Positions 1 through 64,000 of a stretch of DNA of 64,000 nucleotides are shown here, in pieces. The stretch is from assembly GCA_029551145.1 (NCBI GenBank), contig JAKPGA010000020.1, forward strand, positions 466 through 64,465, written 5' to 3'. Source of the DNA: Thermotogota bacterium. Lineage in GTDB: Bacteria > Thermotogota > Thermotogae > Thermotogales > DSM-5069. The notes beneath the pieces are model-generated. The model searched no databases, had not been told where the DNA came from, and saw only the letters and a list, made by a program, of their open reading frames with translations. Positions within the stretch are counted from its first letter, which is position 1; every line of letters starts with the position of its first letter. A program made the position numbers and the translations under genes.

Positions 1-1
1 C

Positions 2-754
2 CAGAATCAGCAGTCTGTTCTGTCAAAACAGATTTCACAAGCCACTATACCTTTCAATACAGATATCTCCGCATCTGTGATTTCGCAAAAACTCCGTGCC
101 CAGATTTCTGGATATGAAAGATCGATGTACGATGTCTACAATGCGATAGGTATGATGAATGTTATAGAAGGCGGTTTGAACTCGATATCAACAAATCTTC
201 AGAGAATGAGAGAACTTGCAGTTCAGGCATCAAATTCAACCTTAAGCCAAGCTGATAGAAGTGCCTTACAAAAGGAATTTGAACAGCTTCAACAACAGAT
301 CAACAGGACTTCGCAGCAGACACAGTACAACAACATCGCCGTTCTTTCAGGAGAAGTGAAGAACTACCAAGTTCAAACTGGTCCCAACGAAGGACAGAAC
401 ATGTCAATAACGATCGGTGCTGTTAACACATCGACGCTCAGTGTGGAGAACCTGAATCTGAACAACATGGAAAACGCACAAAATGCGATCCGTCAGATAG
501 ACAAGGCATTGGAGCAAGTCAGTAACAACAGATCCTATGTTGGTGCAACGACGAACAGACTTGCGTCGGCGGCAAGAGAACTCTCAAACACCATGGCAAA
601 TATCACCTCGAGCGTGAGTAATTTGACAGACACCGATATGGCAAGATCTATGATGGAGTTCATTAAAGCACAGTTGTTAACTCGATCTGCAACGAGTATG
701 CTGAGCCATTCCAACCTATCTCGTTTATCAGTGCTCAGAATACTCGGCGCTTGA
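2..754 (+). CDS. Flagellin-family protein, short and divergent (5' end truncated by the window edge)
   Basis: Frame is open from base 2. Contains LQRMRELAVQASN, DRSALQKEFEQLQQQINR, IDKAL..VS..RSYVGA..NRL and DTDMA flagellin N- and C-terminal motifs. Confidence 0.9.
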   Translation, partial: QNQQSVLSKQISQATIPFNTDISASVISQKLRAQISGYERSMYDVYNAIGMMNVIEGGLNSISTNLQRMRELAVQASNSTLSQADRSALQKEFEQLQQQINRTSQQTQYNNIAVLSGEVKNYQVQTGPNEGQNMSITIGAVNTSTLSVENLNLNNMENAQNAIRQIDKALEQVSNNRSYVGATTNRLASAARELSNTMANITSSVSNLTDTDMARSMMEFIKAQLLTRSATSMLSHSNLSRLSVLRILGA

Positions 755-778
755 AGTGTTCGTAACAGTGTACGTGGA

Positions 779-807
779 GGGGGCAACTATCTGGTTGCCC
801 CCTTTTT
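779..807 (+). terminator. Rho-independent terminator after flagellin
   Basis: GGGGGCAAC-tatctg-GTTGCCCCC followed by TTTTT. Confidence 0.85.
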
Positions 808-939
808 GTTTTGATTGGCAGTTTTGCAATCAGATGGGAGAAGTTCAAGAAAATCAATGACTGTGAAAGTTGCAAAGTCCACCTTCTGAGTTTGCAAGCA
901 CCATGATTTAAGGATCTTTTTCATGTTTTTTATCTTAAC

Positions 940-968
940 TTGACAGAATTGATTATAATCATTATAAT
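940..968 (+). promoter_or_regulatory. Consensus sigma70 promoter of the GntR sugar operon
   Basis: TTGACA (940-945), 17-bp spacer, TATAAT (963-968). Confidence 0.85.
952..968. promoter_or_regulatory. Palindromic operator candidate overlapping the -10 (ATTATAAT-C-ATTATAAT; contains TTATAATnATTATAA)
   Basis: Perfect 8-1-8 inverted repeat read directly from the sequence. Confidence 0.55.
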
Positions 969-993
969 GAGTATAGTGATTGGGGGTGTTCAC

Positions 994-1725
994 TTGCCTT
1001 CAATGATTGATCCTTATTCAACAGAACCTTTGTATTACCAACTTAAGGAAGTCCTACGAAAGAACATACTCGCAGGTATATGGAAGTCTGGAGAACAGAT
1101 TCCAACTGAAAAACAGTTATCAGAAACCTTTGGTGTGAGTATCGCTGTTGTGAGACAAGCGGTGTCACTTCTGGTAGAAGAAGGGTTCTTAGTCAAAAGA
1201 CAGGGTAAAGGGACCTTTGTTGTAGATCTCAGAGTCAGGCAGGGTCCCAGGAAACTAACCAGTTTCACAGAAGAGATGTCGACTATGGGATTCAAACCAT
1301 CGTCGATGGTGCTTGAGAAAGGCATAAGACAGGCAGACGAGAAAATCAGTAGTGCTCTGAAATTGGAACCAAAGGCAAATGTAGTGATGATTAGAAGATT
1401 GAGATTTGCCAATAACGAACCGCTTGGCATACAGACATTTTATACCCCTGAGTATTTGGCTCCAGATTTTCTTGAGAACGATCTCACCCAATCTCTGTAC
1501 AAACTCCTTGAGACGAAGTATGGTGTTCGCATAGTGTCAGCCCAGGAGAAGTATTTTGCCACAATACTGGACAGATACGAGTGCAAATTGTTGAAAGTTA
1601 AATGGCCATTCGCTGGTTTCATAGTTGAGCGCGTGGCCTATGACTCAACTGGTACCCCCGTTGAATATACCGAATCGGTTATAAGAAGTGACAAGTACTC
1701 TGTGCAGATCAATCTGAGGAAGTGA
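994..1725 (+). CDS. GntR family (HutC/UTRA; NagR/DasR-like) transcriptional regulator
   Basis: PLYYQLKEVLR..I..G.W..GEQIPTE wHTH, VKRQGKGTFV and a C-terminal UTRA domain. TTG at 994 follows GGGGGTG; ATG 1003 is an alternative start. Confidence 0.92.
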   Translation: MPSMIDPYSTEPLYYQLKEVLRKNILAGIWKSGEQIPTEKQLSETFGVSIAVVRQAVSLLVEEGFLVKRQGKGTFVVDLRVRQGPRKLTSFTEEMSTMGFKPSSMVLEKGIRQADEKISSALKLEPKANVVMIRRLRFANNEPLGIQTFYTPEYLAPDFLENDLTQSLYKLLETKYGVRIVSAQEKYFATILDRYECKLLKVKWPFAGFIVERVAYDSTGTPVEYTESVIRSDKYSVQINLRK

Positions 1726-1729
1726 TTGG

Positions 1730-2614
1730 ATGTTTTTTGTGTGTGATGTGGGGGGAACGAATCTTCGAATGGCAGTTGTTGATGAAGAAGGTGTTATGCA
1801 CTCTAAGTCCAGATACCCCACACCAAAAGATTATGAACAATTCTTGCAACTCATAAACAAGGAATTCAGTGAAAGATCAAAGGAGTTTGAGATATCAAAG
1901 TGCTGTTTCTCGGTGGCTGGTGCGGTTTTTGGCGACAATCAGGTCTGGCTGCCAAATGTGTTTGGTTCCAAGCGGTACAACCTGATTTCCGATCTAAGAA
2001 AGAGCTTGGTAGGTGTGGAAGCCTTCGCAATAGATGATCGGGCGGCAGGATTGTTGGGAGAACTCTGGAAAGGATGCGCTGTCGGAAAAAAAGATGTACT
2101 CTACCTGATCGTAGGAACTGGCGTCGGTCTTGGAATACTTGCAAATGGTGTGCTGATCTCTGGTCATCAAGGTCTCGCTGGCTCAGTTGGGTGGATTCAG
2201 TTCGACGATCATCTAACGGGAAAGAGTGAAAACATAGAAAAATTGATCTCTTGCCCAGCGATTTTGGAGCGATTCAGAGTGGTGTGCGAAACACCGTTAG
2301 ACCGCACAGAAGAAGTCTTCGAGTTGTACAAACAAGGGCACAGCGGTGCAGAGGTCGTTGTCAAGCAAACCGCGACATATCTTGGAGATCTTCTTGCCAT
2401 TGTTGCAAACATCTTCAACCCACAGATGATAGTTCTTGCCGGGAGTCTGGCACTGCAGTGGGGTCTGTTACGGGCAATTACCAACGATGTCCTAAGAGAA
2501 AGGTTGAGCCCCGCTATGGAGCAGCCAGTTGTAGAGGCTTCATTTCTTGGTGAGGATGCACAGCTTTTTGGATGTGCAAAACACATACTAAAGTCCACAG
2601 AAAGGAGTGAGTGA
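1730..2614 (+). CDS. ROK family sugar kinase (no HTH)
   Basis: DVGGTNLRMA phosphate loop, GTGVGLG, NIFNPQMIVLAGS, LGEDAQLFG. Confidence 0.88.
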   Translation: MFFVCDVGGTNLRMAVVDEEGVMHSKSRYPTPKDYEQFLQLINKEFSERSKEFEISKCCFSVAGAVFGDNQVWLPNVFGSKRYNLISDLRKSLVGVEAFAIDDRAAGLLGELWKGCAVGKKDVLYLIVGTGVGLGILANGVLISGHQGLAGSVGWIQFDDHLTGKSENIEKLISCPAILERFRVVCETPLDRTEEVFELYKQGHSGAEVVVKQTATYLGDLLAIVANIFNPQMIVLAGSLALQWGLLRAITNDVLRERLSPAMEQPVVEASFLGEDAQLFGCAKHILKSTERSE

Positions 2615-3395
2615 ATTGTTGGCATTTGAGATTTACATCGAAAAGATCCAACAGATACTGGAGAAAATCAGAAGTGAGCAAAAGCAACAGGTTGAAAAGG
2701 CTGCAAATTTGATGGCCGAGTGTATCTTGAATGATGGTATGGTTCATATGTTTGGCAGTGGTCATTCGATTATACCGGTCTTGGATGCCTTCCCGAGGTA
2801 CGGAAGCTTTGTTGGAATAAACCCTTTGATAGATCCACGCTTGATGTGGTTCAGCCCGACAGGTCCAGCGAGTGCACCGGGATTGTTACTCATTGAAAGA
2901 AAAGAGGGTTACATCGAAGATGCATTTCTAAGATATCAACCGATCGCCAAAGGAGATGTTCTGGTTGTTTACTCACACGGAGGAGTTAATGCCGCACCGG
3001 TTGAGGTGGCTCTGTACGGTAAGAAGGTCGGCGCAACAGTTATCGCCGTACTCTCAATGGAAAATCAAGCGGTTGTGAAACCGACTCACAGCAGTGGAAA
3101 GAAATTGTCTGATATCGCTGATGTGATCATTGACAATTGTGTGCCACCCGAGGATGCCTTAGTAGATCTTGAAGGTCGCAAGGAAAGAATCGCGGCTTCT
3201 TCAACAGTAGCGGCGGTTGTTGTCACTATGTGTCTTGTGGCTGAAGCCGGTTCAATACTCCACAAGAAAGGAAAGGATTTGAAGATCTTTGTATCGCCGA
3301 ATGTCAAAGGGTTTGATGTGAATTACAACATAAAGATCTTTGATGAACACCAGAAAACGATATGCCAACACTATGCGAAGTTGAGGGGTGAGTGA
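2607..3395 (+). CDS. SIS-domain protein, UPF0309 type (SCO4393/NagS-like)
   Basis: FGSGHS, FPRYG, ERKEGY, SHGGVNAAPVEVA, IDNCVPPEDA and AASSTV motifs. Confidence 0.85.
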   Translation: MSELLAFEIYIEKIQQILEKIRSEQKQQVEKAANLMAECILNDGMVHMFGSGHSIIPVLDAFPRYGSFVGINPLIDPRLMWFSPTGPASAPGLLLIERKEGYIEDAFLRYQPIAKGDVLVVYSHGGVNAAPVEVALYGKKVGATVIAVLSMENQAVVKPTHSSGKKLSDIADVIIDNCVPPEDALVDLEGRKERIAASSTVAAVVVTMCLVAEAGSILHKKGKDLKIFVSPNVKGFDVNYNIKIFDEHQKTICQHYAKLRGE

Positions 3396-5553
3396 TTTGG
3401 ACACGTTCTTTCCTGTATCGGTGTGGTACGGACCTGATAGATCAAGGGCACCAATGGTTGGCAAAATCAAGTCGATGAGAGATACCGAGACAGAGATTGA
3501 AAGAATAAAATCCCTTGGCTTTAACTCGATCAGGTTTTGGTACGATTGGGCAACGGCAGAGAGAAAACCAGATAAATGGGATTTTTCAACGATAGACGCA
3601 CTCCTGACTATCACAGATAAGTTGAACATGAAGGCAATAGTCCAAGTCTACACAGATTCTGCGCCGAACTGGCTCGAGCGAGATTACCCGGATTCATTGT
3701 TCGTCGATAGATCAGGATTGGTGATACACTCTCAGGCTTCACCCGGATACTGCTCCGACCATCCAGTGGTGAGAGAACATATAGAGAAATTTCTTGAAAA
3801 ACTGGCTCAGGTTGTATCGTCGCATGATTCTTTCTACGCCTGGGATATCTGGTCAGAACCTCACATCGTTCAGTGGTCTTGGATAGATTACATAAAGGAT
3901 CCTTGGTTCTGCTACTGTGAGAATTCTCAGAAGAGATTTATTGAATGGCTCAAGAAGAAATATAAGACTATAGATGAACTGAACGATGCTTGGTACAGAA
4001 CACACGAGAGCTGGGAAGAAATAGTTGCACCAAGGTACATTTCTCTATCAAGTTTCAGAGATCTGCTTGACTGGATTCAGTTCAACATAGAAAAGATAGC
4101 AGATGACCTTGAATGGAAAGTGTCATCAATCAGAAAGGGTGATGGAAAACACACAATCTCAAGTCATGCGGCGATATCAAGTGTCTACGGAATACCCGGC
4201 ATCGGTTATGGTGCGTCCGATGACTGGAGACTTGCCGAGAAAGTTGATGTATGGGGCACATCGTTCTACCCGAAACACACAGGTTCATGGATGCCCCTTA
4301 AACCACATCACATGGGAGTCGCGCTTGACGCGAGTAGATCTTCCTGTGAAAGCCGAGGGAAACCATTCTGGATCGGCGAGTTGCAGACCGGTCACGGTGT
4401 CACCGGGATGAGATTTGGTGAACCCGTGGACAAATATGATGTCGAAAAATGGGCATGGCTTGCTGTTTCCAGAAATGCCAAAGGGTTAAACTACTATGCT
4501 TGGCTGCCCATGAGCTGTGGCTATGAGATCTCTGGTTTTGGTCTATCAGAGTACGATGGCTCAACAAATGAGAGGGCAGTTGCTGCCGGGAAGGTTTCGA
4601 AGACAATCACACAGAATATGGAGCTGTTTCTACGATCAAAACCATTGCAAGCAGAAGTGGCGATACTCTACAACATCGAAGCACACAAAGCCCTTGCCTG
4701 TCTGAGAGCAGAAAGCGCTGAGATCATTCGCAAAGATATGTTCGGGATGTACAAAGCGCTCATGAACTATGGTTGTACAGTTGATTTTCTGCACTTAACA
4801 GATCTGAACAAAGATTTGTCAAGATACAAATTGATAATACTCCCATTCTCAATCGCGATGACTGAAGAGGCCGCCAAAGCGATAGAGAAATATGTCGCCA
4901 GCGGCGGAACTGTGCTATCAGATGGTCGAATAGCCTGGATGAAAGACGATGGAACACTGTGTGAAAAGATACCGGGCCTTGGACTTGATGAATTGTTCGG
5001 ATGCGAAGAGCTGTGGATGAAAGAGGTGAAAGAACCGACAACATTTGAATCATTTGGGTTAACTCTTTCAGCTTGCAGGTACATCTCAACCTACAGGGTC
5101 AAGGCAGGAAAGGTTCTCGCAGAAATCAAAGAGCAGCCGTTGATAATTGAAAACAACTATCTTTCTGGGAAAGCCATCATGGTCGGTACACTGATCGGAG
5201 CAGGTTATGAGGAAACAGGAAATGTTAACAATCTCGAGTTCTTGAGACAAATCGCATCGCGGTGTGGTATCAAAAAGAGATATTTCGTCCAACAGAAAGA
5301 TGGCAGCACAGATGAACTTGAAGTGAGATTGGCAACTTCTCACAACGGCTTACTGGTTTATCTTTTCAACCACGGCAACGACAACTGCAGTTTTGATCTT
5401 TCAGTTTCCGAAGATCTTTTCAATGGTAGTTTCACCAACGCTAAGTGCTTGAACTATCCAGTTGAAATCTCTGTTGAGCGCGGCAACGCAATTGTGACGA
5501 TGAAAGACATAAAAATGAACGCCGGTCAAACGTTGGTCATTTGGTTCAAATGA
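3388..5553 (+). CDS. GH42-like (clan GH-A) glycoside hydrolase, beta-galactosidase-like
   Basis: GFNSIRF, WATAERKPDKWDF, acid/base WDIWSEP, nucleophile IGELQ, and a GATase-like trimerisation domain (YVASGGTVL). Confidence 0.88.
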   Translation: MSDLDTFFPVSVWYGPDRSRAPMVGKIKSMRDTETEIERIKSLGFNSIRFWYDWATAERKPDKWDFSTIDALLTITDKLNMKAIVQVYTDSAPNWLERDYPDSLFVDRSGLVIHSQASPGYCSDHPVVREHIEKFLEKLAQVVSSHDSFYAWDIWSEPHIVQWSWIDYIKDPWFCYCENSQKRFIEWLKKKYKTIDELNDAWYRTHESWEEIVAPRYISLSSFRDLLDWIQFNIEKIADDLEWKVSSIRKGDGKHTISSHAAISSVYGIPGIGYGASDDWRLAEKVDVWGTSFYPKHTGSWMPLKPHHMGVALDASRSSCESRGKPFWIGELQTGHGVTGMRFGEPVDKYDVEKWAWLAVSRNAKGLNYYAWLPMSCGYEISGFGLSEYDGSTNERAVAAGKVSKTITQNMELFLRSKPLQAEVAILYNIEAHKALACLRAESAEIIRKDMFGMYKALMNYGCTVDFLHLTDLNKDLSRYKLIILPFSIAMTEEAAKAIEKYVASGGTVLSDGRIAWMKDDGTLCEKIPGLGLDELFGCEELWMKEVKEPTTFESFGLTLSACRYISTYRVKAGKVLAEIKEQPLIIENNYLSGKAIMVGTLIGAGYEETGNVNNLEFLRQIASRCGIKKRYFVQQKDGSTDELEVRLATSHNGLLVYLFNHGNDNCSFDLSVSEDLFNGSFTNAKCLNYPVEISVERGNAIVTMKDIKMNAGQTLVIWFK

Positions 5554-5583
5554 TTATCCACCTTTAGATAGGAGGGGTGAAGG

Positions 5584-6876
5584 ATGAGAAAGTCGTTAGT
5601 TTTGTTACTCGTGGCTGTACTCAGTCTTGTCGGTATCAGCGGTCTTGCAAAGACGAAGTTGATCTTTGCTGTTCACTGGTCAGACTATCAGGTTGAAGGA
5701 GTCAAGGACGAAAAAGAGAACATCACGGTGAAAGGGTTAAGGCAGTATGTTGAAGAGTATCAGAAATCGAACCCAGATGTTGAGATCGAGATTCAATCTG
5801 TGCCATTTGACGATTATCTCAAGCGCATACTGATCAGTCATACTTCTGGTGTTATTGCCGATGTGTACGTTTTGTACTCGCTCTGGGGTGTTCAACTGGT
5901 TGATTCTGGGATCCTCGATCAAGTCCCAAAAGATATCGTCGACAAAATCAAGAGTAATTTCGTCAGAGCTGCCGTAGATGGTGCAACCATTGACAAGGCC
6001 ATTTGGGGTGTGCCAGTGGAAGTAGACAATTACGCTCTCATTTACAACAAAAAACTCTTACAGGAAGCCGGTTTCAATCAGCCACCAAAGACGTGGGATG
6101 AACTGGTCGCAATGGCACCGAAACTAACCAAAAAGAATCCCGATGGAACGATCGCGCAGTATGGTTTCGCCTTCCTCTCCGGTTGGGATTCTGCCGTTGT
6201 GCATCCATATTTGGCACTCTTGCACAGCAACGGCGGAAAAATGTTCACAGATGATTTCACAGAATGTTTGCTCACTTCAAAAGAAGCAGTGGAAGCCCTT
6301 GAAGCAGAACTCAAACTCTTCAAGAATGGTGCGACCGATCCAGCGGCAAGTGTGTGGAACTTCCCGGCAGGTAAAGTCGCAATGATGATAATGGCACCGT
6401 GGTATGAGACATCTCTGAAACTGGGGTTCAAAGATCAGTACGAAGAAACAGTAGGGGTTGCTCCAATACCCTATTTGAAAAAACCTGCGACGGCTGGATA
6501 CACCTGGTTCATCGCGGTTGACGCAGCTTCAAAGAACAAGAAAGCCGCTTGGGACTTCATCAGATGGATGACCCTACAGGATGCCGGTGGTTTCACCAGA
6601 ATGGGCGAACTGATGGCAAAGAACATAGGTGCAATTCCACCAAATAAAACAGATATCAATTACTTCAAAGGCGAACTTGATGATCTGTACACATCTGTTT
6701 TTGTTAAGGAATTGGAAAACACTTATCAAGAACCGAACGTGGCGCAGGGACAGGAAATCAAAACAATACTCATGAGAGAGATCATCGAGGCATGGAATGG
6801 CCGCAAGACAGCTGAAAAGGCATTGAGTGATGCAAAGGTGCAGATCGACAAAATACTGGCTGAGTTCTACAAATGA
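5584..6876 (+). CDS. CUT1 sugar ABC transporter substrate-binding protein
   Basis: Signal peptide, LIYNKKLLQEAG..PPKTWDEL motif. Confidence 0.93.
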   Translation: MRKSLVLLLVAVLSLVGISGLAKTKLIFAVHWSDYQVEGVKDEKENITVKGLRQYVEEYQKSNPDVEIEIQSVPFDDYLKRILISHTSGVIADVYVLYSLWGVQLVDSGILDQVPKDIVDKIKSNFVRAAVDGATIDKAIWGVPVEVDNYALIYNKKLLQEAGFNQPPKTWDELVAMAPKLTKKNPDGTIAQYGFAFLSGWDSAVVHPYLALLHSNGGKMFTDDFTECLLTSKEAVEALEAELKLFKNGATDPAASVWNFPAGKVAMMIMAPWYETSLKLGFKDQYEETVGVAPIPYLKKPATAGYTWFIAVDAASKNKKAAWDFIRWMTLQDAGGFTRMGELMAKNIGAIPPNKTDINYFKGELDDLYTSVFVKELENTYQEPNVAQGQEIKTILMREIIEAWNGRKTAEKALSDAKVQIDKILAEFYK

Positions 6877-6891
6877 AGGGAGTTTTCAACG

Positions 6892-7806
6892 TTGGCTTGC
6901 AAACTCTTTTCCAGTAAACGTAAATCCTTGGAGCGGAACACAGGGGCAGGGTATCTGTTCCTTGCCCCTGCATTGCTCTTCTACTCACTGTTTTTCATAT
7001 ACCCGGTGATCTTCTCTTTCATTGTATCCACAAAAAGATGGAACATGTTGGTGCCTCTATCCAGAGCAAGAAATGTGGGATTTTCAGAGTATTCTTATCT
7101 GCTCAAAGACGAGATGTTCTTGGGAGTCTTGACCAACACGCTGATTTACGCATTACTTACCGTTTCTCTGACGATAACAATTGCGCTCATATTGGCTGTT
7201 TTGATCAACGGTGCAAAGCTTTCGGTGCTATGGAGATTCATCTATTTTGCACCGGTCGTAACTCCACAGGTCGCCATAGGTACTATTTGGGGATACCTGT
7301 ATCGACCAAACAACGGGCTGTTGAATTCGATACTCAGATTATTCGGCATGAAACCTGTGTACTGGCTAACTGATCCAAATGTTGCTTTGTTTTCCATCAT
7401 CGCTACGGCGGTGTGGGCTGGCATAGGTGGATCAATGCTCATTATCACTGCCGGATTGAAGAACATACCACAGGATTATTATGATGCAGCCAAGATCGAT
7501 GGTGCCGGACCGTTCAGGCAGTTTTTCTACATCACAGTGCCTTTGCTTTCTCCAACTCTGCTCTTTCTAACTGCGACTGGGTTCATAGGTGCATGGCAGG
7601 TGTTCGACTTGCCATTCACAATGGGAAGAAATGCGCCTGCAAGAAGTGTCATGACTGTCTCATGGTATGTCTACGAAACGGCCTTTCAATCACTGAGAAT
7701 GGGAAGGGCATCTGCGGGGGCCTTTCTGCTGTTTTGTATCATCTTTGTTTTCACTCTGCTTATCCTCTGGATCTTCAAGCGTGGAGGGATCAAGGGATAT
7801 GAATAA
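6892..7806 (+). CDS. CUT1 sugar ABC permease
   Basis: YLFLAPALL, EAA loop IPQDYYDAAKIDGA, multiple TM segments. Confidence 0.93.
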   Translation: MACKLFSSKRKSLERNTGAGYLFLAPALLFYSLFFIYPVIFSFIVSTKRWNMLVPLSRARNVGFSEYSYLLKDEMFLGVLTNTLIYALLTVSLTITIALILAVLINGAKLSVLWRFIYFAPVVTPQVAIGTIWGYLYRPNNGLLNSILRLFGMKPVYWLTDPNVALFSIIATAVWAGIGGSMLIITAGLKNIPQDYYDAAKIDGAGPFRQFFYITVPLLSPTLLFLTATGFIGAWQVFDLPFTMGRNAPARSVMTVSWYVYETAFQSLRMGRASAGAFLLFCIIFVFTLLILWIFKRGGIKGYE

Positions 7807-8644
7807 AAAAGTGACAAAAATCTTCCTTGAGATACTGCGATACACGATAATTGTGTTTGGTGCATTCTGGATGATTTTACCTTTCTTTTGGCTTTTTTCA
7901 GCATCTTTGATGACTCCACAGGAATTGCTGTCGGATACTCCAAGATGGTTACCCGAAAGACCACAATGGGGTAATTACCTTCAGGTTCTGAAGAGAGTAC
8001 CGATATTCACCTATTACAAAAACAGCGTGATTGTAGCAACTTCTGTTACAGTTCTTGTGATTCTCACAAGTTCTATGGCTGGTTTTGCTTTCGCCAAGCT
8101 CAGGTTCCGTGGCAGGAGAATTCTTTTCAGTTTTGTTCTGTCGACCATGATGTTCCCCGTTTTTATATTTCTCATACCTGTGTACTATCTTATGAAATTA
8201 TTCGGTTGGTTGAATAGCTATCTGTCTTTGATTGTCCCGTTCGCGGTCAGCGGATATGGCATCTTTTTGTTGAGACAGTTTGTCATGACCATACCAGATG
8301 AGTTATTGGATTCAGCGAGGCTTGACGGGGCAAAGGAGTTCAGAATCTATTCAACGATTATCCTTCCTTTGATAAAACCAGCTCTTGCCACTCTGGCAAT
8401 ATTGACCTTCATAGGACAGTGGAATTCCTTTCTCTGGCCTCTCATTGTCACATCCAACGCTCAAAAACTGATCACACTGCCTGTGGGCATATCGAGGCTT
8501 TCTCTCGCGTTTTCAACTACTGAAACACAGCACCTCATATTGACGGCTCTCGTGTACCAGGTTGTGCCAATGGTTATCCTGTTCTTGTATTTACAGCGCT
8601 ATTATGTGAAAGGTTTTGTGCTCAGCGGTTTTTCGAATCTGTAG
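7799..8644 (+). CDS. CUT1 sugar ABC permease
   Basis: IPDELLDSARLDGA EAA loop, WNSFLWPLI; ATG 7799 overlaps the upstream stop. Confidence 0.93.
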   Translation: MNKKVTKIFLEILRYTIIVFGAFWMILPFFWLFSASLMTPQELLSDTPRWLPERPQWGNYLQVLKRVPIFTYYKNSVIVATSVTVLVILTSSMAGFAFAKLRFRGRRILFSFVLSTMMFPVFIFLIPVYYLMKLFGWLNSYLSLIVPFAVSGYGIFLLRQFVMTIPDELLDSARLDGAKEFRIYSTIILPLIKPALATLAILTFIGQWNSFLWPLIVTSNAQKLITLPVGISRLSLAFSTTETQHLILTALVYQVVPMVILFLYLQRYYVKGFVLSGFSNL

Positions 8645-8691
8645 TTCTTCTTGTCGGTCGCAGAGTGTATAATCACATTTGGGTGATGATG

Positions 8692-9807
8692 ATGTTGAGG
8701 TCTTTATTCAAAGCGAGAGTTGACTTGCTAAGGGATTTTGTTGAACAAAGAGGTTTTGATGGAATCCTTCTGAGCAGATGCGACAATTTCTCATGGTTTA
8801 CCTTTGGTGCGCGAAATCACATCACACTCAACACAGAGGTCGGCACAGCCCATGTTTTTGTAAACCAAGAGAGTGTTTACATTTTCACGAACAACATAGA
8901 AAGAAAACGAATTGAAAAAGAAGAAATGGACGAAGAGATATCTTCGCAAGTTGAATTTGGTGAGTACCTCTGGTCGAAGAACATGGCAGATGTTCTAAAA
9001 CCTTTTATCAGTGGCAAAAAGATAGTTTCAGATACAGGTATGCTTGGCACAGTTGACCTCAAAGCCCAGATAGATCTACTTCGGTATGCGATGAGTGACT
9101 TTGAACTGAAGACATATCAAGATTTGGGAGCTGCGTGCGATGAAGTGCTGAACAGAAAAATGAAAGAGCTGAAGCCTGATATGACGGAGCTTGAAGTGCA
9201 CGGGATTGTGTACAGCTCCTTGGCAAAGGAAGGAATTGAACCTATCTTTGTCATGGTGAGTGGTGAGGAGAGTGCCAATCTGTACAGACACAATCTACCA
9301 AGGAATGTGAGATTGGGCAAGAAGGTGTTTGTGAGTATTTGCGCGCGCAAAAGAGGGTTAGTTGTTTCTGCTACGAGATCTGTTCTGTTTGAAAAAGATC
9401 AGGCACTGATCGATCAACACAAACAGAACTGTTACATCGACGCGGTGGCAATTTCAAATTCAAAGGTTGGAGTGAAACTCAGCACGGTCTTTGAACAGAT
9501 CAAGAAGGCATACGCAGAGGTTGGAAAGCCTTATGAATGGATGCTCCATCACCAAGGAGGTCTTGCCGGTTACAACGCAAGAGAGATCATAGCCAACGAG
9601 CTGACAGACTATGAACTGAGAGTCGGCAACGTCGTTGCTTGGAACCCGACGATCACAGGAACAAAATCTGAAGACACCGTTGCCTTGACGCAGGACGGTG
9701 TCAAGATCATAAGCTACTACGAAAAAAGCGACTGGCCATGTGTGGAATTTAAGATGAATGGCATGTTGATAAGAAGGCCAGATTTGCTCGTTGTCAGGCG
9801 AGGGTGA
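8692..9807 (+). CDS. M24 (pita-bread) fold hydrolase, Xaa-Pro peptidase/creatinase-like, with metal ligands partly lost
   Basis: Creatinase-N-like domain, HHQGG, WNPTI, KSEDT. Start chosen after GGGTGA RBS. Confidence 0.78.
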   Translation: MLRSLFKARVDLLRDFVEQRGFDGILLSRCDNFSWFTFGARNHITLNTEVGTAHVFVNQESVYIFTNNIERKRIEKEEMDEEISSQVEFGEYLWSKNMADVLKPFISGKKIVSDTGMLGTVDLKAQIDLLRYAMSDFELKTYQDLGAACDEVLNRKMKELKPDMTELEVHGIVYSSLAKEGIEPIFVMVSGEESANLYRHNLPRNVRLGKKVFVSICARKRGLVVSATRSVLFEKDQALIDQHKQNCYIDAVAISNSKVGVKLSTVFEQIKKAYAEVGKPYEWMLHHQGGLAGYNAREIIANELTDYELRVGNVVAWNPTITGTKSEDTVALTQDGVKIISYYEKSDWPCVEFKMNGMLIRRPDLLVVRRG

Positions 9808-9809
9808 GA

Positions 9810-10664
9810 ATGATGTGGTCTTCACTCATATTCGAATTGTTCTGGATGGTTCTAATCCTGAGTTTTTTCATACCTTTTATTCGCGCAAACATGCAGAGAT
9901 CGACAAGAGACACGCTCATAAGACAACTTGAGACGAAAAGAAAAAGCCGTGTTATCACGTTGATACACAGGCAGGAATCAATGAGTTTCTTTGGATTCAC
10001 CTTTGGTAGATATATAAACATAGAAGATTCAGAGGAAGTGCTCAGAGCAATCAAGCTCACACCGGTCGATATGCCCATAGACATTATTCTTCATACCCCA
10101 GGTGGATTGGTCTTGGCGGCTGAGCAGATCGCAAGGGCTCTGGTGAGACACAAGGGGAAGGTGACTGTTTTTGTACCACACTACGCGATGTCAGGTGGGA
10201 CACTCATCGCACTGGCAGCCGATGAGATAGTTATGGATACCAATGCGGTGTTAGGACCACTTGATCCGCAGATAGGCAATTATCCAGCACCATCTATCCT
10301 CAGCGTACTTGAAAAAAAGGATATGAACGAAATAGACGATGAAACACTTATCCTCGCCGATGTTGCCAGAAAGGCAATCGAGCAGGTGAAGGATTTCATC
10401 AGTTGCCTGCTCACAGAAAAGGTTGGAGAGCAGAAGGCTAAGGAACTCGCAGAAACTCTTTCAAGCGGTAAATGGACCCATGATTATCCGATAACAATAG
10501 AGATGCTCAGAAAGATGGGACTACCCGTTTCGGATCAGATGCCAGAAGAGGTGTACCAACTGATGAACCTTTACAAGCAAACAGAACAAAGGAGGCCCTC
10601 TGTACAATATATACCTGCCCCATACAAGAGTGGTGAGCAAAACAACAGATCGATGCGGCTTTGA
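9810..10664 (+). CDS. Membrane-anchored SDH-family ClpP-like serine protease
   Basis: N-terminal TM, HTPGG, AMSGGT, DPQ, WTHDYP (Ser-Asp-His triad). Confidence 0.88.
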   Translation: MMWSSLIFELFWMVLILSFFIPFIRANMQRSTRDTLIRQLETKRKSRVITLIHRQESMSFFGFTFGRYINIEDSEEVLRAIKLTPVDMPIDIILHTPGGLVLAAEQIARALVRHKGKVTVFVPHYAMSGGTLIALAADEIVMDTNAVLGPLDPQIGNYPAPSILSVLEKKDMNEIDDETLILADVARKAIEQVKDFISCLLTEKVGEQKAKELAETLSSGKWTHDYPITIEMLRKMGLPVSDQMPEEVYQLMNLYKQTEQRRPSVQYIPAPYKSGEQNNRSMRL

Positions 10665-12581
10665 TCACCAAGAACGGGTATCTTTGACCCTTTCCCACAG
10701 ATCTCTTGCGAGTTCTGGTGAACTTTGATTGAGCGCGCTCAGAAGATCAAGTATCATCGAGTTACTCATCTGCTCTGTCAGCTTCAAGAGAGAATCGAGT
10801 GTGAGCTTTCCTTCTTCGATCCATTGCAAGATTCGTTCGGTGTCCAGCGTAGGCATCACGTATGTACTTTTCTCAGCCTTTGATACCTGAATCTCCCAGT
10901 TTGGCAGGACACCTCTGTATGGATAAGATGAGATCATCTTGGACCACACCGGTGCTGCATTTACTCCGCCAGTCAGATTTTCTCCATCCACAGCCACTGC
11001 GAGAATGATCTGACTATCACCACCTATGAACCATGCGGTTTTTTCAGATGTACCGGTTTTGCCGGCAACAGCTACCTTCTGCCTCGCATATACACCGGTC
11101 CCCTGTTCCACGACGCGCTTCATGACACTCAAAAGCAAGGAGCTCGCAACCATAGTACTGTTCTTTCTACCTTTGATCACACCTACGACCTTTGGAGATG
11201 CTTTGTAGATGATTCTTCCGTAAGGATCCTGGATGGCGTCTATTATGTATGGTTGAAGAACTACACCACCGTTGAAGATGGCGGCATAGCATTTGAGAAT
11301 CTCCTCAGGTGCACTTTCAACAGTACCAAGAGAGATTGTCAGATCATTTGGGTAATAACCGTTGAGTTTCATCTCTTTCTGTAGAAATTGAACGACCTTG
11401 TCTTTGCCAAGTTGCATGAACAAGTTGACCGATGGTATGTTTCTCGATTCTATGAGAGCCTGAGCCAAGCTTACCGATCCCTTGTACTGCTTATCGAAGT
11501 TTTCTGGTGTCCAATCACCGATTTTAACAGGTAAATCGGTCAATCGACTTTCCAAGCCCCAGCCTTCTAAGAGCGCCAAATAATAGTACAGAGGTTTTAT
11601 GGCCGAACCGAGCTGTCTTCTGCCTTCTGGGTATGTCAGACCAACTCCTCTATATGCGAGCACCGCACCTGTGAATGGATCTATGGCTTCTGCAACTGTA
11701 TTTTGATCAAGTTGAAGTGAATTCTTCATCATCAATGGATCGAGCGTTGTGTAGATACGATAGCCTTGCCTGACCTCGTTCAAACCGAAACCGATTGAAT
11801 TGAGTTCTCTGACGACCCTCCAAAAGACTTCTTCATCGGTATTTCTGCTTTTTTTCTCGGCATAGGCTATGTTGTCTATCATTTGCACTTGCTCATCATA
11901 CTGTTCTTGAGTCAGATAACCTTCTTTGAGCATCGCCGCTAAAACTGTCTTTGCTTTCTTCTTGGAAAGTTCTGGGTCTTTGAATGGATTGTAATTTTCT
12001 GGAGATCTTATCGTGCCGACGAGAATTGCGCTCTCTTGTAGATTCACAGTGGAAAGGTCTTTACCAAAATAATAGTTCGAAGCGCTGGCAAGCCCGTACA
12101 GACCATTTCCCATGTACGCAGAGTTCAGATACATTTGCAGAATCTCATCCTTTGTGCGCACCCTTTCAAGCCATAAGGCGATAAAGATTTCTCTGATCTT
12201 TCTTTCCCATGTTCGCTCCAGCGATAGATAAAGTGTTCTTGCAAGCTGTTGAGTGATCGTACTGGCACCTTCGTTGATAGAAAGGGTGGAAAGATTTCTG
12301 ACAGTTGCCCTCACGATCCCTTCAAGGTCGATACCTATATGAGATACGAAGTTCTTATCTTCGGAGGAAATCAGCGCGTTGATCAGCACCGTAGGTACCT
12401 CTGGCAGATTTTTCCAGAAAGCTCTGGAAAGCATTACCGGAGAACCATCTTTGTAAAACATGATCAGACCTGTTGGAAGGTGGGATTCCGGTGCATCGAG
12501 ATCTTTGGTGATCAAGAAGTAGCAAACAAACAGCCCAATCAAAGATACTGCTAAACCTGAGAGGAATGCGATTCTCTTCAA
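10665..12581 (-). CDS. Class A penicillin-binding protein (transglycosylase/transpeptidase)
   Basis: SSEDKNF, GASTITQQLAR, RKIREI; SxxK (SAIK), SxN (SRN), KTG. Confidence 0.93.
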   Translation of the reverse strand: MKRIAFLSGLAVSLIGLFVCYFLITKDLDAPESHLPTGLIMFYKDGSPVMLSRAFWKNLPEVPTVLINALISSEDKNFVSHIGIDLEGIVRATVRNLSTLSINEGASTITQQLARTLYLSLERTWERKIREIFIALWLERVRTKDEILQMYLNSAYMGNGLYGLASASNYYFGKDLSTVNLQESAILVGTIRSPENYNPFKDPELSKKKAKTVLAAMLKEGYLTQEQYDEQVQMIDNIAYAEKKSRNTDEEVFWRVVRELNSIGFGLNEVRQGYRIYTTLDPLMMKNSLQLDQNTVAEAIDPFTGAVLAYRGVGLTYPEGRRQLGSAIKPLYYYLALLEGWGLESRLTDLPVKIGDWTPENFDKQYKGSVSLAQALIESRNIPSVNLFMQLGKDKVVQFLQKEMKLNGYYPNDLTISLGTVESAPEEILKCYAAIFNGGVVLQPYIIDAIQDPYGRIIYKASPKVVGVIKGRKNSTMVASSLLLSVMKRVVEQGTGVYARQKVAVAGKTGTSEKTAWFIGGDSQIILAVAVDGENLTGGVNAAPVWSKMISSYPYRGVLPNWEIQVSKAEKSTYVMPTLDTERILQWIEEGKLTLDSLLKLTEQMSNSMILDLLSALNQSSPELARDLWERVKDTRSW

Positions 12582-13009
12582 AATTCACACCCCTCGATCT
12601 TGAGCAGCATCCTTTTCCATTGTATGCCGCCGGTGAATCCACCGATAGAGTCTTTCGCCACAACCCTGTGGCATGGAAAGTAGATCGGCAATGGATTTGC
12701 CTTCAATGCCTGCCCCACAGCCCTGGGAGCGGTTTTGAGTTTCTCAGCCAGTTCTTTGTATGTCACCACATGTCCATACGGTATTTTTCTCAGCGATGCC
12801 CACACTCTTTTTTGAAACTCTGTGCCAGGAACCTCTACGGGAAAATCGAGCGTCTTTCTTCTGCCCTCGAGATACTCTTGAAACTGGGTTGCGATCTCTC
12901 GGTTAATCTTCCCTTCACACCTTTGGTTGAACTGTATTTTGAAAACACGGCCATCTTTCTCGTAAACACACAGATACCCAGATTCTGTTTCAAAAGATTG
13001 ACAATTCAT
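12578..13009 (-). CDS. ogt: Methylated-DNA-protein-cysteine methyltransferase
   Basis: IPYG..TY, RAVG, PCHRVV active site. Confidence 0.95.
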   Translation of the reverse strand: MNCQSFETESGYLCVYEKDGRVFKIQFNQRCEGKINREIATQFQEYLEGRRKTLDFPVEVPGTEFQKRVWASLRKIPYGHVVTYKELAEKLKTAPRAVGQALKANPLPIYFPCHRVVAKDSIGGFTGGIQWKRMLLKIEGCEF

Positions 13010-13052
13010 GACTCATGCCCCCTTTCTGCCATAATATCTTTGAGGTGATCAA

Positions 13053-14045
13053 ATGAGAAAAAGATTTCGCGAAACCAATCTGACCTTTGGCAAATTACCT
13101 CCCGCAGAAAAGAATCTTATCACAGATGTTGGGCAAATCAAAGTCGGACATGTGACACTTTGTTCTGACAAACCGACTGTGATTAGGACTGGTGTTACCG
13201 CCGTGGTGCCACAGGATGTTTTCAATCGCCGGCTGAACGCTGCCTGTTCTGTATTGAATGGTTTTGGGAAATCGGCTGGTTTGATGCAGATAGAAGAGTT
13301 GGGGCAGATAGAAACCCCAATCATTTTGACCAATACACTCAGTGTTGGTGTGGGTTTTCAGGGTCTGGTGGATTATATGAGCAAGAAATACAGATTCAGA
13401 ACACTCAATCCAGTTGTTTGTGAATGCAACGATGGCTTTCTCAACGATATACTCTATCCAGCGGTAAGAACAGACCACATTGCACAGGCTATTGAATCGG
13501 CATCACAGATCTTTGAACTCGGCAGCGTCGGTGCTGGTACTGGGATGACCAGTTTTGGGTTCAAGGCAGGTATAGGTAGTGCTTCAAGAGTTCTGAGAGA
13601 TAATTATGTGATGGGCACACTTGTACTCGCGAATTTCGGAGCCTTTGAAGACTTGACTATCCTTGGCAAAAAGGCATCTGAGTACACAAAACCGGGTGTA
13701 GAGAAAAAACAAGACAGTGGTTCGATCATCATATTGGTTGCGACGAACATGCCACTTGATTCAAGACAGCTCAAGCGCGTGGCAAGGCACTCCTTCCTCG
13801 CGCTTGGTATGCTTGGTGCGCCTGGCTATCATTCAAGTGGTGATGTGTGTATTGCCTTTTCAACGACAAATGGGCACGTGGAGGAGACAAGAGAGAATTT
13901 CGATCTGCTGTTCAGGGCGGTAGTCGAATCCACCTATGAAGCTATATGTGATGCATTGTTTTGTGCAGAAGATATGGACGGTTTTTCTGGTAGAGCAAGA
14001 GCCATGCCGGTGGAATGGGTGATAGAATCAACCAGGAGGGATTGA
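13053..14045 (+). CDS. P1/S58 family L-aminopeptidase/D-esterase (DmpA-like)
   Basis: NLITDV..IKVGH, LNGFGK, ECNDG, VGAGTGM, GSII autoproteolysis site. Confidence 0.9.
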   Translation: MRKRFRETNLTFGKLPPAEKNLITDVGQIKVGHVTLCSDKPTVIRTGVTAVVPQDVFNRRLNAACSVLNGFGKSAGLMQIEELGQIETPIILTNTLSVGVGFQGLVDYMSKKYRFRTLNPVVCECNDGFLNDILYPAVRTDHIAQAIESASQIFELGSVGAGTGMTSFGFKAGIGSASRVLRDNYVMGTLVLANFGAFEDLTILGKKASEYTKPGVEKKQDSGSIIILVATNMPLDSRQLKRVARHSFLALGMLGAPGYHSSGDVCIAFSTTNGHVEETRENFDLLFRAVVESTYEAICDALFCAEDMDGFSGRARAMPVEWVIESTRRD

Positions 14046-14046
14046 G

Positions 14047-15858
14047 TTGAAAGATATAGAGTTGATCAGAAACATCTGCATCATCGCACACATAGATCAT
14101 GGCAAGACCACCTTTGTAGATAGAATACTGGAGATCACAAAGAGCGTAGACCCCCGTCTGATGCACGAACAATTTTTGGATCAGATGGATATCGAGAGAG
14201 AACGCGGTATAACGATCAAAGCCCAGCCCGTTAAGGTGATCTATCAATACGGTGGCAAAGAATACGAGATAAACATCATAGATACGCCGGGACACGTTGA
14301 TTTCTCATACGAAGTCAGCAGAAGCATGGCAGCCTGCGAAGGTGCAGTGCTTTTGGTTGACGCTTCCCAAGGTGTTGAAGCTCAAACGGTTGCACACACA
14401 TACCTTGCGATCGAAAATGACCTTGATCTGGTACCGACTCTGAACAAGATAGATCTACCAAATGTGAACATTGAGGAAGCAGAGAATGAATTGATCAGCT
14501 TGGTTGGAGTGGACCGATCGGAGATTCTGAAGATGAGTGCGAAGACAGGAGAGGGCGTCGAGCAGGTCTTAGATGCCATAGTACAGAAGATTCGTCCTCC
14601 AAAAGGTGATCCGTCAAAGCCTCTCAAGGCTTTGATCTTTGACGCAAAATACGACAAATATCGAGGAGTGATAGTGTACGTAAGGATCTTTGACGGCTTA
14701 ATCAGGAAAAACGACAAGATAATGATCATGTCAACAAAAGAAGAATATGAAGTTGTCGAGGTTGGCATCTTCACACCAGACATGAAACCGATCGATGAGC
14801 TTGGACCAGGAGAGGTCGGCTACATCATAGCAGGTATAAAAGAGGTAACTCACGCTAAGGTTGGTGACACAATAACAAGTGCAATCAATCCCGTTGATGT
14901 TCCACTACCCGGTTACAAAGAAGTCAAACCGATGGTCTACGCCGGGATGTTTCCAGGATTACCCGAATACTACGAGGAACTGAAAAAATCACTTGAGAAA
15001 CTCAAACTGAATGACTGGGCATTGACCTTTGAGCCAAGTCATTCACCGGCACTTGGTTTTGGTTTCAGGTGCGGTTTTCTTGGTCTACTGCACATGGACA
15101 TAGTGAGAGAAAGGCTGGAGAGAGAGTTCGAAATGGCAGTCATTCTCACCGCACCTAATGTTGAGTACAGGATATTACTAAACAACGGTCAGACCATCAC
15201 GGTGAACGATCCAGCTAAGTTCCCAGATGAAGATGAGATACAAAAGGTCTATGAACCATTCGTGAAGCTTTCGGTGATAACTCCCACCGACTATGTTGGC
15301 GACATCTTCACAAACCTTCAAAATGAAAGAAGGGCGACTCTCTCGCACACGGAAAATGCCGGGGTAAACAGGGTCATCATGCACTTCAAAGTGCCACTCG
15401 CCGAGATAATAACGGATTTCTTCGACAAATTGAAGGCAATTAGTCGCGGTTATGCGTCCATGGACTACGAATTGATCGGTTACGAGGAATCCGATGTGGT
15501 GAAGATATCAATCCTTGTGAACAAAGAACCTGTGGATGCGCTGGCAACAGTCGCGCACAAAAGCAAGGCATACAGCGTGGCAAAAAAACTGGTCGACAAA
15601 CTTTCCGAACTGATACCTCGCCACCAGTTCGAGATACCCGTTCAGGCAAAGGCGTTCGGGAGAATCATCGCCCGTGCTGATATCAAGGCTCTCAGAAAAG
15701 ATGTGCTTGCCAAATGCTACGGCGGGGACGTGACAAGAAAGATGAAATTGCTTGAGAAACAAAAAGAGGGAAAGAAAAAACTGCGAGAGATAGGACAGGT
15801 TACAATCCCACAGGAAGCCTTCCTCGCGCTACTGAGAATAGGCGAGGAAGAGCAATGA
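14047..15858 (+). CDS. lepA: Elongation factor 4
   Basis: AHIDHGKTT, ERERGITIKA, DTPGHVDF, KCYGGD C-terminal domain. Confidence 0.98.
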   Translation: MKDIELIRNICIIAHIDHGKTTFVDRILEITKSVDPRLMHEQFLDQMDIERERGITIKAQPVKVIYQYGGKEYEINIIDTPGHVDFSYEVSRSMAACEGAVLLVDASQGVEAQTVAHTYLAIENDLDLVPTLNKIDLPNVNIEEAENELISLVGVDRSEILKMSAKTGEGVEQVLDAIVQKIRPPKGDPSKPLKALIFDAKYDKYRGVIVYVRIFDGLIRKNDKIMIMSTKEEYEVVEVGIFTPDMKPIDELGPGEVGYIIAGIKEVTHAKVGDTITSAINPVDVPLPGYKEVKPMVYAGMFPGLPEYYEELKKSLEKLKLNDWALTFEPSHSPALGFGFRCGFLGLLHMDIVRERLEREFEMAVILTAPNVEYRILLNNGQTITVNDPAKFPDEDEIQKVYEPFVKLSVITPTDYVGDIFTNLQNERRATLSHTENAGVNRVIMHFKVPLAEIITDFFDKLKAISRGYASMDYELIGYEESDVVKISILVNKEPVDALATVAHKSKAYSVAKKLVDKLSELIPRHQFEIPVQAKAFGRIIARADIKALRKDVLAKCYGGDVTRKMKLLEKQKEGKKKLREIGQVTIPQEAFLALLRIGEEEQ

Positions 15859-15868
15859 TTTATTGAGA

Positions 15869-16786
15869 TCAAAAGAATCTTTTCAGATGCTCAAGACCCA
15901 TTTTCAAACCGATCTGGGATTTTTGCACAGTGCCTGCCCAGACCGGGTCTTCATGTTCTATGCTGACGACAAAGTCGTATCCGATTCTCTTGAGCGCGAG
16001 TATGAATTCCTCCCAGTCTATCTCCCCAAGACCTGGGAGCCTGTAGGTCCACCAGCTCTTGCCATGCAGATTAGTCCCGAAGTGACCAAAGATTCCCTGT
16101 TCATCGAGCAGATTCTCTTCTATCTGAACATCCTTCGCATGGACGTGAAAGATTCTGTCTTTGAATTCTTCAACAGCCTTTATGTAATCAATGCCAAGCC
16201 AGTAAAGGTGAGATGGATCAAAGTTCAAACCAAAAGAATCGGGGGTTATTCTGAAGACTTCCCTCCACAACTGTGGTGAGTAGAAGATATTGCCTATCTT
16301 CTCATCTTCCTGCCAACCTACCATCGGGCAGTTTTCTATCATGAGTTTTACATTTTTCTTCTCGGCATAGGCAATCAGAGGTTTGAAGACCTTTTCAAAC
16401 TCCACCAAATTCTCCTCGACCGACTTTGTTATATCCCTACCAATGAAGGTCCCAACCAATTCCACTTTCAGTAGGTTTGCAACATCTATGACCTTCTTCA
16501 AATGATCGTTGATCTGTTTTCGCTTTTTTGGATCTGAGTCAAGGTTGTTATCATAATAAGCCAGAGAGGATATAATCAAACCATATTTGTCAAGCAGTTT
16601 TCTGGTTTCTTCTGCCTTCTTCTTGTTGAAATCAGTTACATCTATCGTCGTTGAAGAAAAATCCCTTTCATTCACAAGCGGCCATACGGCAACTTCCAGC
16701 GCCTCAAAACCATTCTTGGAAGACCATGATGCGATCTCTTCTAATTTCGTGTTCCCAAGGGCGACAGTCAGAAAGCCAATTCTCAT
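15869..16786 (-). CDS. Sugar phosphate isomerase/epimerase (AP-endonuclease-2 TIM barrel)
   Basis: IENCPM, FDPSHL, HVHAKD, LPGLGEIDW, SIEHED. Confidence 0.88.
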   Translation of the reverse strand: MRIGFLTVALGNTKLEEIASWSSKNGFEALEVAVWPLVNERDFSSTTIDVTDFNKKKAEETRKLLDKYGLIISSLAYYDNNLDSDPKKRKQINDHLKKVIDVANLLKVELVGTFIGRDITKSVEENLVEFEKVFKPLIAYAEKKNVKLMIENCPMVGWQEDEKIGNIFYSPQLWREVFRITPDSFGLNFDPSHLYWLGIDYIKAVEEFKDRIFHVHAKDVQIEENLLDEQGIFGHFGTNLHGKSWWTYRLPGLGEIDWEEFILALKRIGYDFVVSIEHEDPVWAGTVQKSQIGLKMGLEHLKRFF

Positions 16787-16809
16787 AGCTCTACCTCCTC
16801 TTAAGGGCA

Positions 16810-16831
16810 GGGTCAGGCAAGAGCCTGACCC
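16810..16831. other. Intra-operon stem-loop downstream of SBP gene
   Basis: GGGTCAGGC-aaga-GCCTGACCC, perfect 9 bp. Confidence 0.6.
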
Positions 16832-16836
16832 AAGTC

Positions 16837-17784
16837 CTAAAAGACTGATTCTGGGAAATAATAATCTTTTGCGTTTTCTTTGGTCACAGTTTCGGTGGCA
16901 AGAATGATCTTTCTCGGTATGCCTCTTTGATAGAACCCGTTGAGATCCTGTTTTCTCAGTGCCATGACCGCAAGGTTAATCGCCGTCGAGATCATGTTTG
17001 GTGGATAGGTGAAGTTAACTCCGATGAGTGGGTGTCCATCCATGATCATCTTGACCATATTTTTCTCGCAGGCTCCTCCTACCAATACCATGTTTTTGTC
17101 TCTGCCAGCCTGTTTGAGCGCCAAGAGCACACCATGGAGCATGTCGTCATCACCGGTCCAAACTGCATCGATGGTACCGAACTTTGTGAGCAGTGTCTGC
17201 ATTACTTCAAAGGCTTTTTCTCTACTCCAATAACCAGGTTGCTCTGCGATGATCTTCAGGTCTGGGTACAGACTTATCGCATCTTTGAAGGCCTGGACTC
17301 TCTCATCATCGATGCTGCATGGAATACCTCTTATGACCACGATATTGCCTTTTCCTTTGAGCTTTTCAGCTATGTACTTGCCTGCCAGATAACCGTACAT
17401 GTAGTTGTCTCCAGCTATGTAGCAGTTGTACTCCTCGGAGTTTATACCCCTGTCCACGATCACCGTGAAAATACCCTGTCTGAAGGCCTGTACGCATATC
17501 GGTGTGAGTGGTGCAGATTCGTATGGGTTGATCACAAGAGCGTCGATCCCTTTTGCCATAAGTGCCTGAACCTGTGCAATCTGTTCACTCGGTTCCTTTG
17601 CTGTCACCAAATAGAACTCGACGTCTGGATCGTTCTGATACTGTTTGATCGCATACTGTGCCCACCAGACCATTCCGCCTGTCCATCCGTGATCTGCTGC
17701 AGGAATTGCCACACCTACTCTGATTTTTGCAGCAAAGCTGAGTACAACTATTGCCAGAACAAGAAACACCAAAAACTTTCTCAT
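16837..17784 (-). CDS. CUT2 (RbsB-like) sugar ABC substrate-binding protein
   Basis: Signal peptide, periplasmic-binding type I motifs (GIDALVINP, GDNYMYG). Confidence 0.92.
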   Translation of the reverse strand: MRKFLVFLVLAIVVLSFAAKIRVGVAIPAADHGWTGGMVWWAQYAIKQYQNDPDVEFYLVTAKEPSEQIAQVQALMAKGIDALVINPYESAPLTPICVQAFRQGIFTVIVDRGINSEEYNCYIAGDNYMYGYLAGKYIAEKLKGKGNIVVIRGIPCSIDDERVQAFKDAISLYPDLKIIAEQPGYWSREKAFEVMQTLLTKFGTIDAVWTGDDDMLHGVLLALKQAGRDKNMVLVGGACEKNMVKMIMDGHPLIGVNFTYPPNMISTAINLAVMALRKQDLNGFYQRGIPRKIILATETVTKENAKDYYFPESVF

Positions 17785-17820
17785 AAGAACACCTCCCTTG
17801 ATATTCCCCCACGTGGGGTA

Positions 17821-18783
17821 TCATTCTTTTCTCAAATTCTGCAGCAACACCGCTGCGATTATGATCAAACCTTTCACCATGCCCTGCAGATAAACCGCAA
17901 CATTGAGCATGACGAGCATGTTGTTTATGACACCCAGTATCAAAGCACCAAAAAACGTTCCGAAGACGCTACCCTTGCCACCGCTGAGACTCGTTCCACC
18001 TATCACCGCTGCAGCTATCGCGTCCAGTTCAAAGCCATTGCCCGTCGAAGAGGAACTCACAGAGCTCATCATAGAAGAGAGCAACACAGCGGATGTAGCA
18101 ACTGAGACCCCACTGACCACATAGGTCAGAGTTCTCACCATATCTACCTTGATAGCCGAGTACAGAGCCGCCGTTTCATTTGCGCCAACGGCATAAACAT
18201 GTCTGCCGAATTTCGTTTTATCCAGTAGAATATAGGCAACAATTGCGTAAGCAATGAACACTATCATTGGAAGAGGCAACCCAAGGACGAATTTCATGCC
18301 TATGTCTGAGTACTTCCTTGAGATTGTCATATACACGCCACCGTTAGCGAAATTCAAGACCAAAGATCTGTAGATCGCCATACCACCGAGTGTCGTAACA
18401 AAAGCGGGTATCTTTCCCTTGGTCGTCAGCAACCCCGTACCAAAGCCAAGCAGTATTCCCAAACCATAGGTCAACAGAATTGACAAAAAGACTGATAAAG
18501 CACTGTCACCGAATTTATTGACACTTTGAATTGCCAAAGCTCCCAATAGGGCAACCATCGATCCAACTGAAAGGTCTATTCCCCCTGCTATCATCACAAA
18601 AGTTATTCCAATTGCGATTATTCCAACGTACGATGTCTGCCAGAAAATATTCAGGATATTTCTTGGTTTCAGAAAAGCAGGGCTGAGTATGCCAGAGAAG
18701 ATCATCAACGCCACCAAGATGAAAACTATTATGTACTTGGAGAGATTCAGCTTGAAAGTCCACTTATCCTTTATAAGAATCAC
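17821..18783 (-). CDS. CUT2 (RbsC-like) sugar ABC permease
   Basis: [30 protein letters not shown]. Start approximate. Confidence 0.92.
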
Positions 18784-20275
18784 CTTCCTCCAAGCCCGTT
18801 GCGTGATATATAAGGTTCTTCTCGCTGATCTGCTCACCCGATATGCAAGCAGTGATCTCACCGCTTCTCATCACCATTATCCTGTTGCAAATGCCAATGA
18901 TCTCAGGTAACTCAGATGAAACAACTACGAAGGTCGCGTCGTACTCTTTTATCATCTGATGCATGATTTCGTATATTTGATGCTTTGCATTCACATCAAC
19001 ACCACGGGTTGGCTCATCGAAGATGAAAATCTTTGCCCCTGTGTTGACCAATTTGGATATGACCACCTTCTGCTGATTTCCACCACTCAGTGTTTTTGCA
19101 AGTTGAAAGGGTGTTCTTGTTTTTATATCGAACTTTTTCTCGTAATTTCTAAAAGTTTCGATTTCCCTTCGCCTGCCAAGGAGCACCTTTGAGAATTTCT
19201 CAAGGGACATGATCGTGGTGTTCATGAAAACCTGCAACGATAGGATAATTCCAGCGGTCTTTCTGTCCTCGGGAAGATAAACTATCCCGAGCTTTTTGGC
19301 GTCTTGCGGTGATTCAATCTTGACCTGCTTACCATTAAGCAGTATCTGACCGCTGTCAACCTTTCTGACACCTATTATCGCTTCCATTAGCTCGGTTCTA
19401 CCGGATCCAACAAGACCATAGAAACCCAGTATTTCACCTTTGCGAACCTCAAAGTTCGCATTTTTCACCGTTCCATCTTTCGTGGTTAGATTCTTAACTT
19501 GCAGAATCAGCTCGTTTGATGGTGAAAGTTTCGGTGGGTACATCTCGTCAATTTTTCTACCTATCATCAACTCTGCGATCTGTCTTTCGGAAAGCTCTTT
19601 GGTCTTGCCCTCGTGCACTTTTCTTCCATCCCTTAGAATGATCAAACTGTCTGTCACAACCTTGACCTCTTTGAGTTTGTGTGAGATGAAGACAACGGTG
19701 ATGCCAGAATTTTTCATGCTTCTTATCACATCAAACAGCTTCGATATTTCTTCTTGGCTCAAAGATGAAGTCGGCTCATCCATTATCAATATCTTCACGC
19801 TTTTTGAGATTGCCTTTACTATCTCCACCATTTGTTTTTGTGCCGGTGAAAGCTCTGATACATAGGTTTGTGGATCAATTCTCAAACTCAGTTGCTGCAT
19901 ATACCTTCTTGTCGCTTCAATCATGGAACTTCTGTTAAGGAAAAACCCCTTTCTCACTTCACTGCCCAAGAAAACATTTTCGTAAACTCTGAGGCTGTCA
20001 ACCAGGTTTAGTTCCTGCGGAATGAGAATTATGCCGTATTCTTTTGCCTTCAATGGATTAAGTTGCACTTTGTGACCTTCGATGAAGATGTCACCGCGTG
20101 TGGGCTGTAAGAAACCGGAAAGAATTCTCATCAGCGTTGATTTTCCTGCCCCATTTTCGCCTACCACACCGTAGACCATACCTTTCTCAAACTGCACATC
20201 AACGTTGTGCAAAACCCTTACAGATGAAAAATCCATGCAAATATCCTTGGCTGAAAGGATCACTTCATCAACCAT
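18764..20275 (-). CDS. CUT2 (RbsA-like) tandem ABC ATPase
   Basis: GENGAGKSTL, LSGGNQQKV, DEPTRGVDV. Confidence 0.95.
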   Translation of the reverse strand: MVDEVILSAKDICMDFSSVRVLHNVDVQFEKGMVYGVVGENGAGKSTLMRILSGFLQPTRGDIFIEGHKVQLNPLKAKEYGIILIPQELNLVDSLRVYENVFLGSEVRKGFFLNRSSMIEATRRYMQQLSLRIDPQTYVSELSPAQKQMVEIVKAISKSVKILIMDEPTSSLSQEEISKLFDVIRSMKNSGITVVFISHKLKEVKVVTDSLIILRDGRKVHEGKTKELSERQIAELMIGRKIDEMYPPKLSPSNELILQVKNLTTKDGTVKNANFEVRKGEILGFYGLVGSGRTELMEAIIGVRKVDSGQILLNGKQVKIESPQDAKKLGIVYLPEDRKTAGIILSLQVFMNTTIMSLEKFSKVLLGRRREIETFRNYEKKFDIKTRTPFQLAKTLSGGNQQKVVISKLVNTGAKIFIFDEPTRGVDVNAKHQIYEIMHQMIKEYDATFVVVSSELPEIIGICNRIMVMRSGEITACISGEQISEKNLIYHATGLEEGDSYKG

Positions 20276-21305
20276 TTATCTTTACCGTCCCCCCAACCTT
20301 GGAAGACTCAAAAATCTTCTCAACCACCTTTACAGCCATCATTCCATCTTCAGGTTTAACTATCGGTTTTTCAATGCCAAGACAAACCTTTGCAAAGTGG
20401 TCTATAACGGGCATTTTCCAGTACGGATCTTCATTTGTGAACAAGGGCTTCAGGACGATTTCACCGTGAAAAACCACCGGTTTTGACAGGTAAATATCGA
20501 TCTTTGAAGGATCTGTTTGTCCTATCTTCAAAGCGCCCTTTTCACCGTAGATGACAAAATAATTTTCTTCCAAGCCTTTGGTTATCCAGTTTGCGTCCAA
20601 AGTCGCAAGTCCACCGTTTGAGAGCCTTAAAACTGCGCTCGCGATATCTTCAACACTCGCATCTTTTTCCAGCGTTCCAACCATCGCCGCGCATTCAACT
20701 ATCTCCAAACCCGTCAGATATCTGATCAGGTCCACTTTGTGTACTCCAAGATCTCCCAGGGCTCCAAACATGGCTGAATCTTTCTGGAAAAACCACGCGG
20801 CGTTGGGTGACCAGTTCTCGGGACCGGAATGTCCAAACATTGTTTTCACGAGTCGTACTTCTCCAATCATGCCAGACTCAATTATCTCTTTCGCCCTTTG
20901 GTGATGGGGAAAGAATCTCTGTGAGTGGTTTGTCATGAGAATCTTGCCCCTTTGTTTAGCTGTCTGAACCATTTGCAGTGCTTGCTCAGAATTGGTTGCC
21001 ATGGGTTTTTCAACAAGCACGTGTTTTCCCATTTTCAAAGCATCGAGTGATGCCTTCGCGTGAAGAAAATTCGGCAGGGCAACTACCACAGCATCGATAT
21101 TTTCTTTTTCAAGTAGCTCTGAATATTCCGTGTAAAAATGTATTTTTTCATCATTGAGCTTTTTTCTGAAGAAATCCAGTCTCTCCTCGCTCTTGTCCGA
21201 TATTGCCACAAGCTGAACGTATTCAGAAAGGTATGCGTTTGGAATGTGTAATACCTCAGAGATCTTTCCCGCGCCTATGATACCTAATCTGATCTTCTCT
21301 GGCAT
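20268..21305 (-). CDS. Gfo/Idh/MocA family NAD(P)-dependent oxidoreductase
   Basis: GIIGAG, GKHVLVEKPMA, DLGVHKVD. Confidence 0.93.
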   Translation of the reverse strand: MPEKIRLGIIGAGKISEVLHIPNAYLSEYVQLVAISDKSEERLDFFRKKLNDEKIHFYTEYSELLEKENIDAVVVALPNFLHAKASLDALKMGKHVLVEKPMATNSEQALQMVQTAKQRGKILMTNHSQRFFPHHQRAKEIIESGMIGEVRLVKTMFGHSGPENWSPNAAWFFQKDSAMFGALGDLGVHKVDLIRYLTGLEIVECAAMVGTLEKDASVEDIASAVLRLSNGGLATLDANWITKGLEENYFVIYGEKGALKIGQTDPSKIDIYLSKPVVFHGEIVLKPLFTNEDPYWKMPVIDHFAKVCLGIEKPIVKPEDGMMAVKVVEKIFESSKVGGTVKING

Positions 21306-21318
21306 CTTTACCGCCTCC

Positions 21319-21957
21319 TCAAATCTGGGTCATATGAACGAGCCTCTTGTTGAATGGAGCCAGTGGAAACCTGGAACCGTAATGCTTGAAAACTTCGGCG
21401 AATTCACAACCAACTTGAATTCCCCTGAAACCTGCCGGATAGATGATCGATGGCATGATCTCCTTTACGAAAACATGCTTGTCGAAGGCAGCTTCCATGA
21501 GTTCAATCGCCCTTTTCTTGTATTCGTATGAAGTTGTTATGTCAATGGCCACATCGAAGTCAAAACCAACGCTCGAAGCTGGAATCTCAAAAAGGTATAT
21601 CTCTTTTTCGAATTTCCTAGCAAGCCTGACCGTTTGCTCAGAAACAACTTGGTGATCATACAAGATCTCTGTATGCCAATGTGTGAACACGACATGAGGG
21701 TTAAATTTCTCAAACAGCTCTTTGAGATCTTCGAACAACTTTGTCTCATCTATTTTTCCGTAGGAATAATCAAAATGAACAGCTTGCGCACCGAGTGTTT
21801 CTACTGCTTCTTTGAAACCTGAGATTCTATCCCCACAGACACTCAGAACACAAACCTGATTTCCATTCAAAGATAACTGTCGTATCGTTCCTCCCATACC
21901 GATCACAGGATCGTCGCTATGGGCAGAGGTAACAAGGATCTTTTTCAAACAGATCAT
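21319..21957 (-). CDS. PIG-L/LmbE family deacetylase
   Basis: AHSDD, GGT, VFTH..YDH, YLFE, FAEVF. Confidence 0.85.
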   Translation of the reverse strand: MICLKKILVTSAHSDDPVIGMGGTIRQLSLNGNQVCVLSVCGDRISGFKEAVETLGAQAVHFDYSYGKIDETKLFEDLKELFEKFNPHVVFTHWHTEILYDHQVVSEQTVRLARKFEKEIYLFEIPASSVGFDFDVAIDITTSYEYKKRAIELMEAAFDKHVFVKEIMPSIIYPAGFRGIQVGCEFAEVFKHYGSRFPLAPFNKRLVHMTQI

Positions 21958-22946
21958 TCCTTTCTTTTTGAACTCGACTGCCTCACCACCAGTTGGGGTG
22001 AGAAGATGTACCTTTTTATCTTCTTGTTTCCCTTGATCAATTCAAAAAGTAGTTTTGCGGACACCTCACCCATCTCTTCGACTGGCTGGTGAACCGATGA
22101 CAAAGACGGCGATACGACTTCGCACAACTGTTCATCATCGTCAAATCCGACAATTGCAATGTCTTCCGGTACCCTTAAAGAAAATTCTCTGACTGCCTTC
22201 AGAGCACCCACTGCGACAAGATCGTTCATACAGAAGACACCATCTACCCTTTGTCCCGAGGAGAGTATTTCTTTCATCTTTTGGTAGCCTTTATCTTCAT
22301 CGTACCCAACAGGGTAGGCGATTGCTTTTAGATTAAACTCCTTCATCGCTGCTCTGTAGCCTTCGAGCCTCTGGAGTGAGACATACAGTTCATAGGTTCC
22401 ACCAAGATGAACGATGTTTGAGCAGCCATTTTCAATCAGGTGTTTCGTCGCGGAATATGCGCCGTAAAAGTTGTCCAGCACTATTGAAACAACGTTTTCA
22501 TGATCATAGTCCTTGTCGAAAACCACAACGGGGATGTACGAAGACACCTCCAACACAAGATCGTCGCTAACACGAGAGTTTCCTATGATGATCCCGCCCA
22601 CGCCAAAAAACCTCGCGTTTCTTATGAGCATCTCTTCTCTGTGCAGATCCCTGAAGGAGTCCATCAAAATCACCAAAGAATCCTCACCACAAGCCTTTTC
22701 GACCCCGCGTGTGAGCCGAGCGAAGAACGGGTTTATTATGTCTGGCACAATGAGTCCAACGGTCGTGATCTGGGTCCTTTTTGCCATAGTTCTGGCATGA
22801 AAATCCGGTGTATAACCGAGCTCTTTGGCAACTTTCAAGATTTCTCTGCGCTTTTTCTCACTGACCTTTCCCTTGCCGTTCAACACCTTTGAGACGGTGG
22901 AGACTGAAACCTTTGTTAGATCAGCTATTTGTTTCAGCGTTGCCAC
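21954..22946 (-). CDS. LacI family transcriptional regulator
   Basis: TLKQIADLTKVSVSTVSKVLN HTH, LGYTP hinge, GFDD. GTG start follows GGGAGG. Confidence 0.95.
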   Translation of the reverse strand: MATLKQIADLTKVSVSTVSKVLNGKGKVSEKKRREILKVAKELGYTPDFHARTMAKRTQITTVGLIVPDIINPFFARLTRGVEKACGEDSLVILMDSFRDLHREEMLIRNARFFGVGGIIIGNSRVSDDLVLEVSSYIPVVVFDKDYDHENVVSIVLDNFYGAYSATKHLIENGCSNIVHLGGTYELYVSLQRLEGYRAAMKEFNLKAIAYPVGYDEDKGYQKMKEILSSGQRVDGVFCMNDLVAVGALKAVREFSLRVPEDIAIVGFDDDEQLCEVVSPSLSSVHQPVEEMGEVSAKLLFELIKGNKKIKRYIFSPQLVVRQSSSKRKE

Positions 22947-22972
22947 TCTCAGACCTCCCAGAATGCTCAGTA

Positions 22973-23950
22973 TCACAAGATCAATGACTGGATTTCAGAT
23001 TCATCCATTTCCCTGAGTATTTCTTCTCTTTGTCGGAAATATCTCACAGATTCCTTCACTAAGTTATCCATTACCGACTCATCGGGCAGCGAATTCGCCA
23101 GGACATACGGGTCTGCATAAGGGCCAAGCGGCTCAAAGGTTATGAACCTTCCCTCTTGATTCATTCCAACTAAGTATGCCGCCATTATCGCCAAATCCAG
23201 ATCGATCATCGCCTTTCCGGGTCCATCGCGATTGCTGTCCGCAATGTGAAGGTTTATGAGCCGATCTGAGCATTTTAGTATTGCGTCACCAAGGTTGCTC
23301 TCTTCACAAATCATGTGATAGATATCACCATTTATATAGTATATCGCCGGATGATCCACCGCTTTGATATATGCCAGAGCCTGATCCACTGTGTGTATGA
23401 GGCTAACCTCGGCAGATCTTATTGGTTCAACAGCGGCTTTGACCTTTGATTTTTCGAAATACTTGGCACAAATTCTCATTGCCTCGACACTTCTATCGAA
23501 TTCGTAGTTATCCTCTGGCCTGGTTCGTCCGACGGCGCTCGGAACAACTATCAGATAATTGCCGTTCAACGATTCTGCAAAGTCTATCTGCCTTTTCACA
23601 TAATCGATGGCATTCTGTCTTATATATGGATTTGAGCTTGAAAGATCGTTGTGCTGTGAATAGAGGCCACATATCCCTGAGACCTTCATATCAAACTCTT
23701 TCAGAATTTCTCTCATTCTACTCGCGCTGGAGCAGACTTCATCGGTGTAACTGTCACCTTTGAGTTCAACGAAGTCTATACCATTGCTTTTCAATCTTTG
23801 CAGTGATCTTTCAAGTGGCTCACGTCCGAACATCCATATACTCCATGACAGATCGAATTTCCTGTTCAATCTCTGGGGATATTTCGCTTTGAATTCAAGG
23901 AATTTCCTTATTATCTCAAGCTTCTTGAGTTGAAAATTCTGCAGTTTCAT
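22973..23950 (-). CDS. Ketose 3-epimerase-like TIM barrel (DPE/DTE/IolO-like)
   Basis: AVEP, GDIYHM, LHIADSNR, FEP metal-binding motifs. Confidence 0.82.
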   Translation of the reverse strand: MKLQNFQLKKLEIIRKFLEFKAKYPQRLNRKFDLSWSIWMFGREPLERSLQRLKSNGIDFVELKGDSYTDEVCSSASRMREILKEFDMKVSGICGLYSQHNDLSSSNPYIRQNAIDYVKRQIDFAESLNGNYLIVVPSAVGRTRPEDNYEFDRSVEAMRICAKYFEKSKVKAAVEPIRSAEVSLIHTVDQALAYIKAVDHPAIYYINGDIYHMICEESNLGDAILKCSDRLINLHIADSNRDGPGKAMIDLDLAIMAAYLVGMNQEGRFITFEPLGPYADPYVLANSLPDESVMDNLVKESVRYFRQREEILREMDESEIQSLIL

Positions 23951-23962
23951 CAGAACACCCCT

Positions 23963-24832
23963 CTATTTTTCCTCTTTGATGTCCAGTTCTTTCAGAGTCT
24001 TCCTCAACCAATCCAAGGATTTTTCGAGTAAGATTCCACCTTTACCTTCACATTCTATACTCAGCACACCGTTGTAATCATTGTCTCTCAGTATTTCAAG
24101 AACCTTGCGTATGTTGTCGGCATTCACACCCTCGCCTACCGCACAGTGGCTTATTCCTATGCCGGTGTCTTTTCCTCTCAAACTCATTGCCAGGCTCTCG
24201 GACACATCCTTTATGTGGACATGCTTTATCTTTTTGACGAATTTTCTACAGAACTCGACGGGATCCTGTCCTGCTATGAAAGTATTCCCCGTGTCAAGGT
24301 TCAATCCCAGTCGGTCACTTTTCACAAAATCGAGCATTTTTTCAAGCATCTCTGGCTTGGTTGTGAAATAGCCGTGTATCTCTATGTTGATGTTGATCTC
24401 GTACAGTTCCGCGAGTTCAACGATGTAAGAATAGGATCTTTTCATCAGCTCCATTGCTTCTGTGTCTGACAAACCCTCTGGTTTGTACAATCCATCAGTT
24501 GTGGCTATGTTTTCACATCCAATAACCTTTGCCCACGGAAGGGTTTTGCAGACATACTGAACTCCTATGTACATTCCATCTTTGCCTGAGAGAGGATACG
24601 CAGAGTCAAGTTGAGAGAACCTCACGCCGTACTCTGACATCTTGTGCTTCATTTTCATGGGATCTTCTAACAAGGATATGTGAGGAAAGTAGCCAAGTCC
24701 GTGTATCCACGCAGAACCATCGATGACCCCACATTCGATGTAGTGAACATCATGATCTTTCGCCCATTGCAATGCCTTTTCAAAACTGAAAACGGCTGAA
24801 TTAAAAGCGTCTGTGTGAAAACCTATTTTCAT
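23963..24832 (-). CDS. Sugar phosphate isomerase/epimerase (AP-endonuclease-2 TIM barrel)
   Basis: IEIHG, LDTGN, HVHIKD, GEGVN, SIECE. Confidence 0.85.
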   Translation of the reverse strand: MKIGFHTDAFNSAVFSFEKALQWAKDHDVHYIECGVIDGSAWIHGLGYFPHISLLEDPMKMKHKMSEYGVRFSQLDSAYPLSGKDGMYIGVQYVCKTLPWAKVIGCENIATTDGLYKPEGLSDTEAMELMKRSYSYIVELAELYEININIEIHGYFTTKPEMLEKMLDFVKSDRLGLNLDTGNTFIAGQDPVEFCRKFVKKIKHVHIKDVSESLAMSLRGKDTGIGISHCAVGEGVNADNIRKVLEILRDNDYNGVLSIECEGKGGILLEKSLDWLRKTLKELDIKEEK

Positions 24833-24834
24833 GT

Positions 24835-25851
24835 CTATCCCTCCTTGCTCTGCCTGATGGCTTTTTTGAAAACTCCCTTCCCCGCATATGCACTGAAAGC
24901 ACTCACAGCGAGCGATGCCACTATGAATATTCCAAAGACAACCTCCTGGAAATATGGGTTGACTCGCAACATGTTGAGAGTGTTGGAGATTATTCCCATG
25001 AGCAGAACACCAAAGAATGTGCCCAGTATATTCCCCTTACCTCCAGAGAGCGGTGTTCCACCGATTACAACTGCGCCTATCGCCCTCAACTCCAAGCCAG
25101 AACCCGTTGTGGGCTGAGCCGCGCCAACTCGTGACAGGAGTATCATCGAAGCCATGCCTATCATCAATCCGTTTATCAGAAATGCCAGAAGCTTTGTTCT
25201 GAAGATCGAGATTCCAGACAAGTAGGCCGCCGCAGGGTTACTTCCCACCGCATAGAAATGTCTGCCGAGTTTTGAGTATTTCAGAATGAAATGTGCCAAG
25301 AAATAGATGAGAATTCCTATCAAGAAACCCAAAGGAAGTATTCCCCAAAGCCTTGTCAGACCCAGTGCTTCGAATTTACCGTATATGGTTTGAAATACTC
25401 CCTTTGTTATCGCATACGCAGTTCCTCTGAAGACACTCAGAAAACCCAACGAAGTGATGAAAGAAGGTGCCTTGAAAACCAGTGACGAAGATCCAACCAG
25501 AAGACTGTTGAAGGCTGCCAGGATCAACGCCACTAAGACCACCCAGAAATAGCTCACGTCATTTTTGATCATCATGGCGATCACACAGGATACCAAACCG
25601 ATATTGGCACCGACAGATATGTCGATCTCTCCAGAAATTATCAGCATGGTCATACCGGACGCGAGTATTCCCAGTACAGCGATTTGTTCCAGTATATTCG
25701 TGATGTTGCTCAAAGCGAAAAACCTTGGATTTATAGAGCCGGTGATAACCGCAAGGACTACCTCCGCTAAAAGCAAGAAAAACCACTGGTTCTTGTACAA
25801 TGGTTTTTTTCCTTTCTGCAAGACTTGATTGGAATTCTTTCGCTCTGGCAT
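24835..25851 (-). CDS. CUT2 sugar ABC permease
   Basis: GEIDISVG, ELRAIGAVVIGGTPLSGGKG. Confidence 0.92.
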   Translation of the reverse strand: MPERKNSNQVLQKGKKPLYKNQWFFLLLAEVVLAVITGSINPRFFALSNITNILEQIAVLGILASGMTMLIISGEIDISVGANIGLVSCVIAMMIKNDVSYFWVVLVALILAAFNSLLVGSSSLVFKAPSFITSLGFLSVFRGTAYAITKGVFQTIYGKFEALGLTRLWGILPLGFLIGILIYFLAHFILKYSKLGRHFYAVGSNPAAAYLSGISIFRTKLLAFLINGLMIGMASMILLSRVGAAQPTTGSGLELRAIGAVVIGGTPLSGGKGNILGTFFGVLLMGIISNTLNMLRVNPYFQEVVFGIFIVASLAVSAFSAYAGKGVFKKAIRQSKEG

Positions 25852-25868
25852 ATTATTCCCTCCTGAGG

Positions 25869-27365
25869 TCAAACACCTATGAACAGTCTCATCAAATCTT
25901 CTTCTTTCAGACCATCATTTTGTAAGATGTGGGTCATTCTACCATTCCTCATGACACCTATTCTGTCACTCATAGAAAGAAGTTCAGGCATATCTGAAGA
26001 AACCATTATTATGCTCTTTTTGTTTTCCACAAGCTCCAACATGATTTGGTAAATCTGTTCTCTTGCACCGATATCAACACCCTTTGTAGGTTCATCAAAT
26101 ATGTAAAGTGCCGCATCGGTGTTCAACAGCCATCTACCGATGATCACCTTTTGCTGATTACCTCCAGAGAGTTCCTCGATCAACTGGTCTCTGTCTGATA
26201 CCGCGATAGAGAGTTTGTTGACCGTCTGTGTTGATAATCTCAATTCCTCACTCAGATTCAGCAGAAACCTTCTTGAAAGCTTGTTCTTAACTGCCACCAG
26301 ATTCTCCACGACATTTCGTCCCAGAAACATACCGTATTTCTTTCTATCTTCCGAAACAAAGCAAATGCCTTTTTTCATCGCATCGATAGGAGATTTCAAA
26401 ACAACTGTCTTTCCGTCCATTACAATCTCGCCACTATCGGGCCTCAGTGCACCGTATATCAAACTCACCAGTTCTGTTCTGCCAGATCCCACAAGGCCAC
26501 CTATACCGAAAATTTCACCCGCTCTGACATCGAAGCTGACGTCTTCCACAATGCCTTTCTTTGTGAGATTGCGTACGTAGAAACGTACATCACCGATTGG
26601 AACTTTCTTGCGTTGGAAAAACAGTGCGGTATCTCTTCCAACCATTTTCTTGACAACTGTGTTGAGATCTACTTCTTGAAGCGGATATGTCCCCATCTTT
26701 TCGCCGTCTTTCAAGATGGTTATTCTGTCTGCTATTTCGAAGACTTCGTTCAGATAATGAGAAATGTATATGATACCCAGCCCTTGAGACTTGAGATTCT
26801 TCAAGAGTGTGAGCAAGGCTCTTGTTTCTTCCAATCCCAAAGAACTTGTGGGCTCATCCATTATTATGACCCTTGCCTTCCTGTGAAGCGCCTTTGCGAT
26901 CTGAACCATCTGTTTTTCAGCCGTTGATAAATTCCCAGCTAATTCATTTGCATCCAGATCAATTCCAAGGTTTTCAAGTATCTTCTGAGTTTCATCGGCC
27001 TGTCTCTGTTTGTCTATCTTGAAAGGCATCTTTGAGTTCAACTCGTTTCCCAGGAAGATATTTTCAGCAACGGTAAGTGAGTCAACAATCTCTGCATCTT
27101 GATAGACCGTCGTGATACCCATCTCTATTGCCAACCTCGGGTTCAGGGTTTTCATTTTCTTGCCAAGAATCACAATCTCTCCAGATTCGGGAGAAACTGC
27201 ACCTGACAAGATCTTTATCAAAGTTGATTTTCCAGCACCGTTTTCACCGACAAGACAGTGTATCTCTCCTGCGTGTAAATCAAAATCGACGCTTTTCAAA
27301 ACCATGTGTTCGCCGTATATCTTAACTATGTTCCTGAGTTCGACGAGGCGTTCTTTCTCACTCAT
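25869..27365 (-). CDS. CUT2 tandem ABC ATPase
   Basis: GENGAGKSTL, LSGGNQQKV, DEPTKGVDI. Confidence 0.95.
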   Translation of the reverse strand: MSEKERLVELRNIVKIYGEHMVLKSVDFDLHAGEIHCLVGENGAGKSTLIKILSGAVSPESGEIVILGKKMKTLNPRLAIEMGITTVYQDAEIVDSLTVAENIFLGNELNSKMPFKIDKQRQADETQKILENLGIDLDANELAGNLSTAEKQMVQIAKALHRKARVIIMDEPTSSLGLEETRALLTLLKNLKSQGLGIIYISHYLNEVFEIADRITILKDGEKMGTYPLQEVDLNTVVKKMVGRDTALFFQRKKVPIGDVRFYVRNLTKKGIVEDVSFDVRAGEIFGIGGLVGSGRTELVSLIYGALRPDSGEIVMDGKTVVLKSPIDAMKKGICFVSEDRKKYGMFLGRNVVENLVAVKNKLSRRFLLNLSEELRLSTQTVNKLSIAVSDRDQLIEELSGGNQQKVIIGRWLLNTDAALYIFDEPTKGVDIGAREQIYQIMLELVENKKSIIMVSSDMPELLSMSDRIGVMRNGRMTHILQNDGLKEEDLMRLFIGV

Positions 27366-27391
27366 TGACGATCAACTCCTACGATCAATGA

Positions 27392-27413
27392 GGGATGGGA
27401 ATAATCCCATCCC
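27392..27413. other. Intra-operon stem-loop downstream of SBP gene
   Basis: GGGATGGGA-ataa-TCCCATCCC, perfect 9 bp. Confidence 0.6.
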
Positions 27414-27430
27414 CCGATTGTGTGCATGTT

Positions 27431-28447
27431 TTAGTTTAGAACATCAATCAAGCCTTTGTACTCTGGGAAATACTGTTTTGTGAGCTGAATCCACACTGGA
27501 TCTATGTCCCATGGCACAACCTTTGTCTTGTCATCAATTGTTTCAGGAGTTATTGGTGTGATGGGCAGGAAGATCCACTGTCTCAGCGCTTTGATCTTCT
27601 CGGTTACATACGAGTGCAGGGCAAGGAACGAAACAAAACCTTCCCATCCCGGTGAACTTGAGATTGAGTACTTTATTGAACCTTCCTTGATCAGTTCGAT
27701 TCCATACGGAGCACCATTTGTTGTTATAACCTTTATTGGGTTGTTGAGCAAGCCTCTGGATTTCAACATGCGGACAACCGCGGCACCCATTTCTTCGTTG
27801 AAAACAAACAGCACCGAGAAGTTGTAACCGGATTCAATCAAGTCCTGTGCCTGTTTGACAGCCTCATCTGGTATATATTGTCCATCTCTGATGGCGACAA
27901 TCTTGTTCTTGCCGAGTTCTTTCACGGCAGGCTCAAAAGATTTCAAGAACATCTGCACAGGAACATGTTCCAGTCTTCCCATGATGACCGCAATATTTTC
28001 TCCTGGGTAGTTATTGGCTACGTACTGAGCGATATCCTTTCCCATTGCGTCCCAGTTGAAGTCAATGCACGCCACAACGGGATCTTTTGATTTTAGAACT
28101 TCACCAACATTATCTGTTACAACAAGTGGTATACCTGCTTTGGCGCATTCTCTTGCAGCTATGAAAGCACCATTCGGGTTGAAGGAGAATATACACATTC
28201 CATCTACTTTCATGTTGACCAGCGTCTGAATATTCGATATCTCCTTTTCCACGTCGTAATCTGAGTTCAAAACTACGACTTCAACTCCCGCAAGATTTGC
28301 AGCGTAGACAAATCCCTCAACGTCCTTCCTGTACCATGTGTCTGGGCCAGGGGTAACATAGCCATAAACCAGTTTCTTAGCCATGCCGAGGGATGCAAAG
28401 AGCATGACAAGAAGCGCTACCGAGATCAACACTTTGAAGCCCTTCAT
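27431..28447 (-). CDS. CUT2 sugar ABC substrate-binding protein
   Basis: Signal peptide, type I periplasmic binding fold; first gene of the operon. Confidence 0.88.
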   Translation of the reverse strand: MKGFKVLISVALLVMLFASLGMAKKLVYGYVTPGPDTWYRKDVEGFVYAANLAGVEVVVLNSDYDVEKEISNIQTLVNMKVDGMCIFSFNPNGAFIAARECAKAGIPLVVTDNVGEVLKSKDPVVACIDFNWDAMGKDIAQYVANNYPGENIAVIMGRLEHVPVQMFLKSFEPAVKELGKNKIVAIRDGQYIPDEAVKQAQDLIESGYNFSVLFVFNEEMGAAVVRMLKSRGLLNNPIKVITTNGAPYGIELIKEGSIKYSISSSPGWEGFVSFLALHSYVTEKIKALRQWIFLPITPITPETIDDKTKVVPWDIDPVWIQLTKQYFPEYKGLIDVLN

Positions 28448-28598
28448 CAACACACCTCCTCTGTATGGGTTCGCTTGAAGCGACCCGAAAATACCTGATG
28501 AAAATCACAAACAGATTCAAAGACTTCTTTTGGAAAGACGGCCATATTTTCCTGAACAACCCGTTAATCTAACAACGAATATGCTTTATCTATCATGA

Positions 28599-28612
28599 GT
28601 CAATCGTTTGAC
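28599..28612. promoter_or_regulatory. LacI-type operator candidate GTCAATCGTTTGAC
   Basis: Near-palindrome with central CG and AAnCGnTT core, just downstream of the predicted promoter of the lacI-containing operon. Confidence 0.6.
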
Positions 28613-28628
28613 CAACCTTTTCAAACTA

Positions 28629-28657
28629 AAAATACCAAAAATAAACTACCAAGTCAA
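28629..28657 (-). promoter_or_regulatory. sigma70 promoter of the minus-strand sugar operon
   Basis: TTGACT, 17-bp spacer, TATTTT with a TG extension on the minus strand. Confidence 0.55.
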
Positions 28658-28875
28658 ACATGTCTTGGGCTAATAGTACAGTGAATTATCTGAACAGCCT
28701 TAAGCACAGGAGTTTATGCTTCACATTTGCGCTGTTGCTCACTCTTTCTCGATTTTTCTTTTAAAATCAAGTGATGTCTTTGGAGGTGTTCTTCTGATCA
28801 GTGATTTTTGTTTTGGCTCAATCAAATTGTCAATTCACTGAAAAAAATTGATGTTACTCTGCTGATTGAAACCAG

Positions 28876-30213
28876 ATGAATTTGCAGGTGGGTGAAAAGG
28901 TGAATCAGCACCCGAATGTCTTTTACGCTCTATTGCAAAGCGCTCTGATGGGATCTGTCGCTGGTGCCATTGTCGCTTTGTACAGACTTTTCATAGTCAA
29001 GGTAGATAACTTTAGAATGCTTCTGGCACTGAATCAAAGCTTTCTCTTGTGGGTATTGCTGTCGATATTCATCGCTCTTATCTTAGAGGTTATTGTTCGA
29101 AGACTTCCTTTCATCAGTGGTAGTGGTATACCACAGGTCAGGGCTTTGATCACAAAAAAGATGGATTACGATCCACTGAAGGTGTTGGCTGGCAAATTCG
29201 TCGGGGGTATACTGGCAATCTTCAATGGTCTTTCGCTTGGGAGAGAGGGACCCTCCATACATATCGGCTCGACGGTTGGACACTGGTTCTACAACAAGTT
29301 CGGCGGTCTTGATTCTCAAAGAGAGCAATTCATAACAGTTAGTGCTTGCGCTGGTCTTGCCGCAGCTTTCAACGCACCCTTGGCAGCGATTACCTTTTCA
29401 GTGGAAGAACTTCAAAGAAGTTTTTCTCTACAAAGTGCTTTGAATTGTGCGGTTGCGGTGGTCAGTGCAGATCTCGTCTCCAAATTGTTTTTTGGTACAG
29501 GTCCTGTACTTTCCATTCATCTGGAAGGCGTTTTGCCTGTGAAGTATTATGGATTGGTTGTCATCTTGGGAATTCTTCTTGGGACATCAGGATGGCTTTT
29601 TGAGAGATCACTTTTGTGGTTTGTTGATATCTTTAAGAAACTGAAAGGACTCAATATTCTGATTCCAACAGCCCTGGCGTGGTTTCTCATGTTGGGTCTG
29701 CCACAGGTATTGGGTGGTGGTCACGAACTGGTAGATGGTGTTTCGGCCGGCTTATTTTCTCTGAGGACTATTTTGATTCTACTCATCTGCAAGTTTCTCT
29801 TCACATTGATCAGTTACGGTTCAAGGGCACCAGGTGGGATCTTTTTGCCGATGGTTGCAATCGGTGCCATGATAGGTTCACTGTATCAGCAAGTAATTAC
29901 TTCTGCAGAGATTGTTGATGGTTTCTATCTGCCGAATTTCGCAATCTTAGGCATAGCAGGCTTTCTCACCGCTGTTGTGAGAGCTCCATTGACCAGTGTT
30001 GTGCTCACCGCTGAGCTCGTAGGATCATTTGGGCATTTCATGACTCTACTGCTTGTATCAATCGTCGCTTACACAGTATCTGGATTTCTCAAAACAGGGC
30101 CAGTCTACGATGAATTACTCAAAAAGACTTTACAGAATACTCATCCACTCACAGATAGTCAAGAAGCAGAGCTCTCTGTTGAAAGAGAAGGCGAGGGCAC
30201 AGACCCCGCCTAA
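28876..30213 (+). CDS. ClC family H+/Cl- antiporter
   Basis: GSGIP, GREGP (gating Glu), GGIFLP and a C-terminal Tyr. Confidence 0.93.
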   Translation: MNLQVGEKVNQHPNVFYALLQSALMGSVAGAIVALYRLFIVKVDNFRMLLALNQSFLLWVLLSIFIALILEVIVRRLPFISGSGIPQVRALITKKMDYDPLKVLAGKFVGGILAIFNGLSLGREGPSIHIGSTVGHWFYNKFGGLDSQREQFITVSACAGLAAAFNAPLAAITFSVEELQRSFSLQSALNCAVAVVSADLVSKLFFGTGPVLSIHLEGVLPVKYYGLVVILGILLGTSGWLFERSLLWFVDIFKKLKGLNILIPTALAWFLMLGLPQVLGGGHELVDGVSAGLFSLRTILILLICKFLFTLISYGSRAPGGIFLPMVAIGAMIGSLYQQVITSAEIVDGFYLPNFAILGIAGFLTAVVRAPLTSVVLTAELVGSFGHFMTLLLVSIVAYTVSGFLKTGPVYDELLKKTLQNTHPLTDSQEAELSVEREGEGTDPA

Positions 30214-31118
30214 ACTTGCACAATTTCAAGTTCGCTTTCCTTTGCCAGCAGCTCTGTGAAATGACGGCATGGTATCAGAACAGACTTCTTCAAGAGATTT
30301 GTGAGAACCTTCCCCGGTCCAACTTCAACGAAATCCGAGATATTCATCTTTGTGATATTGCAGATCGAATCATACCACAGTACAGGACAAGTAATTTGTT
30401 GTAACACATGATCTTTTATTTCCTGTGGATCTGTTGTTTCACGTCCCGTGCAGTTCATCACCACTGGCCAGCGTGGTTTTCTGAATTTGACACCTCTCAA
30501 TTCTCTTGCCATCTTTTCCTTAGCACTCTCCAGAAGAGGTGTATGGAAAGGTCCGCTGACTTTCAGCTCAACAACCCTTTTTGCCTTCGATTTCAACAAG
30601 TCCATAGCGACCTTGACACTGTCTTTGAGACCGCTTATCACTACTTGATCCTCAGCGTTGTGGTTTGCGACCCAGACACCTTCCAAGGTGGATATCTGTT
30701 TCTCCACTTCTTTGATCTTCAAACCGATAACGGCTGCCATTGTACCTTCTCCTGGAACGATCGCTTGAGAGATATACTCTCCTCTTTTTCTGACTATGTA
30801 CAGTCCAAGTTCAAAATCGTAAACATCAGCCGCGGCAAGGGCGGTGTATTCTCCCAAACTGTGTCCCGCGACCAACGATGGCAGATGACCACTTCTCATG
30901 AGTTCATCGAAGGCTATGTAACTCGCCAAGTAAATCGCAGGTTGCGCATTTTCTGTCAGTTTCAGTGTTTCTTCCTCGCCATTCATGAGTTGGTACATGT
31001 CAATTCCAAGTACATCCTTTGCCCTTTCAAAGAAAAAATATGCCCTTGGATAAACAGAAAAATCTTTTCCCATCCCAGAATATTGAGAGCCTTGGCCCGG
31101 AAAAAGGAAAGCTTTCAT
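30210..31118 (-). CDS. fabD: Malonyl-CoA:ACP transacylase
   Basis: FPGQGSQ, GHSLGEY, VSGPFH. Confidence 0.97.
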   Translation of the reverse strand: MKAFLFPGQGSQYSGMGKDFSVYPRAYFFFERAKDVLGIDMYQLMNGEEETLKLTENAQPAIYLASYIAFDELMRSGHLPSLVAGHSLGEYTALAAADVYDFELGLYIVRKRGEYISQAIVPGEGTMAAVIGLKIKEVEKQISTLEGVWVANHNAEDQVVISGLKDSVKVAMDLLKSKAKRVVELKVSGPFHTPLLESAKEKMARELRGVKFRKPRWPVVMNCTGRETTDPQEIKDHVLQQITCPVLWYDSICNITKMNISDFVEVGPGKVLTNLLKKSVLIPCRHFTELLAKESELEIVQV

Positions 31119-32053
31119 CGTAACACCTCCTCGCAGAGTTTCTTAACGGCCCGGTCGAACTCTTCAAGAATCTTTGAGATGATCTCTTTGACCGGTAGGA
31201 TTTCGTCTATGAGTCCCACCACCTGTCCAGCCATAAAGGAACCTGAATTGATGTCTCCCTCCAGAACGGCTCTTTTGAGACTACCAACTAAGACTTGTTC
31301 CGCCTGAAGTGGACTTTCAGTTTCGATCTGGCAGATTTGTTTTGCAAACGGTGTCTTCAGTACCCTCGCAGGATGACCGAGTTTTGAACCCGTCACCACG
31401 GTATCTCTTATCGATGCGGTGAGTATCTTCTTTTTGTAGTTGTCGTGAACCTCTGACTCAACGGATGCCAGAAATCTGGTGCCAATCTGGACACCTTCAG
31501 CCCCCAAAGCGAACGCAGCAGCCATCGACCTGCCATCCGCGATGCCACCCGCAGCAATCACAGGTATCTTGACAGATCTTGCCACCTTGTTGACAAGCAC
31601 AATCGTTGTTACTTCCCCGATGTGCCCACCAGATTCCATACCTTCTGCGATCACAGCATCTGCTCCCGACCTTTCAAGCAGCTTTGCCAACGAATCAGAA
31701 GCAACCACAGGTATGACCGTTATACCGTGTTGTTTCAGCGTGGGTATGTACTTCGCTGGGTTGCCCGCACCAAAGGTCACAACGGGTACATGTTCTTTCA
31801 AGACAACCTCAACAAGTTCATCTGCGTGAGGTGAGGCAAGCATGATATTCACACCAAACGGTTTGTCGGTCAGCTGCTTGAGAGAGTTGACTGCCTGAAC
31901 AAGTTGATCTGGGTTCATGGCTCCTGAACCTATGACTCCTAATCCCCCAGCGTTGGAGACTGCGGCTGCAAGTTTTGGAGTGCCCGCCCATGCCATTCCG
32001 CCCATGAGAATTGGGCAGTCTATCTTGAGTAACTCAGTCACCCGATTTCTCAT
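31115..32053 (-). CDS. fabK: Enoyl-ACP reductase II
   Basis: GGMAW, AEGMESGGHIG, AAGGIADG; located in the fab operon. Confidence 0.93.
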   Translation of the reverse strand: MRNRVTELLKIDCPILMGGMAWAGTPKLAAAVSNAGGLGVIGSGAMNPDQLVQAVNSLKQLTDKPFGVNIMLASPHADELVEVVLKEHVPVVTFGAGNPAKYIPTLKQHGITVIPVVASDSLAKLLERSGADAVIAEGMESGGHIGEVTTIVLVNKVARSVKIPVIAAGGIADGRSMAAAFALGAEGVQIGTRFLASVESEVHDNYKKKILTASIRDTVVTGSKLGHPARVLKTPFAKQICQIETESPLQAEQVLVGSLKRAVLEGDINSGSFMAGQVVGLIDEILPVKEIISKILEEFDRAVKKLCEEVLR

Positions 32054-32465
32054 CTTTCTTCACTCCTACCAAAAGTGTTGCAATTGCTACGATCTTTTCC
32101 TGAACCTTCGCGATCGCGCCCACTTTGAAAATGCCAAGCTTTGATTCTTTCAATTCAACTTCGTAGATGATTGTGTCACCAGGTCTCACCTCTGATTTGA
32201 ATCTTGCTTCGTCAATTCCAAGAAAGAGAGGTATGACATTCTGATTGGGCTTGAGCAACATGATGCCCGCTGTCTGCGCTAACCCTTCTATTATCAGTAC
32301 ACCCGGGTAGATTGGGTAATTTGGGAAATGTCCCGCGAAGAATATCTCATTGGCAGTTATGTTCTTCATTGCAACAACGTGATTCTCATCTTTTTCAAGG
32401 ACTCTATCGACCAGAAGCATTGGAAAACGATGTGGCAGTATTTTCATTATTTCATCGATGTTCAA
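32034..32465 (-). CDS. fabZ: 3-hydroxyacyl-ACP dehydratase
   Basis: LPHRFPMLLVD, FAGHFP, PGVLIIEGLAQ. Confidence 0.96.
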   Translation of the reverse strand: MNIDEIMKILPHRFPMLLVDRVLEKDENHVVAMKNITANEIFFAGHFPNYPIYPGVLIIEGLAQTAGIMLLKPNQNVIPLFLGIDEARFKSEVRPGDTIIYEVELKESKLGIFKVGAIAKVQEKIVAIATLLVGVKKDEKSGD

Positions 32466-33688
32466 CCTTGATACCTCCCAACCACAAGTGAGACGTTGTG
32501 TCCACCGAATCCAAAAGAATTCTTCACGAAATTATTTATCCGGGTTCTAACGGGGGTTTTACCAACAGCGTTGATGTTGATCTGTGGATCCAAGTTGTCA
32601 AGGTTAGGCATCGCATGTATGAAATCATTCTGCATCTGAAGAATTGCGATCACAAGTTCTGCAGCCGCAGCAGCCCCAAGCAAATGCCCCATAAGGGCTT
32701 TGGAACTGTTGACATAAGCTCTTTTCCCCAAAAGCCTTTCTATTGCCTTTGCCTCAGCCAGATCACCTGCAGGTGTGCTGGTTGCATGACAGCTAACATA
32801 ATCTATTTGATCTGGGTCTACTCTTGCATCCTGCAACGCCATCTTCATGGCCTTCTCTGCACCAGCACCTTCTGGATCTGGCGCACTCATATGATGGGCA
32901 TCGTCGTTCATGCCAAATCCTTTTATCTCTGCAAGGATTTGTGCGCCTCTCTGCCTTGCGATCTCTTCGGCCTCAATGACCAGCACTGCTCCTCCTTCTC
33001 CCATGACAAAACCATCTCTGTCAACATCAAAAGGTCTTGAAGCCTTTTGTGGCTCTTCGTTTCTATTCGACAGGGCTTTCATGTTCGCAAACCCAGTTAT
33101 AGGTAAAGGTGCGATCGTGGCTTCTGCGCCACCAACAATCGCGACATCGGCATACCCGTGTCTCACCAGCATAGTACCAATTGCCACGGCATGACCAGAC
33201 GCGGCACAGGCACTCACAGGTGCAAGGTTCGGTCCCTTTATCCCGTACTCTATTGCCACGATTCCTGATGCCATGTTTATCAAGAGCATCGGAATCAAGA
33301 ACGGGCTAACTTTACTTGGCCCTGAAGAGATGAATTTGCCGTTCTCGGTGTCCAAGGTTATGAAGCCTCCCATACCAGAGGCTATGAGAACGGCAGTGCG
33401 TTCAGAAAAATCCGACACGTTTATCTTTGCTTGGTCTAAAGCCTCCTTGGTTGCAGCGAGCGCAAAATGGACAAATCTATCTGTTCTACGGCAGAGTTTC
33501 TTGTCTATGAAACTCTCTGGATCAAAATCCTTTATCTCTGCTGCTATTCTCACCGGCAAATTACTTGCGTCAAAACTGTGGATTTTGTCAGCCGCTATTC
33601 TTGACTCTTCCATGGATCGCAAAACTTGTTCTTTGCCGATCCCTATCGGTGAAACTATCCCCATCCCGGTAATAACAACTCGCCGCAC
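32462..33688 (-). CDS. fabF: Beta-ketoacyl-ACP synthase II
   Basis: RRVVITGMG, SACA, CHATST, GHLLGA, NSFGFGGHN. GTG start follows GGAGG. Confidence 0.97.
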   Translation of the reverse strand: MRRVVITGMGIVSPIGIGKEQVLRSMEESRIAADKIHSFDASNLPVRIAAEIKDFDPESFIDKKLCRRTDRFVHFALAATKEALDQAKINVSDFSERTAVLIASGMGGFITLDTENGKFISSGPSKVSPFLIPMLLINMASGIVAIEYGIKGPNLAPVSACAASGHAVAIGTMLVRHGYADVAIVGGAEATIAPLPITGFANMKALSNRNEEPQKASRPFDVDRDGFVMGEGGAVLVIEAEEIARQRGAQILAEIKGFGMNDDAHHMSAPDPEGAGAEKAMKMALQDARVDPDQIDYVSCHATSTPAGDLAEAKAIERLLGKRAYVNSSKALMGHLLGAAAAAELVIAILQMQNDFIHAMPNLDNLDPQININAVGKTPVRTRINNFVKNSFGFGGHNVSLVVGRYQG

Positions 33689-33710
33689 TCGATCTACCTC
33701 CTTTGCGTTC

Positions 33711-33740
33711 ATTATAACCGGCAAACAAAAAGACGGTCAA
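33711..33740 (-). promoter_or_regulatory. Putative fab operon promoter
   Basis: TTGACC, 18-bp spacer, TATAAT on the minus strand; the -35 sits inside a small terminator-like hairpin (GGCGGT-ttg-ACCGTC-TTTTT). Confidence 0.5.
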
Positions 33741-33981
33741 ACCGCCACTTTACTCAGTGAAAAATCTGCCTTTGTTTTGTTAACATACAAACTTCAGGCT
33801 ATATTCTTCCTCTAAGCATGAGAGATATGAAACACATCTTGATCATTTATCTGCTCTGAAGATGACAGATTGATTCTTATCTTAGATTTGTTGAGAGGAG
33901 ACCAGCGGTTATCATTGGTTGAAAAGCAACGGTTTTGCCACCTTGGTTTTCTCCGGTGTTCATAAAAGCGTAATTTCAATG

Positions 33982-35370
33982 TCATATTTCCTGCTGTTGA
34001 AACGGTTTCGAGTAAAAGGCGAAGGGTTGTTTTCTGTTTTTGGCGATGTACATGGCCATGTCTGAGTGTCTCAGAAGAGTTTCAAGGTTATCACCATCGG
34101 TTGGATACAGAGCGATGCCAAAGTTCGCTGAGATCGAAAACACATTGCCATCAACAACCAATGGTTCTTGAACTATTTCAAGTAATCGTTTTGTGAAGGT
34201 GGTTATTTCTTCGACTGAAAGACCGTACAGCAGAAATACGAACTCATCTCCACCAAATCTTGCCACAATGTCATTCTCACGGATGGCCTTTTCAAGCCTG
34301 AGTGCAATCCTCTTGAGTATCTCATCACCTACCGAATGCCCACAGGTATCATTCACTTGCTTGAATCTGTGAAGGTCCATATACAATACACAAGCAGATC
34401 TGCCCGTTCTTTTCGCGAGCGCCAAGATCTTGTCGGCAAACTCTTCGAGCAGTCTTCTGTTTGCTAATCCTGTCAGTGGATCGTGGTATGAATAGTATTC
34501 CATCAGTCTCTTCTGTTCCTCGAGTTCTTCTACAAGTCTTGTTCTTTCGAAAAGTAGCCCAACCTGCGCAGCAAAAAGCTCTGCCATCTCTATTGATTCC
34601 TGAGTGAAGGCGTTTTCATCTTCGAAATTATCCAAATTGAAAAACGCGACTATTTCATCTCTGACCATGACAGGTATCGACAGAAGAACCTTTATCTGAC
34701 CAACGTGTCCCTCAGAGTACAGAAGCTTCTTTCTTTCTTCATCCAGATGAGCTTCATTTAACTTGTTCAGATCTTTGATGATCTTCACCCTACCATCCAA
34801 ACCCTGAGCCAATTCTGTAGGTCTGAAGAACATAGTTTCCAATATCTTCTTATCGTAGCCACAGAGATTGGTGAAGACAAAGAGATCACCCTTCTTCATT
34901 AACAAACTTCCTGCCTGCGCACCCGGTACAAGCTTCACTGCTTTTTCAAGAATGTACTGAGACGCATCGTGGGTCTTTCCTTTGAGAATTAACCGTGTGA
35001 ATTCAAGCATGGCTTCTTGAAATAGAGCCTTTCTGAGCAATCTGTCGCTGTAGAATCTTTCCTCCTTCATCTTTCTAAATACATTCATTAGCTGGTATAA
35101 ACTAACAAAAAACACAGTGACAGTCCCAGACAGAATGAGTTCTTGCAAAGATAGAAAACCTCTTTTGGGCTTGCATTTGATTCCACCTATGGAGAATTGA
35201 CCATCTGCGCACAGATCGATATCTGTAAAGCCCAAAGACTGGAGCAACTGCTCGGCATTTATTACCACGATCGCAGCTTTGTCTGGAATGTGATTAGATC
35301 TTTCTTCGTCGTAGATTTTGAAGATGAGTTTGATGTCTTCGTTCTCAAAGCTGATCAGATAATAAGACAA
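33982..35370 (-). CDS. GAF-GGDEF diguanylate cyclase
   Basis: HDPLTGLANR, RFGGDEF, RxxD I-site (REND), upstream GAF-like region. Confidence 0.92.
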   Translation of the reverse strand: MSYYLISFENEDIKLIFKIYDEERSNHIPDKAAIVVINAEQLLQSLGFTDIDLCADGQFSIGGIKCKPKRGFLSLQELILSGTVTVFFVSLYQLMNVFRKMKEERFYSDRLLRKALFQEAMLEFTRLILKGKTHDASQYILEKAVKLVPGAQAGSLLMKKGDLFVFTNLCGYDKKILETMFFRPTELAQGLDGRVKIIKDLNKLNEAHLDEERKKLLYSEGHVGQIKVLLSIPVMVRDEIVAFFNLDNFEDENAFTQESIEMAELFAAQVGLLFERTRLVEELEEQKRLMEYYSYHDPLTGLANRRLLEEFADKILALAKRTGRSACVLYMDLHRFKQVNDTCGHSVGDEILKRIALRLEKAIRENDIVARFGGDEFVFLLYGLSVEEITTFTKRLLEIVQEPLVVDGNVFSISANFGIALYPTDGDNLETLLRHSDMAMYIAKNRKQPFAFYSKPFQQQEI

Positions 35371-35611
35371 CCACTGCCACCCGTTTCAAAGTTCGATCCC
35401 CCCGGGTTTGTGATCACCGCAGTTAATAATAATACTTCATGGGAAATTAGAAATTGATTATAAAAGTATCGAAATTGTTGCAGATACAGCGTAAATAACT
35501 ACGCTATCGATGCACAGGTGAATCTGTGCCAGTTTCTTTTATCTTTGAGCCAACTATCCATAGCTTGTGATAGACTAAAAGTACGTATTGCTAACCTGTG
35601 GAGGTGGTTTG

Positions 35612-36769
35612 GTGAAGATTCTCTTCAAGAACGGTACGGTTTTTCCAGTTACGCAGAAACCTTTCAAAGGAGATGTTCTAATTGAAAACGGGAAGATCAA
35701 GCAGATAGCCAATCAAATCAAACCAAATAAGGGCGTTGAGGTAATCGATCTGACCGACAAGTATCTGCTCCCAGGTCTTATCGATGCACATTCACACATT
35801 GGACTTTATCCAGAAGGACTTGGAGCAACAGAGAGCGAAGGAAATGAAATGACAGATCCAGTCACAGCACAGTTATATGCGCTTGATGCCTTCTATCCAG
35901 AAGATACGGCTATAAAAAAGGCGCTTTCGGGTGGAATCACAACGGCTTTTGTAGTCATGGGCAGTGCAAATCCAGTTGGTGGGCAAGGCTTTATCGCAAA
36001 ATTCAATGGAAAAACAGCGGCACAAATGTGCATCGTGAACCCTGCGGGTGTGAAAATGGCTTTTGGTGAGAATCCAAAGCGCGTTTATTCCGAGAAAAAG
36101 GTGCTTCCAAACACAAGAATGGGTACAGCGGCAGTGATAAGAACCTTTCTGCTCAAATCGCAGGACTACATGAAAAAGAAGGAACTGGCTAAGAAAGAAA
36201 ACAAAGAATTCACCGATACCGACCCAAAGTACGAAGTTGGAGAAAAGCTGTTGAAAGGTCAGCTCACCGCGAGAATGCATGCGCACAGGGCAGATGACAT
36301 TCTCACAGCCATTAGAATAGCAGAGGAATTCAAGATCAAATTCGTTATAGAACACTGCACAGAAGGGTACAAAGTCGCTGACATACTGGCTGCAAAGAGG
36401 ATACCCGTTGTAGCGGGTCCACTCCTAACCTTTGCAACCAAATTGGAACTGAGGGATATGACTATGGAGGCGCTGAAGATATTGACAGAAAAGGGTGTGC
36501 TGACAGCCCTGATGTGTGATCATCCTGTTATTCCACTTGAATACGCGACGGTACAGGCGGCAGCGGCTATGAGATATGGAGTGAAAGAAGAAGATCTTCT
36601 GAGGATGCTAACGATAAACCCAGCGAAAATCCTTGGTTTGTCGGAGAGGATTGGATCGATCGAACCTGGAAAAGATGCAGATCTCGTTGTGTGGACGGGA
36701 CATCCATTTGACATGAGATCAACCGTTGAGAAGGTATTTATCGACGGTGAAATGGTGTATTCGAAATAA
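35612..36769 (+). CDS. Metal-dependent amidohydrolase
   Basis: PGLIDAHSH, KMAFGENPK, HAHRADD, IEPGKDAD. Confidence 0.9.
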   Translation: MKILFKNGTVFPVTQKPFKGDVLIENGKIKQIANQIKPNKGVEVIDLTDKYLLPGLIDAHSHIGLYPEGLGATESEGNEMTDPVTAQLYALDAFYPEDTAIKKALSGGITTAFVVMGSANPVGGQGFIAKFNGKTAAQMCIVNPAGVKMAFGENPKRVYSEKKVLPNTRMGTAAVIRTFLLKSQDYMKKKELAKKENKEFTDTDPKYEVGEKLLKGQLTARMHAHRADDILTAIRIAEEFKIKFVIEHCTEGYKVADILAAKRIPVVAGPLLTFATKLELRDMTMEALKILTEKGVLTALMCDHPVIPLEYATVQAAAAMRYGVKEEDLLRMLTINPAKILGLSERIGSIEPGKDADLVVWTGHPFDMRSTVEKVFIDGEMVYSK

Positions 36770-36771
36770 AC

Positions 36772-36795
36772 AAAAGGCGGCATCAGCCGCCTTTT
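36772..36795. terminator. Bidirectional terminator between convergent genes
   Basis: AAAAGGCGGC-atca-GCCGCCTTTT. Confidence 0.85.
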
Positions 36796-37211
36796 AATAC
36801 TTCAAATATCAAAGGTATTATCTGCAGTACCGCTTCATGCCTTGGTAAAGACACGATCAAAGTCTTTTTTCTCATTCCCACCGTTGGTGAAGTCAGCATA
36901 CATTCTTTGTGATGAGCGAGCATTTCACACAGATGCGTCTCAAGTGTGTAAACTCTCTCGTCACATATTCGCTTCACCGCTGTACTTGAGACTGCCGTAT
37001 TTGTTACATCTACGCCCCCGAGTATCATTAGAAGATCGACCTGCCTTTCAGATTGTTCGAAGATCATCTCCGCTATCTGATCAACATCTTGTGGTACCTT
37101 TATCATCTCAACCTGTACAGATAACTGTGCAAAAAATGATTGCAGTTTTTCAACAGTTAAACTGCTTTCGCCAACCAGTAGGCATGAGATCTTCATAAAT
37201 ATCATCTCCAA
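36783..37211 (-). CDS. Molybdopterin-binding (MogA/MoaB-like) domain protein, degenerate
   Basis: VDLLMILGG and GMRKKTLIVSLP match the MoaB/MogA fold pattern; canonical GGTG..RD is absent. Confidence 0.55.
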   Translation of the reverse strand: MEMIFMKISCLLVGESSLTVEKLQSFFAQLSVQVEMIKVPQDVDQIAEMIFEQSERQVDLLMILGGVDVTNTAVSSTAVKRICDERVYTLETHLCEMLAHHKECMLTSPTVGMRKKTLIVSLPRHEAVLQIIPLIFEVLKGG

Positions 37212-38617
37212 GGATCGTATTCACCTGAAAGGAACCTATCTATCCAGAAGGCTGCTTTCTTACCTGCACCCATCGCTTCAATGACAGTTGCAGCACCCGT
37301 TACAATATCTCCGCCCGCGAAGACCTTTCGCAAGGTAGTAGCGTAAGTCTCACTATCAACTACGATGTATCCATACTTGTTGAGACTCAACCCCTTGAAC
37401 TGGCTCAGCAAGAATCTGTTTGCATCGGTACCTATGGCCTCTATAACCATGTCGGCCTCTATCACAAATCTGCTGTCTTCGATCGGAATAGGCCTTCTTC
37501 TTCCCGATTCATCGGGTTCTCCAAGTTCCATACTGATACATTCCACACCGATCACTTTGCCCTTTTCATCTCCTATGTACCTGAGTGGCTGAGTGAGCCA
37601 TCTGAATCTTATACCTTCTTCAACCGCGTGGAGATATTCTTCCCGTCGAGCAGGCATCTCTTGTTCGGTTCTTCTGTAAACAACCACCACGCTCTTTGCA
37701 CCCAATCTCAAAGCGCTCCTTGCTGCATCCATTGCAACGTTTCCTCCGCCAACTACTACGATGTTGTTTCCTTTTTTCACGGGCGTATCATATTCTGGGA
37801 AAAGATACGCTTTCATCAAATTCACCCTGGTGAGGAACTCATTGGCAGAATAAACTCCGTTGAGGTTTGTGCCTGGTATCTTCATGAACTTGGGTGTTCC
37901 CGCACCAACACCTATGAAGATCGCATCGTAATCCTTCAGGAGTTCATCAACGGATATCGATTTACCAACAGGTGTATTCAAATGGATTTTCACCGAAAGT
38001 GATTCGACGTACTTTACCTCTCTTTCAACTATGGACTTTGGCAACCTGAACTCGGGTATGCCGTAGACCAAAACACCACCGGGTTTATGAAGTGTCTCAA
38101 AAACGTCAACCGAATATCCCATTTTCGCAAGATCCGCTGCTGCAGTAAGTCCAGCCGGACCAGAACCAACAACCGCTACCTTTTTGCCTTTTGGGACTGT
38201 GGGATCCACTGTTCTTTCTTTGACGTTGTCGGCCTCCCAGTCTGCTACGAACCTTTCAAGTCTGCCTATCGCCACCGGTTCCGAACCCGGTATTTTACCC
38301 ACGACACACCTTTCCTCGCACTGAACCTCCTGAGGGCATACCCTTCCACATATCGCAGGAAGATTGTTGTATTTTTTGAGAATTCTTGCCGACTCTTTGA
38401 AATCCCGTTCCTTGATCTTTTTTATAAACCCCGGTATGTCTATGCCCACAGGGCAACCACTCACACAGGGATGCGCTGGACATTGAAGACACCTCTTTGC
38501 TTCAGTAACTGCCTGCTCTTCGGAGTAGCCAAGTGCGACCTCGAAGAAATTCTTAACTCTATGCTGAGGTTCCTGTTCGGGCATTGGTGTTTTCTTCAAA
38601 GTCGGTTTCACAGCCAT
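37202..38617 (-). CDS. nfnB: Electron-bifurcating transhydrogenase large subunit (GltD/SudA-like)
   Basis: RCLQC..HPCVSGCP, GRVCPQEVQCE, GSGPAG, GGGNVAMD, AGGDIVTG; paired with nfnA. Confidence 0.9.
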   Translation of the reverse strand: MAVKPTLKKTPMPEQEPQHRVKNFFEVALGYSEEQAVTEAKRCLQCPAHPCVSGCPVGIDIPGFIKKIKERDFKESARILKKYNNLPAICGRVCPQEVQCEERCVVGKIPGSEPVAIGRLERFVADWEADNVKERTVDPTVPKGKKVAVVGSGPAGLTAAADLAKMGYSVDVFETLHKPGGVLVYGIPEFRLPKSIVEREVKYVESLSVKIHLNTPVGKSISVDELLKDYDAIFIGVGAGTPKFMKIPGTNLNGVYSANEFLTRVNLMKAYLFPEYDTPVKKGNNIVVVGGGNVAMDAARSALRLGAKSVVVVYRRTEQEMPARREEYLHAVEEGIRFRWLTQPLRYIGDEKGKVIGVECISMELGEPDESGRRRPIPIEDSRFVIEADMVIEAIGTDANRFLLSQFKGLSLNKYGYIVVDSETYATTLRKVFAGGDIVTGAATVIEAMGAGKKAAFWIDRFLSGEYDPWR

Positions 38618-39447
38618 GAGAGGTCACCCACGCTTTCTTTGAATTTTCTAAGGCTTAGTTCTTCTTCATCACGATACTGAGATAGTCTTACAAGTAACTC
38701 ATCCCAGTCCACCTTCGTGCCATCAAATTCCGGCCCATCTACACACGCGAATTTCAACTGACCATCCACGGTGACTCTGCATGCACCGCACATGCCAGTA
38801 CCATCCACCATGATTGGATTCAAAGATACCCAGATCTTCAATCCGAGTTCCTTCGCTTTGAGACTGCAAAACTTCATCATAATCGTAGGCCCAACTGCCC
38901 AGGCGACCTCGATCTTCGATTTATTCATCACCAAGTCCATCCCATCTGTCACAACTCCCTTGATTCCAAACGAACCGTCATCGGTTGTTATGATAAGTTC
39001 ATCGGCGATTTTTTCGAACTCATCGAGCATTATCACGTACTCTTTGCTTCTTCCACCCAAAATTACGTGGAGTTTGTTCCCGTGCTTTTTCAGTTCTTTG
39101 GCTATTGGGAGTAACGTTGCTATACCCACTCCACCACCGACGAGCATGACGTTGCCGAAATACGCTATCTCGCTGGGATTACCCAATGGTCCAGTCACAT
39201 CTGACAAAACATCGTTCTCGTTCATCATGCACAGTTCATAGGTGGTCTTTCCAACACCTCTCACCACCATCCGAAAACTGTCTTTGTAAAGATCAGCTAT
39301 CGTCAGAGGTATTCGTTCACCTTTTTCATGCGCTCTTGCGACGATGAACTGTCCTGGTCTTGCCTTGGCAGCTATCTGCTCGTTTTCGATGACAAAATCG
39401 TATACCTGTGGCGCCAATCTTGATTTCTTGATGATTCTGTTTTTCAA
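38608..39447 (-). CDS. nfnA: Electron-bifurcating transhydrogenase small subunit (SudB-like)
   Basis: GERIPLTI, GGGVG, MVDGTGMCGACRV, CVDGPEF. Confidence 0.9.
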   Translation of the reverse strand: MKNRIIKKSRLAPQVYDFVIENEQIAAKARPGQFIVARAHEKGERIPLTIADLYKDSFRMVVRGVGKTTYELCMMNENDVLSDVTGPLGNPSEIAYFGNVMLVGGGVGIATLLPIAKELKKHGNKLHVILGGRSKEYVIMLDEFEKIADELIITTDDGSFGIKGVVTDGMDLVMNKSKIEVAWAVGPTIMMKFCSLKAKELGLKIWVSLNPIMVDGTGMCGACRVTVDGQLKFACVDGPEFDGTKVDWDELLVRLSQYRDEEELSLRKFKESVGDLSWL

Positions 39448-39500
39448 ACCGTTTCACCTCCCATTAAACTTCTCTGCCCATATCTATTCAATTATAGACA

Positions 39501-39529
39501 TTGACATGTAACAACTTCTGGGTTAATAT
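39501..39529 (+). promoter_or_regulatory. Orphan sigma70 promoter pointing away from nfnA, with no plus-strand CDS downstream
   Basis: TTGACA, 17-bp spacer, TAATAT. Confidence 0.65.
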
Positions 39530-39536
39530 CTTTATT

Positions 39537-39611
39537 GGACAGCGACCCCCCTATCCCCCCTTGGATGGAACCAAGCTGCCTGAGGAGCCTGTTGTTCAGG
39601 CTCCTCATTTT
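39537..39611 (+). ncRNA. Putative C-rich small regulatory RNA (~75 nt)
   Basis: Lies between a promoter and a plus-oriented terminator; contains CCCCCC-TAT-CCCCCC, a CTTGG/CCAAG hairpin and a GGACAG/CTGCC closing stem. Confidence 0.6.
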
Positions 39612-39616
39612 ATTTT
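39581..39616 (+). terminator. Strong Rho-independent terminator, plus-oriented
   Basis: TGAGGAGCCTG-ttgtt-CAGGCTCCTCA (11 bp) then TTTTATTTT; no U-tract in the minus direction. Confidence 0.85.
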
Positions 39617-39676
39617 ATGTTATTCATGGAATTTCGAACCTGTGATCTTTGAGCAAAAGAAGTCGATCCTGATCCT

Positions 39677-40033
39677 TCAAAACAACCAGGGGAAGAAAAG
39701 TGAATGAAGAAAAGAACAATTACGAGCAAGTCGGTGTACCTGTGAAAAATCAACCACCTGTTTTTCAGTATTTTCCTAAGAAGATAGTACATAAAGAGCA
39801 AGACAACACCGAGCCACAGAACAAGCCCGGTGTGTAAAGTTATAGAACCAAGCGCGAGATAACCGTATGCCAGTCACCACCAAGCCAATACCAGTGAATC
39901 TGTGAGTCTTTGACATGCATCTAAGAAAGCTTCGCGCAGGCTTTACATTCTTCAATAACCTGCGTAGTGGCAATAACGAGAAATTGTAGAATATGAGAAC
40001 CACGCTGATCCATGCGAACACCTTGTACGTCAT
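39677..40033 (-). pseudogene. His-rich 4-TM cytochrome-b-like membrane protein, interrupted by frameshift(s)
   Basis: Frame 1 reads ..HRFTGIGLVVTGI; a frame switch at ~39865 gives GYLALGSITLHTGLVLW..FHRY..FIHF. A second probable slip in A4 (39696-39699) would restore FFPWLF*. Confidence 0.7.
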
Positions 40034-40998
40034 AAGATTCCAAATCCAACCTTAGCAAATTCTTTGAGAACACTTGCGTCACTGTGTTCATGGGAGCAAC
40101 TCTCTTGCAGTTCACATTCAAATTGAGATGTATAATCTCTGCCCGCTAAGGCTTCTGGATTGACTCCAAACTTTTCCTGCCAATTTGTACCCGTGACATC
40201 GTAAACAACATTGCCTACCTGGACAAAAGATTTGTACGCACTGATGTTCTTACTCGCCACAGGTACCGATTTGCCATCGAAGTTGCCAAGGTTTTTCTCA
40301 TCAAAGACCAAGAGTCCTATCGGATAGATTCTTGACAGCATAGCTTCATGCCCTGGTTGCTGTTTTATTTCAAAAGTCAACTCATTTCCAGCGGGATAGC
40401 CAAAATGTAGACCATTCTTGATTGTTTTAGATTGAGTCATATCGTAGACGACACCGAAGGCCGCTACATAAGCCTTGTTTTTGTTCAGCCCACTGTAACG
40501 AGAAAGTTGTTCGGGGCTGAAAACAAGAACTGCGAAAGGTACAACCCTTTCAAGTAACTTTGAACCATGGGGAGACAGTTTCAAGATATCGTAAGTCAGT
40601 TCTTCACCTGCATTATGCCTGTTTTGATGGTTACCAGTTCGCCAGCGTGTGGAATTGGAGACATCGTAAACAACACCGTTGACCGCAACCATGGCGGGGT
40701 TTTTCTTTCCATCGTATGAACGCAGTTCGTCGATAGTCATTGCGAGCAAGCCAACAAAATTGCCATCAGAGAGCAGTTCTGGTTTGATCTCGGATTTTGA
40801 CAAGAACTTTTTATTTGCGCTGATCTTGTAGACATTGCCCTCGACTGAAACATATTCATCAGTTTGGAGAAATCTTTGAAGACTCACCAAGGGAATATCG
40901 CCGGTGAACTTTGTAACGTCAAAGGTGCGAAGATCAATCTGAGCAAAGTTCAAGGTGGACAACAAAATCAACATGAATACCACTGACACCTTCATCAC
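40030..40998 (-). CDS. Secreted protein with four tandem cytochrome b5-like heme/steroid-binding repeats
   Basis: Signal peptide; repeated (Y/M)VAVNGVVYDVS..W..G.H....AG.ELT......PH motif. Confidence 0.85.
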   Translation of the reverse strand: MMKVSVVFMLILLSTLNFAQIDLRTFDVTKFTGDIPLVSLQRFLQTDEYVSVEGNVYKISANKKFLSKSEIKPELLSDGNFVGLLAMTIDELRSYDGKKNPAMVAVNGVVYDVSNSTRWRTGNHQNRHNAGEELTYDILKLSPHGSKLLERVVPFAVLVFSPEQLSRYSGLNKNKAYVAAFGVVYDMTQSKTIKNGLHFGYPAGNELTFEIKQQPGHEAMLSRIYPIGLLVFDEKNLGNFDGKSVPVASKNISAYKSFVQVGNVVYDVTGTNWQEKFGVNPEALAGRDYTSQFECELQESCSHEHSDASVLKEFAKVGFGIL

Positions 40999-41129
40999 AT
41001 CACCTCGTTTATAATTATAACATGTACATTAACACTTGTGGTGTTTCCAATATTAAAACACAACGCAAAGGCAGCTTTCAAAAAGACCTGAGGCTGAAGG
41101 TGGCTAAGTGCAGAAATATGGTTAGCGAA

Positions 41130-41756
41130 TTACTTGGGTATGTACAGTGAAAAATCTGTTTCCAAATTGTTCACTCTGGTATCTTTCCATGTCACAACCT
41201 TTGTTGGATGCTGTTTTGTACCGACTCCGTAAATCAGGAAACACACCATGCCCGGTTTGCCAAGGACAACTGAGCAGTCTCTTGGTATCTGAACCGAATA
41301 CTGTGTTTGTATCGCAGGGGTCTTGAAATAGTAGAATTTGTACGGTGCCAAACCGGGCTTCAGTTCTCTCGAGAAATAGGTCGTCTCTCCCTTTTTAAAA
41401 GTCACCCAGACATTTTCTTGTCCCATCACAAAGATCCTCATATAGCCAGTCGTGGGGTCATCGTGGAGTTCTTCAATGATTCTTTCAAGATCGTTAGATG
41501 TGTTTGAAAGGAAATTCGCCGCAGAGATGTACTTGTCGATCATCGAGTTCGGACCCATGAAGGTCTCAAGTTTGGATATCCTTTCACTCAAAGCGGTTAT
41601 CTTTTTATTCAGATTCTCGACCAGTGCCTCCTGGTTTTTTCTCTGCTTCACATAATAGAAAAAGGAGAAAACAGACAAAGCAAGACCAGCAATGAGAGCA
41701 ACTATAAACAAAAAGACAAGAAAGCTCACAAGAAATTCGCTTCTTTTTCTTACCAC
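41130..41756 (-). CDS. Single-TM hypothetical protein with coiled coil and possible RodZ C-terminal (DUF4115-like) domain
   Basis: N-terminal TM, coiled coil, VWVTFKKGETTYFSRELKPG beta-rich motif; overlaps the rodA stop. Confidence 0.55.
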   Translation of the reverse strand: MVRKRSEFLVSFLVFLFIVALIAGLALSVFSFFYYVKQRKNQEALVENLNKKITALSERISKLETFMGPNSMIDKYISAANFLSNTSNDLERIIEELHDDPTTGYMRIFVMGQENVWVTFKKGETTYFSRELKPGLAPYKFYYFKTPAIQTQYSVQIPRDCSVVLGKPGMVCFLIYGVGTKQHPTKVVTWKDTRVNNLETDFSLYIPK

Positions 41757-42844
41757 AGTTGACCTCCTTCCATCTCCCTGCCGGCTTTACCCACGGCATA
41801 GGACTTCTCGACAAGTCCAAGCTGGATACAGAAAAACAGTGTTGAAGATCCACCATAACTTATGAACGGTAGAGGCACACCTGTTACCGGTGTCAAGCCC
41901 ATTGCCATACCCATGTTCACGAAGATCTGCAGTACAAAAACTGTCATGACACCGATATCTATCAGTTGCCAGAACTCGTTTTTCGCGAGCCTTATCGCAT
42001 TGGCTATTCTAAAGGTCAACATCGCATAGAGGATTACACAAAGACTAACACCCAAGAATCCAAATTCTTCACCAATAACGGACAGTATGAAATCTGTGTG
42101 GTTCTTCGGTACATAACCCCAGGTGGTTGAAAGACCCTTCAGATAACCCCTGCCAAGCAAACCACCTGAGCCGATTGTGTGAAGCGACTGAGTAACATTG
42201 TATGAACTGCTCTGCTTGTACATCGATGGCGAAAGAAAAGAGATGATCCTTTCTTTTTGATAGTCCTTGAGGCCAAAAAAGTAGAGCAAAGGTACAAACG
42301 CAACGAAAATAATCAGCACCGTGATGACAACCTTCAGTGGGATTTTCGAGCAGAAGGCCATGACAAGCCACAACACGGTGAGTAAGACTGCTGTACCAAG
42401 ATCTGGTTCAACAGCCACGAGCAAAACCATGGTACCCAATGCCATCAGAGAAAAAATCATGTGTTTCATTGAAGCCTTGATGAGTAAGACCGCACTGACA
42501 AGTATCACACACATCTTCGCGAGTTCCGATGGTTGAAAGTACCCTACTCTCAGATCAAACCATCGCCGAGCGCCGCCAGAGACTGTTCCAAAGAAAAGAA
42601 CGAGTGCAAGAGCAACAAGACAGATCACATACAGCACCCACGCAAGCCTTTGGAGATCTCTTTCTCTGAGAAGCATTGTTAGGAACAATGCCGCCATGCT
42701 CAATATGTCCCAAGTGATTTGCTTTTTCACAAAGGTAACTCCATAATCTTTGGTGGCACTGTATATTGCAAAGAGACCTATTATCATCAGAAGGGCAACT
42801 ATTATCGGGATGAAAAGGTCAATTCTTCTGTTTTCCCAGGGCAT
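41750..42844 (-). CDS. rodA: Rod shape-determining SEDS protein
   Basis: GARRWF, QPSELAK, EPDLGT, YQKERI, HTDFI, TGVPLPFISYGGSS. Confidence 0.9.
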   Translation of the reverse strand: MPWENRRIDLFIPIIVALLMIIGLFAIYSATKDYGVTFVKKQITWDILSMAALFLTMLLRERDLQRLAWVLYVICLVALALVLFFGTVSGGARRWFDLRVGYFQPSELAKMCVILVSAVLLIKASMKHMIFSLMALGTMVLLVAVEPDLGTAVLLTVLWLVMAFCSKIPLKVVITVLIIFVAFVPLLYFFGLKDYQKERIISFLSPSMYKQSSSYNVTQSLHTIGSGGLLGRGYLKGLSTTWGYVPKNHTDFILSVIGEEFGFLGVSLCVILYAMLTFRIANAIRLAKNEFWQLIDIGVMTVFVLQIFVNMGMAMGLTPVTGVPLPFISYGGSSTLFFCIQLGLVEKSYAVGKAGREMEGGQLW

Positions 42845-43721
42845 CTTCTACCCTCTCTCTCATTCTGCAGAAACTGCACTTTTCTGATGTTGTTGGATAA
42901 CCACAAACACTACACTCGTTCAGTTCCACGAGATCGGTTTTGAACAACTCCAGTCTTTGAAACTGCTTGTAGAATCTCAATTTCGTGCCAGGTTGATCAA
43001 CTTCAAGATCGTTCAGAACCCTTTTGTACTTCAAGGAACTGGCGTTTTTGGAAAAAGGGCATTTTTCACTATCGAATGGTATTTTATTCAACAGAGCATA
43101 TGTGTATATCTCCTTTTCCGTGAGCCAGACCAATGGTTTTGACTTTCCCACGAGTTTATGATGTGTCCTTGGCATGAAGGGTGCCTGCCTTCGCAGATAT
43201 CCCAAATTCCAACTCAAGAGATTGCCCAATAAAAAAGAAACCTCGTCATCAAGGTTATGACCGGTCGCCACGACATCGTAGTTATTCTCAAAGGCTGTTT
43301 TATTCATCAAATATCTTCTCACACTCCCGCAGATCGAACAAGTCGGCCTTCTAATTATTCGAGCAATCTCAGGTACAGTAAGTCCACCAAGATATTTCTT
43401 TGCATCCACCGATATGAGCCTGGAACCTATCTTGTCTGCAAACTGCGAGAGCAAGTCAAACAGAATATTACCCGTGCCAACGTCGATGATCAAACCGTCC
43501 GTTTTGTAACCAAGTTTGGTTAGAACATACCACAGAGTCATGCTGTCTTTGCCACCAGATACAGCCACAAGTATTTTGCTATCTTTTTTAAACATGGAGT
43601 ACTCATCTATTGTCTTTTCAACTCGTTTCTCAAAATAGTCAACAAAATGCTCACCGCAATACGCAGTGTTGTGCTGGCGAAGGTGTATCACCGCTGTGTT
43701 CGAGCATTTTTTGCATTTCAT
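42819..43721 (-). CDS. ttuA: tRNA 2-thiolation protein, TtuA/TtcA family
   Basis: N- and C-terminal Zn-finger CxxC pairs, AVSGGKDS PP-loop, CSICG, TGHNLDD. Confidence 0.88.
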   Translation of the reverse strand: MKCKKCSNTAVIHLRQHNTAYCGEHFVDYFEKRVEKTIDEYSMFKKDSKILVAVSGGKDSMTLWYVLTKLGYKTDGLIIDVGTGNILFDLLSQFADKIGSRLISVDAKKYLGGLTVPEIARIIRRPTCSICGSVRRYLMNKTAFENNYDVVATGHNLDDEVSFLLGNLLSWNLGYLRRQAPFMPRTHHKLVGKSKPLVWLTEKEIYTYALLNKIPFDSEKCPFSKNASSLKYKRVLNDLEVDQPGTKLRFYKQFQRLELFKTDLVELNECSVCGYPTTSEKCSFCRMRERVEDALGKQKN

Positions 43722-43794
43722 CAATCAACCTCCCAACAATCTCTCACAAAAGAATTTTATCATTATGTGGTTTAATTAATGTGGTGAGGAATTC

Positions 43795-44592
43795 ATGCTT
43801 ATCAACATTGTAGGGACCAGTAAGGTGAGTTTGGTTTTGAGCAAAATACTTGTTGAGAAAGGTTTCAAGATGGGCTATGTCGTTTCGAGATCAAGACAAA
43901 GGGCAACCGCATTTGTAAGAAAATTGAGTCAAGGGATCCCGATCACCTATGATGAAGATTTCCTTTTGAAAGATATTGTCTTTATCTCGGTACCCGATGG
44001 TGTGATAGATCTGGTCTACTCAAATATAAAGACAAGATTGAGTGATGATGTGAATATCTATCACTTCAGTGGGTTTTTGACGTCATATATCTTTGAAGAT
44101 GCCGACAGATTTGGTTGGGGAAGGGGCTCAATACATCCAAATCTTTCATTCGCCGATGAGAAAATCGCGCTCAAATCCATACATAGATGTTGCTTTGGTA
44201 TTGAAGGAAATGAAAAAGGACTTAGCCTTGCAAGAAATATAGTTCAACAAATATCTAACTGCTGGATCGAGATACCAGTGCAGGCAAAGATGGCCTATCA
44301 TTTGGCTGCCGTGCTGGCATCCAATTTCAGTGTTGGACTTGCCTATCTTGCCCAGAGGTTGTACGATCTGTATGGGTTAGATGGTTTTGAAAAAATCATA
44401 CCAACACTGATGTTGAACACTTCCAGGAATGTCTCCAAGCTTGGCGTTAAGGATTCCTTGACTGGACCAGTTGCACGCGGTGACTGGGTTGTTGTTGAAA
44501 AGGAGCAGGAACTTTTTGAAAAGTGTTTTGCAAAATATAAAGACCTCTACGCAAACATGGTCAGAGTTCTGAAAGAGATCAAAGGGAGGTAG
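43795..44592 (+). CDS. Rossmann-like DUF2520 protein (PanG-type ketopantoate reductase candidate)
   Basis: HFSG, SIHP, YHLAAVLASNF, LTGPVARGD; directly upstream of panB. Confidence 0.85.
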   Translation: MLINIVGTSKVSLVLSKILVEKGFKMGYVVSRSRQRATAFVRKLSQGIPITYDEDFLLKDIVFISVPDGVIDLVYSNIKTRLSDDVNIYHFSGFLTSYIFEDADRFGWGRGSIHPNLSFADEKIALKSIHRCCFGIEGNEKGLSLARNIVQQISNCWIEIPVQAKMAYHLAAVLASNFSVGLAYLAQRLYDLYGLDGFEKIIPTLMLNTSRNVSKLGVKDSLTGPVARGDWVVVEKEQELFEKCFAKYKDLYANMVRVLKEIKGR

Positions 44593-44596
44593 AAGG

Positions 44597-45394
44597 ATGA
44601 ACGTTCAGAAATTCATCTCTATGAAAGGGAAACAGCCGATTGTTATGATAACTGCTTATGATGCCCCCTTTGCAAACATAGTGCATCAAGCTGGCGTAGA
44701 TGCGATTTTGGTTGGTGATTCTGTTGCGAACAATGTCCTTGGTTATTCAGACACGCTGCCTGCAACAATGGAAGATATGATCCGCCACACTCAAGCTGTG
44801 AGAAGGGGCGCGCCAGATTCGTTCATTATAGCGGATATGCCTTTCTTGTCATATCAATGTTCTATGGATGAAGCAGTGAAGAATGCCGGGAGATTTCTGA
44901 AAGAAGCAGGTGCAAATGCGGTGAAACTCGAAGGGGGTTCTTTCTATGCCCCATTGGTCGAGAGGCTCGTGAAAGCCGGCATACCTGTGATGGGACATCT
45001 TGGACTAACTCCACAATCTGTGAATGTCTTCGGTGGATACAGAGTACAGGGTAAAGACGAGAAAACGGCAGAATATCTTCTTAAAGAGGCAAAAAGCCTT
45101 GAGAAAGCCGGAGTCTTTTCGATAGTTCTTGAGATGGTCGTTGAAGAAACGGCAAAGATGATCACCGAAAGTCTATCGATACCAACAATCGGTATTGGAT
45201 CAGGCAGGTATTGCGATGGGCAGGTGCTGGTACTTCATGATCTGCTCGGTCTGAACCCTGCTTTTCTTCCGAAGTTCGCGAAAAGGTATGCGAATCTTTA
45301 TCAAGAATCTCTTGAGGCTGTCCAGAAATACGCCTCCGATGTCAGAAACAGAGTTTTTCCATCTGAAGAAAACGTTTTCAAGGTTGGTGGATGA
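44597..45394 (+). CDS. panB: 3-methyl-2-oxobutanoate hydroxymethyltransferase
   Basis: ITAYD, LVGDS, ADMPF, VKLEGG, GHLGLTPQ, DGQVLV. Confidence 0.97.
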   Translation: MNVQKFISMKGKQPIVMITAYDAPFANIVHQAGVDAILVGDSVANNVLGYSDTLPATMEDMIRHTQAVRRGAPDSFIIADMPFLSYQCSMDEAVKNAGRFLKEAGANAVKLEGGSFYAPLVERLVKAGIPVMGHLGLTPQSVNVFGGYRVQGKDEKTAEYLLKEAKSLEKAGVFSIVLEMVVEETAKMITESLSIPTIGIGSGRYCDGQVLVLHDLLGLNPAFLPKFAKRYANLYQESLEAVQKYASDVRNRVFPSEENVFKVGG

Positions 45395-46509
45395 TCTTGA
45401 AGCTCCTTCACACATCTGATTGGCACCTTGGTCTGGAATCATGGGTGGGTTCCAAATCGGTCGACAGGTTGGAAGAAACCAAAATGGCTTTATTGGACCT
45501 TGTGCAGGTTGCTGAGCAGGAAAAGGTCGATTTGATTTTGGTAACAGGGGATGTTTTGCACAGCAGGGTATCGCCGAAGATCGACGCCCTGAGTTTGCTC
45601 AGTGATGTTCTTGGGCGATTTTCGAGCATTGCGCACACCTTTCTCGTGCTTGGCAACCACGACTGGCAAGGTCTAAAGGCATGGAAAAATCTACCCATCA
45701 AGAACTTGACAGTTGTCGATCACCCCGAACAAATAGATCTAAAAGATTTCAGACTCTTTTTCTTACCCTACACAGACCCACAGAGATTACTTGGAGCGAC
45801 AGAAGATCCCATGAGTGTAGTCGGGGATTACTTGAACAACTTTCTGGTGAAGGTGCGCAATCAAATAGACGAGAAAAAGATAAACATACTGTCTGGACAC
45901 CTTTTGATTGAAGGTTTGATTGAATCAGACAAAGAGATTGCTCTGGGTGTTCAGATCAAAAAATCTGTGATACCGACAGGATTGAATTACGTTGCCCTTG
46001 GACATATACACAACAACTCAATAGTTCAACAATCTCCAATAACGTGTTATGCGGGTTCTCCGATCGCACTCGATTTCGGCGAAGAACAAGATACCAAGGG
46101 TGCGTTCATAGTCGAATTTGAGAACAACAAAACCTACCTACATCGTGTTGATACAGCTCACAAGAAACTGAAAACTTTCAAAATGCGGGATTACTCAGAA
46201 GCCTCACTCGAGTTTTTGACAAAGCAACTGAGAGATTTCGATGGATACGCGAGGGTTATCTTTGAAGGTCCAGCTTCAAATGAGATCAGAAAGTATTTGA
46301 TGGAAAACTTTGAATGCGTCGTGAAGGTTGAGTTCAGAACAGACGGCAAGACAGTAGATGCTCCTTCGATGACTCGCCAGAAGATCGATGTAATCGATCT
46401 GTACCGAGCCTATGTCAGAGGAAGATTTGGTAAGCTGGAAGAGCCGATGGTGAATTTGGTGGAGAGACTTTTCAAGGAGGTAGATGAAGATCAGACCACT
46501 CAGTCTTGA
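45391..46509 (+). CDS. sbcD: SbcD/Mre11 nuclease
   Basis: HTSDWHLG, GD, GNHD, LGHIH, YAGSP. Confidence 0.93.
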   Translation: MILKLLHTSDWHLGLESWVGSKSVDRLEETKMALLDLVQVAEQEKVDLILVTGDVLHSRVSPKIDALSLLSDVLGRFSSIAHTFLVLGNHDWQGLKAWKNLPIKNLTVVDHPEQIDLKDFRLFFLPYTDPQRLLGATEDPMSVVGDYLNNFLVKVRNQIDEKKINILSGHLLIEGLIESDKEIALGVQIKKSVIPTGLNYVALGHIHNNSIVQQSPITCYAGSPIALDFGEEQDTKGAFIVEFENNKTYLHRVDTAHKKLKTFKMRDYSEASLEFLTKQLRDFDGYARVIFEGPASNEIRKYLMENFECVVKVEFRTDGKTVDAPSMTRQKIDVIDLYRAYVRGRFGKLEEPMVNLVERLFKEVDEDQTTQS

Positions 46510-49039
46510 AGTGAGCAATTTCCTTGGAATAGAAAATTGCAGACTGGATTTCAAAGATGGTGTCTTTCTGATCCTGGGGCAAAACGGCGCGGGGAAATCT
46601 TCACTGCTTGAAGCAATCGTCTTTGCACTATATGGAACCGGTGTCAGGTATGGAAGAAAAAGCCCTCAAGACTACATACGTTCGGCAGCTTCTACTTGTC
46701 AAGTCAAGTTTTCTTTCTTGAGAAATGGGAAAAAATACGAGGTATTGAGACGTATAAGGTCCTCTGGTACCGAGGCATTGTTGACAGAGAACGATATGAT
46801 AATCGCGACTCAGAGAACCCATGTGGACAGAGAGCTTCAGAGAATTCTGGACACAACCTATGAGAGTTTCATAAGCACCTTCTTTCTGCCTCAAGGCAGG
46901 GCAACATATCTGCTCACAGCCAAAAGATCGGAGATCAATGACATAGTCTTTGATGTCCTTTTCCCCAAGAAGGTCCTCAGATCTGTGCAGGAAAAGGTCA
47001 ATGAGCTTGTGAAGAATCTTCAAGTGGAACACGAGAAAAAGCAGGCACGTTTGAGTGATTTGAGAACAAGAGCTCAGCAGATTTCCGACGTAGCGAGTAT
47101 GGAAAAGATTGAGTCTTATGACAAGAAATTGAGAGTTCTGCAAGAACGACTACAATCTTTGGAACAAAGGCTGAAGTCCATAGAGCAGGAGAGAATCACC
47201 TGGCAACAGATAAAGCAAATCGAAAAAAGTCTACAGGATTTGAGAAACCAGAGAAACAAATTGCTCGTTCAGGCAGAGGAAGAGAAAAAGACAAACCTTG
47301 CCAGGTCCGTGGGAAAAGACTATCAGATTCTGTTAAGCATTCGAGAGAGAGTCGAATCATTACGAAAAGAACACAGGAAAACGCAAGATCAGATAGAAAA
47401 GTACGAAAGCGAAATCTTGAAAGTTCAACAACAGCTTGCAGATCTTGAACAAGATCACAACAAAGTCGAGAGAGAAACAAACAGGCTCGTCCTCGAAAGA
47501 GATCAACTGCAGAAAATCGATTTACAGAGCGAACCTCTTTTGAACGATCTGAATCAGCTGAGGACTGTGCAGTCGTTTCTCGAACGCGAGAAGGCTGATC
47601 TGCAAACCAGTCTTTCCAATATTGAAAAGCAGGTATCCCAAAGGCAGAATTCACTCACAAAGATCAAGAACGCTCTTGAACAGCTTGAGAAAGAGTACGA
47701 TCAAATAAAAAACCAGACTCTACTGTGGATGTCCCAGGAAATAGCTCAGAACCTTCAAGACGGCGATACCTGTCCCGTGTGCGGAAGCATCTTTAGAAAA
47801 ACCACTGTTACACGGCAACACGCAGACATACAGAGATACGAGCAATTGAAAGAATCAATTGAGAAAAACCAACGGCAAAGCGAACAACTGACCCTTGAAA
47901 TCAGTTCATTATCCGAAGAAAAAGAAAGAACAAACCAGCGTTTGAACAAAATCAGCACAGATTTGCTTGATTGTACGCAGAAAATATACAAGATCGAAAC
48001 CGACCTTCGACAGATGGGCTACAACAGCTCTGTTAAACAGAGAATAAGAGATCTCTCAAAGCAAATAGAGGAGATGTTCAAAAAAAAGGTTCAGATTCAA
48101 TCGAATATCTCGAAGCTCGGTGAGACAAAACAGCAACTTGGTATGAGAGTTGAAGAGTACAAGAACGATCTAAAGAACCTTTCTTCTGAACTTGAAAAAC
48201 TGCAAAGCGAATCGATTGAACACGAAAAACGATTCTTAGAGAAATTGAACGAGGTTGGTTTGACGCCAAGGGAATTTGAAATCTATATAAGCAAAGAAAT
48301 ACCCAAACAGGGCAGTCTTGAGATGCTTCAGAGGGTTGACCTGCAAATTGAAAAAGGTCTTGAGGAACTCGATAAACTCAAAAAATCTGTCACGGTTGAA
48401 TACGAAAGATGTGAGAACGATTACAGAAAATCGGTCAGTGAACTGGAAGAGATAAGAAAACAAAGAGATGATTGCATCAAACAGAAAGCGGTAATCGAGC
48501 ACATGATCCAGGAGCTCAAGACAATCGAACAGCAGAAGAAAGAACTTCAAAAGGAATTCGAAGCGATACATAGAGAATATGAAATCGCGGAGTCAGTCAA
48601 GAGTACTCTCTCAGCCAGAGAATTTCAGTCTTTTGTCACAAACATAGTTCTTGATGAGATCATCACAAGAACAAATGATATGCTTGATGCCCTGACAGAC
48701 GGGAGATTCAAGATTCGAATCGAAGACACCGGTTTTGTTATCATTGATGGAAGCACTAACAGAAGTGCCGACGGCCTCTCCGGCGGAGAGAAAACCATGG
48801 TTTCGCTTGCCCTGGCGATCGCGATCGCCGAGACCTCAACAGGTCAGATGGAGCTCTTCTTCATAGACGAAGGGTTCTCTGCCTTAGATGAAGAGAATAA
48901 ATCACGGATTGCAAGTGCGTTGAAGCAAATGGAGAAATTGAACAAGGTGATCGGGTTCGTCACGCATGATCCACAGTTTGCAGAATACTTTGACAGGAAA
49001 CTCATGGTCACAAAGGGTGGTGTAGCCAAGTGGATTTAG
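46484..49039 (+). CDS. sbcC: SbcC/Rad50 ATPase
   Basis: GQNGAGKSS Walker A, long coiled coil, CPVCG zinc hook, LSGGE, IDEGF. Confidence 0.95.
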   Translation: MKIRPLSLEVSNFLGIENCRLDFKDGVFLILGQNGAGKSSLLEAIVFALYGTGVRYGRKSPQDYIRSAASTCQVKFSFLRNGKKYEVLRRIRSSGTEALLTENDMIIATQRTHVDRELQRILDTTYESFISTFFLPQGRATYLLTAKRSEINDIVFDVLFPKKVLRSVQEKVNELVKNLQVEHEKKQARLSDLRTRAQQISDVASMEKIESYDKKLRVLQERLQSLEQRLKSIEQERITWQQIKQIEKSLQDLRNQRNKLLVQAEEEKKTNLARSVGKDYQILLSIRERVESLRKEHRKTQDQIEKYESEILKVQQQLADLEQDHNKVERETNRLVLERDQLQKIDLQSEPLLNDLNQLRTVQSFLEREKADLQTSLSNIEKQVSQRQNSLTKIKNALEQLEKEYDQIKNQTLLWMSQEIAQNLQDGDTCPVCGSIFRKTTVTRQHADIQRYEQLKESIEKNQRQSEQLTLEISSLSEEKERTNQRLNKISTDLLDCTQKIYKIETDLRQMGYNSSVKQRIRDLSKQIEEMFKKKVQIQSNISKLGETKQQLGMRVEEYKNDLKNLSSELEKLQSESIEHEKRFLEKLNEVGLTPREFEIYISKEIPKQGSLEMLQRVDLQIEKGLEELDKLKKSVTVEYERCENDYRKSVSELEEIRKQRDDCIKQKAVIEHMIQELKTIEQQKKELQKEFEAIHREYEIAESVKSTLSAREFQSFVTNIVLDEIITRTNDMLDALTDGRFKIRIEDTGFVIIDGSTNRSADGLSGGEKTMVSLALAIAIAETSTGQMELFFIDEGFSALDEENKSRIASALKQMEKLNKVIGFVTHDPQFAEYFDRKLMVTKGGVAKWI

Positions 49040-49665
49040 AGCAGTACAAAACTCTTATAGACAGAATTGTGAGTGAAAGAGGTGTTCAGGCAATACCAAA
49101 GCTTTTGGAACTCCTGACAGATGAGAGTGAAGAGGTTAGAGAAATCGCTTTGCAGACGATCCAAAGATTCGGTGATCAGGCAAAGCCGATCCTGATGAGC
49201 AAGTTCAAACAAAAGATGCATGAACAGACCAAGAACGATGTTCTCACACTCTATTTGGTTGATATTCTTTCAGATTTTCAGGAGAAAGGCATAAAAAACG
49301 ATCTGTATAAACTTTTAAGCAGATATGACCAAGAAAGCGCCCAACTTGTCATCTATGAAGCACTCGCAAAACTCGGTGAAGGTGAAAAAATCATAGACAT
49401 CCTCAGCTATTTCCTGTTGGAGGACGAATACAGAAATGAACTCGCGGAACAAGTAATCATGGCACTTGCACACATTCATAACCACAAAGCCATCGACATA
49501 CTTGTCAAAGCTTACTACGACGAACAACTTCACCCCCAGGCAAAGCCGTTCATCGTAGAAGCGATCTCGATGATAACAATGAACGATCAACAGCTCTGGG
49601 AATATCTGCAACAGATAGCAGGAGAAAAGCTCCTGAAAGATCTCAAAGAATACCTCAAAAGTTAA
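49030..49665 (+). CDS. HEAT-repeat protein
   Basis: AIPKLLELLTDESEEVREIALQTI-type helical repeats; start overlaps the sbcC end. Confidence 0.75.
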   Translation: MDLEQYKTLIDRIVSERGVQAIPKLLELLTDESEEVREIALQTIQRFGDQAKPILMSKFKQKMHEQTKNDVLTLYLVDILSDFQEKGIKNDLYKLLSRYDQESAQLVIYEALAKLGEGEKIIDILSYFLLEDEYRNELAEQVIMALAHIHNHKAIDILVKAYYDEQLHPQAKPFIVEAISMITMNDQQLWEYLQQIAGEKLLKDLKEYLKS

Positions 49666-50921
49666 CCTCTCACCAACTTCCCTTCTTTGAAAACCATTGC
49701 GATCTTTTCTTTTTCTGCGAGCACCCTTATATTTTCCAAAGGATTTTCTTTCACAACGATTAGATCTGCCAATTTTCCCTGTTCGATAGTCCCAGTTATG
49801 CCAGACAGGCCTACGGCTTCAGCCGCATTTTTGGTCGCAGCAACGATCGCTTCCATCGGGGTCATGCCAATTCTTTCCACCAAAAGAACTATTTCCAGTG
49901 CATTATCGCCGTGTCTAAAAGCCTTGGTCCCGCCAAGAAAATCGGTCCCTGTTGCAAGCTTCACACCACTCCTGTAAGCCAATTTTATGTTCTGAATATG
50001 CGCCCTATAAACCTGTTCGCATTTCTTCAAACCCCATTCAGGTATGCCGATCTCTCGACCGTGCATCATGATGTGTTCGACAATCGACAGTGTTGGCACT
50101 ACTATCGCATTCTTTTCTTTTGCCAACTCGCAACATTCTTCGTCTATGTAAATAGCATGGGCAATTACCTTGACACCCGCTTGAAGCGAATTCTTTATTC
50201 CTTCGGTGCCCTGTGCATGCGCGTGAACGAATTTCTTCGCGTGCTCGGCTTCCTGAACAATTGCCTTGAGTTCATCGAGGGTGAACTGTGTGTATTCCGG
50301 CCTGTCTCTTTCAGAGAGTACGCCCCCTGTTGCGGAAACTTTGATAAAATCGGCTCCGCACCTGAGCGCGTAGCGAGCAGCCTTCTGGCACTCTTCAACG
50401 CCATCGCATATCAGAGAGCCTAAGGAAGTTTTGAATTTCGACTGCCTTGGATCTACGTAATCAATTGGTAGATAGTGTTCGTCCCCATGGCCGAAAGTCT
50501 GAGAGAGAGTATAACCGGCCGCCGATATCCTCGGTCCAGCTATCGTCCCCTCTTCGACAGCTTTCTTGATACTGACTGCAATCGCACCTCCCGCATCCCC
50601 TATAGTTGTAAAACCCGCATTGAGAAGCGCTTCCAGATCTTTGACAACCCTCGCGACAAAGACCTCATAGGGTGTCAAGAGAGACTCTTTCACCGTATCA
50701 CCTGTTCTCAAACCAGTCAGATGCAAATGCGCATCGATCAAACCCGGCAGAAGATAGCTCCCACTTAGATCGAATACCTTGGCGTCCTTGGGAACATCCA
50801 CAGAGTTTGCCAAGCCAACCTGCTGAATGTGCTTGCCTTGAATGAGCACCGTTCCAATGAATGGTTCTTTGCCCGTTCCATCCACGATCTTTGCGTTGAT
50901 CAGAACAACCGTATCAGACAT
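49662..50921 (-). CDS. Metal-dependent amidohydrolase (prolidase-like group)
   Basis: PGLIDAHLH, GADFIKV, HAHA, IAHA, TGTD, GKLADL. Confidence 0.9.
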   Translation of the reverse strand: MSDTVVLINAKIVDGTGKEPFIGTVLIQGKHIQQVGLANSVDVPKDAKVFDLSGSYLLPGLIDAHLHLTGLRTGDTVKESLLTPYEVFVARVVKDLEALLNAGFTTIGDAGGAIAVSIKKAVEEGTIAGPRISAAGYTLSQTFGHGDEHYLPIDYVDPRQSKFKTSLGSLICDGVEECQKAARYALRCGADFIKVSATGGVLSERDRPEYTQFTLDELKAIVQEAEHAKKFVHAHAQGTEGIKNSLQAGVKVIAHAIYIDEECCELAKEKNAIVVPTLSIVEHIMMHGREIGIPEWGLKKCEQVYRAHIQNIKLAYRSGVKLATGTDFLGGTKAFRHGDNALEIVLLVERIGMTPMEAIVAATKNAAEAVGLSGITGTIEQGKLADLIVVKENPLENIRVLAEKEKIAMVFKEGKLVRG

Positions 50922-50952
50922 TCAAACACCCCCACTTATGCAAGTTTTATGT

Positions 50953-50981
50953 ATGATAGAACAACTATCATCGCTTGTCAA
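50953..50981 (-). promoter_or_regulatory. sigma70 promoter of the amidohydrolase, overlapped by inverted repeat ATGATAG-N5-CTATCAT
   Basis: Minus strand TTGACA, 17-bp spacer, TATCAT; perfect 7-bp inverted repeat at 50953-50971. Confidence 0.65.
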
Positions 50982-51062
50982 CAAGCAAAAGAATGACATT
51001 AACCTTGGGTAACATTTGGGTTTACAGGCGGCTGTGATAGGATCTACTGTGGAGGTGATGAT

Positions 51063-52628
51063 GTGGATCGCCCAAAGATCAGGCTCGATAAGAAGCTTGT
51101 AGACTATGCAAGGCAACTGGCAAAAGAGATTACCGATGAGGTTCAACAAATGATCGAGCAGCACTCTACAGTCTCGGTAGAAAGAACTGTTCTAAGACTT
51201 TTTGGAGTAGACGGGGTAACAGACGATCAGATTCCACTGGTGAACGTGGTAGTAGACAAAATCAAAGAATGGGAAATGCTACAAGATGGGGTTGCAAAAC
51301 CTTTTGTAAACGCCATGGTTGTGCTCGACAAAAGTGCCCAACAAATAGCGGAGGCAATAGTGGATGGATTAGATCTCAGATCTTTGCCCCGTGCCTCAAA
51401 TGAAAAAATAAACATGAAAATGTTGGAACTTTCGCGTCAGTCGCTTGAAACCATATCAAAAAAAAGTCAGCAAAGAGAAGATCTTTTGAAAGAACTGGGC
51501 GATCCACCTCAGCCATACAAATATCTGATAGTTGCAACGGGAAACATCTATGAAGATGTCGTTCAGGCAAGGGCTGCTGTACAGCAAGGAGCAGACATAA
51601 TCGCCATTATCAGATCAACGGCACAGAGTCTGCTTGATTACGTTCCCTATGGTGCCACAACCGAGGGTTACGGTGGCACTTATGCGACACAGGAGAATTT
51701 CAGGATAATGAGACAAGCCCTTGATGACATGGCAAGAAAGGTCAAAAGATACGTGAGGCAGGTGAACTACGCCTCAGGTCTTTGTATGCCCGAAATCGCT
51801 GCACTTGCTGCCATGGAGGGGCTCGATATACTCCTGAATGATGCGATGTATGGAATTCTATTCAGAGACATAAACATGATAAGGACCTTTACCGATCAAT
51901 ACATCTCAAGATTGCTGTGTGCCTTCTCTGGTATAACGATAAACACAGGTGAGGATAACTATCTCACCACAGCCGATGCAATAGAAAAAGCGCACACAGT
52001 GACCGCTTCACAGTTGGTCAATGAACAATTTGCTCTCAAAGCCGGGATGAAGTCGCGGTTGATGGGTCTTGGGCATGCCTTTGAGATAGATCCAGATGTT
52101 GAAGATGGTCTCTTGTATGAAATAGCTCATGCAATGCTGGCAAGAGAACTCTTTGCGGATTATCCAATAAAGTACATGCCCCCAACGAAATTCATGACCG
52201 GAAATATCTTCAAGGGCTACGCAGTGGAGACTCTCTATAACCTTGTTTCCGTTATGACCGGGCAGAGTATACAGCTCTTGGGAATTCTCACCGAGGCGAT
52301 ACACACACCATATTTGCACGATAGATATCTCGCGTTGATCAACGCCAATTATGTCTTCAACAATGCTCGCCACCTTGGACGAGAGGTTATTTTCAAGAAG
52401 GATGGTTTCATCGAAAAACGCGCAAATCAAGTACTCAGAGAAGCGGTTGATTTGCTTGAACATACAAGAGATGTTGGTTTATTGAGAGCGATAGAAGAGG
52501 GACAGTTTGCAGATATTTCCCGTGCAAGAGATGGAGGAAAGGGACTGGAAGGTGTCTTCAGAAAATCAGAAAGCTACGTTAACCCCATACAGGATGAATT
52601 GGAAAAGCGTCTGGGGGTGAAAAAATGA
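51063..52628 (+). CDS. kamD: Lysine 5,6-aminomutase alpha subunit
   Basis: TVSVERTVLRL.GVDG, IVATGNIYED, IRSTAQSLLDYVP, NYASGLCMPE, GEDNYLTT, KYMPPTK. Confidence 0.93.
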   Translation: MDRPKIRLDKKLVDYARQLAKEITDEVQQMIEQHSTVSVERTVLRLFGVDGVTDDQIPLVNVVVDKIKEWEMLQDGVAKPFVNAMVVLDKSAQQIAEAIVDGLDLRSLPRASNEKINMKMLELSRQSLETISKKSQQREDLLKELGDPPQPYKYLIVATGNIYEDVVQARAAVQQGADIIAIIRSTAQSLLDYVPYGATTEGYGGTYATQENFRIMRQALDDMARKVKRYVRQVNYASGLCMPEIAALAAMEGLDILLNDAMYGILFRDINMIRTFTDQYISRLLCAFSGITINTGEDNYLTTADAIEKAHTVTASQLVNEQFALKAGMKSRLMGLGHAFEIDPDVEDGLLYEIAHAMLARELFADYPIKYMPPTKFMTGNIFKGYAVETLYNLVSVMTGQSIQLLGILTEAIHTPYLHDRYLALINANYVFNNARHLGREVIFKKDGFIEKRANQVLREAVDLLEHTRDVGLLRAIEEGQFADISRARDGGKGLEGVFRKSESYVNPIQDELEKRLGVKK

Positions 52629-53371
52629 ATACAGATCTAAGGAATATAAGACCTTATGGAGATCAGTCAGGTGATGGTGCCGTTCAACTGTCCTTCACCC
52701 TACCACTGCAGTATGGTCCACTCGCACGTGAAGCAGCAAAACGTCTGTGTGAGAATATGGGTTTTCAAGATATAACAATAGCAACGATGGAAGACATCGG
52801 AGAAAACTTCACTTTCTTTGTGATCTACGGTAAAACCACGGCATCGGTCGATGCTTCTGCAATAAAGGTAGTCGCTCCGAAATTCAAAAAGATGACACGC
52901 GAGCAGTTGGACGAAGTTGTCAAAAGGGAGTTCAACAGAAGAATAGTGGTAGTCGGAGCAACGATAGGGACCGATGCCCATACAGTTGGGCTTGATTCAA
53001 TACTCAACATGAAAGGTTTTCACGGAGATTATGGTCTTGAAAGGTACCACGCCTTCAAAGTCTACAACATGGGCGCACAGGTTTCACCTGTCGAGGTTGT
53101 GAAAAAGGTACGTGAGGTTGATGCAGATGTGATTTTGGTTTCTCAGGTTGTCACCCAGAGAAACGTCCACATAAAACATCTGACAGAACTCATGGATCTT
53201 CTTTACGCTGAGGGAGTGAGAGAAGATCTTCTGGTCGTAGTCGGTGGACCAAGAATCACACATGAGCTCGCCTTAGAACTCGGCTACGATGCTGGTTTCG
53301 GCGCCGGCACGACTCCAAGTGATGTAGCCAATTTCATTGTTCAAGAGCTTTTGAGGAAATATTCTCGCTGA
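52625..53371 (+). CDS. kamE: Lysine 5,6-aminomutase beta subunit (AdoCbl-binding)
   Basis: RPYGD..GDG.VQLSFTLP, cobalamin DxHxxG (TDAHTVG), PLP Lys in NMKG. Confidence 0.93.
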   Translation: MNTDLRNIRPYGDQSGDGAVQLSFTLPLQYGPLAREAAKRLCENMGFQDITIATMEDIGENFTFFVIYGKTTASVDASAIKVVAPKFKKMTREQLDEVVKREFNRRIVVVGATIGTDAHTVGLDSILNMKGFHGDYGLERYHAFKVYNMGAQVSPVEVVKKVREVDADVILVSQVVTQRNVHIKHLTELMDLLYAEGVREDLLVVVGGPRITHELALELGYDAGFGAGTTPSDVANFIVQELLRKYSR

Positions 53372-55964
53372 TCAATTTTCTGACAAACTCTTCTTCTTGA
53401 TCGTCGGTGATTATCCCATCGAGTTTTGCACAATAAAGTCTCTCAAGGATATCACCGACGACCCTTCCTGGGTTTAAGCCAAGGTTTCTTGTGAGAAAGT
53501 TTCCTTTGATCTTCAACTTGGTCTGCGCCGTTCTTTTCAAGTATTCCTTGAGATACTCTTGAGAATCGGCATCGAGATAGGACGCCAAGTAACAATAGGC
53601 TTCGGATGAAAATCCCTGTGTCATCTTGTGTATATCGGAGAAATTCAATCTCATAGAAACAACCTTTGAGAGTGGCACAATCATTTTCATAAGAATCTTC
53701 AGTTCATCGATGAACGATGATGAAAGCCCGTATCTTTCCTTTAGTTGATCCAACGCCGTGTCGCCGTGATATTCCAGAAAAACGAACATCACGCAGTAAA
53801 ACCTGTTGATCTTTTCGAAGAATTCCTCAGCCCACGAAATGAAACCAAAGAGCGATTTCAGTTTTTCCTCCATGGTCGTCGTGTAGAAAACACCTGGAAA
53901 CATGTGCTTGAGAATCTCAAAATCGGCCAACCTTTTCAAAGCGGCAGGTGGGTCCTTTTCTTCCAAGATCTTCTCAAACTCTTGTCTCAATCTCTGACCT
54001 GTCACTTTCTCCAAATAACCGTGCTGTACCGCTTGCAACATCAGCTGAGTCGTCTGTAGCTCAATTTTGAAGCCAAAGCGTGTTTCAAATCTCACCGCTC
54101 TCAGAATTCTGGTAGGATCTTCTATGAAACTCAATGTGTGAAGACATCTTATTAATTTGCCCTCCAAGTCTTTTTTCGCACCGAAAAAGTCTATCAAGGT
54201 ACCGAAGTCTTTCGAATTGAGCTTTATCGCCATTGCGTTTATGGTGAAGTCCCTTCTGTACAGATCCTTCTTTATCGTGCTGATTTCAACCTGAGGCAGT
54301 TCTGTGGGAGCTTGATAGTATTCGGTTCGTGCGGTTGCCACATCTATTCTGAAACCGTTTTTGATGAACAGAGAAGCGGTCAGAAATTTCTCATATGTCA
54401 CCAATCTCGCATTGAGTTTCTCTGCCGCAAGCTTGGCAAAGGCAAGACCATCTCTCTCTACAACTATATCTATATCGTAGTTCGGATTGCCCATCAACAA
54501 ATCTCTCACAAAGCCACCTACTATGTAGACTGAAAGACCAATCTCGTCACCATACTGACCCAGCTGTTTGAGCAGATCAATTACCTTCTTGGGTAGACTG
54601 GTCATCAACAGATTGCGAACATCAACAAAGGTAGTTTGAACTGTCTCGTGGATTGCCTTTCTTGGGGGGCGAACAACGGCATCGGTGAAACTCGATCTCA
54701 TGACATCTGTTCTGGTTATTATGCCAACCAGGACCCCATGTTCAACAACCGGTATTCGACCGATGTCGTTTTCGATCATGGTCTGTCTCACTTTGTTCAG
54801 GGGCGTTTCTGGTGTAACAACTATCAACTTGCTGGACATAATTGATTTGATCGGTGCGTTCTGTAAGCCATGGTTCATCGCCCTATCAACGGCCTTTTTT
54901 GTGACGATCCCAACCAATTTGTTTCCTTCGATTATCGGCAGGCCGTTGTGGCCTGTCCTTTCCATGATCTTGTTGACCTCACCGATGGTCATCTCTGCGT
55001 AGGCCACTCTCACTGGAAAAGACATTATATCTCTTGCGCGTAGCCCTTTGTTCAGGTATTTCTTCAGTGTCTGCAGTATAATCTTTTTGACCTCTTGAAC
55101 ATCGTTGGTATTCAGTGTACAGCTTGCTGCCTTGCGATGGCCACCGCCACCAAGTTCAGTTATCATGCCACCTATATCCACATCGTTGGAAGAGGTTCGA
55201 CCAATGATATGTGTTTTTTTGCCCGTTCTGATGATACATATGAGCGTCTCCACACCTTCCAAGTACCACAGCTTGCTGGTTACGGCGTTCAAACCGCCAA
55301 CGAATTTGTCGGTTTCGGCGACGCTTACGCTGAGAGTGATCCCATCGATTTGAACTGTCTCCATATTTGACAAAAGCGATTCGAAAATGAGTTTCTGATC
55401 GTAATTGAGGTCGTATTTTATGAAATCTGACACTTCGATGAGATTTGTCCCTTTCTGCAGCAAAAACTTGATTGCTTCAATGTCGCGAACGGTGGTTGTT
55501 GTGTAAAGCAAATTCCCAGTATCTTCGTATATCGCTATCGCAAAAAGTGTCGCGTCGATGGAATCGATTGAGATGTTTTTCTTTCTTATTTCTTCAAGCA
55601 GCATCGTAGTCGTTGCGCCAACACTCTCTATTCTTTTTTCACCATTGATAGATATCTCCTTTATATCTGGATGATGATCAAAGATAAGAACTTGTGAGGT
55701 ATTTTCAACGATTGCCTGAATTGGTACTCCTAATCTTTCCTTTGAGGCTGTATCAACGACGATTACCGACTCCACAGATTGGTCTGCCAGATCTTTTTCA
55801 GTGATGAATGGGTATTTTTCTTCGTATATCGCGAGATACTGTGCCAGATTCTGTTGAGGTGTTCCACTCAGCACAATCGTGTAGTCTGGGTAGAGTTTTC
55901 GAACCGCAACACATGAAGCAAAACAATCAAAATCAGGGTTCTTGTGACCTACGATGATCTTCAA
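53334..55964 (-). CDS. cca: Class II tRNA nucleotidyltransferase with DHH/DHHA1 and CBS domains
   Basis: GH.NPDFD, FDHH, GGGGH, CBS pair, VGGFVRD, YDIDI, RRDFTINAMA, EDPTRILR. Confidence 0.93.
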   Translation of the reverse strand: MKIIVGHKNPDFDCFASCVAVRKLYPDYTIVLSGTPQQNLAQYLAIYEEKYPFITEKDLADQSVESVIVVDTASKERLGVPIQAIVENTSQVLIFDHHPDIKEISINGEKRIESVGATTTMLLEEIRKKNISIDSIDATLFAIAIYEDTGNLLYTTTTVRDIEAIKFLLQKGTNLIEVSDFIKYDLNYDQKLIFESLLSNMETVQIDGITLSVSVAETDKFVGGLNAVTSKLWYLEGVETLICIIRTGKKTHIIGRTSSNDVDIGGMITELGGGGHRKAASCTLNTNDVQEVKKIILQTLKKYLNKGLRARDIMSFPVRVAYAEMTIGEVNKIMERTGHNGLPIIEGNKLVGIVTKKAVDRAMNHGLQNAPIKSIMSSKLIVVTPETPLNKVRQTMIENDIGRIPVVEHGVLVGIITRTDVMRSSFTDAVVRPPRKAIHETVQTTFVDVRNLLMTSLPKKVIDLLKQLGQYGDEIGLSVYIVGGFVRDLLMGNPNYDIDIVVERDGLAFAKLAAEKLNARLVTYEKFLTASLFIKNGFRIDVATARTEYYQAPTELPQVEISTIKKDLYRRDFTINAMAIKLNSKDFGTLIDFFGAKKDLEGKLIRCLHTLSFIEDPTRILRAVRFETRFGFKIELQTTQLMLQAVQHGYLEKVTGQRLRQEFEKILEEKDPPAALKRLADFEILKHMFPGVFYTTTMEEKLKSLFGFISWAEEFFEKINRFYCVMFVFLEYHGDTALDQLKERYGLSSSFIDELKILMKMIVPLSKVVSMRLNFSDIHKMTQGFSSEAYCYLASYLDADSQEYLKEYLKRTAQTKLKIKGNFLTRNLGLNPGRVVGDILERLYCAKLDGIITDDQEEEFVRKLISENISSKALEQ

Positions 55965-56746
55965 GATTTTTTCCTCCTAAGCGTTATTTGCTGCCCTTGG
56001 CTCATTTTGAAAAATTCTTCTGCGGAAGCCTGATTGACTGCTATTTCCAAAAAACCGGAACTATCAACATGAACAAGGCCATGTGATTTGGCAACATCAC
56101 CATAGGCTCGCACAAATGAAAGCTCGTACCTGTCGTTTAGCAGTACGATATCATCGATTTCCCACCCGAGTTTTTCCACAAATGCTGCAGGTATATTTGT
56201 TTCTATGTTTCCAAACCCATCACAGTACACAACCTCTCCAATCAGCGCATCTTTTTCAACCTGAGCGACCTTCACTGGCAAAACTATGTAGTTCGGTAGC
56301 ACACTGCCAACCTCTTCAAATGGAACACCTTTTGACAAATGACCCGCCACAGACGCAAAAATATCTCTCCCGTGGAAGGTGTAAGAAGAACCATAGTGCA
56401 GTGATTTATTGTCAAGTTCTCTGACCTGTTTGACACCGTAATTCAGAGCAACATACGTGAAAATCCCATTGTCTGGACCAACATAGAATTGCTCATTTCT
56501 TGTTCTCATGCAGATCGCCTTTCGGCTTGTACCTACACCGTAATCAACCACAGCCGCGAAAACCGTCCCTTGTGGGAAATCCACCGAAGCCCTCAGAAGA
56601 ATGTGCGCAGCCATTCTCACATCGAACGGTTTGACATCGTGTGTGATGTCGATGATCTCCACCTTCGGGTTTATTCTCTTCATGACTGCCTTTGCCACAC
56701 CTACATAATAGCTCTTCAGTGACCAGTCTGTCAGAAAGGCTATCAT
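55961..56746 (-). CDS. SAM hydroxide adenosyltransferase / chlorinase-fluorinase family (DUF62)
   Basis: FLTDW, IDITH, VVD.GVGT.R, GPDNG, TFHGRD, DGFGN, LEIAVNQ. Confidence 0.92.
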   Translation of the reverse strand: MIAFLTDWSLKSYYVGVAKAVMKRINPKVEIIDITHDVKPFDVRMAAHILLRASVDFPQGTVFAAVVDYGVGTSRKAICMRTRNEQFYVGPDNGIFTYVALNYGVKQVRELDNKSLHYGSSYTFHGRDIFASVAGHLSKGVPFEEVGSVLPNYIVLPVKVAQVEKDALIGEVVYCDGFGNIETNIPAAFVEKLGWEIDDIVLLNDRYELSFVRAYGDVAKSHGLVHVDSSGFLEIAVNQASAEEFFKMSQGQQITLRRKKS

Positions 56747-56860
56747 CTTTCAACCTCCTTTGATAAAATACTACCACCATTTCAACAATTGTCTTGAACT
56801 GTTCGCTGTGAATGGTGTATACTCAATTGTGTTGAAATCATATCGCAAGGGGGTATGAAG

Positions 56861-58714
56861 ATGAAAAAGCTACTTGTGGTATTTCTGCTTCTGGCAAGTT
56901 TCTTAGTGTTCGCCGAAGTCAAGAATCCCGACACAATTATCAGAGTGAACATGGCGGGAGAACCAGATACCTTTGATCCTCATTTTGCTTATGACACGGC
57001 AAGTGGCGAGGTACTGAGCGAGGTTTACGAGTGTCTAATTGAGTATGTTGGCTCAAGTGTCACAGAAATGGCTCCAAGACTTGCCACACAGGTGCCGACT
57101 CTTGAAAATGGACTCATCAAAGACGACGGGAAGACATATGTCTTTCCAATCAGAAAAGGTGTCAAATTCCACAATGGAGCAGAACTTAGGCCTGAAGACG
57201 TGGAATACAGCTTTGAAAGAGGGCTTTTGTTTGACCCAGCTGGTGGCCCAATGTGGATGCTCTGGGAAGCGATGTTTGAAGTGTACGCACTCGAGGAACT
57301 CGTGGAAGCCGTCACTGGTAAGCCATACTCAGAGATGATCGATTCCAACACCGGTGAGCCACTACCAGAATACAAAGATGCCTTAGTGAAGATCTACACA
57401 GACTACATCGACCCAGCCATTGAAGTAGAAGGAGACAACGTAGTGTTCCATCTCAAGAGACCTTTTGGACCATTCCTATCAATACTCTGTGGTTATGCAA
57501 ACTGAAGCATGATTTTGAATAAACAGTGGGCAATAGCACAGGGATGCTGGGATGGAAAGCCAGATACATGGTGGAGATACCATGATTTGCCCAAGGAAAA
57601 ATCCCCACTGTATGCGAAGATAAATGGAACCGGACCGTTCAAAGTGGTTGAATGGGACAGGGCACAGCAGAGGGTAACTCTTGAGAGATTTGATGAGTAC
57701 TGGAGAGGTCCTGCAAAGATCAAGAAAGTGATCATATGGAACGTTGGTGAATGGTCCACAATGAAGGCAATGCTTGAAAAAGGTGATGCAGATATCGCCG
57801 CGGTTCCAACGATTTATCTATCTCAGATTGAGAACACACCTGGCATAAAGGTTATAAAGCCTCTGCCTTATGTCTCAGTGACATCACTGCACTTCAACTG
57901 GAACGTAAGAACAGACAGCAAGTATATAGGCTCTGGTAAACTCGATGGAGAAGGAATACCACCTGATTTCTTCAGCGATGAACACCTTAGAAGGGCATTT
58001 GCATACGTGATAAACTACGATGCGGTTATCAAGGACGTGCTCAAAGGACTCGGTAACAGAGTGCCAGCAGACTTACCAAGCACATTGCTTGGTTACAATC
58101 CGAATCTGCCACTTTATCAGTTCAGTATAACAAAGGCTACAGAAGAGTTCAAAAAGGCATGGAACGGCGAGGTCTGGAAGAAAGGATTCAAGCTCACACT
58201 GCTGTACAACACAGGTAACGAAGTGAGAAGAACCATCGCCGAGATGATAAAGACATACGTAGAAATGATCAATCCAAAGTTCAAGATCGAGGTTCGTGGA
58301 GAACAGTGGCCCACATATCTCACTTCTTACAAAAATGGTTATCTGCCGGCGTTCATAATAGGATGGGTTGCAGACTATCCAGACCCACACAACTTCATCC
58401 AGACATATTACCACTCGGCAGGTACCTATGGTTTCGCTCAAGGTGAAAACTTCAAAAAGTTCGTTTCGACACCAAGACCTGAACTCGGTGGAAAGAGTGT
58501 CAACCAGATCATAGAAGAAGCAGCGACAAATCCAGATCCAGCTGTGAGGCAAAAACTGTACGAGCAGGTTCAAATAATCGCTATAAACAATGTCCTCGGT
58601 GTACCTCTGTACGAAACACAGACCTTCTTCGTTGGAAGAACTTGGGTAAAAGGATGGTTCAACAACCCAATGAGACCTGGACATGATTACTATTACCTGT
58701 GGAAAGAAGAGTAA
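56861..58714 (+). pseudogene. Family 5 (OppA/DppA-like) ABC substrate-binding protein interrupted by one in-frame TGA at 57503-57505
   Basis: Signal peptide, DPHFAYD, GTGPF, DYPDPHNF. The two ORFs 56855-57505 and 57509-58714 are in the same frame (GYAN*SMIL). Confidence 0.85.
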
Positions 58715-58737
58715 CCACATTCAAACTCTATAGAAGG

Positions 58738-58768
58738 CCTGGGGCTGATGCCCCGGGTTTTTGTTTTT
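58738..58768 (+). terminator. Rho-independent terminator
   Basis: CCTGGGGC-tgat-GCCCCGGG followed by TTTTTGTTTTT. Confidence 0.85.
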
Positions 58769-58802
58769 ATCAGTTAGAAGCCAAAACAACATCTGAGCAA
58801 TG

Positions 58803-58831
58803 TTGACAAGCAAAATGCAAAATGATAAAAT
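58803..58831 (+). promoter_or_regulatory. sigma70 promoter for the tRNA-tRNA-infC-rpmI-rplT transcript
   Basis: TTGACA, 17-bp spacer, TAAAAT with TG extension. Confidence 0.8.
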
Positions 58832-58842
58832 GAAAAAGCGGT

Positions 58843-58917
58843 GCCCCTGTAGTTCAAAGGATAGAACGGCGGATTCCTAATCCGTAAATGGAGGTTCGAT
58901 TCCTCCCAGGGGCACCA
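58843..58917 (+). tRNA. tRNA-Arg(CCT)
   Basis: GCCCCTG/CAGGGGC acceptor stem, GCGGA-TTCCTAA-TCCGT anticodon arm, GGAGG-TTCGATT-CCTCC T arm, encoded CCA. Confidence 0.97.
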
Positions 58918-58925
58918 GAAAGACC

Positions 58926-59001
58926 GGGCCGTTAGCTCAGCAGGTAGAGCACCTGACTCTTAATCAGGGGGTCGCAGGTTCGAATCCTGCACGGCCCACC
59001 A
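58926..59001 (+). tRNA. tRNA-Lys(CTT)
   Basis: GGGCCGT/ACGGCCC acceptor stem, CCTGA-CTCTTAA-TCAGG anticodon arm, TTCGAAT T loop, encoded CCA. Confidence 0.97.
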
Positions 59002-59003
59002 GC

Positions 59004-59097
59004 GAAAGCGGAAGCCTTGCTTCCCACCCCGAGACTGAGTCGAAGGGGTAAGAAAGATCGAATCCAATTGGGAGGCGGGCTTTTGCCCGCCATTTTT
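59004..59097 (+). promoter_or_regulatory. L20 leader (infC-rpmI-rplT autoregulatory attenuator)
   Basis: GAAGC..GCTTCCCA pairs with TGGGAGGC; inner CCCC/GGGG helix and GGGTAA; overlapping terminator GGCGGGC-tttt-GCCCGCC-ATTTTT; expected position. Confidence 0.8.
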
Positions 59098-59115
59098 CAT
59101 AGGGAGGTCGAGAGC

Positions 59116-59634
59116 ATAGAAAAGGAACAGGTACTTTTAAAAAATGAACAGATCAGGCATCCAAGGGTCAGGGTAATCGGCTCGGACGGCAAGCAGATCG
59201 GAGTTTTGGCAACTCGAGAGGCCATTGAGGTCGCCAAGAGGCAGGGGCTTGATTTAGTTCTTGTGTCACCAAATAGCGACCCACCAGTTGCGAAGATCAT
59301 GGATTTTGGAAAGTACATGTATCAAATCTCAAAAAGACAGAAAGAGGCGAAGAAAAAACAGAAACAACAGGAAATCAAGCAGATGAAATTCAGGCTCAAG
59401 ATCGACGAACACGATTATCAAACAAAACTCAAACACATAAGAAGATTTCTCGAAGATGGCGATAAAGTCAAAGTCACGATCATGTTCAGGGGTAGGGAGA
59501 TTGCATTTGTTGAAAGAGGAAAACAGATCTTGGAACGAATAGCGAGTGACATTGGTGATATAGCAACAGTTGAATCTGATGCAAGACTTGAGGGTAGAGA
59601 TATGTGGATGCAGCTCAAGCCTAAAAATGGATGA
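59116..59634 (+). CDS. infC: Translation initiation factor IF-3 (non-canonical ATA start)
   Basis: NEQIR...VRVIG, DLVLVSP..DPPVAKIMDFGK, KEIKF-like C domain. GGAGG lies 8 nt before an in-frame ATA. Confidence 0.95.
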   Translation: MEKEQVLLKNEQIRHPRVRVIGSDGKQIGVLATREAIEVAKRQGLDLVLVSPNSDPPVAKIMDFGKYMYQISKRQKEAKKKQKQQEIKQMKFRLKIDEHDYQTKLKHIRRFLEDGDKVKVTIMFRGREIAFVERGKQILERIASDIGDIATVESDARLEGRDMWMQLKPKNG

Positions 59635-59647
59635 GGGAGGTTCAGCT

Positions 59648-59845
59648 ATGAGCAAGATGAAGGTTAGCAAGACAGCGGCCAAGAGGTTCAGAGTGACAAA
59701 AAACGGCAAGGTGCTTTACAACCATGCTCGCACAAGACACACAACTGGTAAGAGAAAAAGATCGGCGCTCAGAGTTTTGAGAAAGAAAGATACGCTCAGA
59801 AAAGGTGACGAGAAGAGAATCAAAAAACTTCTTGCCTTGAGATGA
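59648..59845 (+). CDS. rpmI: 50S ribosomal protein L35
   Basis: KMKVSKTAAKRFRVTKNGK. Confidence 0.95.
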   Translation: MSKMKVSKTAAKRFRVTKNGKVLYNHARTRHTTGKRKRSALRVLRKKDTLRKGDEKRIKKLLALR

Positions 59846-59861
59846 GAGGAGGAATCAAACC

Positions 59862-60233
59862 ATGAGAATCAAAAGATCGGTACACGCAAGAAAGAAAAGA
59901 AGAGAAAGGTTTTTGAAGGCTGCAAAGGGTTACAGAGGTGCAATCAGTAGAAGATACAAACTCGCAAAACAGCACTACTATAGAGCAAAATGGTATGCGT
60001 ACGTCGGTAGAAAGATAAAGAAAAGAGATTACAGAAGTCTGTGGATTACAAGAATAAACATTGCGGCAAGGCAAAGCGGTTTGAAGTACAGTCAGCTCAT
60101 ACATGGACTGAAACTGGCCAACGTTGCTGTCAACAGGAAGATGCTTGCCGAACTCGCGGTGAATGACCCGTCCGCGTTCAATGAATATGTGAAGGTAGCC
60201 AAGGAACAACTTGAAAAGCGCGCTGCTGTTTGA
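59862..60233 (+). CDS. rplT: 50S ribosomal protein L20
   Basis: AKGYRG, RKIKKRDYRSLWITRINIAAR, NRKMLAELAVNDP. Confidence 0.98.
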   Translation: MRIKRSVHARKKRRERFLKAAKGYRGAISRRYKLAKQHYYRAKWYAYVGRKIKKRDYRSLWITRINIAARQSGLKYSQLIHGLKLANVAVNRKMLAELAVNDPSAFNEYVKVAKEQLEKRAAV

Positions 60234-60236
60234 ACG

Positions 60237-60263
60237 AAAGGGCATCCATCTGGGTGCCTTTTT
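60237..60263 (+). terminator. Terminator after rplT
   Basis: GGCATCC-atct-GGGTGCC-TTTTT. Confidence 0.8.
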
Positions 60264-60264
60264 G

Positions 60265-60293
60265 TGTTATAATGTATGTGAATCCTTTAACAA
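60265..60293 (+). promoter_or_regulatory. Extended -10 promoter plus Rex-like operator upstream of the hydrogenase
   Basis: TGtTATAAT (60265-60273); ATGTGAA-TCCT-TTAACAA (60276-60293) matches TTGTGAA-N4-TTCACAA with 2 mismatches. Confidence 0.7.
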
Positions 60294-60313
60294 ACTTCTC
60301 GCGAGGAGGGTTC

Positions 60314-62071
60314 ATGGTGGCTAATGTGCAAATAGAAATCAACGGTAGAAAGTACGAGGTACCTTCAAATGTATCAATAGTGGAAGCCTGTAACCTTGTT
60401 GGTGTCTATGTACCTACGCTTTGTAACCACCCGAGGCTTGAACCTACTGGAGCTTGTCGCGTCTGCGTTGTAGAAGTGGAAGGAGCAAGGAATTTGCAGC
60501 CCGCTTGTGCCACAAAGGTTCAGGATGGTATGAAGGTCAAGACTGCGACAGACAGAGTAGAAAAGGCCGTGAAGTTTAATCTCTCACTTCTGCTGTCAAG
60601 ACACCCTAAGGACTGCATGACCTGTGAATCGAATGGCCGTTGTGAATTTCAAGATCTGATCTACCGCTATAACGTGAAAGATCTCTTCCCAACAGAGGAA
60701 AGAGTCAGTGGTATCTATGATGACAGCTCACCGGCGATAGTCAGAGATCTTGAGAAATGTATCGTGTGTGGAAGATGTGTAAGGGCGTGTTCAGAACTTC
60801 AAGGAATGGATATCTACTCGATGGTTGAAAGAGGTTTTGAAACTTTACCACAAACAGCCTTCGAAATGCCCATCTATGAAACAGATTGTATCAGTTGTGG
60901 ACAATGCTCGGCATTCTGTCCTGTCGGTGCTATCACAGAAAACAGCAATGTGAGAAGAGTTCTTGAAGAACTTGAAAGACACGACAAAATACTTGTAGTG
61001 CAAACGGCACCAGCGACGAGGGTTGCGATAGGTGAGGAGTTTGGCCTCGAGCCAGGCAGCATCTCAACTGGGAAGATGGTAGCTGCGCTCAGAAGACTTG
61101 GCTTCGACTATGTTTTCGACACGAATTTCACCGCCGACCTCACTATCATGGAAGAAGGCTCGGAGTTTCTTGAAAGACTCAAAAAAGGCGGCCCATTCCC
61201 GATGTTCACCTCCTGCTGCCCTGCTTGGATAAATATGGCTGAGAAACTGTACCCGCAATTCCTGAAAAATCTTTCTTCCTGTAAATCTCCTCACCAGATG
61301 TTGGGACCACTTGTGAAAACGTACTTTGCGAAGAAGAAAGGACTCGACCCAGAAAAGATCTTGGTTGTCTCCATAATGCCCTGCACTGCGAAAAAAGACG
61401 ACATAACAAGGCCACAGCACAAGATCGAAGATATGCCCGGTGTGGATATAGTTCTTACAACCCGTGAGCTTGGCAAACTCATAAAGATAAAGAAGATCCC
61501 ATACGCTTCACTGCCAGATGAAGAGTACGACGATCCACTCGGCGAATCAACGGGTGCCGCTGTGATCTTCGGTGTCACTGGTGGCGTGATGGAAGCAGCG
61601 CTCAGAACCGCTTATGAGCTGGGCCTTGGAAAGCCTCTGCCAAAGATTGAGTTCAACAGCGTCCGTGGCTTTGAAGGGATAAAGGAAGCGACGGTAGACT
61701 TTGACGGGAAGATATTGAAGGTTGCAGTTGCCCACGGAGGTGCAAATGCCAGAAAACTGCTGGACAAAATCTCAGCCGGAGAAGCTTATTATGATTTTAT
61801 AGAGATAATGGCGTGCCCGACGGGTTGTATAGGTGGCGGAGGACAACCAAAGAGCTTGGATAAAAATGTGCTCGTGAAGAGAATGGAAGGTATCTACACG
61901 ATAGATGAAAAGAGTACGATAAGAAAATCACACGAAAATCCATCTATCAAGAAACTGTACGAAGAGTTCTTAGAGCATCCTCTGAGCCATATCTCTCATG
62001 AGCTTTTGCATACCACCTATGTAGACCGATCAAAAAAGAAGGCAAAGGCTTTCGAGAGTGCCAAGGCTTGA
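60314..62071 (+). CDS. hydA: [FeFe]-hydrogenase group A catalytic subunit, with N-terminal 2Fe-2S, His-ligated 4Fe-4S and 2x4Fe-4S domains
   Basis: H-cluster motifs TSCCPAW, MPCTAKK, EIMACPTGCIGGGGQP; HxxxCxxC and two CxxCxxC motifs. ATG 60314 follows GAGGAGG. Confidence 0.95.
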   Translation: MVANVQIEINGRKYEVPSNVSIVEACNLVGVYVPTLCNHPRLEPTGACRVCVVEVEGARNLQPACATKVQDGMKVKTATDRVEKAVKFNLSLLLSRHPKDCMTCESNGRCEFQDLIYRYNVKDLFPTEERVSGIYDDSSPAIVRDLEKCIVCGRCVRACSELQGMDIYSMVERGFETLPQTAFEMPIYETDCISCGQCSAFCPVGAITENSNVRRVLEELERHDKILVVQTAPATRVAIGEEFGLEPGSISTGKMVAALRRLGFDYVFDTNFTADLTIMEEGSEFLERLKKGGPFPMFTSCCPAWINMAEKLYPQFLKNLSSCKSPHQMLGPLVKTYFAKKKGLDPEKILVVSIMPCTAKKDDITRPQHKIEDMPGVDIVLTTRELGKLIKIKKIPYASLPDEEYDDPLGESTGAAVIFGVTGGVMEAALRTAYELGLGKPLPKIEFNSVRGFEGIKEATVDFDGKILKVAVAHGGANARKLLDKISAGEAYYDFIEIMACPTGCIGGGGQPKSLDKNVLVKRMEGIYTIDEKSTIRKSHENPSIKKLYEEFLEHPLSHISHELLHTTYVDRSKKKAKAFESAKA

Positions 62072-62089
62072 GATCTTCGATTGATAGAT

Positions 62090-62115
62090 AAAAGGCGAGG
62101 GTTTCCTCGCCTTTT
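62090..62115. terminator. Terminator after hydA
   Basis: AAAAGGCGAGG-gttt-CCTCGCCTTTT. Confidence 0.88.
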
Positions 62116-62150
62116 CTGTTTTTACCTTTTGTTAAATCTACTTGATTATA

Positions 62151-62179
62151 TTGACATAAAAGTATAAACATGGTATATT
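62151..62179 (+). promoter_or_regulatory. sigma70 promoter of the UgpB-like ABC operon
   Basis: TTGACA, 17-bp spacer, TATATT with TG extension. Confidence 0.8.
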
Positions 62180-62202
62180 CTTGTTGAACTAAAGCGTATT
62201 AA

Positions 62203-62256
62203 GGGTATGGCGGAGAATTGGAGAGGACCATATCCCAAATTGGGGTATGGTCTTTT
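62203..62256 (+). promoter_or_regulatory. Leader terminator/antiterminator switch (GlpP-type candidate)
   Basis: 14-bp terminator stem 62224-62254 plus U tract. GGGTATGG occurs twice (62203 and 62243) and both copies can pair with CCATATCC (62228-62235). Confidence 0.7.
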
Positions 62257-62328
62257 GAATTTCTTCAACGACTTTTACAATCGATTAAAGGATCAAAACT
62301 ACTATTTATCCAAGGGGAGGTGTAGAAA

Positions 62329-63627
62329 ATGAAAAAGGTACTTGTTTTTTTGGTTGTCATTCTTACCGTGCTTAGTTTCGCAAAAACCAAGATTCAGTTC
62401 TGGCACGCAATGGGTGGATGGCGTATCGAAGTTATTCAGAACATGGTGAATGAGTTTATGAAACTAAATCCAGATATCGAAGTCGAAGTACAGTATGTCG
62501 GTAGTTATGAAGAAATCTTGGCCAAGACAGTCTCAGCAGTTCAGGCAGGCACACCGCCTCATGTTGTTCAGCTCAATGAAATCAGTACGCAGAAGATGGT
62601 TGACAGCGGTGTGATCGTACCAGTACAGGATTTGGTTGACAAAGATCCATCCTTCGATGTCGGCTTGTTTCTACCACAGGTTCTGAATTATTACAAAGTT
62701 GGTGGAAAACTCTACTCGATGCCTTGGAACAGCTCAACGCCATTGCTTTACTACAACAAAAATCTCTTTAAAGAAGTGGGACTTGATCCAAACAATCCAC
62801 CCAGAACGTACAGTGAATTGATTGAAGCCTGTAGAAAACTCGTCAAAAAAGATGAAAAAGGCAATGTCATTAGAACCGGTATCACATGGTGCCTCTACTC
62901 TTGGTTTTTCGAAGAGTACATGGCTTTGCAGAATCAACCACTTGTTGATAACAACAACGGAAGAACAGCTAAGGCAACAAAGGTGGTTTTCAACAACCAA
63001 GCCGGTCTGAACTTCATGAACCTTTGGAATACTCTGAGAAAGGAAGGATTGATGATCAACACAAAGCGTGCCGACTGGACCGCTGCAAGACAGTTGTTCA
63101 TCTCTCAAACGGTGGGAATGCTTATCTCATCGACATCGGATGTCGCGCTTTTGATGACTGAGTCTGCCAAACAAGGTTTCGAACTTGGTACCGCCTTCTT
63201 ACCGGTTCCAGATGGCACACCGCGTGGTGGTGTAATCATAGGCGGTGGTAGCCTGTGGATCATAAAGCAGAAGAATCAAGCCGAGGTCGATGCAGCATGG
63301 AAACTGGTGAAATATCTTGCGGAACCTGGACCACAAATTGTATGGCACCAGGCTACAGGGTATTTCCCAATAAGGGTAGATGCAATACAAAAACTTCAAG
63401 CTGAAGGTTACTACAAGGAAAATCCTCACCACCTGACAGCCATCTTACAACTGCTCACAAGTGTGCAAAATTACAACACAAACGGAGCTATCATCGGTGC
63501 GTTTCCAGAGGTTAGAGATGCCATTGAAACCGCTGTTGAGAAGATGATCTCTGGCACTCTGACTCCAAAGCAAGCGCTCGACGAGGCCGAAAAGAACGCA
63601 AATAAGGCAATAAAAGAATACTTCTAA
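62329..63627 (+). CDS. CUT1 ABC substrate-binding protein, UgpB-like (glycerol-3-phosphate/glycerophosphodiester)
   Basis: IQFWHAMGG, YSMPWNSSTPLLYYNKNLF, IGGGSLW, WHQATGYFP. Confidence 0.88.
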   Translation: MKKVLVFLVVILTVLSFAKTKIQFWHAMGGWRIEVIQNMVNEFMKLNPDIEVEVQYVGSYEEILAKTVSAVQAGTPPHVVQLNEISTQKMVDSGVIVPVQDLVDKDPSFDVGLFLPQVLNYYKVGGKLYSMPWNSSTPLLYYNKNLFKEVGLDPNNPPRTYSELIEACRKLVKKDEKGNVIRTGITWCLYSWFFEEYMALQNQPLVDNNNGRTAKATKVVFNNQAGLNFMNLWNTLRKEGLMINTKRADWTAARQLFISQTVGMLISSTSDVALLMTESAKQGFELGTAFLPVPDGTPRGGVIIGGGSLWIIKQKNQAEVDAAWKLVKYLAEPGPQIVWHQATGYFPIRVDAIQKLQAEGYYKENPHHLTAILQLLTSVQNYNTNGAIIGAFPEVRDAIETAVEKMISGTLTPKQALDEAEKNANKAIKEYF

Positions 63628-63638
63628 GTCACACCTGC

Positions 63639-63667
63639 ATGGCGGTCTTATTTTGGGAGACCGCCAT
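63639..63667. other. Intra-operon stem-loop after SBP gene
   Basis: ATGGCGGTCT-N9-AGACCGCCAT, perfect 10 bp. Confidence 0.65.
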
Positions 63668-63685
63668 ATTTATGGAGGTGCAAGG

Positions 63686-64000
63686 GTGAGAAGGAAGCTT
63701 CTTCCCTATTTGTTGCTGATGCCAACCTATGTAATCATTGTTCTTTTCATATATCTACCTGCTTATGATTCTTTCTATTCGAGTTTTTTCAAGGTATCGG
63801 TCTTTGGTAACAGAAGGATCTTTGTTGGAATACAGAACTATCTTTCTCTGTTCACCGACAAAGATTACCTGGCTTCTGTGAGATTCACTTTGATCTATAC
63901 CCTTTCCACGGTGGTGATATCGATCTTTCTATCCTTTTTCATTGCGCTGTTGCTCGATCAGAAGGTACCTGGTTCGAGGATCTATCGAACACTTGTCTTT
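63686..64000 (+). CDS. CUT1 ABC permease, UgpA-like (3' end truncated by the window edge)
   Basis: GTG after GGAGG; reads LLPYLLLMPTYVIIVLFIYLPAY..FVGIQNYLSLF, open to the end of the window. Confidence 0.88.
   Translation, partial: MRRKLLPYLLLMPTYVIIVLFIYLPAYDSFYSSFFKVSVFGNRRIFVGIQNYLSLFTDKDYLASVRFTLIYTLSTVVISIFLSFFIALLLDQKVPGSRIYRTLVF

Follow-up and report, generated by a model that had tools for sequence, protein, structure and literature searches.

A GH42-like glycosidase with Ser-Glu at its acid/base position and its linkage to a zinc-less ROK kinase and a UPF0309 SIS protein: a candidate amino-sugar pathway

The operon and its glycosidase gene

The window, a 64,000-nucleotide stretch of a Thermotogota genome, carries an operon whose first gene encodes a GntR/HutC-type regulator (940..1725, + strand) with a GntR HTH (Pfam GntR, 4.1e-17) and a UTRA effector domain (Pfam UTRA, 8.4e-36). 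It is followed by a ROK-family sugar kinase gene (1730..2614, +; Pfam ROK, 3.1e-38), the 3' end of which overlaps by 8 nt the gene for a UPF0309/SIS_2 phosphosugar enzyme homologous to NagS (2607..3395, +; Pfam SIS_2, 6.6e-42), and this in turn overlaps by 8 nt the start of a gene for a GH42-like glycosidase (3388..5553, +). A sugar ABC transporter substrate-binding protein of the CUT1 type (5584..6876, +; Pfam SBP_bac_1, 2.2e-42) and two permeases (6892..7806 and 7745..8644, both + and both Pfam BPD_transp_1) are encoded downstream, and there is no ABC ATPase gene in the locus. The gene order at the binding-protein gene is the same in Thermotogota loci, where the permeases are also conserved downstream of the glycosidase gene. 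The binding protein has no close characterised homologue, its best matches being of the maltose/trehalose type, and is uninformative as a hint to the substrate. The M24 (creatinase/prolidase-like) protein encoded at 8665..9807 (+; Pfam Peptidase_M24, 2e-10) matched no NCBIfam family and has a homologue in only 2 of 83 loci, and its membership of the module is doubtful. Leloir genes are absent from the operon.

The glycosidase gene translates to 721 aa with matches to Pfam Glyco_hydro_42 (PF02449, 1.8e-43) and Glyco_hydro_42M (PF08532, 3.9e-20). The product has no signal peptide and is thus predicted to be cytoplasmic in this genome, in which no other GH42-family gene was found. An AF2 model (pLDDT 93.3) exhibits a three-domain fold consisting of a (beta/alpha)8 barrel, a trimerisation-type domain and a C-terminal beta domain, with a DSSP strand at residues 149-154; the loop following the acid/base is its least confident part (pLDDT about 70). 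The model matches GH42 structures with a Foldseek TM of 0.80 and VIA Z of 31-34 over about 640 residues.

The catalytic motifs and the -1 subsite

The motif W-D-I-W-S-E-P (residues 152-158; 3841..3861, +) is located at the end of barrel strand 4, with Glu157 as the predicted acid/base and Ser156 in the place of the O2-binding Asn, while I-G-E-L-Q (residues 329-333; 4372..4386, +) is on strand 7, with Glu331 as the predicted nucleophile. In HMMER alignments to the GH42 entries 9ta3, 3tts and 4oif, Ser156-Glu157 lies over the Asn-Glu of 'NNE/SNE' and Glu331 over the nucleophile Glu of 'PF..ME', and MAFFT alignment with canonical GH42 paralogues gave the identical register. The assignment of these two motifs in the earlier note is thereby borne out by the translation and by alignment to solved GH42 enzymes.

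Conservation was assessed in 50 homologues picked by similarity and not by motif, with identities down to 35%, which span Thermotogota, Acidobacteriota, Bacillota, Chloroflexota, Asgard archaea, Hadarchaeota and haloarchaea. W152, D153, W155, S156, E157, P158, G330, E331 and Q333 are invariant in all 50, as are S292, Y294 and H297, and K296 is conserved in at least 90%. The codon for Ser156 is TCA, which is two base changes from any Asn codon, and canonical paralogues in the same genomes carry D/G-N-E, not Ser-Glu. Judged by these alignments, chance or sequencing error as the source of Ser156 is excluded. The motif occurs in at least 583 species genomes; as the 83 fetched loci were retrieved by means of it, its invariance there is circular and was not used as evidence. 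The W-D-x-W-S-E-P clade forms one side of a branch with 100/100 support, distinct from both canonical GH42 and an 'L-L-M-N-E-P' clade that retains the Asn, and no characterised member of it was found in the literature.

The conserved galactose ligands of GH42 and their roles are known from BiBga42A, where O2 is bound by Asn159, directly before the acid/base, and by Asp285 as the second O2/O1 ligand (PMC10688820). Both O2 ligands are replaced by invariant Ser in the present enzyme, Asn159 by S156 and Asp285 by S292; alignments place the latter in G-T-S-F-Y-P-K-H (4255..4278, +), in which Lys296 and His297 are clade-specific. Furthermore, Arg121, an O3/O4 ligand that is highly conserved across an alignment of 301 characterised GH42 enzymes (PMC12887932), aligns to S118/A, Trp326 to a variable position (M341) and the O6-binding His369 to G383, so that five of the eight non-catalytic galactose ligands are lost. 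Kept are both catalytic Glu, Tyr287 (as Y294) and, within Y-Y-A-W-L-P-M-S-C-G-Y-E-I-S-G-F-G (4492..4542, +), which also holds Gly383, the stacking platform Phe356 (as Y370) and the O4 ligand Glu366 (as E380). As far as the aligned residues tell, it is the whole -1 subsite that is remodelled, not one residue, and most likely it no longer reads the 2-hydroxyl.

The premise that the Asn preceding the acid/base binds the 2-OH holds for Asn159 of BiBga42A (PMC10688820) and for Asn159 of a GH164 beta-mannosidase, which binds O2 (PMC7105311), as does the premise that the archaeal GlmA has an Asp at this position (Asp178) which binds the 2-amino group (PMC6566704). In the GH2 enzyme CsxA, which has Ser there, it is a carboxylate from a different part of the pocket that holds the 2-amino group (PMC6566704). 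Asn is thus found in relatives acting on 2-OH sugars (GH42, GH164), and Asp or Ser in the two structurally known exo-beta-glucosaminidases. The proposal in the earlier note of a C2-modified, non-galactose specificity gains indirect support from the clade-invariant Ser, the replacement of the second O2 ligand by Ser, the amino-sugar-type operon and the Ser of CsxA. Its suggestion that the specificity is new fares less well, since Ser has this precedent and the activity may be a known one, exo-beta-glucosaminidase (EC 3.2.1.165), which releases GlcN from chitosan oligosaccharides at their non-reducing end. It counts against an amino-sugar reading that a carboxylate near C2 is lost here (Asp285 to Ser), whereas GlmA gained one; D124, D278 and D279 are candidates for reaching C2.

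It is very unlikely that the enzyme is a neutral-sugar glycosidase (beta-galactosidase, beta-mannosidase or beta-glucosidase) in which Asn-to-Ser is tolerated, with the ROK protein serving as hexokinase and the SIS protein as hexose-6P isomerase. Such a role would agree with the database names of the homologues, which are all 'beta-galactosidase', and with a fold as near to GH164 (Z 32) as to GH42 (Z 34); archaeal SIS-type PGI/PMI enzymes exist, and a homologue in Halosimplex adjoins a galactonate dehydratase gene, which also counts against an amino-sugar reading. It conflicts with the five lost galactose ligands, with the Asn for O2 being kept in both GH42 and GH164, with the absence of Leloir genes, with the recurrence of NagA, NagB or PIG-L as neighbours, and with the placement of the SIS protein in the NagS/MurQ branch instead of that of PGI.

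The kept residues raise another alternative, a galacto-configured substrate (beta-GalN or beta-GalNAc) with a pocket changed only at C2, where the SIS protein would be an AgaS-like GalN-6P deaminase giving tagatose-6P for a cluster-linked PFK/PfkB. The GH42 ancestry with its O4 ligand Glu380 and stacking Tyr370 fits this, as do PFK (3 loci) and PfkB (Asgard) genes beside the module and the deacetylation of GalNAc-6P by NagA; another GalN-6P enzyme is rare among the genomes, and this would account for an indispensable SIS gene. However, Arg121, the other axial-O4 ligand, is lost, and the equivalent of Glu380 in GH164 binds an equatorial O4, so this Glu is not discriminating. GalNAc-6P is not among the ligands of NagS, a tagatose-bisphosphate aldolase did not turn up in the loci, and we know of no abundant beta-linked GalN glycans. 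We regard the galacto configuration as improbable.

The kinase, the SIS protein and the module across genomes

The ROK kinase lacks the ExGH/zinc-Cys motif and has A-G-S-V-G-W instead. G151 and W155 do not vary among 48 module-linked ROK proteins and the window's own, and wherever these sequences have a residue aligned to the catalytic Asp103, it is Asp. In the PDB the kinase matches glucokinases and N-acetylmannosamine kinases best, about equally, which is uninformative on the substrate. The motif departure lies at what we take to be the place where relatives read C2 of the sugar. Since the glycosidase also departs where its relatives read C2, a dedicated amino-sugar pathway is indicated, the kinase part of this argument resting on that assumption.

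The SIS protein scores 252.6 bits against NCBIfam NF002805 (cut-off 135) and matches PDB 3cvj (8e-35) and SCO4393/NagS (2e-26). H53, R64, E94 and N228 of NagS correspond to its H53, R64, E97 and N232, and both Asp candidates for NagS D179 (D176 and D183) are kept; across 60 sequences these positions show no or almost no variation. NagS, the one UPF0309 enzyme that has been characterised, is reported to bind the N-acetylhexosamine 6-phosphates GlcNAc-6P and ManNAc-6P, with no binding of GlcN-6P or GalNAc-6P, and distant UPF0309 homologues with about 30% identity to it were inactive on GlcNAc-6P. GlcNAc-6P dehydratase activity is therefore not expected for the module protein.

Three simple replacement roles for the SIS protein were considered and rejected. 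PF01182 is absent from the window's genome (94.6% complete) and from a sister Pseudothermotoga, but replacement of a missing NagB is unsupported as a general rule: PF01182-family proteins (NagB or Pgl, not distinguished) are present in 8 of 9 other module-bearing genomes, true NagB is encoded beside the module in Hadarchaeota, and the window's genome has two double-SIS proteins (333 and 355 aa) that are possible deaminases. A MurQ role conflicts with a full GH3-MurQ-peptide-type ABC cluster and a D-lactate oxidase/ETF set in the same genome; MurQ is found in 2 of 3 other bacterial carriers checked and in 0 of 3 archaeal genomes. NanE is likewise present in the window's genome and in two other bacterial carriers. 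Since MurQ and NanE occur in these bacterial genomes alongside the module, simple replacement fails.

Gene linkage was assessed in 51 well-flanked loci from bacterial and archaeal phyla, with at least 3 kb on both sides of the glycosidase gene. A UPF0309 SIS gene lies within 3 kb of it in 37 loci, a ROK gene in 32 and both in 30, and a GntR homologue is found within 6 kb in 20; in about a fifth of the loci both ROK and SIS are absent nearby, a point against the route proposed below. The glycosidase, the zinc-less ROK kinase and the UPF0309 SIS protein form a widespread conserved three-gene module, which is uncharacterised. Its additions depend on lineage and include the GntR regulator, transporters, NagA, NagB and a Tat-exported PIG-L deacetylase. 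Bona fide NagA (TIGR00221, 321-341 bits) is encoded in Asgard, Hadarchaeota and Anaerolineae loci, and NagB (321 bits) with a PPi-type PFK in those of Hadarchaeota.

In diderm lineages the glycosidase has a signal peptide and the PIG-L protein a twin-arginine signal, and genes for an MFS transporter, ROK and SIS follow. This suggests that deacetylase and glycosidase act together outside the cytoplasm, and kinase and SIS protein on the monosaccharide. PIG-L, GH35/42-like and SIS-fold proteins are, we presume, the same three families as in the Dac-GlmA-GlmD chitin route of Thermococcus. The PIG-L gene is adjacent only in 11 Acidobacteriota loci and otherwise lies elsewhere in the genomes; diacetylchitobiose deacetylase was not the top-ranked match of the acidobacterial protein, which is uninformative. 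A role as 6-phospho-beta-glycosidase after a disaccharide kinase was rejected, as the enzyme is exported in diderm lineages to where there is no ATP. Five Bacillota/Thermotogota operons add a secreted GH-A-like enzyme with a CBM32, whose best matches are chitosan-binding modules, weakly (E about 1e-4); an Atlas look-up of this enzyme gave only GH39/GH79/GH51-like leads.

These neighbours bear on a further alternative, in which the -1 sugar is a 2-acetamido sugar such as MurNAc or beta-ManNAc, the latter originating from ManNAc-beta-1,4-GlcNAc in the wall polymers of Gram-positive bacteria. In that case the ROK protein would be a HexNAc kinase and UPF0309 would turn HexNAc-6P into GlcNAc-6P, by C2 epimerisation or C3 elimination, with NagA and NagB finishing. 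Shrinkage of both O2 ligands to neutral Ser gives a C2 pocket that is enlarged, not charged, and NagS, whose catalytic residues are conserved in the module protein, binds GlcNAc-6P and ManNAc-6P and not GlcN-6P. ManNAc kinases are among the zinc-less ROK proteins in the PDB matches, NagA, NagB and PFK beside the module in Hadarchaeota would give every gene a role, and a NamZ-PBP4B fusion in 3 loci and L-Ala-D/L-Glu epimerases in some tie these loci to cell-wall salvage. Nevertheless, canonical MurQ (with its GH3 enzyme and D-lactate-oxidising set) and NanE are already present in this and other bacterial genomes, NamZ would duplicate a muramidase role, and the periplasmic deacetylase of Acidobacteriota is without a role if the acetyl group is kept. 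To our knowledge there is also no precedent for a beta-N-acetylmannosaminidase. We consider a 2-acetamido sugar of this kind rather unlikely.

The proposed route and its comparison with known systems

The analysis shows the motif and its conservation, the fold, a changed set of ligands and the linkage of the genes, and from these we infer a sugar, an order of steps and a SIS reaction as follows. On balance, the evidence favours an exo-beta-glycosidase of the retaining type and of clan GH-A that acts on a 2-amino or 2-acetamido hexose, glucosamine being the most likely. Its imported substrate, a disaccharide or short oligosaccharide, would lose the 2-amino-2-deoxy (or 2-acetamido) hexose at the non-reducing end; with beta-D-glucosamine as the leading candidate, the enzyme would be a functional analogue of archaeal GlmA and of GH2 CsxA. 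In this Pseudothermotoga-type genome the ABC transporter would import the oligosaccharide, the cytoplasmic GH42-like enzyme would split it, and the zinc-less ROK kinase would make a sugar 6-phosphate. The UPF0309 protein may then catalyse a C2-proton-abstraction step (deamination/isomerisation or another conversion) feeding glycolysis or a NagA/NagB route, and the GntR/UTRA repressor may sense a phosphorylated intermediate. It speaks against GlcN-6P as the product that NagB would suffice for it, and NagB adjoins the module in Hadarchaeota. The most likely substrates of the module are disaccharides of amino sugars and not sugars of the lactose type, and the annotation as 'beta-galactosidase', which these proteins carry in hundreds of genomes, is probably wrong.

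All three module enzymes depart from their families, and it is tempting to go further. The W-D-x-W-S-E-P clade could be the founding group of an undescribed specificity, far enough removed from GH42, GH164 and GlmA to be a family of its own, which together with the zinc-less ROK and the module-specific UPF0309 would constitute a route that has gone unnoticed, for GlcN, GalN, ManNAc or a hexose otherwise modified at C2, in at least 583 species, with a UPF0309 reaction outside those of NagB, NagA, MurQ and NanE. We put this forward tentatively and with some doubt; if true, the users of the route are soil, sediment and thermophilic bacteria and archaea. Acidobacteriota, Thermotogota, Asgard archaea and Hadarchaeota, in which the module occurs, recycle the necromass of microbes and fungi in soils and sediments, where much nitrogen and carbon is stored in amino sugars. 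Identity of the substrate would give a function to the non-Streptomyces UPF0309 proteins, left unassigned in the NagS study, and would yield a thermostable enzyme for the processing of amino-sugar oligosaccharides.

NagS (SCO4393), the GlcNAc-6P dehydratase of Streptomyces, belongs to the same UPF0309 family as the SIS protein, but is confined to Streptomycetaceae and without glycosidase linkage, and the module-linked group has its own S-H-G-G-x-N signature. With GH42 (BiBga42A, 8IBR-8IBT; Bca-beta-gal, 3TTS; Gan42B, 4OIF) the glycosidase shares the architecture of TIM barrel, trimerisation-type alpha/beta domain and beta domain, the pair of catalytic Glu residues (strands 4 and 7), the Tyr that follows strand 6, the aromatic residue of the stacking platform and the Glu ligand of O4. 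GH42 enzymes act as beta-galactosidases or alpha-L-arabinopyranosidases, and genes for galactose utilisation are lacking around the present gene. Identity is only 18-21%, the Cys4 zinc cluster is incomplete (C122, C175 and C177, then Ser180), and the gene context is that of amino sugars, not of galactan or lactose. The three-domain trimer-type fold is also shared with the GH164 beta-mannosidase Bs164 (6T5O; Foldseek TM 0.74, Z about 32), whose Glu on O4/O6 is matched here and whose Arg75 bridges O2 and O3; unlike the present enzyme it keeps Asn159-Glu160, with the Asn on O2, and identity is 16-17%.

GlmA, the GH35 exo-beta-D-glucosaminidase from archaea (5GSL, 5GSM, 6JOW, 8OUG), has the same three-domain GH35/42-like fold (VIA Z 29-30) and also lacks the Asn before the acid/base, with Asp there and not Ser. 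Its -1 ligands are of GH35 type, unlike those found here, and in profile searches against the PDB it is a weaker relation (1e-20 and 9e-15) than GH42 (5e-60). GlmA presumably works in a cytoplasmic disaccharide route with a PIG-L-family deacetylase, the double-SIS GlmD and an ADP-dependent kinase, whereas the partner genes here are UPF0309 and ROK. CsxA, the exo-beta-D-glucosaminidase of Amycolatopsis orientalis, is likewise a retaining clan GH-A enzyme with a Ser (Ser468) directly before the acid/base; its acid/base is Asp469 and it differs in family and domain architecture; it is likened to the present enzyme at clan level only.

The glycosidase and its clade

The GH42-like glycosidase encoded at 3388-5553 (+) has 721 residues by translation and matches the Pfam families Glyco_hydro_42 (residues 32-398, 1.8e-43) and GH42 trimerisation domain (residues 422-603, 3.9e-20); no NCBIfam model matches it. 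The motif W-D-I-W-S-E-P occupies residues 152-158 (window 3841-3861, +) and I-G-E-L-Q residues 329-333 (4372-4386, +). HMMER alignments against solved GH42 enzymes equate the Asn-Glu of the GH42 acid/base motif with Ser156-Glu157 and the nucleophile with Glu331, and in a confident AlphaFold2 model (pLDDT 93.3, pTM 0.94; 50 homologues as input) these residues lie where strands 149-154 and 327-333 end. Translation, alignments and model thus concur with the earlier note, which had placed the two motifs at the catalytic positions. The zinc-binding Cys4 cluster of GH42 is incomplete, as C122, C175 and C177 are kept and the fourth position is Ser180 (window 3907-3927, in addition to C122), and a haloarchaeal homologue shows further loss.

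W152, D153, W155, S156, E157, P158, G330, E331 and Q333 are present in all of 50 homologues taken by similarity search at identities from 80% down to 35%, with sources in Pseudothermotoga, other Thermotogota, Dictyoglomia, Bacillota, Chloroflexota, Gemmatimonadota, Asgard archaea, Hadarchaeota, Micrarchaeia and haloarchaea. The Ser motif is the character of a clade (the Ser clade, W-D-x-W-S-E-P) and no single-gene oddity. A scan seeded with the motif and covering one genome for each species finds relatives encoded in at least 583 genomes; this set, being chosen by motif, gauges spread and not conservation, and Acidobacteriota form its biggest group.

In five genomes with several GH42-family genes, the canonical paralogues carry W-Q-I-D-N-E and score 390-470 bits against PF02449, compared with 150-172 bits for the Ser clade. 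A third, apparently uncharacterised GH42-like clade, found in the Acidobacteriota genomes G005, G009 and G006 (loci L111, L113 and L120), has W-L-L-M-N-E-P and T-E-L/F-Q, scores about 110 bits and keeps the Asn. Each of the three groups splits off at 100/100 or 100/99 support in a maximum-likelihood tree, where the L-L-M-N-E-P clade joins the Ser clade against canonical GH42. The predicted structure is nearly equidistant from several families: Z is 31-34 for GH42 structures (identity 18-21%), about 32 for a GH164 beta-mannosidase, about 30 for a GH35 beta-1,2-glucosyltransferase and 29-30 for four structures of GlmA, the archaeal exo-beta-glucosaminidase. Literature searches found no characterised member of the Ser clade, and the database names of the homologues are all 'beta-galactosidase' or hypothetical.

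Remodelling of the -1 subsite

The earlier note inferred a C2-modified specificity from two premises, both of which are borne out by published structures. The Asn before the acid/base is kept in GH42 enzymes, which act on 2-OH substrates (PMC10688820), and in GH164 the corresponding Asn159 contacts O2 of mannose (PMC7105311). In GlmA the 2-ammonium group is held by Asp178, and the D178N variant is dead (PMC6566704). The Ser seen here has one precedent, also a glucosaminidase: in the GH2 enzyme CsxA, Ser468 precedes the acid/base and the amine is held by the distant Glu394 (PMC6566704).

In the -1 subsite of the GH42 enzyme BiBga42A, O2 is bound by Asn159 and Asp285, O3/O4 by Arg121, axial O4 by Glu366 and O6 by Trp326 and His369, with Phe356 stacking and Tyr287 on O1 (PMC10688820). 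The three HMMER alignments agree with a MAFFT alignment in mapping Asn159 to S156 and Asp285 to S292, each invariant in the Ser clade, Arg121 to Ser or Ala, Trp326 to a variable residue and His369 to the invariant G383; Glu366 (E380), Phe356 (Y370) and Tyr287 (Y294) are kept. Arg121 is reported to be highly conserved among 301 characterised GH42 enzymes and to be the sole hydrophilic non-catalytic residue in that pocket (PMC12887932). Clade-invariant newcomers include Q86, Y88, Q116, D124, D153, W155, H260, D278, D279, H297 and Q333, and H159 and K296 are near-invariant. The remodelling takes in the pocket as a whole and not a single residue. An ordinary beta-galactosidase or beta-mannosidase would be an unlikely reading, since most of the galactose ligands are gone and both those families retain the Asn, whereas this enzyme has Ser.

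The operon and its partner enzymes

The glycosidase gene belongs to a conserved gene module. Upstream of it lie genes for a GntR/UTRA regulator (940-1725), a ROK kinase (1730-2614) and a UPF0309 SIS_2 protein (2607-3395), and downstream those for a CUT1 binding protein and two permeases (5584-8644); the SIS gene overlaps its neighbours by eight bases at either end. An M24 creatinase/prolidase-like protein, without an NCBIfam match, and an SDH-type ClpP-like serine protease (437.8 bits) follow in the same direction at 8665-10664; their genes overlap each other by 4 nt, and the pair is kept in the closest relatives only.

Of 51 related loci flanked by 3 kb or more on each side, 37 have the SIS gene no more than 3 kb from the glycosidase gene, 32 have the ROK gene there and 30 have both; in 10 of them neither lies within 6 kb. 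The order is GntR-ROK-SIS-GH-ABC in Thermotogota and GntR, secreted GH-A-like/CBM32 enzyme, ABC, GH, ROK, SIS in Bacillota. In Asgard archaea and Hadarchaeota nagA is divergent from SIS-GH(-ROK), with a PfkB kinase in the former and a true nagB (321 bits) and a PPi-type PFK in the latter. Acidobacteriota have (PIG-L) SIS-GH-ROK-MFS, to which a TonB-dependent receptor or a NamZ-PBP4B fusion in convergent orientation is sometimes added. This fusion joins a PBP4B/AmpH-like serine hydrolase to both domains (N and C) of the exo-beta-N-acetylmuramidase NamZ; it carries a signal peptide and occurs in three Acidobacteriota (L043:14363-16897, L053:8282-10699, L055:14323-16806).

The secreted GH-A-like/CBM32 protein, about 620 residues long, is encoded within the operon in Bacillota and in one genome of Thermotogota (L009:13548-15419, L029:4300-6180, L032:424-2259, L058:4379-6250, L070:4378-6249). 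Its N-terminal domain matches no Pfam family and gives weak GH51/GH44/GH39/GH79-like signals only, and its C-terminal CBM32 weakly resembles chitosan-binding modules, its nearest relatives; it may be the cutter of the source polymer. The Halosimplex marinum member (L002/L025, 2371-19837) has no ROK or SIS neighbours. It is accompanied by a galactonate dehydratase (557.6 bits), IclR regulators, a creatininase-family protein, an Orn/DAP decarboxylase, a peptide-type ABC transporter and a DgaE-like PLP ammonia-lyase, a context hinting at an oxidative route for an amino sugar or galactose.

In diderm lineages the glycosidase is made with a signal peptide and the PIG-L deacetylase with a twin-arginine signal. 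The enzymes of Thermotogota, Bacillota, Chloroflexota and archaea have neither signal type. These signals suggest that in diderms the two enzymes would act jointly outside the cytoplasm, and that kinase and SIS enzyme would work on a monosaccharide. Loci linked to PIG-L (11) and to NagA (5) show no overlap, which suggests that deacetylation, by one or the other, is part of the pathway.

The partners, too, are atypical of their families. Neither the ExGH nor the Cys zinc motif is present in the ROK kinase, which has A-G-[SAC]-x-G-W; the Gly and Trp are invariant in the window's kinase and in 48 others linked to the module. The SIS protein, a UPF0309 member with 52-58% identity between phyla, retains H53, R64, E97 (E94 of NagS, the Streptomyces GlcNAc-6P dehydratase), the conserved Asp pair and N232. 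NagS, whose family is related to MurQ, dehydrates GlcNAc-6P and also turns over ManNAc-6P, does not bind GlcN-6P, Glc-6P, Fru-6P or GalNAc-6P, and has homologues of about 30% identity that are inactive on GlcNAc-6P (PMC12680351). By analogy, C2-proton abstraction from an open-chain 6-phosphate would be the chemistry available to the SIS enzyme.

The sugar and the pathway

In the window's own genome, contig C16 (L097:3990-8397), outside the window, has a second amino-sugar-like cluster in one direction, with a PIG-L deacetylase, a BadF/BadG-type kinase, a GH4 glycosidase and an MFS_2 transporter, adjoined by a sulfatase-family gene. At 15869-25872 (- strand) the window has a LacI-regulated cluster with a short PIG-L-like protein (21319-21957), a Gfo/Idh/MocA oxidoreductase, three xylose-isomerase-like TIM-barrel proteins and a ribose-type ABC transporter; a sister genome has the same PIG-L about 16 kb from the module. 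Contig C33 of the window's genome (L132:1910-11671) bears a canonical muropeptide salvage locus with a GH3 (NagZ-like), MurQ (341.8 bits), a peptide-type ABC transporter and a divergent FAD-linked oxidase with ETF alpha/beta, which could oxidise the D-lactate that MurQ releases. The genome has no PF01182 protein, and two double-SIS proteins (333 and 355 aa; C2:40881-41603 and C43:37517-38272) could be GlmD/NagB-II- or FrlB-type enzymes.

The best fit to our data is a retaining exo-beta-glycosidase for a sugar without a C2 hydroxyl, acting ahead of the kinase and the SIS enzyme in the pathway, with glucosamine as the leading candidate. The SIS step is the main difficulty for this reading. The simple idea that the SIS enzyme is a non-orthologous replacement of NagB, MurQ or NanE fails, because many of the genomes that carry the module have these enzymes too. 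The SIS gene is strictly linked and highly conserved, which suggests a step not covered by housekeeping enzymes, and sugars of the ManNAc, MurNAc or GalN type are therefore still alive as rival substrates.

The GH42-like fold and the retaining mechanism are of a known class; the specificity pocket is rebuilt, and the operon is one not described before. A new specificity or family, together with a new amino-sugar route, is a fair possibility. Glucosamine leads because CsxA offers the Ser precedent, because the deacetylase, like the glycosidase, is exported, because some operons encode the secreted enzyme with the weakly chitosan-like CBM32, and because of the match to Thermococcus, where the route runs through a deacetylase, GlmA and GlmD, the same three enzyme families as are found in the module taken together with PIG-L.

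Follow-up and report, generated by a model that had tools for sequence, protein, structure and literature searches.

A candidate base-pairing small RNA family, C-rich and in two sibling types, conserved across Thermotogota

Introduction

Our analysis of a 64,000-nucleotide stretch of Thermotogota DNA (the window) makes us highly confident that a real small-RNA gene lies on its plus strand at positions 39501-39616. The gene belongs to a family that is kept almost letter for letter across Thermotogota and is found in no RNA catalogue. The locus thereby defines a phylum-wide small RNA (sRNA) family with two siblings, a near-invariant seed and a testable candidate target under selection at the nucleotide level. 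As the best overall explanation we favor, as probable, a trans-acting base-pairing sRNA of about 80 nt that represents this two-sibling family. To our knowledge, no conserved trans-acting sRNA family has been catalogued for Thermotogota. Thermotoga maritima has been reported to show a “paucity” of non-coding RNAs, none of them characterised (PMC3636130).

Results

Architecture of the locus

The initial annotation of this DNA had proposed a C-rich sRNA with its own promoter and terminator, and all elements of that unit are present at 39501-39616 (Table 1). The TTGACA-17-TAATAT promoter that it had read with no plus-strand gene behind it is in place: no plus-strand gene lies downstream of the unit, and the genes that come next are encoded on the minus strand. 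The two hexamers together match the consensus at 10 of 12 positions; the promoter match alone is not beyond chance (three promoter-like sites in 2 kb versus 3.0 expected). The 11-bp perfect terminator is likewise found as described, with a U tract that can work on the plus strand only, given that the minus strand reads GGCAGC after the hairpin. It had been placed about 75 nt after the promoter; the terminator indeed follows, but it starts 52 nt past the -10 hexamer, and 75-80 nt is the length of the whole RNA. A segment of about 45 nt between promoter and terminator holds CCCCCCUAUCCCCCC. The ends of the type A RNA given in Table 1 were placed from the position of the -10 hexamer (5') and from the U tract (3'). 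In silico, the promoter and the intrinsic terminator on the same strand make the locus an independent transcription unit.

Table 1. Features of the type A locus, in positions of the window.
Feature	Position	Strand	Remark
-35 hexamer TTGACA	39501-39506	+	invariant in 8/8 genomes of the genus
Spacer	17 nt between -35 and -10	+	length constant in the genus, letters vary
TGTAACA element	39507-39513	+	directly 3' of the -35 hexamer; read from the sequences
-10 hexamer TAATAT	39524-39529	+	TAnTAT kept across the genus
Predicted type A small RNA	39537-39616	+	about 78-80 nt
Outer stem, 5' arm GGACAG	39537-39542	+	pairs with 39576-39580; fold and distant covariation
Outer stem, 3' arm CUGCC	39576-39580	+	fold and covariation in distant members
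C-rich motif CCCCCCUAUCCCCCC (CCCCCC-UAU-CCCCCC)	39546-39560	+	invariant alignment columns; proposed pairing seed
Inner hairpin, alternative a: CUAUCC/GGAUGG	39551-39556 / 39563-39568	+	loop CCCCUU; minimum-energy fold
Inner hairpin, alternative b (initial annotation): CUUGG/CCAAG	39560-39564 / 39571-39575	+	compensatory changes
Intrinsic terminator hairpin	39581-39607	+	11 bp perfect, 5-nt loop
U tract TTTTATTTT	39608-39616	+	directly 3' of the terminator hairpin

Both sibling types have the TGTAACA-type element, in the form T(T/G)TAACA, at a distance of 10-11 nt from the -10 hexamer on its upstream side, and only one other promoter of this kind was found in the genome; the element may be a regulator site. 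As an ECF-sigma or Rex site the conserved GTAAC element would have misfit spacing, and no such site is listed.

A two-sibling family across the phylum

Near-identical units occur in about 130 of the 151 Thermotogota genomes, and they fall into two sibling types. The motif CCCCCCUAUCCCCCC is found with at most one mismatch in 110 of the 151 genomes, and shorter-run variants and model hits add further genera. Type A is the present locus; type B lies in the same genome at G000:C13:70391-70467 on the minus strand, and both siblings share the near-invariant motif CC(CCCC)UAUCCCCC(C). Every one of the 81 distinct copies carries a hairpin and a T tail on the C-rich strand, built from 54 different stems. 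From the -35 hexamer through the terminator, identity across the genus is 86-93%, and in Pseudothermotoga, Fervidobacterium and Thermosipho the core shows no variation. With Pseudothermotoga as its only source, a covariance model finds all type A and type B loci at full length and on the right strand.

The family as defined here comprises loci in which the motif follows a promoter at a distance of 10-50 nt and precedes a terminator on the same strand by 9-34 nt, and which match the covariance model R1; the present locus shows this architecture and is matched by R1 at 105.5 bits. A second model match in L059 fell within coding sequence and was discarded. Strong sigma-70-like promoters (at least 10 of 12 positions) precede 17 of 87 copies versus 2 of 87 controls and are limited to certain lineages. 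Homologues in relatives, with promoter, C tracts and terminator, had been named as a test of the proposal; they are kept in the genus and far beyond it. The earlier single-locus view was right about an independent C-rich sRNA gene but missed the two-sibling, phylum-wide family and the known transcript of the sibling.

That the stretch is non-functional, with the hairpin serving merely as the terminator of a convergent gene beside a chance promoter-like sequence and a C-rich spacer, is highly unlikely. Promoter-like matches do occur in the region at chance frequency, and in most relatives a convergent gene for a TM0535-like protein ends right at the hairpin. The U tract is nevertheless on the wrong strand for that gene, the motif, unlike the intergenic sequence around it, is invariant, the unit persists in unrelated genomic contexts, and recovery by a model throughout the phylum would not be expected of a functionless stretch.

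Scarcely credible, too, is a small protein, be it from the 36-codon TTG frame at 39535-39645 (..DSDPPIPPW..) or a short leaderless peptide. In this genome an open frame does run across the motif, as does a short ATG frame in some Fervidobacterium copies, but the former lacks a Shine-Dalgarno sequence and runs through the terminator. Start codons stand in different frames between genera, a 1-nt indel within the motif sets types A and B apart, and the motif does not vary at would-be synonymous positions while its flanks vary freely. No conserved frame or start codon was found, as expected of a non-coding RNA.

Predicted fold and covariation

The whole RNA folds at -36.1 kcal/mol (z = -6.2), and none of 200 shuffled sequences folds as well. 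Its minimum-energy structure retains the outer stem, and the inner pair is CUAUCC/GGAUGG (hairpin a), which displaces CUUGG/CCAAG (hairpin b); in the modelled structures the two inner hairpins are mutually exclusive. Distant members form hairpin a as CUAUCC/GGAUAG, and in other lineages the partner, GGAUA(G), is found on the 5' side of the motif. Hairpin b is lengthened with compensatory changes in Fervidobacterium and Thermosipho, and the outer stem covaries in distant lineages (e.g. GAGUGC/GCACUC and AAAGUG/CACUUU). Of the fold first proposed, the GGACAG/CUGCC outer stem and the unpaired C runs are borne out, the former by covariation and the latter by prediction, whereas CUUGG/CCAAG turns out to be one of two alternatives. 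Across homologues the C runs are predicted to be unpaired at 65 C with a probability of 0.87-0.95. The RNA presents two such C6 runs, followed by an intrinsic terminator.

Owing to misaligned stems in the MAFFT alignment, RNAalifold did not detect the terminator; it was replaced by a structure given by hand and a model-based alignment. In this alignment, which was fitted to the covariance model itself, 15 of 16 pairs are changed on both sides and pairing cells amount to 93.8%, versus 52-56% with partners slid by one column. In the same model-fitted alignment all 11 terminator pairs show compensatory changes, and four of the five pairs of hairpin b have changes on both sides.

Absence from catalogues and transcription of the sibling

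The proposal that the RNA is undescribed was to be checked against Rfam, and it holds at every locus searched: at the gathering score, Rfam 15 gives no match in the window, at the sibling locus or at 10 homologous loci. A cmscan search of 39300-39900 at E <= 10 returned neither RF01820 nor RF01066 among its matches. As prior description, literature searches found only an anonymous entry in a T. maritima table, which concerns sibling type B. Latif et al. (2013; PMC3636130, Table S5) mapped a start site for this putative ncRNA, RTS_M_934685_934868, which is 184 nt long and stands in the table without name, family, structure or function. The T. maritima type B locus coincides with it on the same strand, and the 3' end of the ncRNA is located at the terminator base. 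The transcript rises from 243 FPKM in log phase to 11,438 in carbon-limited late exponential phase (PMC3636130), an induction of about 47-fold. The putative ncRNAs of that study (PMC3636130) do not include T. maritima type A, whose locus is on the minus strand of AE000512 at about 560700-560805; the sole segment listed at its locus is weak, on the minus strand, and starts inside the terminator. From its sequence elements, the type A locus studied here is presumably transcribed as well.

A candidate target in a secretin operon

Leaving aside the two sRNA genes themselves, the genome offers as its longest perfect complement a 16-nt site (G000:C58:49757-49772) that is complementary to positions 39548-39563 of the type A RNA. 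It lies at about codon 276 of the 357 codons of an exported-protein gene whose operon includes a secretin (PF00263), and in 8 of 8 genomes of the genus it is the one and only extra complementary site. It is also the most conserved 15-nt window of the gene (rank 1 of 777, from seven orthologues that are 62-74% identical). Among 34 conserved four-fold-degenerate codons, the third base is invariant in three only, and these are the GGG codons inside the site, GGG being the rarest glycine codon (12%). As judged from these orthologues, the site is under selection at the nucleotide level. In T. maritima the orthologous operon lacks such a coding-region site. Whether the secretin-operon site is a true target of the RNA seems to us evenly balanced. 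Pairing with ribosomal RNA was considered as well and rejected, the longest perfect match to the RNA being just 9 nt.

Candidate targets at translation starts

Extra sites in other genera, matching 14-15 of 15 positions, fall mostly at translation starts in the form AAGGGGGGAUAGGGG-(A/G)UG and span the region from the Shine-Dalgarno sequence to the start codon. In this genome GGGGGGAU is over-represented in start regions relative to single-change variants of GAGGUGAU (odds ratio 4.4, p = 0.005), and the start-region excess is also seen in T. maritima (odds ratio 11, p = 3e-8). Complementarity hence goes beyond composition, and target conservation across families is weak. In T. maritima, TM1802 is one gene whose mRNA carries a complementary site. 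Pairing with G-rich ribosome-binding regions, as originally suggested, is the best-supported mechanism.

Where start regions show at least 9 nt of complementarity, 13 of 19 belong to signal-peptide proteins (odds ratio 18, p = 4e-9), an enrichment that is far weaker in T. maritima; genes and signal peptides were called here by crude heuristics of our own. By Pfam, the top predicted targets include PEGA, a C11 protease and an alpha-2-macroglobulin-like protein. A regulon of ABC-transporter binding proteins (SBPs) was rejected, since the Pfam assignments of the top matches are mostly other exported proteins, with one binding protein among them. A special status of the specific target named at the outset, the ribosome-binding site of a sugar SBP at 5567-5578, is not supported: the sequence is there (GAUAGGAGGGGUG at 5567-5579, upstream of an ATG at 5584), but it is one of the top 2% among about 1950 genes, with no sign of conservation.

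Genera with no detectable family member are still rich in GGGGGGAU start regions, which renders a phylogenetic profile of sRNA presence against such starts uninformative. In a CopraRNA-like joint ranking of Pseudothermotoga and T. maritima orthologues, target predictions for Pseudothermotoga and Thermotoga correlate with a Spearman rho of 0.13-0.14, versus 0.35 for a 16S anti-Shine-Dalgarno control. G-run Shine-Dalgarno sequences are conserved in orthologues no more than canonical GGAGG (odds ratio 2.7 versus 2.8).

An improbable alternative is that the RNA serves as a protein sponge or decoy, its exposed C motif titrating a C-preferring protein, e.g. Rho or one with KH domains. Conservation of specific mRNA targets between families is poor, and 13-15 nt kept invariant throughout a phylum would be unusual for a many-target seed and more typical of a fixed partner. 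Rho prefers C-rich unstructured RNA. Binding of C-rich strands is also known for the KH domains of poly(C)-binding proteins (PMC11261784). Against a sponge speak the long complementary sites of other genera, which fall on translation starts, and the 16-nt secretin-operon site: its nucleotide-level selection is hard to explain without RNA-RNA pairing. We retain base pairing with messages as the preferred reading.

Genomic neighbourhood

Type A lies immediately upstream of nfnA in every genome of the source family, back to back with the nfnAB promoter region. This adjacency is specific to the family: in Thermotoga, type A stands beside other genes, and in Fervidobacterium and Thermosipho it is found elsewhere again. 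The arrangement could point to a cis-acting or DNA-level control element of nfnAB (an operator or upstream antisense) in place of a free-standing RNA, and a minus-strand TATAAT (39496-39491) does adjoin the -35 hexamer, with a small palindrome, ACATGT, at the same place. Such an element is nonetheless very improbable. The unit with its C-strand terminator occurs without nfnAB in Thermotoga, Fervidobacterium, Thermosipho and six further families, a second copy lies elsewhere in the same genome, and the conserved parts are downstream of the plus-strand promoter, away from nfnA.

The position of the locus had also been taken as a hint of redox control, and this is not supported. Besides the adjacency being confined to one family, the translation starts of nfnA and b5 are at the 56th and 82nd percentile of the target ranking and are thus not predicted targets, and a RegPrecise-derived table (PMC3636130) has no Rex site close to the one or the other T. 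maritima locus.

Discussion

A possible mode of action

A sigma-70-type promoter and an intrinsic terminator of its own would drive the RNA independently of nfnAB, and the C runs would be held single-stranded or in a small loop between the short 5' stem and the terminator. We consider it likely that the RNA acts by base pairing through the C motif, which would pair by Watson-Crick rules with mRNA stretches of the form (A)AGGGGGG-AUA-GGGG. In several genera, a duplex that reaches from the Shine-Dalgarno sequence to the start would keep ribosomes from loading; inside the coding region, as in this genus, pairing would more likely trigger decay or affect downstream genes. Messages are most likely silenced through pairing with such G-rich sites. 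With about -25 kcal/mol predicted at 65 C, the long, G-C-rich duplex would suit growth at high temperature. Hfq may assist via the 3' hairpin and U tail: the genome holds an hfq gene (PF17209 match, G000:C43:22937-23119, 102 bits), the RNA ends in a hairpin with a U tail, and the U tract could be an Hfq-binding 3' tail. Pairing in vivo, repression as its outcome and the involvement of Hfq are what we infer from these features.

A more far-reaching scenario, tentative and in our view rather unlikely, is that the siblings form an ancient, phylum-wide riboregulator pair whose 15-16-nt seed with its all-G-C flanks has been frozen since the Thermotogota radiation. Under nutrient limitation the pair would govern the exported and outer-envelope (“toga”) proteome, including the secretin system, via G6-AUA-G4 sites that span Shine-Dalgarno sequence to start codon or lie in coding regions. 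If true, this would be the deepest-conserved base-pairing seed known, and it would show how RNA-RNA regulation works at 65-90 C. The family as such offers a way into antisense regulation at very high temperature, which may call for long G-C seeds, and an entry point into the control of the poorly understood toga and secretin apparatus. The covariance model is ready for annotating about 130 genomes.

Comparison with known systems

The anonymous T. maritima RNA, RTS_M_934685_934868, is a type B sibling that shares the motif CCCCCCUAUCCCCC and a terminator-bounded design with the type A RNA and differs from it in being a paralogue at another locus and in its long 5' extension. RsaE/RoxS (RF01820) of Staphylococcus and Bacillus is likewise a short RNA with its own promoter and terminator, whose several unpaired C-rich tracts pair with G-rich ribosome-binding regions and whose conservation is unusually wide for a base-pairing sRNA. 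In contrast to RsaE/RoxS, the Thermotogota RNA is shorter, belongs to another phylum, gives no match to the covariance model (E <= 10), combines two C5-6 runs joined by UAU into one 15-16-nt seed and has two sibling genes per genome. No link to Rex or ResD was found for it in the T. maritima table (PMC3636130).

The 6C RNA of Actinobacteria (RF01066) is also a phylum-wide, C-rich small RNA with C runs exposed in loops. Its covariance model gives no match to the Thermotogota loci, however, and 6C consists of two hairpins, each with a C-rich loop, whereas here one C run is looped or single-stranded, with a pairing partner that changes position from lineage to lineage. MicC, which acts on ompD in enterobacteria, resembles the present case in that the best candidate site lies deep inside a coding region and not at its start; RNase-dependent decay is only assumed here, and the ribonuclease set of Thermotogota differs. 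The LhrC family of Listeria and other multicopy sRNAs with UCCC motifs have no sequence relation to the Thermotogota family, whose regulon is a predicted one, yet they too are sibling sRNAs with C-rich motifs, and they pair at the ribosome-binding sites of mRNAs for surface and exported proteins, as is proposed here.

Results

Promoter, terminator and fold of the type A locus

Every element that the initial annotation had described for the C-rich small RNA locus at 39501-39616 (here type A) lies exactly where it was placed. Read on the minus strand, the type A hairpin runs into GGCAGC; it can thus terminate plus-strand transcripts only, in agreement with the earlier claim that its U tract works in one direction. 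The promoter match by itself does not exceed chance (3 sites found versus 3.0 expected). Across the genus Pseudothermotoga TTGACA and TAnTAT are fixed and the sequence of the 17-nt spacer varies, a pattern typical of functional promoters. The 81-nt RNA folds at -36.1 kcal/mol, far better than its shuffles (z = -6.2). The proposed outer stem is retained in the minimum-energy fold; the proposed CUUGG/CCAAG hairpin is replaced there by CUAUCC/GGAUGG, the two inner hairpins being mutually exclusive.

Features of the type A locus, its surroundings and related sites (window coordinates unless a genome is named)
Feature	Location	Strand	Remark
-35 TTGACA	39501-39506	+	read from sequence
Promoter spacer, 17 nt	between TTGACA and TAATAT	+	read from sequence
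T(T/G)TAACA element	39507-39513; equivalent position in homologous loci, e.g. L107, L024, L020		
-10 TAATAT	39524-39529	+	read from sequence
GGACAG, outer stem 5' arm	39537-39542	+	read from sequence
CCCCCC-UAU-CCCCCC	39546-39560	+	read from sequence
CUUGG/CCAAG	39560-39564 and 39571-39575	+	read from sequence
CUGCC, outer stem 3' arm	39576-39580	+	read from sequence
11-bp perfect terminator hairpin, then TTTTATTTT	39581-39607 (hairpin)	+	read from sequence
NfnB/GltD-like protein	37202-38617	-	
NfnA-like protein	38608-39447	-	
Small membrane ORF and cytochrome-b5-repeat protein	39776-40998	-	opposite side of type A from nfnAB
TM0535-like membrane protein, 208 aa	41130-41756	-	
Type B sibling, source genome (G000)	G000:C13:70391-70467; locus L081 ~949-1025	-	outside window
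16-nt seed complement CAAGGGGGGAUAGGGG	G000:C58:49757-49772	-	outside window
TM1802 translation start, CAGGGGGGAUAGGGG-UG	T. maritima (G028) 1779740-1779754	-	complementary to T. maritima siblings, 14-15 nt

The T(T/G)TAACA element, directly 3' of the -35 and 10-11 nt upstream of the -10, is common to the promoters of both sibling types. The only other G000 promoter of this form is TTGACATGTAACA, before a sugar-binding-protein gene at G000:C64:104807, and the element may be a site for a common regulator. The minus strand carries a perfect TATAAT (39491-39496) that lies 44 nt upstream of nfnA's start codon and adjoins the sRNA -35, placing the two promoters back to back.

In all 81 distinct homologues the motif is followed, 9-34 nt on, by a hairpin and then a T-rich tail; the stems comprise 54 different sequences, and an A-rich 5' flank able to serve the other strand occurs in only 8 of the homologues. 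A covariance model built from 10 Pseudothermotoga-group sequences only, with a hand-given structure, found each type A and type B locus of every lineage at full length and on the correct strand. Within the model alignment, which was fitted to the covariance model and is therefore biased in favour of the structure, 93.8% of cells pair (52-56% with partners slid by one column), and of the terminator and hairpin pairs 11 of 11 and 4 of 5, respectively, have changed on both sides. Distant members show covariation in the outer stem, which is GGACAG/CUGCC at type A and GAGUGC/GCACUC or AAAGUG/CACUUU in them; their inner hairpin is CUAUCC/GGAUAG. Other lineages have a GGAUA(G) partner 5' of the motif instead, so that one or the other C run is looped out. 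In predictions for the homologues at 65 C, the C runs are unpaired with a probability of 0.87-0.95 and the central CUAUCC is paired about half the time.

A coding reading of the locus was excluded: a 1-nt indel within the motif separates the siblings, potential start codons lie in differing frames between genera, and the motif does not vary at would-be synonymous positions. We hold with high confidence that type A is a real, uncatalogued small RNA gene.

Catalogues and published transcripts

Rfam 15 found nothing for the sRNA in the window, its only matches being two tRNAs elsewhere, and gave no match at the sibling locus or at 10 homologous loci of other lineages; RsaE/RoxS and 6C were absent even among the weakest matches listed. 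A full-text literature search returned no description and one trace, an unnamed putative ncRNA of T. maritima in Table S5 of Latif et al. 2013 (PMC3636130). This minus-strand ncRNA, RTS_M_934685_934868, has a mapped start site. Allowing for the offset of +8 to +18 nt between G028 gene coordinates and that study, the T. maritima type B motif falls within it and its annotated 3' end is the base of the type B terminator. Its reported FPKM is 243 in log phase, 689 under heat shock, 434 in hydrogen-inhibited cells and 11,438 in carbon-limited late exponential phase (PMC3636130). Type A of T. maritima, between TM0535 and TM0536, is absent from Table S5; the same data hold only a weak antisense segment there, starting inside the terminator.

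Distribution and sibling types

BLAST of the type A intergenic region matched 30 of 40 relatives; within the genus, the matches span the -35 through the terminator and are 86-93% identical. When 185,579 species genomes were scanned for exact occurrences of the 19-mer CCCCCCTATCCCCCCTTGG, it turned up in records labelled Pseudothermotoga, Thermotogaceae, Fervidobacterium and Thermosipho, and also in unrelated, differently structured cyanobacterial and deltaproteobacterial repeats. With at most one mismatch the motif occurs in 110 of 151 Thermotogota genomes, and more genera come in through variants whose runs have 5 C or whose first run is shortened; taken together, these matches place family members in all 11 sampled family-level groups. 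A few genera among the Thermotogota genomes searched lack a detectable copy. In one Thermotogaceae genus the locus L246 (G040:C168:7231-7316) retains the scaffold ..UUUGGAUGAAACCAAG.. and has lost both C runs; it looks like a decayed family member. In the public MAG CBFDVG01 the assembly is broken right at the sRNA locus, with Nextera adapter at the ends of contigs 1 and 14 (CTGTCTCTTATACACATCT.. / ..AGATGTGTATAAGAGACAG, at the 3' end of L010/L023 and the 5' end of L046), and the sRNA is present twice.

Most genomes hold two loci. Type A has the form ...CCCCCCUAUCCCCCC-UUGGA... and type B the form GACCCCCCUAUCCCCCUUGAGAUACACCCCCCACGG, with an extra third C run, each followed by a terminator; in Thermotoga type A, GAU replaces UAU. 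The G000 type B sequence is GAAACCCCCCUAUCCCCCUUGAGAUACACCCCCCACGG, then the terminator GCGGGCUUUAGAGCCCGC-U8, with TTTACA-16-TAGCAT plus a TG extension as candidate promoter. G000 also has a third C-rich tract, CCCCCCCACCCCC (G000:C13:33816-33828, minus strand, outside the window), which follows the stop codon of a 205-codon gene, precedes a strong terminator, GCGCCGGCG-CAA-GCCGGCGC-U5, and may be a 3'UTR-derived C-rich RNA.

Genomic neighbourhood

All neighbouring genes lie on the minus strand, and type A is divergent from nfnA in every genome of the source family. The neighbour common with Thermotoga is the convergent TM0535-like gene. In the source species group, and there specifically, an inserted gene pair separates this gene from the sRNA, namely the b5-repeat gene with its small membrane partner; elsewhere in the genus sRNA and TM0535-like gene converge directly. 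Fervidobacterium, Thermosipho and other families have different neighbours again, the translation starts of nfnA and b5 are both absent from the predicted targets, and the RegPrecise-derived table of PMC3636130 lists no Rex site close to the T. maritima sRNA loci. The redox control suggested initially thus rests on position in one family only.

Pairing with ribosome-binding regions

The 16S rRNA 3' end is GGAUCACCUCCUUUCUA. Apart from the A and U, which are replaced, the sRNA's AUCCCCCCUUGG is similar to this tail, and the sRNA therefore favours Shine-Dalgarno sequences made of G runs. By our own, crude gene calls, 10% of G000 genes have GGGGG in the ribosome-binding region. Duplexes of -12 kcal/mol or below are predicted at 107 of 1955 starts versus 10 of 1556 internal windows, an excess expected of any C-rich RNA. 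A more specific signal is perfect complementarity of at least 9 nt, which occurs in 19 start regions, 13 of them of signal-peptide proteins (odds ratio 18, p = 4e-9). GGGGG Shine-Dalgarno sequences are about twice as common in signal-peptide genes (19-20%) as in others (8-10%), in G000 and T. maritima alike. Relative to single-change variants of canonical GAGGUGAU, GGGGGGAU is over-represented (odds ratio 4.4 here, 11 in T. maritima), and AU follows 30-39% of runs of G>=6 versus 8-9% of G4-5; both are likewise more specific signals. Against specificity stand the weak orthologue-level conservation of predicted pairing between the G000 genus and Thermotoga, and the use of GGGGGGAU by genera without the sRNA.

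In other genera, extra sites matching 14-15 of 15 positions lie mostly on translation starts and read AAGGGGGGAUAGGGG-(A/G)UG; there the C runs and UAU would cover the Shine-Dalgarno sequence, spacer and start-codon edge. An example is TM1802, first gene of a cas operon in T. maritima; this site is also present in one other Thermotoga genome.

A conserved site in a secretin operon

The longest perfect seed complement in G000 outside both sRNA genes is the 16-nt CAAGGGGGGAUAGGGG, at about codon 276 of a 357-codon exported-protein gene without a Pfam match, one of six clustered minus-strand genes, among them a secretin (PF00263). Exactly one extra site, this one, is found in 8 of 8 Pseudothermotoga genomes. 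It is the most conserved 15-nt window of the gene (rank 1 of 777; seven orthologues, 62-74% identical), and among 34 conserved four-fold-degenerate codons only its three GGG glycine codons have an invariant third base, GGG being the rarest glycine codon in G000 (12%). Since these codons alone are invariant and the window ranks first, the comparison indicates selection on nucleotides, not protein. The predicted duplex with the sRNA reaches -24.7 kcal/mol at 65 C, against -5.9 for the 16S tail at the same site. Such a coding-region site is absent from the orthologous T. maritima operon; targets therefore appear lineage-specific and the seed fixed. The CAAGGGGGGAUAGGGG site is our strongest single target lead.

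Discussion

Of the mechanisms by which the sRNA might act, base pairing is the best supported and, in our judgement, probably the right one, in line with the anti-Shine-Dalgarno pairing first proposed and with the near-complete matches on translation starts in other genera. An hfq gene is present in G000, and Hfq may be involved. The best clues to regulon and signal are the induction of the sibling under carbon limitation and the bias to exported proteins and the secretin operon. The type A RNA belongs to a known kind, the C-rich riboregulators directed at ribosome-binding sites; unusual in its family are the breadth and depth of conservation, the sibling pair per genome and the long seed.

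Follow-up and report, generated by a model that had tools for sequence, protein, structure and literature searches.

In Bacillus subtilis, GlpP acts together with glycerol 3-phosphate (G3P) to antiterminate the leaders of glpD, glpFK and glpTQ (PMC9604022, PMC10573289), a form of control reported by Holmberg and Rutberg 1991-92 and Glatz et al. 1996, 1998 (as cited in PMC9604022, PMC10573289). The 5′UTR of glpD alone renders four foreign promoters glycerol-inducible, and deletion of glpP abolishes the induction of PglpD (PMC9604022). This 5′UTR reads ...AACGGTC-c-TGAGA-tga-GGAGA-GACCACAGC... and continues into the terminator and its U tract (PMC9604022 Table S4). A regulon reconstruction in T. 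maritima explicitly left the GlpP regulon unstudied (PMC3750489).

Here, we describe a leader in a 64,000-nucleotide stretch of DNA from a Pseudothermotoga, referred to as the window. The leader precedes the operon of a UgpB-like ABC importer and is very probably subject to GlpP- and G3P-dependent antitermination. Knowledge of the mechanism in Bacillus dates from the 1990s, and what is new is the Thermotogota member of the system. As in the B. subtilis glp system, the regulator belongs to PF04309, promoter-proximal intrinsic terminators are located in the leaders of glycerol and G3P genes, and the regulon covers a G3P dehydrogenase, glpK and a G3P uptake system. The uptake system is a UgpB-type ABC importer here, rather than GlpT/GlpQ, the host is a thermophile from another phylum, and the evidence for GlpP control is experimental in B. 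subtilis but sequence-based here.

The choice between a terminator and read-through in a 5′ leader by an effector-loaded RNA-binding protein is also shared with HutP, PyrR, TRAP and BglG/LicT. However, these are other proteins with other RNA signals, none of which matched in Rfam. HutP and TRAP recognize arrays of UAG or GAG triplets, LicT a 29-nt RAT hairpin, and PyrR a specific loop.

Anatomy of the leader

The leader at positions 62151-62328 is located downstream of an ORF identified in Pfam as an [FeFe]-hydrogenase (60230-62071), and it and the features below are on the + strand. The hydrogenase gene has its own intrinsic terminator at 62090-62115 (11 pairs and a T tract in the terminator scan), and the leader is thus a separate transcription unit. 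The region around the hydrogenase terminator (62055-62117) gave sub-threshold Rfam matches to enterobacterial sRNA models, such as STnc40 with 34 bits; these matches are terminator-driven, and an sRNA gene at this site was rejected.

The leader starts with a near-consensus sigma-70-type promoter at 62151-62179, consisting of the -35 box TTGACA (62151-62156), a 17-nt spacer, and the TG-extended -10 box TATATT (62174-62179). Eleven of the twelve box positions match the consensus, in agreement with the strong promoter noted in the initial annotation. The transcription start is predicted near 62186. The orthologous leaders L002, L003 and L004 have promoters in the equivalent relative position, and the -10 box is placed 5-15 nt ahead of the element in many homologs.

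The initial annotation also described two alternative pairings of one segment and an exposed purine loop, and all of these coordinates were found to be exact. The segment is the arm CCATATCC (62228-62235), which serves both as the 3′ arm of the antiterminator helix and as part of the 5′ arm of the terminator. In the antiterminator helix, it pairs with the 5′ arm GGGTATGG at 62203-62210, forming 8 bp with one G-U pair, while in the terminator its partner is the second copy of GGGTATGG at 62243-62250. The pattern GGGTATGG-N(10-25)-CCATATCC-N(4-12)-GGGTATGG has a single occurrence in the window and none in 100 dinucleotide-preserving shuffles. The antiterminator loop is a 17-nt purine segment, CGGAGAATTGGAGAGGA (62211-62227), that holds two GGAGA boxes at 62212-62216 and 62220-62224, 8 nt apart from start to start. 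We propose this loop as the candidate recognition site for GlpP.

The intrinsic terminator at 62222-62256 contains the core GGACCATATCCCA/TGGGGTATGGTC of about 12 bp and the loop AAT, and its base is made of box 2 and the first four U. The terminator scan assigned 16 pairs to it, a number that includes G-U pairs and the A-U pairs with the first four U. The U tract TTTTGAATTT (62253-62262) is, by its sequence, the expected site of premature termination. The tract in the window (UUUUGAAUUUC) is interrupted and weaker than the U tracts of both sister copies in the genome, and termination may therefore be leaky.

The binding-protein gene is preceded by the Shine-Dalgarno sequence GGGGAGG at 62314-62320, and GGAGGT is conserved in the alignment. 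In the 72 nt between the terminator and the start codon (62257-62328), a small hairpin, CUAC...GUAG, is possible around 62301-62325, partly covering the Shine-Dalgarno sequence. RNA thermometers are placed at the equivalent position in the glpF and glpT leaders of B. subtilis (PMC10573289). This spacer is about 190 nt longer in the orthologous leader L004 than in the window. A 41-aa ORF at 62207-62332 overlaps the leader; it was rejected as a leader peptide because the region is kept as RNA helices and because its distance from the gene is highly variable (about 10 to more than 200 nt).

Predicted folding is consistent with a switch between two states. A 146-nt fold had a z-score of -4.6 relative to shuffled sequences. 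The antiterminator hairpin in the window was computed at -9.1 kcal/mol at 37 °C and -2.7 kcal/mol at 65 °C, versus -22.3 and -11.4 kcal/mol, respectively, for the terminator. In these computations, the nascent RNA up to position 62242 folds as the antiterminator, while the whole leader folds as the terminator at all temperatures tried. Given the much greater stability of the terminator, the default would be termination, and read-through would need a stabilizing factor.

The UgpB-like importer operon

The first gene downstream of the leader (62329-63627, + strand) encodes the 432-aa substrate-binding protein of a CUT1 ABC importer, with a signal peptide and an SBP_bac_1 domain. Its best NCBIfam match is UgpB (NF008211) with 255.5 bits, which is below the cut-off of 411 bits for equivalog status. 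The best solved relative is the UgpB protein of E. coli (PDB 4aq4), which aligns over the full length with 205 bits, while the next class among the solved relatives, sugar-binding proteins, starts from 98 bits. This margin agrees with the Ugp-type importer suggested by the initial annotation. The score is below the equivalog cut-off, but UgpB is by far the closest family and structure, and the protein is hence named UgpB-like, with a presumed substrate. Of two tryptophan residues that we take to line the G3P site of E. coli UgpB, one aligns to a leucine in the binding protein. The substrate is presumably G3P or a glycerophosphodiester, and it could be a related compound.

The binding-protein gene is followed by the gene for a UgpA-like permease (63686-64000, + strand), which runs off the window. 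Further along the contig, there is a second permease gene, followed by a hairpin resembling a terminator and by a chemoreceptor gene that has a promoter of its own and is separate from the operon. The BPD_transp_1 domain was accordingly matched twice in the operon, once for each permease. Like UgpBAEC in E. coli, the operon thus combines a binding protein with two permeases, but no ATPase gene was found next to these three genes. The two systems would also differ in their control, since regulation of the E. coli ugp genes by PhoB and cAMP-CRP takes place at the DNA, rather than through an RNA switch as proposed here. Orthologs of the binding protein in Fervidobacterium (L007, L009 and L010) do not have the element upstream.

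Three copies in the Pseudothermotoga genome

A genome-wide search for GGAGA-N(2-5)-GGAGA identified a second copy of the element with the same layout. A covariance model, R1, was built from six Pseudothermotoga sequences with the terminator as its only structure. When applied to the genome itself, R1 identified exactly three sites, with 84.2, 82.6 and 73.7 bits. The next matches were the reverse strands of these three sites or had 19 bits, and nothing apart from the reverse strands was above 30 bits.

The second copy precedes an operon that encodes a 598-aa alpha/beta-hydrolase, GlpK and GlpP. The third copy is located on the opposite strand of the same contig as the second, and precedes genes for a G3P dehydrogenase of the glpA/D type, with DAO and BFD domains, and its Pyr_redox_2 partner. 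Its sequence is GGTGTGG-ta-TGAGA-cct-GGAGA-aag-CCACATCCC-tttt-GGGGTGTGGC-TTTTTT. GlpP (PF04309) is encoded once in the genome (G000:C50:72026-72544, 215.9 bits), and its best solved relatives are 3kts and 1vkf, both of which were deposited as glycerol uptake operon antiterminator proteins. With glpP located behind its own copy of the element, the circuit would be positively autoregulated.

The hydrolase gene (G000:C50:68697-70493, corresponding to L012:4698-6494, + strand) is the first gene in the glpK-glpP operon. The protein has an N-terminal membrane or signal segment, a Hydrolase_4/Abhydrolase_1 domain in its first 170 residues, and an extended, hydrophobic C-terminal half. One possibility is that it acts as a lipase or esterase to release glycerol, perhaps from lipids.

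Distribution across the Thermotogota

Searches with R1 identified the element in 85 of 151 Thermotogota genomes, which carry between one and four copies each and represent 29 of 48 genera. PF04309 was found in 120 of the 151 genomes. All element-bearing genomes but one encode GlpP (84 of 85), the exception being an assembly that is 81% complete, and 30 of the 31 genomes that lack PF04309 also lack the element. Within a single genus, the element is present in three GlpP-positive genomes and absent from ten GlpP-negative genomes. The odds ratio for co-occurrence is 70 (p = 3e-12), when genomes are treated as independent of phylogeny. The two are also close on the chromosome: 67 of the 85 genomes have a copy of the element on the glpP contig at a distance of no more than 10 kb, and 31 of 131 copies are within 300 nt of the gene. 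Another 36 genomes contain GlpP without a match to R1; the model may be too narrow for these, or their GlpP may use other sites.

To characterize the downstream genes, 132 matches to R1 were fetched with their flanks, and a call of the first downstream ORF was possible in 128 cases. The most common was a DAO-type G3P dehydrogenase (83 ORFs), followed by a UgpB-like binding protein (19, from several families of the phylum), an alpha/beta-hydrolase (16), glpK (6-8), and a PHO4 phosphate carrier (1). The remaining match, L143 (G035:C118), is followed by a short ORF (1) and lacks the GAGA boxes; it was therefore treated as a false positive, which leaves 131 copies. Control of Ugp-type importers by the element thus appears to recur in the phylum and is not a peculiarity of the window. 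The matches in front of the hydrolase come from six genera and two families of Thermotogota. At several loci, for example L107 (G027:C45), long runs of N are present inside the downstream DAO gene, and product lengths are meaningless there.

The PHO4-family phosphate transporter gene is located 210 nt downstream of the element at L084 (G065:C24:63971-64051, - strand), in which the first box is degenerate (AGTGA). This arrangement hints that phosphate uptake may be tied to the G3P regulon in that lineage.

Consensus and covariation

The consensus of the element begins with NNNTGG as the 5′ arm, followed by a single base, a first (R)GAGA, a spacer of 3-4 nt, a second (R)GAGA, and 2-3 purines; CCANNNN and NNNNTGG then flank a loop, and the U tract comes last. 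The most conserved part across the 131 homologs is GAGA-N3-4-(R)GAGA.

Covariation was examined in an alignment, A4, of 104 matches aligned to R1, a model from which the antiterminator helix is absent. The terminator helix is 99.3% paired among these 104 homologs, and nine of its eleven pairs have changed on both sides. The antiterminator helix, formed by columns 5-18 with columns 43-51, is 72.7% paired, as compared to 27-46% when the partner is slid along the alignment. Its covariation score is 0.230 versus 0.170 in shuffles, none of which was as high in 500 trials. Double changes are present at the four inner pairs (UA/CG, GC/AU, UA/CG and AU/GC), while the outer two pairs are present in the window but not kept throughout the phylum. 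In an alignment-free comparison, the 5′ segments paired better with their own terminator arm than with those of other copies (mean -8.5 versus -7.0 kcal/mol), and none of 2000 permutations was as good. Since both helices covary in the 104 aligned homologs, the arrangement is more than a product of chance.

In the lineages G137-G146, the boxes and the terminator follow straight after the -10 box, without a 5′ arm. With little or no such arm in some lineages and 4 bp in B. subtilis, the GAGA boxes next to the terminator arm appear to be the core of the element and the hairpin auxiliary. Among the loci in genomes G136-G144, GA-rich boxes, GAGAGAGAAAAGAGAGAG, directly follow the -10 box at L095, L097, L100, L110, L112, L113 and L146, and there is no antiterminator hairpin at these sites. 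Genomes G138-G142 and G144 contain two or three PF04309 genes or gene fragments each.

Comparison with the glp leaders in Bacillota

The 5′UTR of glpD in B. subtilis could be aligned to the window (A5) as a 5′ arm, one base, (T/G)GAGA, three bases, GGAGA, and a terminator arm that begins with (G)ACCA. Both leaders thus have two GAGA boxes directly before the 5′ arm of the terminator and a short upstream segment that is complementary to the start of this arm. The antiterminator helix is 8 bp here and 4 in B. subtilis, and the terminator has about 12 bp and a 3-5 nt loop, as opposed to about 26 bp in B. subtilis. Another difference is that glpP here closes the hydrolase-glpK-glpP operon, and the copy of the element in front of that operon implies autoregulation.

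Similar leaders were identified in other Bacillota. The glpK-glpA spacer in Thermoanaerobacter mathranii contains AGTATGG-t-GGAGA-ttt-GGAGA-a-CCATATATAG... (R1, 40.6 bits), the glpP-glpD spacer in Halobacillus seohaensis contains GGTC-GGAGA-tat-GGAGA-GACCACG... (R1, 24.5 bits), and the region before glpD in Bacillus sp. FJAT-49705 contains GGAGA-aat-GGAGA-GACCAC... (box pattern). The GGAGA repeats running into the terminator, which the initial annotation attributed to Bacillus glp leaders, are verified for the glpD 5′UTR of B. subtilis (PMC9604022 Table S4) and extend to the glpD/glpA leaders of Halobacillus, Bacillus sp. and Thermoanaerobacter.

The exact box pattern matched a single site in each of two Bacillales genomes, and both sites are glpD leaders. 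A site with one mismatch was located inside a coding region, and the reversed pattern, used as a control, gave none. A second model, R2, built from all 104 matches, was too terminator-generic in the Bacillales: it matched ordinary terminators and missed the true glpD leader at genome-scale thresholds, where the exact box pattern succeeded. In Bacillus sp. FJAT-49705, glpP is followed by a HAD hydrolase gene and by genes for a UgpB-like ABC importer. At L050:7553-7738, the spacer in this genome contains CGAGA-cggtat-AAGAGA-CCACAAA and a long terminator; its boxes are degenerate and more widely spaced, and it was missed by R1.

Overall, we consider it likely that the helix with tandem GAGA boxes represents an uncatalogued class of element and serves as the general site of RNA recognition for the entire PF04309 family in both Thermotogota and Bacillota.

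Proposed mechanism and alternative explanations

According to the mechanism that we propose, transcription would begin at the promoter at 62151-62179, and the nascent RNA would first form the weak hairpin 62203-62210/62228-62235, with the two GGAGA boxes displayed in its 17-nt loop. Without G3P-loaded GlpP, the terminator at 62222-62256 would displace the hairpin, and RNA polymerase would halt near 62256-62262. When G3P is present, G3P-loaded GlpP, supplied in trans from the hydrolase-glpK-glpP operon, would bind both GAGA boxes and hold the hairpin. The bound protein would also occupy box 2 and the CCA arm, both of which are needed by the terminator. The shared arm CCATATCC would thereby be kept from the 3′ arm of the terminator, such that the terminator fails to form and transcription continues into the ugpB-like operon. 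Control by the element would extend to the two other glycerol operons in the genome. GlpP binding and its dependence on G3P are inferred, as are the site of termination and the importer substrate.

The initial annotation offered two options, namely a Ugp-type importer under the control of GlpP or a switch of a new kind that senses a ligand. The first has strong support from the presence of glpP in the genome (PF04309, 216 bits), from the same element ahead of the glpK-glpP and G3P dehydrogenase operons, and from its tracking of glpP across the Thermotogota. The second found no support. It would take the form of a riboswitch in which formation of the terminator is blocked by direct binding of G3P, or of some other small ligand, to the purine-loop hairpin, independently of any protein. 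An aptamer-like hairpin that overlaps a terminator is indeed the layout of an ON-riboswitch, and the regulon is metabolically coherent. Such a riboswitch would be new, since the region 62185-62262 matched no Rfam family with E-values up to 10. However, the element is small, with a helix of 6-8 bp, a loop of 13-17 nt and two conserved boxes of 4-5 nt, and the homologs contain no further helices or conserved junctions. Direct ligand sensing is also at odds with the near-complete overlap with glpP (84 of 85 genomes), the absence of the element where glpP is missing (30 of 31), and the in vivo requirement for GlpP of the equivalent leader in B. subtilis (PMC9604022). We therefore regard this reading as very improbable. 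Even less credible is an attenuator of the ordinary constitutive kind, or a leaky terminator, that acts without any regulatory partner and whose repeat and boxes would be due to chance, anti-Shine-Dalgarno-like, or GGA motifs of the CsrA type. Short alternative pairings arise easily near terminators and CsrA binds GGA motifs in loops, but such a reading is hard to reconcile with the presence of only three genomic copies, each at glycerol genes, with conservation and covariation across 29 genera, and with a pattern that did not appear in any of 100 shuffles. The box spacing of 8 nt is moreover too short for bridging by a CsrA dimer, which needs more than 8 nt between two sites. CsrA, TRAP/HutP and RAT readings were all rejected on the basis of the anatomy and the regulon. 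A target of ANTAR proteins, which consists of two tandem small hairpins with hexaloops, the second of which overlaps the terminator (PMC3369931), was likewise rejected; the leader has a single hairpin with a 17-nt loop, and the regulon is also unfitting.

A closer alternative retains GlpP but not the antiterminator hairpin. GlpP would bind the boxes in single-stranded form and sterically hold the 5′ arm of the terminator, in a HutP-like manner, and the upstream GGGTATGG would assist in particular lineages or not at all. This is a variant of the main explanation, with the same identity of the system. It would account for the boxes and terminators without a 5′ arm in G137-G146, for the short GGTC/GACC complementarity that is all that B. 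subtilis and Halobacillus have, and for the base of the terminator stem, which is formed by box 2 and the purines after it. In most lineages, however, the 5′ arm covaries with the terminator arm at four pairs and prefers its own arm in the permutation analysis, which indicates that the helix is under selection where it is present. We therefore find binding without a hairpin rather unlikely as an account of the window, although not negligibly so. Given the little or missing 5′ arm in G137-G146 and B. subtilis, stabilization of the hairpin cannot be the whole mechanism either, and the lineages without the arm suggest that box binding beside the terminator arm would be the essential act, with the hairpin as a helper. 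For the Pseudothermotoga host itself, we lean towards antitermination by GlpP with stabilization of the hairpin as the operative mode.

Implications

For specialists, a mechanism long known in Bacillus makes the finding satisfying but unsurprising, and the description at the family level, covering Thermotogota and Bacillota, is the more interesting by-product. The 131 examples form a compact and well-aligned RNA family with two covarying alternative helices, which is absent from Rfam and could be submitted there; it could also guide the annotation of GlpP targets in further phyla. At about 60 nt, the thermophilic version is short and would be handy for structural studies of RNA recognition by a TIM-barrel-like protein. 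As a portable part for induction by glycerol, the B. subtilis leader is already in use, and the leader in the window could serve likewise in thermophiles.

For the organism, the UgpB-type importer of a hydrogen-producing thermophile gains a candidate regulator and an inducer logic, and the GlpP regulon of the Thermotogota is reconstructed. If the recognition site is indeed general to the PF04309 family, the GlpP regulon in Thermotogota would be wider than in Bacillus and would include UgpB-type importers, a membrane-anchored hydrolase, glpK-glpP, G3P dehydrogenase and, occasionally, a PHO4 carrier.
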